Assembly (NCBI GenBank): GCA_003990765.1
Contig: RBNJ01000105.1
Coordinates: 1-41,482, forward strand
Length of the DNA: 41,482 nt
Source: Jimgerdemannia flammicorona
Lineage: Eukaryota
Direction of reading: 5' to 3'
Of the stretch, positions 1-41,482 are shown piece after piece (positions within the stretch are counted from its first letter, which is position 1; each line of letters opens with the position of its first letter). Below the pieces are notes generated by a model, which saw only the letters and a program-made list of their open reading frames with translations, was not told where the DNA came from and searched no databases. The translations under genes and the position numbers were made by a program.

Positions 1-825
1 AAAAAACTAATATTACTGAAATATCTCAATACTAAAAACTCATTACTTATAAACACTGAGAACTCTTTTATGAGTACAGTATCTTTATTTTCTGTCTCTA
101 AGTTATTACTACTAAAATGGTTATTACTCTAACTTATAGTCAAATCAATCATATAGTATAAGAACTTAACTACAAATATATTAAGTATGCCAAACTACAG
201 ATAGACCTTTCCTGTATCTAGATAATCATATCTTGCAAATATCCTAAGTTTGATATACTATGAAGGATGTCTATAATATAATTTAGTTCAACAATAATAA
301 AGTAGAAGACAATGATCTCTCTGATATAGATATAACTCTAGCTAAGGATTCCCATCAACTCTGATTACTCTATCAATATTACTAATGAACTTATAATAGT
401 TTATAACTATTTATAAGACCTATTGGAATAATGACTACTGATATAAGTACTAATTTACATTTATATCTAACTACCTCAACTATAATAAAGAGACCAAAGA
501 ATACAATCTGTATCTCCAGACAACTCTTGAGATAGAAAACCCTATCTCTCAAGTATAAGTGATATGAAGAACAGCTGCCAGCTTATTATAACTCTACAAT
601 ATATAGTACTATAACCTACTGAAGGTATACTGATAGTGAATCTGATAAAAGCAAAGATGAAACACTTCTTCTCTACCTATCAATATCATATCCAGTATAC
701 AAAACAGATGATACTATCCTGTAGAATAACAACTTTGTTCCAATTAGTGCTCTGAATGGATGGAGTTGATTTGGATGAGATTTGATTCAGATTTATCATA
801 TGATGGATTTGAATCAACTTGGATT

Positions 826-985
826 GGTCTTGTGATCTGATCTGGATTGATCTGGATTGATCTGGATTGATCTGGATTGATCTATCCAGATTGATCTATC
901 TGGATTGATCTATCTGGATTAATCCATCTGAATTGATCCATCCAGACTGATCTGGATTGATCCATCTAGATTGATCTATATGAAT
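826..985. repeat. hAT subterminal tandem repeat (GATCTGGATT 10-mer grading into a 14-mer GATCYATCTGGATT)
   Basis: Directly visible array ~80 bp inside the left TIR. Confidence 0.9.
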
Positions 986-1449
986 TGAAATCTTTGGTGA
1001 CATCACCCTTTCTTTTTGTTCATTTTTGCTCTTGTTTTTTTTCCTGCTGCACTTTGGGTAACATCACCCTTTCTTTTGTTCCCTCTCTTCTTTTGTTCTT
1101 TCTTTGTTCTTTTTCTCTCCTGCTATATCACAAGTAAATAAAATAGCAGCTCTTAATCATATGTTGGTCTAGTCTACTCATTTTTTTACCCTGCGATAAT
1201 TGTCAAAAGAGAGAGTATTTGAGGTGGAAATGCACTCTCTGCTGACAATGTTAGATTCTTTCTCATATGGGCTCATTGAGAGTCAAAGAGGCAATAGTAG
1301 TAATAATGGCAGTAGTAATGACAGTAGTAATGGCAGAGATGAGAGAGAATTCTGGCAATGACTCATGGCAGCCCTTCAGACCTTAGAATTTACAGACCTC
1401 ATAGCTATGTATGTAGCAGCCTTTTTGGAGCAGCTAATAGTAGATGTAG

Positions 1450-3400
1450 GTTGCTCATTCTGCTACTACTTGTTTACTTATATTTATTTAATTTCCCCCA
1501 GTATGACTTAATTCACCTCATACTTTTCTTAGGGTCCATAGCTCTATGGCAAGATCTGCCGACTTTATTTGCAATATCTGGTCAAGATGAAGAAAGGTTG
1601 GCAGAAATTGTGGGGCATACTTTTGGTGGCTGAGCTGTTGAGTCAATACATTACATAATGGAGGTCTCAAAAGGAACAGAAGCAAGCCTTCATGAGCAAT
1701 CTTGTGCAACTTATACAACTCATCAATATACAACTCACTCACTCACTCACTCATACTCTTTTTCTGAAATACCTATCTCTGTGTTTTATTTAACTTCATT
1801 TTTTATATGATCTCCCCTAAAAAACACCCACATGATACCTGCATGCAACCTGTCTGCATGTAACCCATCCACATGCAACCCATCTGCATACAATCCATCT
1901 CCATGCAACCTATCCACATACTTATCTCAGTCCTTCAGATCAGAGCTCAGTTTTATTGGAAAGGAGAGTTCAAAGTTACCTAAGTTCAACCACATCCAGC
2001 ATCTGATCAAATAGAGAAATTTGAGGACAAGATGTTCACCTTGAGCAGTACCAACATCATCATCAAGGCTTGGGGTCTACATTTGAATCAGAGCCAATCA
2101 TTCTCAACCAAGGAGTCTATTGACCAGCAGGAGTAACCAATAATGAAGAGAACTATATCATTATTAATGATCATGGAGAGGTAGTTACAATGATAGTAAG
2201 GAATCTCTACAGCAATGAGCTTCATCACTATATCAATGAGGTTTGCAAGGATTGTGTCAAATACCAGGTGGTAGGAAAGAGGGGGTGAAAAAAACAAGAA
2301 GGGGGGGTTTGGATGAAAATTGGGTATACTGCAACACTGGTGAAGGATGGGTTCCAGATTTCTGAAATCCTCTGCACTCATCTCTCTTTTTTTTTTCACC
2401 TCTCCAGATAATCACTCTCTCTGCTGACATACTCTTTTTGATACAATTCTAGGGATACATGAGATTCTGTACTCCTACCAGAACTTTAGAAGTGTTATTG
2501 AAGAGCAAACTATATGTGAGCATGATATGGTCTGTGTAGTAATGGCAGCTATGATCTGGAGTTCTTTGAGCAGACTGGTAGAGTGTATGACAGACCAGCT
2601 TGGTGGTGATCTCAGCATAGCTGTACATATATTCTTGGTGCAATTTAGCATATCATATGAGGTGAGGAGCTCCACTTTTTTAGTGCTGTAGCCTGGGGGT
2701 TTCTGCCCCTCCATATGCAAAAAGGACTGACCAGATGCTGTCTATCTAGCAGGTTTTTAAGCTGGAACTCCCAGGGCTGGACCAAGAGCAGGTATCCACC
2801 AGCACAGTCTAGCAGTATGAGATCCTGGGCCAAGGGTTCACCCAATCATATGCTTATGTCACATCAGAATATATTGGGTGCAACATTTCTCTGTCTATAC
2901 ACACAGACAACAACATCACCTTAGTAATGTTTTATATTCCAGAAAGGAAGGGCCCAACCTGGGAGAATAGTAGTAAAGTCTGATATGACCTCACCTACAG
3001 TTTTAAGATTCTGTTTGTAGTCAACATAGCTATCCTATTCTAACTACATGACCACTATGGTACTATCACCTTCAAGGAGAGCTTAGATACAATAGTTATC
3101 ACACTCATAATAAATGACAGGCTCATCAAGGCCTGGGACCAGCAGGTGGAGCAGTTTTTCTGAGGGTTAGATAATCTTTCATAAGGGTTCAGTAGTTATT
3201 TTATATAGATTGGGCAGTTTTTTATAGAGAGTTGGGCTAGTAGTTAGGTGCCTCTTCTGTAGTACTAGTTTAGCCATTATGCTGGGCCCTACTGGCCCCT
3301 TGGCCCTACTCTGTAGTGCTACCAGTGCAGTACTGTAGCACAGGGCCAGTGTGCTCATGGGACCCAAACCAATGATAGAGCCCAAATCTGTGGTAGACTT
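1450..3400 (-). pseudogene. Degenerate multi-exon passenger gene of unknown function inside the hAT
   Basis: Series of co-oriented minus-strand coding-like segments (ORF track 3179-3403, 2645-2845, 2475-2720, 2088-2399, 1518-1742; also EKLLHLLVPGLDEPVIYYECDNY ~3090-3160) separated by short intron-like low-complexity tracts. No domain recognised. Confidence 0.4.
1838..1920. repeat. 15-bp tandem repeat (CATGCAACCCATCTG-like, ~5 copies)
   Basis: Visible array; accounts for the spurious ORF 1832-2014. Confidence 0.85.
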
Positions 3401-3401
3401 C

Positions 3402-3563
3402 AACTGCTAGAAGTACCCTCCAATCACCAGAAATACCCTCCAACTACCAGAAGCACCCTCTGACTGCCAGAAGTACCCTCTGATCACCAGAAATACCCTC
3501 CAATCACCGGAAGCACCCTCTGATTGCTGGAAGCACCCTCTGACCACCAAAAATACCCTCCAA
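3402..3563. repeat. 20-bp tandem repeat (CACCAGAAGCACCCTCCRAY-like, ~8 copies)
   Basis: Visible array; copies differ almost only by transitions. Confidence 0.9.
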
Positions 3564-3584
3564 CCCAGACTTAGACTTCTTGGT

Positions 3585-4112
3585 GGCTTGGGGTTGCTCT
3601 TATGCTACTGGTAAAGAACTGCAAATTTTGTATGCTCTCTCTGCCAACCCCACTGACCCCTGGCCTAGATATAGGCTACTTAGGGGTATCCTATGTAGCT
3701 GGTGGAGGGCTGCAAATTTTGTATGCTCTCTTCACCAACTCTCCCATCCCAGACACTGTGGTTTGGGGCTGCCCCTTACTGCTGGTGGAGGGCCACAAAT
3801 TATGCATGCTCTCTCTACTGACCCTGCACCCACTGATCCAGATACTGACAGCTTGGGGCTGCCCCTTGCTACTAGTAGAGGGCTGCAAATTTTGCATACT
3901 CCCTCTGCCTACCTTGCCCCCTCTACCTACCCCTCCACCCCAGTCACTTATGGCTTGAGGCTGCTCCTTGCTACTGGTAGAGAGCTGCAAATTTTGTGTG
4001 TTCTCTCCACTGACCCTGTGCCCACTGGCCCCACCCACTGACCTAGGCACTGACAGCTTGGAGCTACCTCTGCTACTGGTGGAGGGCCACAAATTTTGCA
4101 CACTCTCTCTGC
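3585..4112. repeat. ~85-115-bp spaced repeat (core GGGGCTGCCCCTTGCTACTGGTRGAGGGCTGCAAATTTTG, 6 copies)
   Basis: Core recurs near 3590, 3683, 3765, 3855, 3958 and 4060; the minus strand reads repeated xQNLQPSTSSKGQPQ. Confidence 0.9.
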
Positions 4113-4244
4113 TGCCACCAACCCCACACTGCTCCTACTTAGGTCACAAACTCCAGACCAAGTTCTAAGTTTTTTTTATTCCTTTTATTTTTGAAGTATT
4201 AAATAGTCCACAAGATCAATTTAACTTATCAGTGAACCCCAGAA

Positions 4245-6790
4245 TCTGTTAAATTTTAGTAGCCCAAGCCCCACTAAGATTTCAGACATATACATGCCTG
4301 GATTGTCTCAGTATTCAGTACACATCTCTTAGGGGCAATGAGATCCACCCTACATGAGGACATCTGCTTGACAGGAGTACTGGAGACAGGAATCACTAGG
4401 TAGTCCCAAGCCATACCACACAGGCTGGGGAAGTCTGTTTGATGCAGCTACACACTCTAGTGGGTAGGGCAGTGGTTAGAATAGTGGATTAAATTGGCCC
4501 AATGCAATCAACCATCTGCCTAACAACTCACCTTCCACCAGTTGAGCACCTCTGTACCCTCTAGTAGGATCATGTGGTTGCTGGTGAGATAAATGGTGAG
4601 TTTGTCTATTGACAGCAGCTCTTTTACTGATGGCTCCCTCTTTCTCTTTCTGCTGAAGTAAATGTGGGACAGGAGGGATCTCTCAGCATATTCATCCAGA
4701 CTTCAGCCAGAACCTTGTGGCAGTGCATAGTTTTTCCAGTATATTTCAATTATGGCCTGCTTGGTTCTCTCAATGAAGTACTGCTCCCAGCCATGATCTT
4801 TATGGTATTGTAGCTTTAAGCATGGGTCCAGCACTGTTTGGAGAAAGAGAGTGAGGTTTTGTAAGAGTTTTTCTGTTTTTGGAACAGACAATGGCCACAT
4901 GCTGACATACCTGTACTAATTGAGTATATGACAGTATCTGTTTTGGAGTAGTATTTTCTGAGCTTACTTAGAGTAACCTTTATGACATCTCTCTGATCTG
5001 GGCTTAACCATAAATCACTGCAACCCTCCAGCCTGTTCTTGAGCTTATCCTCTAGCTGGTCAATTCAAAGGTTGTATACTGATATTGCAGAGCTTATTGT
5101 TAGAGTCGTTTGTTTGACTATATCCTTTATACAATTGTTGAAACACTAGCAGTTATGTGCAGTGAGGTATTATATTGTGCTGAGGCAGATAAAATGAGTA
5201 TGGAGCCAGAGCAATTACTACTTATTTCCAAAACTCTGATAATATTCCTAAGTATATCCCACTTGCTTTCATCTAGAGCCTCACCCTATATTTCCTTATT
5301 GGCAGCTACTGTGGAATCTATTGGCTTTTTTTGTTTTGTTTTTTGTTTTTTGTTTTTTGTTTTTTTTTTAAAAAAAAATCTTTAATCATCCAAAACAAGT
5401 TGCTTCAGCCAACTGAAGAAAAAAGAATGCATACTACAGCAAACTTCAGTACATACTGGATCATTGTAAATGTTGAGTTCCAATATATACAGACATTCAA
5501 TATAAGCTCTTTCAGAGCTAAACTGATTGCCCTACACTATGCAGCAAATTTGTCTTGTTGTTGTAGAGATGATCAGACTGATACAACCAGTTTGTATAGC
5601 TTGGAAACTATACTTAGAGCCCCTCCTCTCTCAGATATTTTGTCTATATATATAAGATAGTTCTGAATAGCGAGGTTCAGTATGTGGGCCTGGTATCATA
5701 TATAACAGCTTTCTGTACTAAAGGCCACATTTTTCTGTTTAAGGCTGGCTACTAAAACTTGGAAAAATATTGAGTTGTTTGTAGTATTGTCTGTCATAAT
5801 AGCCAAAATCTGTACTTGAAATATTTGGTCAGCAGATTTATGTGAAAATAAATAACTAATAAAATCTGTTTTGTTTTAGGACCTCTCTCAAAATGCCAAC
5901 CTGACAGCAAGCCCTCCTTTTTACCTTAGTTGTGATTCCAAGCTCCTGGATACAACTAATAAATGCATCTGGGATATTGTCTCCAGAATGAGGGTCCACA
6001 AGTTTGATGAAGTCAAGGGTGAGAGATTTAAGCTACTAATTGAGGTCAATCCAATAACTGGTAATGCTCAGAAATGAAATTATATTGGGGGATGTCTATG
6101 TATTGATTGTAAATAAAATTTTGCCTGCCAAATTCTGCTTATTGAATATGAGATTAAATTGGTGAGCTCTTTATAAATATATATATATATAATTCAGCTT
6201 GCAAAGATCATAGTGCTGCTCTTATTTATTTATTTTACCTAAAGTGTCTGATGGAGATTGTCTTGCTCCTTCCTATAGGCCTCTAGGACCTCTTTGCAAA
6301 TAGTGTCAGCACTTGACAAATATAAATCATGCTTGAGGAGGCAAAAGATACTATACAATTGATCACTCTTGATGGTTGTAAATGGCTAATCTGTATACAC
6401 AATCTAATGAATGAGCCAATTTTGAAATTCTACCAAAGAGTATAGCTAAATATTTTTGATTAAATGGGGTTGTTGATACAGAAATGGTCAGGCAATTGAA
6501 TAAACATATCCACTATAGCTTGGATATCAATTTTATTTATCTCCATGTTCTTTTTGATTTTATCAGAGTGCTTGTCTTTTATATATCAATATATGTTCAA
6601 AGTTGAACTACTAAGTATTTTGAACTTCTGGCTATGCAGTTTATGGGGGTAGATGAAAAAGTATCATGTATGTGTCAAACCAAAGTATCAGTTATATGTC
6701 TTCTTTTTTTTTTTAATTTTTTACCTATAATAGTTACAAACAACATCATCTCTTATCTTAGCACAATGTTGTCAGATTTCAGAGCAAGGA
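4245..6790 (-). pseudogene. hAT transposase pseudogene (intron-containing, many stops)
   Basis: Minus-strand motifs in the expected order: TINT*TSPN..FLSITSYWID (~6050-6110, cf. TxDxWTS), HSGDNI (~5975-5992), ILAIMTDN (~5787-5810), AHILNLAIQ (~5663-5690), VLDPCLKLQY (ORF 4703-4900), and the dimerisation domain FPSLCGMAWDYLVIPVSSTPV...ETIQACICLKS (~4275-4435). Confidence 0.9.
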
Positions 6791-6964
6791 TTACATAGAA
6801 GATGTGGAACTATTGGGGATGTTTGACTTGAAGCATCATCAGTACTGTGAACTGTTGAAGACTGATCTATCAATATGTATTTGTATGTGTATACATGTGT
6901 ATTTGCATATGTATTTGTATGTGTATATATTGTGTATATAGATGTATCTGGAATATGAGTTATG

Positions 6965-7215
6965 TAGAGGATTTAGATTGGAGAATTTAGTTGAAGGATT
7001 CAGGTGAGAATTCAGATTGAAGGATTCAAATTAGAGGATTCAAATTGGAGGATTCAAATTAGAGGATTCAGATTGAGTGATTCAGATTGAGTGATTCAGA
7101 TTGAGTGATTTGGATTAAGTGATTTGGATTGAGTGATTCAGATTGAGTGGTTCAGATGGGGTAGTTCAGATAGAGTGATTTGGATGGATAATTTGAATAG
7201 AGCAATTCAGATAGC
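6965..7215. repeat. hAT subterminal tandem repeat (TTCAGATTGAGTGA / TTCAAATTRGAGGA, 14-bp unit)
   Basis: Visible array just inside the right TIR. Confidence 0.9.
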
Positions 7216-7860
7216 TTTGGATTTGAGATTCAGATCAAACTGTCATGTGACAAATTGAATCCAGATTTGATTTAAATTGACTCATTCAGAGCACTAGTTC
7301 CAATATACTATTATATAGACAAATAAGGAGATATAATCCCAAAACCACTCTTTTTAGATGACTACTTTATCAAAGATAATATCATTAATATGACCTCATT
7401 AAAGAGTATTCAGATAGTATATAAACCTATAAATAGCTTAGCAGTCATTAGTATAGTTAGATTAGCTCTATATTATGAGGCTGTATATTGACTCAGCAGT
7501 CAGTTGATCTCTTGATATATCAGTTAACACTTATACTATATAATGATATTCTGACTTATTAAGCACTAAAATACTATACTCAATTTTAGTCTAGTCCAGA
7601 TAGCCTTCCATTAGTATAAATATCCCCTCCCCCAAATCTCAGAAACTCAGACATAAATAGATAAGAATATAACTAAGAATCAGATGAACACTTTCTCTAA
7701 CAAATATCCATTCATATATTACTTCTAGTATTAGCCAATAGCAATATTATAAATAGTAAATAAATCTATTAAATAATTCATAAACTACTCTTAACTAAAC
7801 CTATACTATATTAGGTTCCACTCTTAATTAAATTTAGAAATTTCTTAATTTAGTATTATC

Positions 7861-8120
7861 TGTAGTAATATATTGATTCAACTAAGCTAATCTTAGTTTA
7901 TTGAACTTTCTGAAATAAGAAAAATTCTGAATATTCAGAATAAGTCTGAGAAAGGACTTTAGTTAAAATAATAACCCAATCTTGAAATCAATAAGTATAG
8001 AGAATATACTCAATATGAAATTGATCTTGACCTTAAGAAAATAGTCTTCTAGAATATCCTAAACTTTTAGAAAATTCTTTCAAAACTATGCAACAGTACT
8101 TTAACAAAGTACTCTTTACA
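7861..8120 (-). mobile_element. Probable 3' LTR (260 bp) of a truncated LTR retrotransposon
   Basis: TGTA...TACA termini; minus-strand polypurine tract GAGAGAGGAGGGAG (8123-8136) immediately upstream; minus-strand AATAAA near 7900. No partner LTR in the window. Confidence 0.6.
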
Positions 8121-9659
8121 AACTCCCTCCTCTCTCAGATCTACTAACTGCTCACCTATCTTCTGACCCCCACCACTTATCTCTATCAACTTATCCCAGA
8201 ACTCCTCAGATATATCCTATAGCTTAAGCTCTGGATCTATATTTAGAACCCTATATATAACTAGAGTCTCAGTCTTCATCTGATCTCCCTCAACCATAGT
8301 ACTCCTCCTTTGGACCACTCCTATTGCTAGATTATTACTCTCTAGCCTTATCCTCTTTTCAGCTCAGATACTGGTCATTATCTCTATTCCTTCAGTATCT
8401 AGACAATCTTTAGCCTCCCATCCAAGTCTGCTAGGAGATTCTTCTACCTCTATCTCTTCTGAGCCTTCTCTCATATAGTCTGATCTAGCTATACCCTCTT
8501 GTTATTAATAATCTCTACAACTGTCCTAGTCTCATACTCCTTCCAGACTACTCTGTACTACTTTATCACTTCTATAAGATCTTTTAGAGACTCTAGTAAG
8601 TTCTTCTCCTCCTCTAGAGTCTTCTTTACTCTTGATATCTTATACTTAATAAAGTTCTACTTTAATACTACTAGTCAGTTCCTTGTCTTCTCTGTATTCT
8701 CCTTCTCAGCTAGCTATATCTTAATATCTATATTATCTATTCTGAACTCTATTCTTTCTTATACTCAGAAGCTGATATCTATCATATACTCATATTTCTT
8801 CACTATATTTACAATTAGCTTCTTTGTCACCTCTCTCCTCACTATAGAAATATTTACCATTACTAGCTAGAGCTTTATCTCAAATATCTTACTATTGGAA
8901 CTACTATCTCTCCAAATACTACTCTCTTCTTCAGTATCTCCAGCATGAGCCCCTCTTTCTCAAATTTCACTTTTATCCCTTCCAATTCTTGTAGAAATAT
9001 CACTGAGGCAGCCTTCTTTATCTGTTGGATCAGTAGTCTTAGAACCAACTTTGCTATAATTGTTTAGCCCCTGAAGTACAAGTTGACTATAAATTCTGAT
9101 ACTGATTTCTTGAGTAATAGTACTACTACTAGGTCTGTTATACTATCTACCAAATTACTAGGCCTTATATTATCTACAAACTCAGCTCTCTCATTAGCTA
9201 TCATATTTGAATTTTTTTTTCCAAATAGCTATCATACAACTATCAGCAGTCTCCCTCTTCTCTCTAGCTACTACTCTACCAGCTCTATCACTCTAGCCCT
9301 CCAGAGTAGCTCTACCAGATTCTGTGACTATTGTCTTTCCCTTCTCTCTTCTCAGCTATATATCTAGCTCTGCAGATATACCTCTAATCTTAATATTATT
9401 AGCAAAGCTCATTCTTCTCATTTTCAGCCCCCCTCCTCCTGATCTTCTGCTACTTCTGGCCCTACTACTACTCTTACAAGAGTCTACAGAGCTCTCCCCT
9501 ACACTATACTTCCTCTCTATATACTGTTAGTTGAATATACTAGAGATCTTCTGCTCAGCACACTCCTCTAAGTTTTGAGTTAATGATATATTGCTAGTAT
9601 ATTTCTCAAGAAAACTATATTGAAAGGTTGAGAATTTATTATATAATCTAAATAATAGC

Positions 9660-12600
9660 TACTTATTGGTCCTTTCTATCTGTCTATTTCTCTATAGATA
9701 ATAAGCTGTAATTTAAAATTTAAATGTGCTAAATCTTATACTTCTTGTATAGAATCTAAAGAGCTGATTTATAAATTCTATTCCTCTATTCATTATTACT
9801 TACTTTGGTATCTTGAATTAGCAAATGATTTCTCTATAAAAAATAAATCTGCAATTAACTATATATTGGCTTCTTTAAGGAGTCCTGCTTCTATCCATTT
9901 TGTAAAGAGATCTCTGGTGACAATGATATATCAGTTATCAGTTAATATTACAGATAGTGGGTTAATTACATCTATTATAATATAGATAAATAGTACTAGT
10001 TCTATGTCTACTAATTCTTATGTCTGATTTTATTAATCTTACTTCTATTTTTAATATTTATTACAGATCTTGACAAATCATCTGATATATTTCTCTATTC
10101 TAGACCACTATATTGTTCTTCTTATCTTATTATAGATATTTATTCCTTCTAGATAGCTAAGTTTATATACTAACTTTATTGTTTATTCCTTCTTATACTC
10201 TGATATAACTAGTAGTTTTTCTTTCTTTAGTATTTCTTTATCAGTTTTGAATTATTTTAAGATTCTATTAATAATCATTTATATTCTATCTTCTAGATAT
10301 TGGGGCATCTTCTAATATCTCAGATAGGTAATAATTTTATAGTAGAGTTTCTTATTTATTTTGGTTTTGCTGATTATAGATTATTTGGAATATCTATTAG
10401 AGTACTTTTGTATTGATATTAGCTCTTCTCAAGTAGTATATAATAATTATATTATAGGCTTACAGCCTCATGATCTATCTGATAAATATTTCTTTAGATT
10501 TACTTATGGTCAATAACTAGGTGAGAGCTGAATAGTTAGTTAGAATAGTGAAGTATCTTCTAGTAAGATAGTAGTGGAACTTTTCTATAGTCCAGATGAC
10601 TACAAAATACTCTAATATAGAATTTATATTCTTTTTCATTTTTGTAGATTTTTTAGCTAAGATATAAAATTATATATTTAACTTTATCCTCTTTTATATA
10701 AGGACTACTCTTAGGTCAATTGGGCTTATATCTGTCTGTAAGATGAACTTTTGAGATTAGTCAGATTGTCTCAAAATAGGTATCTGGATCAAATAGACCT
10801 TGAGATATTTGAAGGCTTATTACTACTTGTCAGTCTATTGAAACTTGATATCTTTCTTGAATAGTTTATAGATAGCCTATGATATTGAAAAATCCTTTAA
10901 TAAATCTTTTACAATAAGTATAAGTCCTATGAAAGCTTGAGCTTCAGTGACTATAGTGGGTCTTAGATAGACTACAACTACATGAATCTTGATAGAATCT
11001 GTATAGATTCTAGTCTAATTAATGATATATTCAAAGTAGAGATTTTGATTTCTGCAAACTTATATTTTTTTTAGCTTAATGAATAGACTGTGCTCTCTTA
11101 GTTTCTACAAAATTTAATATATGTAATTTAGATATTTCTTAGCTGTCTTACTGAAGATAATTATATCATCTATATAGATTATCATCTATTTTGTCATATT
11201 TTCTCAGAATATCTTATTTATCATTCTCTAAAAACTTACTGAGGTATTATATATGTATTCTAAATGGTATTCACAGATAGATATAGGTTCTATCTGGTAT
11301 AATGAAGACTGAATTTTTGCTGGCTTCTTTAGTAAGACTGATTTGATAGAATCCTAAATATAATCCAAAGTGATATAGTATTATACTTCATCTCTTGATA
11401 TTACCAGGATATTACTGATGAGTGGCAGTAGTTATTGATCCTTTTTGGTAACTTTATTGAGTTTTCTGTAGTCTGTACAGAGTTTTGGGGTAAATTCTTC
11501 TGACTTACTTTCTTTCTTCAGAGCTAGTATGATTGGTAATAACTATGGGCTAATGGCTTTCTTGATAATATTAACTTCTTTTATCTGCTTAATTTGTTCT
11601 TTGAACTATTCATGATATACTAGTGAAATTGGTCTTACTCTTTAGTAGATTGGCTCAGTGTCTCCTATGTTTACATTATAATAGTAGTATGGTATCTTTT
11701 TTTTAATATTCTTGAAATTAGTGACAAGGATATTTTTAAATTTATACAATAGCTTCTTGAGTTCTTTTTAGAATAAAAATTCATTTCCAATAGTATAGCT
11801 ATATTTTTTTGCAATTTTCTTATTTTTGTAGTCCAGATCAGTAATCTTAGTACTGATGAAAACTTCTTTTTCTATAGATCAGAATTCTTTTATCTTTCTG
11901 TTTTCTCTAACTTCTTTACTTCTAATATCTTGAATTGTAATCTATACAGATCAGCATTTATATAAGTTTCTTAACTATAAATAAAATTATAAAGTTGTAG
12001 TTTCTAGTAATATGTAAGTAGAATTTCTCTAATGTAATCAGAATTAATAACTCCTCCTTTAATCCAAATTTTGCTCTTAGTCAGGCTACTTCTTATCTTG
12101 AGTATTCCAACATATATAGTTCTTGGGAATAGTTATTTCTAGACCAGTTACAAGTAGAGTAGTTGTCTGAGGTTGAAGAATTATCTCCTTAACTATAGTA
12201 ATATCTATTCTAGCTATATTTTCTGACTTATATTCTAACAGAACTGCATCAGGATGAATCTTTTAAATCTTGATTTTGATGTCTTCTTTATCATCACTAT
12301 CCTTTAAAAGAGCTAGTGATTTATTCTCCTGATCTTCTTTTCTTATTACTTCTATCTTCTTTTCTTCTTCTTATAATAAATTTTATAGATCTTAGTAATA
12401 TATTAATAGCACTCATCTATATACTTCATATAGTATATCTAAATTCCATAGAGACAGACTTATTGTAGTATATATCTTTCAGCAATCTTTTTGCTTTAAT
12501 CTTCTTAATAACTATATAGGCCTCTTCTTGCCTGCTGACTTTTTTCTCTATTTCAGAGAGTACTTCTATATTAATATTGATTGAAATTCACATCTTTTCC

Positions 12601-13542
12601 CTTAGTAGACAATCTGCATCTTCTGAAAATTTATATTAATTATAGTCTTAGATTTGTGAAGCCACTGGTTGATAATATTGGTCTATTTATAATTCCTAAT
12701 AGTATTGCTTAGCTGGGCCTTACACTTAGTCTTGCTTATACATTTATAAGAGTAGTAGTCTTCTTTTCTACAAGTATAGCAGATTTCTCTCTTTTTATCT
12801 GTAATGGCAGTAAACTTCTAAACTGGGTGATAGTCTTTTCCTCTGATTTTCTTTACTATATCTTCCAGATATTCAGTCATTTTGATAAACTCTTGGCAAG
12901 TTCTCTATAGGATTGCTATTCCTCTATTACTCTATAGTATTTAGCTGAGGTATATTTGAATTGATTATAGTTATTGAGATTATTCTAATTACCTTAGATG
13001 CTTTAACTCTGACTCTAGTGACTTTCTCTATTTTATAGTCTTGAGAGTGTCTGACTATGTAATATCACTGAGCATATGTCACTTTTAAGGACTAGTAGTA
13101 TTGATCAGATTTCTATAGCTATCTCTGAGTAAATTTTCTTTATAAAGATTGCTTCAGCTACTTAATCTTTAATGATATCAACATAATTGATCAGAATTAT
13201 CTAATAGAGATTCAAGTATAGAAGGTATTTGAGTCTTTATTTATTTCTTAGTAGATAGTATTAAGTTAGTCCTTCAGAGTCTTCTTGATTTCATCTATAT
13301 AATAGATAGCTTATAGCTAGATCTTTTTTGCTATTAGTATTGCAGTATTATTATTTTCAGCATAATTCACAGTTATAAATATAGCTCTTGCTATATAGTT
13401 CTCAGAGACTGAATAGTATAGAAGTTATTTGCTATTTTACTATCAGAGGTCTTATGATAGTATATTGTTCAAAATTATCAAGAAAAGTAATAATTAATTC
13501 ATCAGAGATTTATAGAATACTAGTGGTCTCATATCTATCTAT
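9660..13542 (-). mobile_element. Ty3/Gypsy element B, internal gag-PR-dUTPase-RT-RNaseH-IN region, heavily decayed and 3'-truncated
   Basis: Minus-strand RT start KAISP*LLPIILALKKESKSEEFTPKLCTDYRKLNKVTKKD (~11438-11560) matches element A (QAISPWASPIVLASKKGSKPGEFAPKLCIDYRKLN). Integrase TAYYL*RNRQIERTNK (~9662-9712). dUTPase remnant present. Confidence 0.9.
11865..12280 (-). pseudogene. dUTPase domain of element B
   Basis: IHPDAVLLEYKSENIARIDI...LQPQTTTLLVTGLEI...ILKIRSSLTKSKIWIKGGVINSDYIREI is colinear with the dUTPase of element A. Confidence 0.85.
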
Positions 13543-13784
13543 TGTAATAGTGACACCTGAATGATAACATCAGCACAGAAGACAGTCTTTCCTTGCAAGC
13601 CACCAGATCAAAGTATAAGAAGATCATATGGCATATGAGATGAGCAATGATGATCAACTGTAAGTCATTGTGACTATAGTACAAGCATCCTGAGAAATAT
13701 AAAAGAAGAATCAAGGAACCACAGTAACAGTAACCAATAAGACCCACTAATCCCAAAATAGCTCAAAGACTCACTACAAATGAA

Positions 13785-14648
13785 ATGCCTGCTGCCTGCC
13801 AAACCTCAAGGTCAAGGAACCACCAAGGCATCTCAGTTGAAGAAAGAATGTTCCAAGACATCAGAAGAGCCATGAGGACCTACTCAAGAAGGACTCCAAG
13901 TGTCAACCTGGGTACTGGTGACCCTTATCACTATATCCTCTACTGCTGTGAAATGGAAACAAGGATCACCATTGCTACTGAATGCCTCCAAATGTGGCAG
14001 GAGTATGAAATAAGAAACCTCCTCTGCCAAGAGTTCTCACAGGCCAGCACTCAAGAGCTACAAGATACCACTTCCATAGATATATGTGAAATGAGGATAG
14101 CTAAGAAGATCCATCAGATCTTCAGGCATGCAGCATGGTCAATTCCCAACTTGGAGTATGTTAGAGTCTCAGATTTCAGAGACCTATCATCCTGCCATAT
14201 CAATACATTAGAAGCCAGGGTAGCTATAGAAGCCCAGTCCACTATCACTCTCAATAGTGATGAAGTAGAAGACTTCTGGCATCCCATCCTTCAGGACAAC
14301 CCAGACCAATTCCTACAAGGATTGATCTCAGTATTCCAAGGCCCAAGCATCCAGGTTAGACCTCCCCAAGACCTCATATTTGTTCTCTATTTTGTGGAAG
14401 AGAACCTCATAGACTGAAGAGCTCCAGATCTCCTTGTCCCCACTGCCACTGCTGAACATGATGATGTCATTAGCAATGATATCATCCCACATAATATCGA
14501 AGTATGCGAAACATATGACATATATGAGATGCACAATCTATATGATGACAACAATGAGACAGACAAGACATTCGCAGATCTCATCTCCTTCGAAGACATC
14601 CTGACCTCTGATGATGAAGCTCCCATGGTCTTGAACATTCTGCTCTAA
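13785..14648 (+). CDS. LTR-encoded accessory protein (~287 aa ancestral; one premature TGA at 14415-14417)
   Basis: 210-aa open frame. The stop aligns with TGG in the 3' LTR copy and the frame continues into an acidic tail ending at TAA 14646-14648. TATAAAAG at 13698 upstream; AATAAA at 14935 downstream. Confidence 0.75.
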
Positions 14649-15004
14649 GTATCTTGGTTACACTGAATAATGCCAGCACTGGTATTCTGAGGTGATGCGA
14701 AATTGTTCCAGCACTGGCATCTGATGTAATACTGAATAATACTAGCATCAGTATTCTGATATGATACCAAATTATACCAGCATCCTGAATCTGTACAACC
14801 ATCAATGCCGATCTAGAACTTAGCAGTTTTCCTGGCCTGGCATTTTATTTTAGTTATTGGAATTTATATTTAGCTTTATATCTTAGTAACTATTGAATTA
14901 TATTTTGTATAAATACCTCTCTTATTTTCTCTGAAATAAAGTCAGTTCCAGTTCACTTATACACAATCTCTTGCAAGCAATCTAAGAGATAACAAGACAG
15001 TTAA

Positions 15005-16203
15005 TTTTTTTTTTTTTTTTTTTTTTTTGTTTAACAGACTCTATGTCTCGCAGATTTTTATTAGAAGGGAACCTAGACTATATAGGCCAAAACCCTCCCC
15101 CACCACCCATCAAGCACTGCTCCCCCATTAACCTAGGCTAGCTATTGTCCAGCAGCTTGACCTTGCCAGGCGCAGCAGGGCAAAGTAGCCTGCACCTCAT
15201 TCTGCACACTATGCTCTCCCTACCACCAGGGGAAAACCCAGCCATATGCCAATGACCGAAAGCACATGCCCGAGAACTCAATGTATGTACAAGGCCACGC
15301 CCAAGCTGAATAGAATAGCCCCTGCCACCCCAAAGAGAATGACAGACAAAGAAAAAACTCTCATCAAAGCATAACATAGTGGGTAGGGCCTGGTTCTCCC
15401 AGTCAAGGTGAGTAGAGGACTTATATGTGAGGTGGGAGGAGACCCCCCATACCCCACTACTCAAGCCTGCAGGCCTCGATCACATTGCCATATCAGCTCC
15501 CTGTTCCAGTTGAGTGCAGTCAAGATACCTGAAATGGGTAGCCTCGGGCCCCCTGACCCCCCCCAATGACCGGGGCCCATCCCCATGAATTGCCAAAAGA
15601 AGCCAAGAGTGACACCTACCACCTAACCATGCTACACTAATCAAAAGGCCCCACTGAAGCAGCGCCCACCCCAGCCCTGATGACTGCCCCCAGCCTGGCA
15701 CCCTACTGATTCACCGTAATCACCCTTCCTCCTATCTGTAATGGCCATCTCCCCTCCCATCCCGACAACACCTGAAAAACAGTCACCTATACCAGAACTG
15801 TGCTTGCTGGGAAGCTCGCCAAAGCCAGAGGGCCCCACCACAGACACCGAGGACCTGCAGGTAGCCTATACTGAGCACTTGATGCCCAAGGTCAGCCGAC
15901 TCCCTATGTAGCCTAAGACATATCAAGACAACTCCTTGTTGGCAATGGCAAAAGGAAGAAGGCACTGCACCAAAATGGGCACACTCCAGATGCAGCCGAA
16001 GGCACCAGAATCCACGAAAAAGTGGAGGAAGCACCAATCTGACACCAATAAAGGGGCAACTCATCACCATTGCCCTCCTCCCACTATGCCCCTGCAGGCA
16101 CAGCAAACCAACCCGAGGTAGAGGGGGTAATAATAGGGGAAAGGGGACTCAGAAGGTTGCCTACCAAACCTTGTGACTGGTAAGGTAGCGGAGAAAGGAG
16201 CTG
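15005..16203 (-). mobile_element. Non-LTR retrotransposon insertion (5'-truncated LINE or LINE-mobilised element)
   Basis: 24-nt poly(T) at 15005-15028 (poly(A) tail on the minus strand), preceded by AATAAA; 14-bp TSD AACAAGACAGTTAA at 14991-15004 and 16204-16217; the empty site is present in the 3' LTR (~23508-23521). Confidence 0.92.
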
Positions 16204-16360
16204 AACAAGACAGTTAAAGATAAGAAGTTTGAGGACTGTAAGACCTTAGGAAGGCACTCCAATAAGAACTTGCTTATAACAAACTTGAGTTAGTCTAAGA
16301 GATACATCTTGAAGAGAATCTGATATATTTGAAGGACTCAGCAACCACTACATGACAACT

Positions 16361-16374
16361 TGGTGCCCATTGGC
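16361..16374 (+). promoter_or_regulatory. Putative primer-binding site of element A
   Basis: TGGTGCCCATTGGC lies 3 nt after the LTR end and begins with TGG (complement of tRNA CCA). The tRNA identity was not determined. Confidence 0.6.
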
Positions 16375-16477
16375 TAGTGATTCAAGATGAATCCCTCACT
16401 TTTAAGCTAAAAAACAAACAATTCCCACAACAACTACTCTGACTACAAGAGTCACCCCTACAAGAATTCAAGATAAG

Positions 16478-19400
16478 ATGGAAATGTGTCCTCCCACATT
16501 CTATGAATATACTACTGAAGAGTCAATCCAAACCTTCATTAAAGACTTTGAACAATTTGCCACTGTACAAGTCCTTGGTATAGATGCATAATTGGCCCTT
16601 CTACCAGTCAGCCTCAGAGGACCTACCAGAGATAAGTTCAATACAGTCACTATTGCTAATAATGGTGCAGCCAAACTTGCCAACATGAAGGCCTTCCTCA
16701 GAACAACATACTATACTGAAGAGATCAAGCAAGCTCTCAAGGATCAACTCAATACTATCTGCCAGAGACTTAGTGAAGATCCCAACTCATTCTATATCTG
16801 AATCTGCCACCAGATTGTCTTGGCTGACTATGATGATGCCCTCAAGGAACAAATAGCAGATTCAATCTTCCTCAAAGGAGTTCACTCTGAAATTGCCCTA
16901 GTAATCCAGTCTACCCTAGCTGTACTGACCCTTGATCAGAAAGTGGTCTTTGTACAGAGATATTAGACTGCCAGACACCCTGCTGAACAGTTAATGGAGA
17001 AAATAACTAGCATCAAGATGGAGCCATCAAAGCCAACTAGTATCATACCTGCCACAGTTGTAAACAGACAACCAACCCCACTTATCCCCAAGGTAGCCAA
17101 AGCTGACCCAGTAGAAGAACTTGCCAAGTAGTTCACCAAGATGACTGCATACCTTAGTAATGTTATTAGAAAAGTCTGAAGTGCCAACAGGAGACCAGTG
17201 CAGAGATTTGCAGCTACTACAGAAGAATGCAATATCACATGCTTCAGATGTAGAGAAGAAGACCACTATATGAAGAATTGCATGACTGAAATGAGACACA
17301 AGGCCCAACCAAGCAATGCTAGCAGAACTAAAGAACAAATCAATACAGTAGTCATCGAGGAGATTGGTGACACTAATGATGAAGAATACTATGAGGAGCT
17401 CGAATTCTACTCTGCTACTGAAGGTACCAGAACCCAGTCCAAGCCCTATGATAAGAAGAGCAACAGTAAGCCAGTTGGAAGACTAAAGAAGACCCCAGCT
17501 ATCACTATTCAAAGCAAGACTCAATCTAAGAAGATTGATCAAGACATGGAGTTAGATAAAGTTGCTTGCCAAATCATTGAAGGCACTACTCCAGTCTCAG
17601 GAGAAAGCGAAAGCAAGAAGGAACAGAAGCTGCACAAGACCAAGATCCACCAGTATGATATCTACAAGAATCTTAAGGAACAGAAGGTCAATGCTACTTT
17701 TGGACAACTAGCTGAAGTCCCTGTCTTCAGACAGCAGTTAAGAGTAGGACTTGCAACTACTATCAAGAATCAAGAGTACAAGATTGTAGAAGCTCATAAT
17801 GCACAGAAAGAATCCTAAAACTCAGGTGAAGAATCTGAAGACCAGCGCAAGACATCAGTCTATACCCCATATCAGATTGAAGACTATATCTTTGATGCCA
17901 TTATTGATGCTGGTGCTGGAGAATACCTTATGAGCAAAAAGACAATTGACTGCCTAGGTTGGAACATTGAAGAGTCCACTAAGATGATCTATATCACAGC
18001 AGATGGTATATGAGCTACCCCCCTTGGCAAAATCCGAGAAGTCCCCATCAAGATAAGAAGAGCTACCATTTCAGTAGATGTGATTGTTATAAGTGCCACC
18101 AACTATGACATCCTCATTGGCAACCAATGGCTTCACAAGGCCAAGGCCATCATTGACCTCAATATCCAAAAGATGCAGATCAACTACAGAGGAAGAAAGG
18201 TACAAGTCTCTATCAATGTCCACAAAGGAGTTCTACTAGACATGGAGGAAGGAGATGAAGAGAACACAGAGGTCTTCATTTACTCGATAAACAAAAACAA
18301 GAACAAGACACCCAAGCTCACAGATGAGCAGTGGTATAACAAGATCATCAATGGCTATGCCCCTCAAGAAAGATGCCTTCATGGTACTAAGATGTACTGC
18401 TCTGAACACCTGAATGACTGCTGGTCCTATATCAGTGAAGTCAGGAAAATCTGCCAATAGAAAAATGAGCAAGAAGCCATCAAAGTAAAAAAGAAAGCCA
18501 AAGAAGATGACTAGCCCCCAGAGCTTCAAGCTGATAGTGATGATAAGGAGGAACAAGAATCAGACATCACCCTCAAGGTCAAGATGTTTCACCCTGAAGC
18601 TAAGATCCCAGAATACAAGACTGAAGGAGCCATAGGAATGGACCTTGCCAGTATTCAAGATGCTACCCTTGAACCACAGACCACCACCCTACTTGGTACT
18701 GGAATTGGAGTCAAGCTGTCCAAAAACTATACCGGAATTATCAAGACCAGGAGCAGTCTGGCCAAAAGTGAAATCTCAGTTGAAGGAGGAGTAATTGACT
18801 CTGATTATACTGGTGAGATCTTCCTCATAGTCAGAAATCACAACCCCACCACCCTATTTGAAGTCAAGAAGCATGATAGGATTGGCCAGATGCTAATCTA
18901 TGAAATCAAGAAACCTAAGATCACTGAAGCCATCAAACTCATCAAGACTAAGAGAGGAGAACAAGGCTTTGGATCTACTGGAAGAGGATCCTATGCCACC
19001 ACCAAGATTACCGAACTTGAGTACAAGAAAGACAAGGAACAGAACAAGCACATATATACTATTGGAGAAAACTTTCCTCTAGAGGAACAACTTCTCAAGA
19101 TCCTGCACCAGAATGAAGGGGTACTTGCTACAGACTTTAGGGATATCCACAATCAAGAACCCAAGTACTACCATGAAGTTGATACTGGTGATATCAAGCC
19201 TATCTACCAGAAAGCCAGACCCATACCACCTGTCTATAGAGAATAGCTGCAAGCAGAACTCAAGGAAATGGAAGAAGCTGGAATCATCAAGCAAGCTATC
19301 AGCCCCTGGGCTTCACCCATTGTCCTTGCCTCGAAGAAAGGAAGCAAGCCTGGAGAGTTTGCACCAAAACTCTGCATTGACTACAGGAAGCTCAATGCTA

Positions 19401-21746
19401 TCACCAAGAAGGATAGACAGCCCTTGTCAAATATTCAAGAAATCCTTACCACCCTTGGAAGTAAAGCCAAATACTACACCACTCTGGATCTGTTCTCAGG
19501 CTTCCATCAGATTGGTCTCACTCAAGATACCAGTGAGAAATCAGCCTTCATCACACCTGACACCACCTATATCTACCTATGAATGCTATTTGAAATGTAC
19601 AATACCCCAGCAAGTTTCCAGCAAATAATGAACAGAGTCTTCAGCAATGAGATTGGAAAATGGCTCTTTGTCTATGTTGATAATATGATTATCTTCAGCA
19701 GTACTACATGGGAATATATCAATCACATACAGCTAGCCCTCAAGAAGCTCAAGGAGTATGACCTCTATATTAAGCCCAAGAAATGTAAGTTTGCAGCTCA
19801 AGAAATTGCCTATCTAGGACACCTCATCAACCAGACTGGAATCTACATAGACCCCATGAAGATTGAAGCTGTTGTAGCCTACCTGAGACCCAGAACAACC
19901 ACAGAAGTCCATGTCTTCCTTGGACTGGTCAGCTACTACAGAAGATTCATCAAAGGATATTTCAACATTGCAGCACCTATCTATGAGCTACTGAAGAAGG
20001 AAACCAAATTCGAATAGACCGAGAAGCACCAAGAAACCTTCAATAAACTCAAGACCAGGTTGACCCAAACACCTATCCTCAGAAGACCAAATTGAAACCT
20101 AGAATTCATCCTGCAGACAGATACAAGTACTATAGGACTTGGAGCAGTCCTAGCTCAGAAGAAAGATGGATATGAATATGTCTTCTCCTATATAAGCTGA
20201 GGTACTCACAGAGCAGAACAGAACTATGAGTCATACAAACTCAAATGCTTAGCAGTAGTCTGAGCAGTAGACAAGTTCCACTACTACCTAGCTGGGAAAC
20301 ACTTCACCATTCAAACAGACCATTCCTCTCTTGTCTGGCTATTCCACACTCTGAACTCTAAAGGAATATATGCCAGATAGATCTACAGGCTGTAAGAGTA
20401 TGACTGTACTGTCAAGCACCACTCAGGAAGAACCAATACCAATGCTGATGTACTCTCAAGAATACCCCAAAACACCCCCATCAAGATTACTCAACATGAA
20501 TAAGGAACTATACTATGGATTAATCAGCTATCTTGGATAGTGGAAGATGCCCAACCACCTCAAACTCTGGACAATTACTATTATCAACTGGACTTGGAAA
20601 CAGTTTGAACTAGACAACACTACACTCAGAAAAGGAGGAAAGCTAGTAATACCCAAACACAAGAAGTATCAAGTAATGAAGGAAGTACATGAGCAAGGAT
20701 ATCTAGGAGGAACCAACACATACATATGATAAGGCAAGAAGAACTATATAGTGGCCCAAGATGAAGAAGACCTGTGCCAATTTGTCAAAGGGTATGATAA
20801 GTGCCAAAAACAGAAATAAGATCAGCAAGACCAGGCACCCAGGTCATCAAGAATTGAGCCTATCCCCTTCCATTACATTGCAATAGATATCATTGGGCCA
20901 CTATCAGTAACACTATCAGGAAATCACTATATTATAGTTATTGTAGACCTCTTTACCAAATGGATAGAAGCAGGAGTATTATAAGAAGCCAATGCCCTCT
21001 CTATAGCTGACTTCCTGCACTGAGAAATTATCTGTCACTACAAGACATCAAAGCAAATTACAACAGACTGTAGCACAGAATTTGTCAATAGATTCCATGA
21101 GATATTATATCAGAAATACAAGATCCAGCACATCAAGACCACTGCATACTACCCTCAAGGAAATGGACAGACAGAGAGAACCAACAAGACTCTCAAGAAC
21201 ATCCTGGTGAAGATCTCAGAGACAAATGAGAGTTGGGATAATTATCTCTCAACTGCCCTCTCTGTCCTATGAGACATATGGTCACAGAGTACACACTTTA
21301 CCCCAAGGGAACTGCTCTTCAGAGAAGAAGATTCTGATGGAACCTCAGCCACAAATCTAGACCTAACTTAGAGATGGGTCAATGCAGAAATCAGGAGACT
21401 ACACTAAATCAGGAAGAAGGCTGAAGATTATATTATCAAGTCACAAGTACTGATAAGAAAGAATGTGGAAAAGAATCACAAGACTCTAGAACTCATCCAA
21501 ATCAGAGAAAAGGTCCTACTGTATTGAAATATGGTAAAAGCCTCATGGTCATGAAAACTGAAGCCCAAATGGGAAGGACCCTTCTACATGCAAGATATCA
21601 AGGGAACTACCTTCTGGCTTAGAAAAATCTCAGAGACTATACTGCCTATCATAGTACATAGAAACAGACTCAAGAAGTACCATGAACCTATACAAGAGAA
21701 GCAAAACATGATGATTGCCTGTGAGGTTCTAGTCCACGAATCATAA
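16478..21746 (+). pseudogene. gag-pol polyprotein of element A (Gag with zinc knuckle, PR, dUTPase, RT, RNase H, IN)
   Basis: CFRCREEDHYMKNC knuckle (~17240-17281); protease AIIDAGA (~17897) and DILIGNQWL; RT LCIDYRKLN, LDLFSGFHQI, VYVDNMII; RNase H LQTDTSTIGLGAVL; IN IDIIGPL, TTDCSTEF, PQGNGQTERTNKTL, WEGPF. Scattered in-frame stops. Confidence 0.95.
18570..18985 (+). CDS. dut: dUTPase domain between protease and RT (element A)
   Basis: All five trimeric-dUTPase motifs are open in ORF 18584-19246: AIGMDL, TRSS, GVIDSDYTGEI, DRIGQML, RGEQGFGSTG. Confidence 0.95.
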
Positions 21747-22059
21747 CAGCATATCTCATAACCAGCAGGCTATCTGTCTGGACCATTCTCTAAGAGATAT
21801 GGTACTAGCAACTACTCATCTATGAGACTTTCGAAGCCAGAGGAGTTTGAACTGTCAACTGATTGGTCAAGATCAGAATCAGGCCCTTGCTCTATATGAA
21901 GGGAGTAACCCTTCACCATCATGCCAAAATACAAAGGGAAGACACTAGCCCATAAACACCACTTTTCAACCCCTTGCCAGAGGTTATGGGATCAGCAAAT
22001 TTTTCAGGACTGGATCAATGAATAAGGACACTTGAGAAGATCCTTATTCAGAAGGAAGA

Positions 22060-23661
22060 TATAACAGTGACTTCAGAATGATGACATCAGCACAGGAGAC
22101 AGTCTTTTCTTATAAGTCACCAGATCGGAGCATAAGAAGATCATATGGCATATGAGATGAGCAATGATGACCAACTGTAAGTCATTGTGACCATAGTATA
22201 AGCATCCTGAGGAATATAAAAGAAGGATCAAGGAACCGCAGTAATAGCAACCAACAAGACCCACTAATCCCAAAATAGCTCAAAGACTCACTACAAATAA
22301 AATGCCTGCTGCCTGCCAAATCTCAAGGTCAAGGAATCACTAAAGTATCTCAGTCGAAGAAAGGATGTTCCAAGACATCAGAAGAGTCATGAGGACCTGC
22401 TCAAGAAGGACTCCAAGTGTCAACCTGGGTACTGGTGACCCTTATCACTATATCCTCTACTGCTATGAAATGGAAACAAGGATCACCATTGCTACTGAAT
22501 GCCTCCAAATGTGGCAGGAGTATGAAATAGGAAACCTCCTCTGCTGGAAGTTCCCATAGGCCAGTACTCAAGAGCTACAGATACTACTCCCATGGATATA
22601 TGTGAAACAAGGACAGCTAAGAAGATCCATCAGATCTTCAGGCATGTACCATGGTCAATCCCCAACTTGGAGTATATTAGAGTCTCAGATTTCAGAGATC
22701 TGTCATCTCACCATATCAATGCACTAGAAGCCAGGGTGGCTACAGAAGCCCAGTCCACTATCACCCTCTATAGTGATAAAGTAGAAGACTTCTGGCATCC
22801 CATCCTTCAGAACAACCCAGACCAATTCCTGCAAGGATTGATCTCAGTATTCCAAGGCCCAAGTATCTAGATTAGACCTCTCCAAGACTCCACATTTATT
22901 TCCTATTTTGTAGAAGAGAACCTCATAGACTGGAGAGCTCCAGATCTCCTTGTCCCCACTGCTACTGCTGAATTTAATGACATCATTGGTGATGACATCA
23001 TCCTGTACAACATTGAAGTACACAAAATGCATGACATATGTGAGATATACAACCTATGTGATGACAATGACAAGACAGACAAGATGTTCATGGACCTCAT
23101 CTCCTTTGAAGACATCCTGATCTCTGATGATGAAGCCTCCATGGTCTTAAACATTCTGTTCTAAGTATCTTGGTTACACTGAATAATACCAGCACTGGTA
23201 TTCTGAGGTGACACAAAATTGTTCCAGTACTGGCATCTGATGTAACACTGAATAATGCCAGCACTGGTATTCTAATGTGACACCGAATTATACCAGTATC
23301 CTGAACCTATATAACCATCAATGCTGACCCTGGAACTTAGCAGTTTTCCTGACCTGAAATTTTATTTTAGTTATTGGAATTTATATTTAGCTTTATATCT
23401 TAGCAACTATTGAATTATATTTTGTATAAATATCCCTCTTATTTCCTCTGAAATAAAGTCAGTTCCAGTTTACTTATATACAATTCCTTGCAAGCAATCT
23501 AAGAGATAACAAGACAGTTAAAGATAAGAAGTTTGAGGACTATAAGACCTTGAGAAGGCACTTCAATAAGAACTTGCTTATAACAAACTTGAGTTAGTCT
23601 AAGAGATATACCTTGAAGAGAATCTGATATATTTGAAGGACTTAGCGACTACTATGTGACA
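22060..23661 (+). repeat. 3' LTR of element A (1602 bp) with a second, broken copy of the LTR ORF (22302-23164)
   Basis: Direct repeat of the 5' LTR; ORF fragments 22365-22559 and 22592-22870 match the 13785 ORF. Confidence 0.95.
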
Positions 23662-23665
23662 CTAT

Positions 23666-24150
23666 CTAGATATCTTGGTTCAATTTAAGTATGTGTTTAG
23701 TGGATAGTAGTTGTTCATTGTCTAGCTTGAAAGTGAGAGATTTATCTTAAATTATCTATCAATGAGTACTAAGTTATAATGTAACAAATATATACTGATA
23801 GAAGTACAGCAGATTTCTTTATCTTAAATACTTGATCTTCTTTAACTCCTCAGAGTTCTCAGATATAGAGGTAGGTAAGTTCAAAGTATATCTGTCTGCA
23901 GGTTTACTAGTTTCTTATCCCTTTTCTTAAACTATTTTTATCTAAGGTTTATTTACTTTAGATATTAGAGATATTTATATAAGTTTGCTAGCTATATGGT
24001 AGCTAAGTTAAGACTTCTTTTTCTGTGAGTCATTTTATATAGTTGAGAGATCTATATAATCTATATAATCTATATAATTATAAGTTTTATATAGCTGTAC
24101 AAATTATATAACTGAGAGATCAAGTGACTACTAAACTATATACTATATTA
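23666..24150 (-). mobile_element. 5' leader, PBS and 5' LTR remnant of element B (right boundary approximate)
   Basis: Minus-strand ACTTAGTACTCATTGATAGATAATTTAAGATAAATCTCTCACTTTCAAGCTAG (23774-23722) aligns with the leader of element A, ACTTGGTGCCCATTGGCTAGTGATTCAAGATGAATCCCTCACTTTTAAGCTAA (from 16358). Confidence 0.75.
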
Positions 24151-24219
24151 TGTATATCAGGAATCAGATTCAGATACTGCAAACAAATATCTATCCCCTA
24201 ATTGTTTTATAGTTCTCTA

Positions 24220-25600
24220 AGTAAATAGGACATAATTCCAAGTTGTTACAATTATATCTCTATCAGTTATTAGAATATAAAGATATATATCTTCAATATA
24301 ATCTATATTATTCAAAAGCAGCAGTTATCCAATTCTTGATTTGAGCCATTTATAGACCATCTCTATTATCTTACCATCAAATTTTTTAGTATCTTCATAT
24401 AATCCAAGTTTCTTTACCAGCTGTCAGAACTTATCTAAAGTTATTTTACTACTATTGACTCAAAGCCAGAATATATAAGAATAGGGTTTATGGTATAGTT
24501 TATAATATTTCAACATGAGTTCAGTTTTCTCCATTCCACCAATATCTTTAAGAATTAGAATATGAATATCTTTAGAACTATTATCAAGAAGTATCAATTT
24601 CATTTATTTCAAAATATCCTCTCAGCCTATAAAAAGTTTGGTGAGTTTGATAAGAACTATATATATCTTTTTATCAGTATTACTATCATTGTATATTAGT
24701 GTTTGATAATATTGATAGATAGAATCTGGTTTACATATAACAGAATAGATCAAGTTATTATAATTTACAAATATATATTTCATATATTAAATTATATTAT
24801 ATTATTATAATATACTGATCTACTATAGCTAACAGTAGTATTAATAGTTCTAAGAAATATGGAACTACTATATATATTAATAGTATTTATATTGTTTATA
24901 TTTTGTACTAAGTTCTATATATAATTTACTAATGGTTAGTAGTAGTTATTTAGCTATCAATTATACTGAAAAATGTTGTTTCAATATCATAATTTCATAT
25001 TATCTTTATTAGAAGACATATTTAGATATTATTAAATAATAGGAGTAGAGACTCTCTCAATAGATTGAATGAGATTATACTCATAGAGGTAGTAAAAACT
25101 ACTTAATAGAGAAGACCTTTCTGAGAGGCTGATCATTGGTATTATATTATACTATTTTTGTCCTTTTTCAATATTAACTTTAGTTACCTTAGATAGTTAT
25201 AAAGTTTTCATAATACTAGAGTAGATATATAAGTAATCTTTTTTTAAGTCTTAATATCTTGAACAAGAATCTTCTTTATTATAAGCTTTTCTATTCTCTT
25301 TGTAGTTGTTATAGACTAGTTTTGTAGATTTAGTTTTTTTAAGAAATATTGTGGATTAGTCATTATTCTATGGGGTAAAGTCTAGCAAACTTTTAATATT
25401 GAGTATAAGAAACTGAGTATTTATATCAGAAGTACTATATAATTCTTTGGATTTTTACAAGTCTTCTATATTCGTATGCTTAATATTAAAAGAATTCTAA
25501 TTAACAACCACCAATCTTTCAATCTTGTATATAAAGGAAGACCTGGCTGTTATTTTTCAGAACTAAGTTATGTAAAAATATATAATTATGATAATTAAGT
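24220..25600 (-). pseudogene. NLR-like pseudogene: SesB/SERAC1-type alpha/beta hydrolase fused to an NB-ARC NTPase
   Basis: Minus strand, in order: IFLHNL (cf. VFVHGL), IEKLIIKKIL (cf. SMGGLIIK), YSVICKPDS (cf. HxxICKP), LFIG*EDIL (cf. FxGRE), LILKDIGGMEKTELML (P-loop GxGGxGKT), SYIFWL, VYKWLKSR, *LLLLNNID (Walker B WLLxLDN), DIIVTTWN (cf. IIVTTRN). Departures are mostly G>A/C>T. Confidence 0.75.
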
Positions 25601-28600
25601 TTACTGGCTCCAGTCTTATTATTCTAAATAAAGGTCATTTTGTAAAGATAAGAAATATAATTTTAGCAAATGATATACTAGCTTATTAAAGAAATTCTCA
25701 GAACAGTCAAATGTTTAGTATAATATTCTGCAGATTAAATATCTACAATTAAACTTACCTAAGTATACCTTATAAAACTATATCAATAATTTGTATACTT
25801 AATTGCAGAGTATTTTAATAATTATATATATTTAGAATATCTATACCATCTTATCTATAGACTGGGGTCTAATTATATCATCTAGGACTGGAATATAGTT
25901 ATAATATGTATGGATTTGAAGATCATATAAGAATATTAGACAAGTGGTGAGACTAGAATATCACTCTCAAGAAAGAATGAATATATTAATAAAGGTGAAA
26001 ACATAAAAAGAGATTATGATTAAGATATAAAATCAGCAATACAATATCATCTCATAAATATTAATCTTATTCATACTAGAGTTTGAATTGCAAAATGAGG
26101 GGAAATTATTTTGGCTACCAAAAACCTTATAATATAAATAATGTAATATCTCTAAATAGGGCTACTAGTAGAGTGTGAGATTGTACAGAATTTATACTGT
26201 ATATAGATGCTCAAATTCTAACACCTTTTTAAAGATTACAGACACCTATTTATATAGTATATCTGCACTATAATATTTATCCTAGCTTTTGAATAGAGAG
26301 AGGTAGATTTTGCTAAAGGTTGTAATATCACCTTAAAGTCTCTTTGATTTAGACATACTAATCCAAACTGTGCCTTAAAATAACTACATATAAATGATAT
26401 ATATTTATCTGTTAATTTAGCTATCTCTTTGTAAACTGGACATGTAAATATTTTTAAGGATATCTTACTCAATTTTTTAATCATTAGATATTATATATAC
26501 CAGAGTAGATATGATAACTTAAGGGTAGATTTTCATTTAGTACTTATCATCACTTAGTGGCAAAATATCAAATACACAAATATATATATAAAAGAATTTA
26601 ATTAAGATTTACTTAAGACTCTCATTATTGAAATTATTATATATATACTAAATTAGATATCATATTAGAGGTCATGATCTATATAAAGAGCCCAGTACTC
26701 AAAATGATGACTTGTTCTATTTAAGATATCTCTTTAGCAAAAGTATTGAAGTCATCCTCCAGTTCTTTTTCTATATTCTAATAAGTCAGTCTTATGATAC
26801 TGAACTTTAGTAGATTGTTTAATAAGATCAGAATTGGTGGTATTATAGGGAACTATGAGAATAATTTATATCAAAAAAGAGAATAGAGATAAGAGTAAGA
26901 ACAATGAAAGATTTCTGAACTATAATATTAATTGATGTCTTGACTGAAACAGTTGAAATGATAAGATAATAAAGACAACTAGTTCTTTATTGAAGGAGAG
27001 AAGAGACTGTTTTGAGTCAGTTTTACTAGATTGAAAGTATTCTTATACTTATATATATATATTCTTCTGGTTAAGATGTCTTTGGAAAGAATATAATTGT
27101 AAAATATAGAAATAATACACAATATGACAAATAATCACTTTTTGTACTGATATTGAAGAAAGTGATGTTCTTCTTATAATTAGTAGACAAAACTCTTACT
27201 TGGCTAAGAATTTTGAAAATATATCAGTTTGAATCCAAATTGATAATTCTAAAATCATCTCTTTAAAAGTAATAAAATACATAATAATATTACTCTGTAT
27301 TTATCTCATATTGAAGAGATAGTTCAAAGTATCTTTCTAATTAAAGATTATGCTCAGATCAATAGCCTTGGTATATATAATTTTTCTTAATATTAAAGAA
27401 GTTATCTGAAAATAAAAGGCAGAAGTAGTATTGATCTTAAGGATCTCAGCATTCTATTATAACAGAATCTGATAATTTAAATCAAATAATAGACTTATAA
27501 ACTTATATATATTATGGATCTATTTTTCAATATATTTACTTAATAATAGCCTATCTAATCTACTCCTCTTATCATATTTTACAATTACTTTATACTAGAG
27601 TCATATATAAATAATTATATTTCTCACCATACTTTTAGAACTATTAACAAGTTTCTCATTATGGTAACTCCAACTATATTGATCAAAATATTTTGAAACA
27701 CTTGGCTAAAAAAAAATCATTGAAGATAATATTATCTATACTATCATATTTATCTCATATAGCTAGTATACTGCTACTTATCTGATTCTATGGTAAAATA
27801 CCCCACTATCTTTAAGGATAGCTGAGGAAAAAACAAATGCAAAATGTTATTTCAAATATTAAAACTGAGTGAAACTTGGAAACTTATTAAATCTTGAGCT
27901 TTAAATAATAAAACAAGACTATAAAGATCTCAACAACTATCACTTTGTACTTAGTAGTGGCAATTTACAACCTTCATATTCATTATGAAGAATATTAAAG
28001 ATATATTTATAGATTATCATAAATTAGATATTATAGTACTTACTATAAGTCTTATTATAGAGTCCAGGAATCTTATCAACTTACCTTAACTCAGAAAAAA
28101 TGAAATGATTGAAATAAGAATATAAAAAATATTATATAAAACATTGTCCTTAAAATAAGTCTTTATAGAATATTTCTCCTCTCCTTTCAAAAATAGGAAG
28201 AATAACTATAAATAACTAATATCAGAGGAGATAAGGTGAGAGAAAATAATCAAAAGAAATCCAAATAAATATATTATTAGTAAACTATGTTAGTCTAATT
28301 TCTATATATTTTTACTATCTATAATTTGGTGGATTTACTTTAGTATATTGAGAGTAATATTACTAAGATTTATATTTTACTGATATTTTGGCAAGTATAA
28401 ATATAAAAGAGTATAGTTATTATAGGAGCTAGAGGTGATTGGAAAATAACAGTAAAATTCTATACTTGAACTTAGTATATTTTCTATTTTCTAGTTAAGT
28501 AAACAAAAATAACTACTACTAAATTACAAATCCTATATATATAAAGCCTGAGAAAGATGAATGCTTTAAATTGGAGAGCTATTTAATTTTCTAAAGTATA

Positions 28601-31455
28601 TTAGTTTGTTCAAACTATATCATTATCTATTTAGTAGACCATCTGGAATATATTTGATTTGTTACCTATTATCAGTTAGTAGATCAACTAATTTATATAT
28701 TAAATATAGTTGAAAAGCTAGATATAAACTAGGAGAATAATATAATATCATACTGAGTATAAGGTTTTGATATATATATAGTCACAATGTAGATATCTTA
28801 TATATATATCTACTTAATATATATAGATATATATATCTATCAGATATTATTGAAATACTCATTATTATATATCTTGATAATGTGACTTATATATAACTAT
28901 ATTATCTTTGAGATATATCACTTGATGCATAAATATATACTATCTGGAATAATAAACAATACTCTCTCCTCTCCTACTCTATATACTCAACTAAGTTACA
29001 ATAAAGATTTTGAGTTCTACTTAGTAGCTAGTAAAAAATACCTCTCTAAGACTATATACTACTCTATATTAAGATATTGCAACTAATAAATTAAGGAGCC
29101 AGTATGAATATACTAGCTATAGTAGGTATAGGTATCTATAGAATAGATATAATGGTCTCAGTTCTCACAGCTAACATAAATATGGTTGATTTCTATCTTT
29201 GATAGCAAGAATTATACTATTTGGATATTCTATATAAGCAATCTCATATAGGAGTATAGCTTGGCAGAGTATATAAAACTATAAGCACAGATTCAAGATT
29301 ATGATATTGTAAATAATTATTAAGTATTATGTGAGATTACCTTTATATTATTAAACTAGAAAATAAAGCTTATAATGCACACTATAATAGCTTATAATAT
29401 ATGAGAGACTCTATGAAATTATTATATATAAGTATCTATATTGAATCAGTTATCTGAAATCTCAATTATTTAATCTATAAATGAAGTTCAAAGAAATTAT
29501 CCATGAATATATCAAACTTGTCAATGATCTGATAAATTAGGTAAATTCTTTAAGTATACCAGCAAAGTATATCAGCTACAAAGACAAGGGTTTGGCCCTT
29601 ATAAGAGACCTCTCTAAGATATATAATATTATAGTAGTAGCTATATACAAAAGTAGAAAACTTGTAGATTATACCCATATAATAATAAGTCTTATCAATA
29701 AGGAGATGTATTAAGGAAATAGTGGTAATAATAATGAAAAGAAAGTATTCTATAAGTTATATAAATGAGGTAAAAAGTATTAATAAGATCAAAAATATAA
29801 ATCTATGTTTAACAGAAACTGTTATTACTGTAATAAGTATAGATATATAGAATAACTTATTATAAGAATAAGGAGAATGATGAAAATAAGTATAAAAGTC
29901 AGTATTGACAATAAGAGAGTGATAGAAATAAATATGATGATAAAGAGCAATATAATACAAATACTGTCAAAACTGACAATAACTAAGATGGAGGCATATT
30001 CTACTTATAAGCAATATATACCAAGTATTAGGAGAAGATATCTATATCTATATTTAAGCTATATATTTTTGAGTTTGCAAAAAGCAATAATAAGCAAAGT
30101 ATATACTAATATAGCTAATAATAATATATAATATAACTTAGATTTAAATACTATATAATATATAATAGCTTACTATAAATAGATCTCTATATATAAGCTA
30201 TTTAAGCATCCACATAGTACTAATTAAGTTAGATAATAATAATATTATATATTCTTAAGAAAGTAGAAATATTAATATATATCTTCTTAGAAATATTATA
30301 GAGTCTATTAGTACTTTCAGGATATACTATATACTTTAAAGATAAGTAAGAATCTCTTTTTAATTGGAAAAATAATAATATACAGAAATAAATAAATATA
30401 TATACCTAATGATAATAGTATATAGCTTGAAAAATGAAAAGAAGATTATGACTATATCAAAACAAGATAATCTTTATATAATTAATATATACTAAGTGGT
30501 ACAAAGTCTCTATATATACAATAACTATACCTGATATATCTAATATATAGTGTATATTGAGTCTGGAAAAGATAATAAGGAATAGTTTGATGAGTGGATT
30601 ACCAGTAATATATTTTAAGAATTTTTTTAGGAACTGCATAGAAAATAAAGAAACCTAATATCTATTTGAGGAATGAATGAAATATATATCTAGTATACTC
30701 AATTTAATCTATCTGAATATATGTAGTTTAATATATTCTACTTTCTATAGTAGAAAGACATATTTCATCATATTTATTAATAATTATATATATATATAAA
30801 GTGTATATACTTCTTATCAGTAATGAATAAAGTTCTGGATAAATTCAAAAAGTTTAAAGTAATTATAAAAAATGAAACACAATATAAAATATATACTATA
30901 TACTCAGATAATAGATATAAATATATTAATAGTACAATTAAGTAATATCTGAAGAAATATAGTATATACTATCAGACAATAATATTATATATACTATAAC
31001 AAAATAGCATAGCCAATTTATTTAACCATATAGCTATAGAAATAATATATATAATGAATAATATGACCAGATTATTATATTCTTATTAGGCTGAAGTAAT
31101 CTATATAGTAGTATATATATAATAGATATATATCTTGAGTATTGAGTAAGAAATCTAGTAATAACAATAATAAGTAATCTAAAAATAATCATGTCTTACT
31201 CCTGAAGAGTTATAGAGCAGAACAAAATCAAACATATTATATTTATATATATTTGGATACAATATATATACTCTTAATAAGAACAATACCAATTAGTACA
31301 AGTTTGAGCTAAACGCTGATAAGCATATATTTATTAAGTATTCTGGTAAGATATATCAACTTTGGGATCTATATAAATATTATATAATAATCTTATATAA
31401 TATAGTTTAATAAAATAGAAAATCAGAAACTCTGTATAAATATATTCATCAGAAC

Positions 31456-31797
31456 TAGTGCTCTCAATAAATCAAATCAAAGATTCAATATGATTTAATT
31501 TGAATTAAATCAAAGGTCCTATTTGATTTAAGATTTGATTTGAACTTTATTTTTTTCAAATTTAATAATCTTTAGCTTATTAGATTTCTCTATATAGGTG
31601 AAATCTAATAAGCTAAAGATTATTAAATTTGAAAAAAATAAAGTTCAAATCAAATCTTAAATCAATAGGACCTTTGATTTAATTCAAATTAAATCAAATT
31701 AAACTTTATTCAAATTAAAAAATCCCCAATTTGATTTGATTTAAATAACTCTCAATTTAATTTAATTTGAATTAATTCAATTTATTTAAGAGCACTA
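31456..31797. mobile_element. hAT-type MITE (342 bp) with a long internal palindrome
   Basis: Termini TAGTGCTCT / AGAGCACTA; 8-bp flanks ATCAGAAC (31448-31455) and ATCTGAAC (31798-31805), 7/8 match; ~100-bp inverted arms centred on TATATA at 31591-31596. Confidence 0.88.
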
Positions 31798-33305
31798 ATC
31801 TGAACCTCTACTTCTGTAATATTTTAGCATAGTTTACTTCTTTTCTTTATCTTTCCTCAATATTCTACAACCTTCCAGTACTTTCCAAATACTTAGAAAT
31901 CCTTTCTTGGCACTAAGTATCCACTAGTACTTATTTAGCTAGTCACTGAATATCCTGGAAACTTGTAGAACTTTATTTGTCATCATTTGTCATCCTTGCT
32001 AAGAACTTTCCTCTTGGTATTTTCTTTTGATTTCTCAGATCCTTTCAGATCCTTCTTTCAGATCTTGTATAAATATCCCCTTTATTCTCATGAATAAAGT
32101 CTCAGAATATTTTCTCTCAGAAATCCTTTGAGAACACTTGAATTCTTAAGTATCTCTTTGAGCTACTTAGAACCACCAAAACTAGTCGCTTTCTCATTTA
32201 GAAACTAGAACTGTTACACTTGGTAGTAGTGGTTAAGTTATATCTAGCCTTATAAAGACATCTCTCAAGATATCAGTTACAATACTATAGAGGACAATGA
32301 GTGGAACCCTTCATATAGTACCTATGGTCCAGACAATGCCTCATACAATCAGCAAGAAGAAGAGGAACAGCGAAACCCTACTCAGTCAACCAGGGCCATC
32401 GAGAGTCTTTTGCAGACTGCATTAGCTCAGATTGCTCAACTTCAAGAATACATAGAAAGAAAGGAAAGCAAGGCCCCTGCTCATATATCTGCACCTCTAC
32501 CGATATAGTATATCCAACAGCAGTCACTATTAAGTCTCAGAAGCCTGATACTTTTGATGATCAAAGAGAAGGACTGTCTACCGATGCCTGGCTTTTCCAA
32601 TTGGAGCAATATGGAGAACTGACCAATTTGGAAGAAGCAACACTAGTCCAATTTGCTGCCACACTCCTTTAAGGAAATGCTGCAATCTGGTGGTGAAACC
32701 ATGTCCAGAATACCAGATTTGCTAACTGGATCAGGACCTGGAATGAATTCTCTGATGCTGTTCAAGGCCAATTCAAACCAGTCAACAGTACTAAGGCCAT
32801 GCGAGACTGTCTGGCAAATGTCAAACAACTTAAGTCTGTGCAAGCATATAATGCATAATTCCTGTCAATCCTGCTAGAATTACCACATGTCACTAAAGAC
32901 AAGAAGGTCAACAAGTACATCTGAGGCTTGAAAGGTCAAACCCGAGTTCGTATCAAACTAGAAGAACCCAAGGACCTAGATACAGCAATGAAGATTACTG
33001 ATAGGTTTGATGTTATTACCTATAGTCACCACTTTGAACAGAAGAGACCACCTTTCAACAACAACTACAAAAGGGAGAAACTCAAAGTCAGAACTGTTGG
33101 ACCTGCCTCCATGGACCTAGACACCATTGACAAGAGCAAGAAAGGCAAGCTTATACCTGAGAAAAAGGAGTGCCTCAAGAAGGCTGGAGTCTGCTTCTTT
33201 TGCCATCAGCCTGGTCACATTGCAACCAAATGTCCCAAGAAAACTGCCAAATCAAAGAGGATTCTGGTCCTATCCAAAGATACTCAAGATCAACCAGTTG
33301 AATAA

Positions 33306-33730
33306 GAAGTTGTACTCAATTTCATATGAGTCAACCCCAAGGCCCAGATCCCTCAAGCACAGTCAGAAGGAGCCATTGGTTTAGACCTTCAAGCAGTATA
33401 ACAAGTCACTATTCCTGCACATGAAAGAAGGCCCATTCCAACTGACCTTTCAGTTGAAATCTCCAAGGAACATTATGTGAGAATTGTACCAAGATCTGGC
33501 CTCAGTTTCAAGCACTCATTAGATGTTAGTGCTGGAGTCATTAACTCTAACTTCTGAGGTGAAATGTAAGTCCTGCTAGTCAATCACAAGAATCAACCAT
33601 ATACATACTATCAATGAAGGTGACAGAATGGCACAGCTCATTCTAAAACAAGTCACTCTACCAGTCATCAAAGAAGTCACCAAGCTGTCTCCAACCAAGC
33701 AAGATCAGAAAGGCTTTGGCAGTACTGACA
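33306..33730 (+). pseudogene. dUTPase domain between Gag and protease (element C)
   Basis: NPKAQIPQAQSEGAIGLDL...RIVPRSGLSFKHSLDVSAGVINSNF*GEM...EGDRMAQLIL...KGFGSTD. Confidence 0.92.
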
Positions 33731-36700
33731 AAGTTGCAAGCATAGCTGAGAACTGAGCCAATTCAATGCTCATTTTCAAAGATCTAGTCAAGGGACAATA
33801 ACTAGATATTCTCATAGACAGTGGAGCTGTTGGGAACTTCATAAACAAGAACCTCATTGATAAGCTCAAGATTCTCATCAAACCAGCTGACAAGAATGAT
33901 AGAGTTGTCACTGCAGATGGTACTATCTTACCAATTGACTCAATTGCTGCTAAACTCTCTCTCAAGATCCAGAAGTACTGGGAACATTTAGATTCGAGGT
34001 AGCACCACTAGGAGACCATGACTGGATCCTAGGCAAACCCTGGCTTATACAACACAACCCTTAGATTGATTGGACCAAGAATGAAGTCACCCTGATTCAG
34101 AATGGAACCAACATTACCATCAAGCTAGACAAGACACAGACAAGAACCCCAATTGCTACCCTTTTGGCAATTCAGTTCAAGAAGGCCCTCAAGAAAGCTA
34201 CCTGTACCTTTGTGGCACTGATCTAACCAAAGAAAGAAGATAAGAAGCTATCAATTAGTGAAAGTATCAAGTTACTACTGAATAAGTACAAGGATGTCTT
34301 CCTGGACAAACTACCTGGTCTACTACCTTCAAGAGACCATGACCACGAAATCAAGTTGGTATCTGATGCAGCTATACCTAAGAAGAAAATATCTGCATAT
34401 CTCTACTCGAAATTGAAGCAGTCAAGAAAGAACTCAATGAACTTATTGAGCAAGGAGCCATTCAGCCAAGCAAGTCACCCTTTGGCTCCCCAGTCCTATT
34501 TGTCAAGAAAAAGGATGATACTCTGCAAATGTGCATAGACTACCAAGCACTCAATAAGATTACAGTCAAGAACCATTATCCACTACCACTTATAGATCAA
34601 ATCTTTGATGCTCTTAAAAATGCAAAGTACTTCACTAAGATTGATCTCACCTCTGGATATTATGAAATTCGAATCAAGCCAGAAGACATACCCAAGACTG
34701 CCTTTATAACACCCTTTGGACTCTATGAATTCCTAGTTATGGCCTTTGGTCTCACCAATGTGCCAGCAATCTTTCAAGATCTCATGCAAACTGTCTTCAA
34801 GGATCAGCTCTATATCTTTGTACTTATATACCCTGATCTTCAGTAGTACTGAAGAAGAACACCTCAAGCATATTGAATAAGTCCTCAAGATCCTCCATGA
34901 GAACAAGCTCTATGCAAAGCTCAAGAAATGTAAATTTTTCAAGAATCAAGTCGAATATCTTGGACACATTGTATCAGCCAAAGGAATTCAAGTAGACCTA
35001 AGGAAAATACAAGCCATTGAACAGTGGCCTGTACCAGCAAATCTCACTGAACTTAGGTCCTTCCTTGGTCTGGCTGGATACTACTGTCAATTTGTCAAGA
35101 ACTTCTCTGGCATTGCAGAATCTTTAACAAACCTCCTGTGAAAGGAACCCAACTCTGACCTTTATGTCCCCTATATCTGGGATGCTTTCTGTCAATAAGC
35201 TTTTCAAGAACTCAAGAACCACCTGACCCATGCACCTGTTCTTAGAAACATGGACCCAAACTTGAAGTTCACAGTCACTACAGATATATCTAACTTTGCC
35301 ATTGGTGCAGTTATCAAGATGATGGTCAAGGACACTGACCTATTGCCTTTGAGTCAAGAAAATTGTCTCCAGCAGAACAAAAGCTGGCTACTCACGAAAA
35401 GGAACTTCTGGCAATCATATATACCCTCAAGACTTGGTGACACTACCTAGAAGAAGTTGAGTTTGATGTGATCACCAATCACAGGTCTCTTCAGTATATC
35501 AATACTCAACCAACCCTTTCTCACCAACAAGCCAAGTGGAGTCAACTACTTCAGACCTTTACCCCAAACATCATCTACAAGCCTGGCAAAACTCTAGTTG
35601 TATCAGATGTACTTTCAAGAAGACCTGACCTTGCCACAATTTTACAAGTCACTGTGGTACCTAAATTCCTCAACCAGATCAAGAAGGCATATAAACAAGA
35701 CTCTCTGGTTCTACAAAGGAACATCAAGGAATTCAAGAAAAGTATGTCATCAAGGACAACCTTGTATACTATTAAGACAAAGTATATATTCCTGTCAACC
35801 CTGAACTACAGTATAAGATTCTTCATGAACATCATGACTCCCCACTAGCTGGTCACCTTGGAACTGAGAAGATCATCAAGAATATCCAATGAGACTACTA
35901 CTGGCCAAATATGCTCAAGGAAATCAAGGAGTATATCTAAAGCTGCAATCTTTGCCAAAGAAACAAGTCAAGCAACCAAGCACCCACTGGTCTTCTATAA
36001 CTCTTACCAATTCCAACCAAGAAGTTTGAACAAGTCACAATGGACTTCATTGTACAACTCCCATGAATCAAAATAGGCTATGATGCTATTGTTGTATTTG
36101 TAGACCATCTCACCAAGATTATAATCGCCGAGCTAACCACAACCAACACCACTGCCTTAGAAATTGCAAGAATCTTCTTCAAGACTGTCTTTCACCATTA
36201 TGGACTTCCCTGAGTAATTATTAGTAACTACAACCCCAAGTTTACAAGCCACTTCTGGTAAGCACTCTTCAAGACCCTTAGAACCCAAATTGCTATATTC
36301 ACTGCCTTCCATCCTCAAACTGATGGACAGACTGAGTGAATGAATAGAACACTTGAACAAATGCTCAAAAACTACATGTCTTATGAGTAAGATAATTGAG
36401 ATCACTATCTGACATATACCGAGTTCGTCTACAATAATACCACCCAATCATCAACTGGCCTTTCCCCATTTCAGTTACTTCATGGTCAAGACCCCAAGAC
36501 CCCTGCAAGCCTAGTCTCATTCCAGTAATCCAGTTACACACAAGTCTCCACAGCCCAGAACCTTATCAATAAAATGGATTCCCTTCTCAAAATCACCACT
36601 ACAAATCTATAAAAGGCTCAGAAACATCAAGCTAAGTATGCAGATAAGAAGCAGTAAGATGTTATATACAACATTAGTGATATAGTTCTACTCAAAGTTG

Positions 36701-36939
36701 ATAACATCAAGGCTCAATCTCAAGTCAACTGCCAGTCAGCCAAATTCCAGCCCAAGTATCTTGGATCCTTTGAGATCACTGAGCAAGTCTCTACCTGGTC
36801 TTATTGCCTCAACTTACCAATAACCATGTATATACACCCAGTATTCCATATATTAAAACTCAAGGCCTAGAACTAGTCATCTCTATATCCTGGCCGAATT
36901 CTGACACCATCAGCACTAGTGATAGTTGAAGACCACATC

Positions 36940-37092
36940 AAGTATGAAGTTGAGAAAATCTTAGACAAACAAGTTTGGTACTATTACACAGAATACCTAG
37001 TCAAGTGGATGGGTTATCCTGAATATGATACTACCTGGGAACCTGCCGCCAATCTCAAGAACTCTCAAGACCTCATTTAAGAGTTTGAGTAA
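36940..37092 (+). other. Chromodomain at the integrase C-terminus (element C)
   Basis: YEVEKILDKQ...EYLVKWMGYPEYDTTWEPAANLKNS. Confidence 0.95.
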
Positions 37093-38149
37093 AAATAAAC
37101 TCACTGACTGTCTGTGAGGTTCTCCCCTTAGATAGTAGACAACATATTGTGCTGATCAGGCACATTAAGCATCAGGGCACTTTAAAGAATATAGTATTAG
37201 AAATAAGAGATATAGAAGAACCCTATAAATCTTGCAACCAATAAGGTTCAAACCAGTTCTCATCTGATCAAAATAATACTTTGGCCCTTGCCTTATACAA
37301 GGATGACCAGTCCTTGCCAATGAGCTGACATATTTTATTTGAAGTTTTTTTTAGTCTTATTGTTTATTATATGTAACTTTGAGAATTCAACAAGGATATT
37401 GATTCTTAAGGAGGGGGAGATGTAACATTTTAGCATAGTTTACTTCTTTTCTTTGTCTTTCCTCAATATTCTACAATCTTCCAGTACTTTCTGAATACTT
37501 AGAAATCCTTTCTTGGTGCCGAGCATCTACTAGTACTTATTTAGCTAGTCACTGAATGTCCTGGAAACTTGTAGAACTTTATTTGTCATTATTTGTCATC
37601 CTTGCTGAGAACTTTCCTCTTGGTATTTTCTTTTGATTTCTCAGATCCTTCTGGATCTTTCTTTCAGATCTTATATAAATATCTCCTTTGTTCTCATGAA
37701 TAAAGTCTTAGAATATTTTCTCCCAGAAATCCTTCAAGAATACTTGAATCCTTAAGTATCTCTTCAAGCTACTTAGAACTACCAGAACTAGTTGCTTCCT
37801 CATTTAGAAACTAGAACTATTACAACTTCAATATCTATATCTCAATTAGTATAAGTATAATATCTAGTACTAATATCTTCAATAAAGCAAAATTATTTTC
37901 AACTACTATATATATCTGAGCCAGAGTTATCTGAGCTAAGAATAATAGAGATTAATGATAGCATAACTAATAATAATAATGAAGAGTCTATTAAGAGTAA
38001 GAAAAAGCCAAAGTATAAGCTCAGAAACAAGACTTGTTCTAATTTAGAAAATTAATAGAATATATCAGAAAACTTTAGATAGTAATATAAAGACTATGTA
38101 AGTTATACTGAAATATATAAATATATATTTATTTCAACTTCTAGCAAGT

Positions 38150-39570
38150 CAAGTATATATAATGAAGTAATAACTTTCTCTAACAATAAGAAATAGAAGT
38201 AAGTCATAGATGAGAAGTATAATTTGCTCATTAAAAATAGTATATGAGATCTAATATCTCTTTTGATCAATTGATAATCTATAGAATTATATTAGGTTTA
38301 TAAAATTAAGCATAAGTAATAAAGGTATAGAATAGTATAAATCTTATTTTGTTACTAAGAGTTATTGACAGAATTATAATATAGACTATAATGAGACATT
38401 TTTACTAGTATTTAAGCTTATTTTACTAAAAATACTTCTTGCAATAGAAATCTATCAGATAGATGTAAAGATAGCTATTCTCAATAGTGATATAGATATA
38501 GAGTAATATATATATTTACTAATAATAAGAATATAAGCAGAATAACAATCTTATATATAAACTATATAAATAATTATATAACATCAAGTAAGCAGCCTAT
38601 TTGTAAAATAGAAAATTAATAAATATCTCCTTAATAATAGTTTTATATACTGTAAAGTAGATATATAACTATATATATATATATTCAATACTATAGATAT
38701 ATGAGTAGATGATATAATCATCATAGTAATAAAAAGTAAGCTTAATGAAGTTAAAGAAGTTTTGCATAAGGAATTTAAAATGATAAAATTGATAATATAT
38801 TCTTTCTTTTAGGAATATTAATATATATAATAAAAGTATATATACTATATATTCTTATAGTTAATATATCTAAGTCATTCTTAAATACTTTAAGATAAAT
38901 AAATAAAAGTCTATTAATACTCTTGAAAATATCTCTAAAGTAAAGAAAGCTCAAGACTAATAATGATATAAACTATAACAATATTTTCTATTAATAAATA
39001 GTTAGGTCCATTATATATCTTATATTAGAAATAAGATAGTATAGTATTCATCATATATATTATGATAATATAATTAATTAGTAGTTAAGTATTAGTAGAT
39101 CAAGTAGGAGTAATAGTAATAATAATAAGAATAATAACATATATCTATCTAGTATATATAATGCTAATTGGACTAGAGACTTAGATGATTACTGATCTAT
39201 AACTAAGTATCTCTTCTAATTAAATAACAAAGGAATTATATCATAAGCAGAGCTCAGTAGTAATATTATCTACAGTTATAAAGAAAGCTATTTTACTATA
39301 TCAACTATTAAAGAAACTCAGCTTTAATCAGAAATGATACTCTATTCTCATTTATCATAATAATCAGTCTACAATTGCTATAGTAAAGAACCTATTCATC
39401 ATAATAAAACTAGATATATTGATATACAATATTATTATATATATAAAAATATATGAAAAATAAAACTATATATTTAGAATATATTCTCACAGAGTATATA
39501 ATTATAGATTCACTTACTAAAGCTCTTCTGAGACTGAAATTCAAGCAATGTACTAAAGAAATAAGTTATA
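38150..39570 (+). pseudogene. Copia RT-RNase H remnant
   Basis: YKSYFVTKSY*QNYNIDYNETF (cf. KARLVAKGYxQxxGIDYxETF), QIDVKIAILNSDID (cf. QMDVKTAFLNG), VDDIII, ANWTRDLDDY*SIT (cf. DADWAGD), NNQSTIAIVKN, DSLTKAL. Confidence 0.88.
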
Positions 39571-40354
39571 TATATAATAAATTATATATCAGTAATAGAA
39601 CTATATATTAGCAATAAATAATGATAGAATATTTTATAATAAAAAAGAAGCAGAAAAATATTATATTATATCCTTTTACATATTTCTCTCTCTTTAAGCA
39701 TTATATTACATTATATATATATACTTAAAACTTAAGAAACTATAGTGAAAATAAAGAATATAGATAGATTTTAATTATAGAAATCTCAAATATATAAATA
39801 ACTATAGATAGCATTCTTATATATTTATAGTCTTTTTGTAGTTATTGCTTGATTATATTATATTCTTATATATTATCTCATTAAGTAAAGTATTAAAATT
39901 CTCATTATTATATATCTTAATAATATAACTTATATATAACTATATTATCTATAAGTTATATTACTTAATATAAATATATACTATTTGAAATAATAAATAA
40001 TACCCTCTTCTTCTCTACTTCATATTTTCAATAAATATAGATTATAAAAGTATGGTCAAATGAAAGTTGTTTTTACTATTTTTTATAATGTTAATTTATA
40101 TATAATTTGTATAATAACTTTAGGCTTAGAAATTGTAGCTTAAAAAGATTATCTACTACATGGCTTACTCTTTATAGCTTTGGTGACTTGTGTGACTTAT
40201 ATATAAGACTGATAGATTAAACATAGAAAAATTGTAAGCCATAGAGATAATATCTCAAAGATATTAATTATATAGTAATTATCATTCAAAGTTCAAGTTA
40301 TAAGAGTTTCTAATCAAGATATATTTATAGATGTAAGCTGAGATATGAATATTC

Positions 40355-41482
40355 ATACTCTTTTTACCACTACTATATCAGTTATAAGATATTAGTAGAC
40401 TACTGTCTGAGTCTCTTTTTCTATAACTTTATACCCTCTACTCTAGTATAGTTTATTATACTTATTACAGAATAGTAAGAAGAAGACAATAGTAATAAGT
40501 TGCCTCTTTATCAATATCAGATTAGTACTTTCTCTTCTTTTTTATTAGTATCTAATACTGCTGACTATATCTAATATACATCTGTTTTAGTATAGTATTT
40601 TCTTTCTTTTGCTATTATTAATAAGATATTATCTCAATATATTACAAATTATATAGAAAGTTGGCTGATCTTAAGTATTAAGTACTATTGAAGATTCTAA
40701 CAGGTCTTTAGCATCTGTAGCAAGCCCTATGAGTATTAGTGAGCTTCTCAATAAGTATAATTCTAGTATAAGTAACTGCTTTTGAGATAAAGTTAGAATA
40801 GAAGAAAAGATAGTTATTATAGATAAGCAGAAGGATAATTATAGTAAACTAATCAGATATTAGACTAGAGATAATTATTAGAGTTTATGCAGATACTATA
40901 TTAGTGAGACCTTTTAATTGGTATAGAGTAGTTAGATAGTAGATATCACTCTCAGTAACTCTTAGTAATATGTAAAATTAGGCTCTAGTAGAGTTGTTGA
41001 AAAGTCTGAGGCTATTTAGATTTGATATTTAGACTATACTTAACTAGAACTAAGAGCTGATATAATAATATGATCAAGATCTATAGACTTGAATAGTAGA
41101 GTATTAGAGTCTCTTTCTACTCTATATATAAGTTCTTTACTTTAGAAAAAACTAGACCCTATCAACTATTCTATATCTTTTAAAGGATTTTTTCTTTGTC
41201 TATTACTTTATTTGAGATAGTAGAGGCTTTGCTATTTAGCTCTAATATGACCTTATATGTATATATTAGAATTCAGATATATATATTTTTTTAATTATAG
41301 GTATATTGTTATTATCTCTCTAATAGAGAGAGTATAGTATATAGAATAAAATATAGACTTCTTAATTCTACTATAACTAGTATAATAGAGCTACTGAACA
41401 AGTAACCAACCTAGAGAGAGTTTTAGCCTATATAGTTTAGGTTCTCTTTCAATAAAAATCTGCAAGACTTGAGTTTGTTAAT
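40355..41482 (+). mobile_element. Older, decayed copy of the same non-LTR family as 15005-16203 (may extend further left)
   Basis: 3' end TTAGCCTATATAGTTTAGGTTCTCTTTCAATAAAAATCTGCAAGAC matches the reverse complement of the insert (TTGGCCTATATAGTCTAGGTTCCCTTCTAATAAAAATCTGCGAGAC); colinear similarity also seen near 40360-40560 and 41110-41370. Confidence 0.85.

Follow-up and report, generated by a model that had tools for sequence, protein, structure and literature searches.

The stretch of DNA analysed here, referred to below as the window, comprises 41,482 nucleotides of contig RBNJ01000105.1 from Jimgerdemannia flammicorona (assembly GCA_003990765.1). Positions 13543-23661 of the window are one structurally complete Ty3/Gypsy LTR retrotransposon with a dUTPase (Table 1). 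The 5' LTR matches the 3' LTR in two blocks because it is split by a secondary insertion. With this insertion set aside, the 5' and 3' LTRs are 1600 nt and 1602 nt long, respectively. Both finish with CA and start with TG, the latter having become TA in the 3' copy, and CTAT is present on either side of the element. The alignment of the two LTRs contains 160 transitions, 9 transversions and 5 indel columns.

Table 1 Features of the LTR retrotransposon and of its LTR-borne frame, in window coordinates.
Feature	Position	Strand	Basis or remark
5' target-site duplication CTAT	13539..13542	.	Read; identical four bases at 23662-23665
5' LTR, first 1462 nt, starts TGTAATAG	13543..15004	+	89.4% identity over 1461 nt to 22062-23521
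TATAAAAG, candidate promoter of the ORF (predicted)	13698..13705	+	80 nt upstream of the ORF ATG; kept at 22215 in LTR2
LTR-borne ORF, copy 1, 287 codons	13785..14648	+	One in-frame TGA, 14415-14417 (codon 211)
Decayed short direct repeats, ~35-nt unit	14660..14790	+	Self-matches; past the ORF stop and before the second TATA box
TATAAATA, second TATA box, candidate core promoter of the genomic RNA (predicted)	14908..14915	+	Kept at 23425
AATAAA, candidate poly(A) signal	14935..14940	+	27 nt past the second TATA box; kept at 23452
Secondary insertion, poly(A) retroposon, 1.2 kb, 52% GC	15005..16207	-	Interrupts the 5' LTR; T run of 28
5' LTR, last 138 nt (U5 side), finishes ...ACATGACA	16220..16357	+	Second alignment block, 16204-16357, 92.9% identity to 23508-23661
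PBS-like TGGTGCCCATTGG, candidate only	16361..16373	+	Read; starts with TGG, 3 nt past the 5' LTR
Degenerate gag (CCHC)-protease-dUTPase-RT-RNase H-integrase region, many stops	16406..21750	+	Pfam matches
Polypurine tract AGAAGGAAGA	22050..22059	+	Read; adjoins the 3' LTR
3' LTR, 1602 nt, starts TATAACAG (TG to TA), finishes ...ATGTGACA	22060..23661	+	LTR alignment
LTR-borne ORF, copy 2	22302..23164	+	Three in-frame stops and a 1-nt deletion
3' target-site duplication CTAT	23662..23665	.	Read

The internal region gave Pfam matches above the cut-off for RVP_2 (E 4.7e-06) and dUTPase (PF00692, E 7e-29), and the reverse transcriptase (RT) was matched by RVT_1 (E 2.9e-08 and 1.9e-12). The zf-CCHC knuckle of gag fell below its curated cut-off (19.3 bits vs 20.8), and past RT, the integrase was matched only by two consecutive pieces, both below threshold (rve, E 0.031; rve_3, E 0.015). 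The order of the domains is that of Ty3/Gypsy elements, with protease followed by RT and then by the integrase pieces, and the dUTPase is located between protease and RT. Such dUTPase domains have been described for basidiomycete elements and for bdelloid clades (PMC5408684). Among named sequences, those nearest to the RT belong to plants, a charophyte and insects alike (Chara, Tanacetum, Bombyx and Plutella), and their identity of just 35-44% is too low to fix the lineage of the element. No extra ORF was found between the integrase pieces and the polypurine tract. ARAGORN found no tRNA gene in the window, and Rfam gave no match over 13000-24000.

The same long reading frame is present in both LTRs. 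A previous examination of these letters by themselves, the sequence-only reading, had located such a frame inside the 1.6-kb LTRs of a Ty3/Gypsy element at 242 nt from the LTR start, and the LTR alignment, the CTAT duplication, the polypurine tract and the Pfam domains all agree with this. In copy 1, the ATG at 13785 is 242 nt from the LTR start and the frame ends with a TAA at 14646-14648. Copy 2 reads TGG at codon 211, where copy 1 has its TGA; it is interrupted by stops at codons 14, 86 and 190 and by a 1-nt deletion in codon 93. No lesion is common to the two copies, as the sequence-only reading had noted when it reconstructed a protein of about 287 residues from them. The Asp/Glu-rich tail that it had described is likewise present, since residues 217-287 contain 18 D+E vs 1 K+R.

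A codon-by-codon comparison of copy 1 with copy 2 counted 50 nonsynonymous, 26 synonymous and 4 stop differences; the possible transitions are in a ratio of 557:278:23, indicating neutral decay since insertion. Both copies in the window are pseudogenes that diverge neutrally. When the LTR was shuffled 1000 times by mononucleotides, a single shuffle contained an open run as long as 210 codons. The codon usage of the frame correlates with that of in-frame gag-pol (r=0.61), compared with 0.33 and 0.40 for shifted frames, and the +1 and +2 frames of the ORF each correlate with the corresponding shifted gag-pol frames (0.72 and 0.68). The codon phasing of the ORF matches that of the element's own gag-pol.

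Two TATA-like motifs, an AATAAA and short 3' repeats had been named in the same LTR by the sequence-only reading. The motifs were read directly and are kept in LTR2 (Table 1). The repeats are present in LTR1 as self-matches but are too decayed there for a TRF score, and TRF reports their LTR2 counterpart (23176-23296) as 3.5 copies of a 35-nt unit. They are 120-250 nt upstream of the second TATA box, a position that would suit an enhancer. The hexamer TATAAA was found 129 times in the AT-rich window against 94 ± 11 expected, and by itself it is not beyond chance. On the plus strand of the 10-kb element, however, it occurs only twice per LTR, each time conserved in both LTRs. Because the AT-rich flanks contain many copies of the hexamer, the argument for the TATA boxes is one of position and conservation.

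These signals suggest an LTR with U3 at about 13543-14938, a very short R and a U5 of about 185 nt. The genomic RNA would start about 30 nt past the second TATA box, at or just after the AATAAA hexamer. Since the second TATA box precedes the AATAAA by only 27 nt, this RNA would have no poly(A) signal at its 5' end and would be polyadenylated only at the 3' LTR, a short-R layout known from MMTV-type LTRs. With a short R, the whole gene would be within a U3 of about 1.4 kb, as sag is in MMTV. The placement of the ORF in U3 is thus predicted from the TATA and AATAAA motifs, and short AT-rich motifs are likewise the basis on which the poly(A) site, the two promoters and the limits of U3, R and U5 are predicted. 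Transcription of the ORF from its own TATA box at 13698 would yield a transcript that stops at the poly(A) site of the same LTR and measures about 1.2 kb. Each LTR may in this way constitute a self-contained unit of promoter, ORF and terminator, about 1.2 kb in size; alternatively, the ORF could be expressed from a spliced subgenomic RNA. By either route, reverse transcription would copy a gene wholly inside the LTR to both ends of every new insertion.

The location of TATAAAAG 80 nt upstream of a conserved ATG, with AATAAA downstream of the ORF within the same LTR, also allows another layout. With the main start about 30 nt past the TATA box at 13698, R would extend for about 1.2 kb to the poly(A) site; instead of being a U3 gene, the ORF would open the leader of the genomic RNA as its first cistron and would be present at both ends of that RNA. 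We consider this unlikely. Gag would be placed behind an 864-nt upstream ORF and transcription would have to read through the poly(A) signal of the 5' R, while the second TATA box 27 nt before AATAAA, with the repeats upstream of it, appears to fit a short-R LTR better by comparison with the spacing in retroviral LTRs. We therefore retain the short-R layout with the ORF in U3 as the preferred reading.

A word-indexed search of 5.8 billion clusters for relatives of the frame identified 5 proteins among 273 candidates, with 59-76% identity. An exhaustive profile search of 1,835,955,588 representatives returned 5 proteins at E≤0.001 and nothing else, adding P0009-P0012, and cluster look-ups supplied P0007, P0008 and P0057 as further members. 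The family totals about a dozen metagenome proteins, each from one ENA or JGI/IMG contig of 720-4848 nt, the longest being that of P0011 (4848 nt). At the DNA level, a search for related loci gave no hit among metagenome, genome and viral contigs, nor did a 29-nt pattern taken from the conserved core among metagenome contigs. Four subfamilies (P0002/P0003, P0010/P0057, P0011 and P0012) are 27-48% identical to one another over 133-275 residues. The frames of the homologues have 200-342 codons and are open in all of them, and the 1-6 gap openings per pair between subfamilies are every one in frame.

The two LTR copies in the window provided a yardstick for decay. For every 97 differences, there are 4 stops and 1 frameshift between them. 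By this yardstick, and with only one hit counted per changed codon, the probability of finding no stop on either branch ranges from 8.5e-06 to 3.7e-03 per pair for the nine between-subfamily pairs. Protein databases list called open frames only, and the closest homologues (70-76% identity) could be young survivors. Only the comparison between subfamilies escapes this listing bias, since the divergence between them must have accumulated along replicating lineages. The aligned proteins have a common start, MPA.R, and a core, W.P.LQDN.DQ.LQ....F.GP.I, with conservative replacements such as FLQGLISVFQGP vs WLQTVTDLFEGP. In the acidic tail, which is variable in length between family members, the motifs LI[ST]F and LN[FI]L are kept with spacers of 31, 36, 37, 39, 46 and 55 residues.

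The homologues, the motifs and the codon phase together make it very likely that the frame is a genuine protein gene under selection that is located in the LTR. Since diverged homologues stay open, their motifs are conserved and their length changes are in frame, the gene appears to have been maintained over the history of the family. The sequence-only reading had called the frame a complete-looking protein-coding gene; this stands for the family, whose homologues are open and share conserved motifs, but not for the two copies in the window, which are dead and diverge neutrally. We propose that the 287-codon frame is probably a U3-embedded accessory gene of a dUTPase-bearing Ty3/Gypsy family, in an arrangement like that of MMTV sag. 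In one soil metagenome run, 1715 contigs align to the queried stretch and cover 29 of 30 bins, 242 of them at 99% identity or more. So many related contigs in a single run indicate that the family is abundant somewhere in soil. None of the sequencing runs listed as containing such sequences is recorded as RNA; two are RNA by guess only, and their aligned contigs give no firm sign of expression.

It is conceivable that the gene is a passenger, captured by the LTR from the host or from another mobile element and not serving its carrier, in which case the diverged homologues would be a host or donor gene family. The 1715 soil contigs argue against this, as the ORF segment is as widely represented among them as the remaining LTR (29/30 bins), whereas transduced genes, according to the sections consulted of PMC7264820, are found in one or few copies. 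The same source does document capture by LTR retrotransposons, and the homologues are each on one short metagenome contig (720-4848 nt). The codon phasing of the ORF is nonetheless that of the element's gag-pol, and no relative outside the small family was found among 1.84 billion representatives. On balance, capture is quite improbable. That there is no gene, the frame being a chance or relic opening in a long LTR and the similarity among the database proteins stemming from noncoding LTR DNA that shares a recent ancestor, or from a cis-regulatory segment that is conserved, would accord with the broken and neutrally evolving local copies, with the good conservation of core LTR DNA across many contigs and with poor structure predictions (AF2 pLDDT 51, Atlas 0.35), but it is highly improbable given 200-342-codon frames that are open at 27-48% identity with gaps in frame only, conservative replacements with retained motifs, a codon phase signal and the 1/1000 shuffles that reached 210 codons. 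An accessory gene of the element itself remains our preferred reading, and the properties of its product are considered below.

To the sequence-only reading the protein family was not recognisable, and our profile and Foldseek searches gave no match. Pfam-A contains no family for P0001 and gave none above threshold for 10/10 members of the alignment. Two sub-threshold Pfam matches, ATG5_HBR (3 members, best E 0.028) and FliL (1 member, E 0.1), were rejected. A sequence profile search of PDB gave 0 matches at E≤10. AlphaFold2 on the 10-sequence alignment produced a model with a mean pLDDT of 51. Foldseek found 0 matches in PDB at E≤0.001. A wide fold search with VIA-align found 0 chains at Z≥5, and its best match (Z 4.8) consists of one long helix only. 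In the ESM Atlas the best feature score was 0.83 with TM≤0.33, and the Atlas's own model has a pLDDT of 0.35.

The N-terminus is basic, with a net charge of +7 over the first 50 residues in P0002, and AlphaFold2 predicts helices at about residues 18-150. The net charge of the tail is -14 to -22; hydrophobic residues make up 31-37% of it, and it carries the conserved motifs DLI.F.D and VLNF. No hydrophobic or membrane segment was found with a 19-residue Kyte-Doolittle window, for which the best means are 0.64-0.74 in P0001, P0002 and P0011. The product is predicted to be soluble, with a mass of about 33 kDa; its basic N-terminus would be followed by a helical core and then by an acidic, disordered tail that includes the DLI.F.D and VLNF motifs. 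We also considered the tail as a clathrin box, a SUMO-interaction motif, an LC3-interaction motif, an LxxLL motif or an export signal, none of which fits all subfamilies.

The combination of a basic N-terminal part, a helical middle and an acidic tail bearing short linear motifs would best fit a nuclear regulator. The sequence-only reading had likewise supposed a regulator or anti-silencing protein, and had supposed it to be retained in solo LTRs. We tentatively suggest, on composition and motifs, that the product could be a nuclear trans-acting factor that raises the expression of its own family, either by transcriptional activation or by countering silencing; the suggestion is a doubtful one, and roles in RNA export or anti-silencing would be variants of the same idea. 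As a working analogy, the acidic activators VP16 and foamy virus Tas likewise have an acidic C-terminal region interspersed with hydrophobic residues. A retrotransposon-encoded extra protein that acts on the RNA expression or export of its own element has been reported in CERV of C. elegans Cer1 (PMC10309623). CERV and the LTR-borne ORF are likened by this kind of role, not by sequence. The CERV gene is probably outside the LTR.

The arrangement closest to the one described here is that of MMTV sag, which is upstream of the TATA box and poly(A) signal of the LTR, in U3. In both cases, a frame of about 300 codons is located wholly in a long LTR and is duplicated at both ends of the integrated element. 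The proteins differ, as Sag belongs to the type II membrane glycoproteins and has a hydrophobic anchor, whereas the protein here has no hydrophobic segment, is net acidic and is predicted to be helical or disordered. It shows no match to Sag or to any other family in Pfam-A, and none in the PDB profile search. The carrier also differs, being a Ty3/Gypsy retrotransposon without env instead of a retrovirus. The accessory frames nef of HIV and bel/bet of foamy viruses extend into U3 of the 3' LTR, and their products are regulators, not virion parts. These frames merely overlap the LTR, whereas here the whole gene is inside it from start to stop. By Pfam and PDB searches, the sole comparisons made, there is no homology to them.

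The additional ORFs (aORFs) of LTR retrotransposons are described as family-specific, without outside relatives, conserved in most copies and mostly of unknown function (PMC7264820; PMC5408684; bioRxiv 10.1101/2021.04.13.439636). Examples include the env-like ORFs of plant Athila/Bagy2, the antisense ORFs of Grande/RIRE2/Retand, brtn of Botrytis Boty and ORF3 of bdelloid rotifers; the bdelloid ORF3s are separate internal units (PMC5408684). The ORF here resembles these aORFs, as its homologues form one small family in 5.8 billion clusters and 1.84 billion representatives. It differs in position, being inside the LTR itself at 242 nt from its start and not between the LTRs. The aORFs are placed by PMC7264820, in the parts of it consulted, in the internal region up- or downstream of gag-pol, and a phrase search of this review found no use of "in the LTR", "within the LTR" or "inside the LTR". 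In the searchable literature, so far as its accessible text goes, "LTR ORF" refers almost only to MMTV sag (PMC2118998); one use outside MMTV denotes gag-pol ORFs. Phrase searches brought up no case of a gene located within the LTR of a retrotransposon, although they covered few subscription journals and no supplements and are weak evidence of absence.

The layout of a gene within an LTR is otherwise known mainly from a few retroviruses, and it is seen here in a Ty3/Gypsy element with an unrecognised protein family. The LTRs of retrotransposons are usually treated as non-coding promoter and terminator modules and are masked by annotation pipelines, and the extra genes of these elements have been catalogued in the internal region only. 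A conserved gene with its whole length inside the LTR would mean that the MMTV-sag layout occurs in Ty3/Gypsy elements as well as in retroviruses, and would bring an unrecognised protein family into retroelement biology. Solo LTRs, normally counted as inert scars, could also be coding genes if this holds. A more far-reaching possibility, to which we give even less credence than to the regulatory role, is that all LTRs of the family, and solo LTRs among them, are autonomous genes, each of which combines a TATA box of its own with the 287-codon ORF and the poly(A) signal and supplies a working trans-acting activator or anti-silencing factor. Were this true, each transposition and each LTR-LTR recombination would leave a working copy behind, and the summed dose of the factor would feed back on the family. 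A plain Ty3/Gypsy retrotransposon would then have a regulatory circuit like that of complex retroviruses, built on a protein fold not yet seen.

The insertion that interrupts the 5' LTR is flanked by a target duplication of 12-14 nt (14991-15004 and 16206-16219, two copies of aacaagacagttaa). No Pfam domain was found in this retroposon, and self-comparison of the window revealed a second copy of it at 41026-41481. The CpG observed/expected ratio is 0.05-0.10 in the elements, with an excess of TpG/CpA. The flanks have 22-30% GC, are TpA-rich and have a CpG observed/expected ratio of 0.00-0.01. An older copy of the element's pol, with 64.6% identity, is present on the minus strand at 9865-11655. 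With CpG-depleted, AT-rich flanks and this older copy, the AT-rich background around the element looks like the debris of deaminated transposons. Classical RIP was rejected as the cause of decay, as composite RIP indices are negative in the element (-0.65 to -0.82) and TpG/CpA is in excess; index values near those of RIP are confined to the old flanks.

Related soil contigs have C or G at many listed places where the copy in the window reads T or A, which is consistent with decay of the window copy by deamination. LTR1 and LTR2 diverge by 8-10% throughout except in the acidic tail of the ORF, where the divergence is 21%. Faster deamination of CpG-dense tail DNA is the likely reason for this higher value. 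The loose end of one related contig contains a version of the acidic tail that is dense in CpG. The acidic-tail segment at 14450-14660 has little or no cover by the aligned contigs, and single contigs, taken here to show no more than the length variability already seen in the proteins, have joints that skip about 125-127 nt within it.

The loss of CpG is extreme across the whole window. Only two CpG dinucleotides occur in each of the two longer stretches of AT-rich sequence flanking the younger elements, 5000–13542 (8.5 kb) and 23666–31800 (8.1 kb), and none in 37721–41000 (3.3 kb). The younger elements have CpG observed/expected ratios of 0.05–0.10 and an excess of TpG/CpA, and TpA/ApT in the flanks is 1.06–1.18. 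Between the two LTRs of the main element, the Ty3/Gypsy retrotransposon that bears a dUTPase, there are 160 transitions versus 9 transversions. These observations together point to a host with heavy cytosine methylation or deamination, or to a RIP-like process.

An older copy of the main element's pol lies within sequence of 26–29% GC, a sign that the AT-rich "desert" may consist of transposon DNA eroded by C-to-T change. A GC-richer stretch (44–48%) was observed at 3544–4134, where several frames are open on both strands. A peptide pattern recurs in its translated frames, and this implies a tandem repeat.

Transposon-related features in the window
Feature	Position	Strand	Remarks
Older copy of the main Ty3/Gypsy element's pol	9865–11655	minus	64.6% identity over 1819 nt
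Retroposon in the 5' LTR of the main Ty3/Gypsy element	15005–16207	minus	1.2 kb, 52% GC
Another, distinct Ty3/Gypsy element	31815–37720		short LTRs
Second, diverged copy of the retroposon	41026–41481 (end of window)		68–85% identical to first copy

The LTRs of the second Ty3/Gypsy element are 300-nt repeats with 93% identity at a spacing of 5606 nt, and the element contains RVT_1 (E 9e-18) as well as a CCHC knuckle and pieces of RNase H. These LTRs contain nothing that corresponds to the LTR-borne ORF, the 287-codon frame in each LTR of the main element; tblastn with that ORF's protein family gave chance-level matches only. The retroposon within the 5' LTR of the main element has a poly(A) tail of 28 nt, an AATAAA about 30 nt upstream of this tail and a flanking target duplication of 12–14 nt, and neither of its two longest frames contains a Pfam domain. 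It resembles either a non-autonomous element that depends on LINEs or the 3' end of a LINE.

Two small frames overlap the LTR-borne ORF. Opposite the region encoding its acidic C-terminal tail, an antisense frame of 83 codons is open in both LTR copies (14387–14638 and 22903–23154, minus strand). This frame is probably a side effect of the GAT/GAA-rich codons, since their complements contain no stops. The other is an upstream ORF of 30 codons (13780–13872), the ATG of which lies 5 nt before the main ATG in a different frame; in the 3' LTR copy, the start codon of this upstream ORF is ATA.
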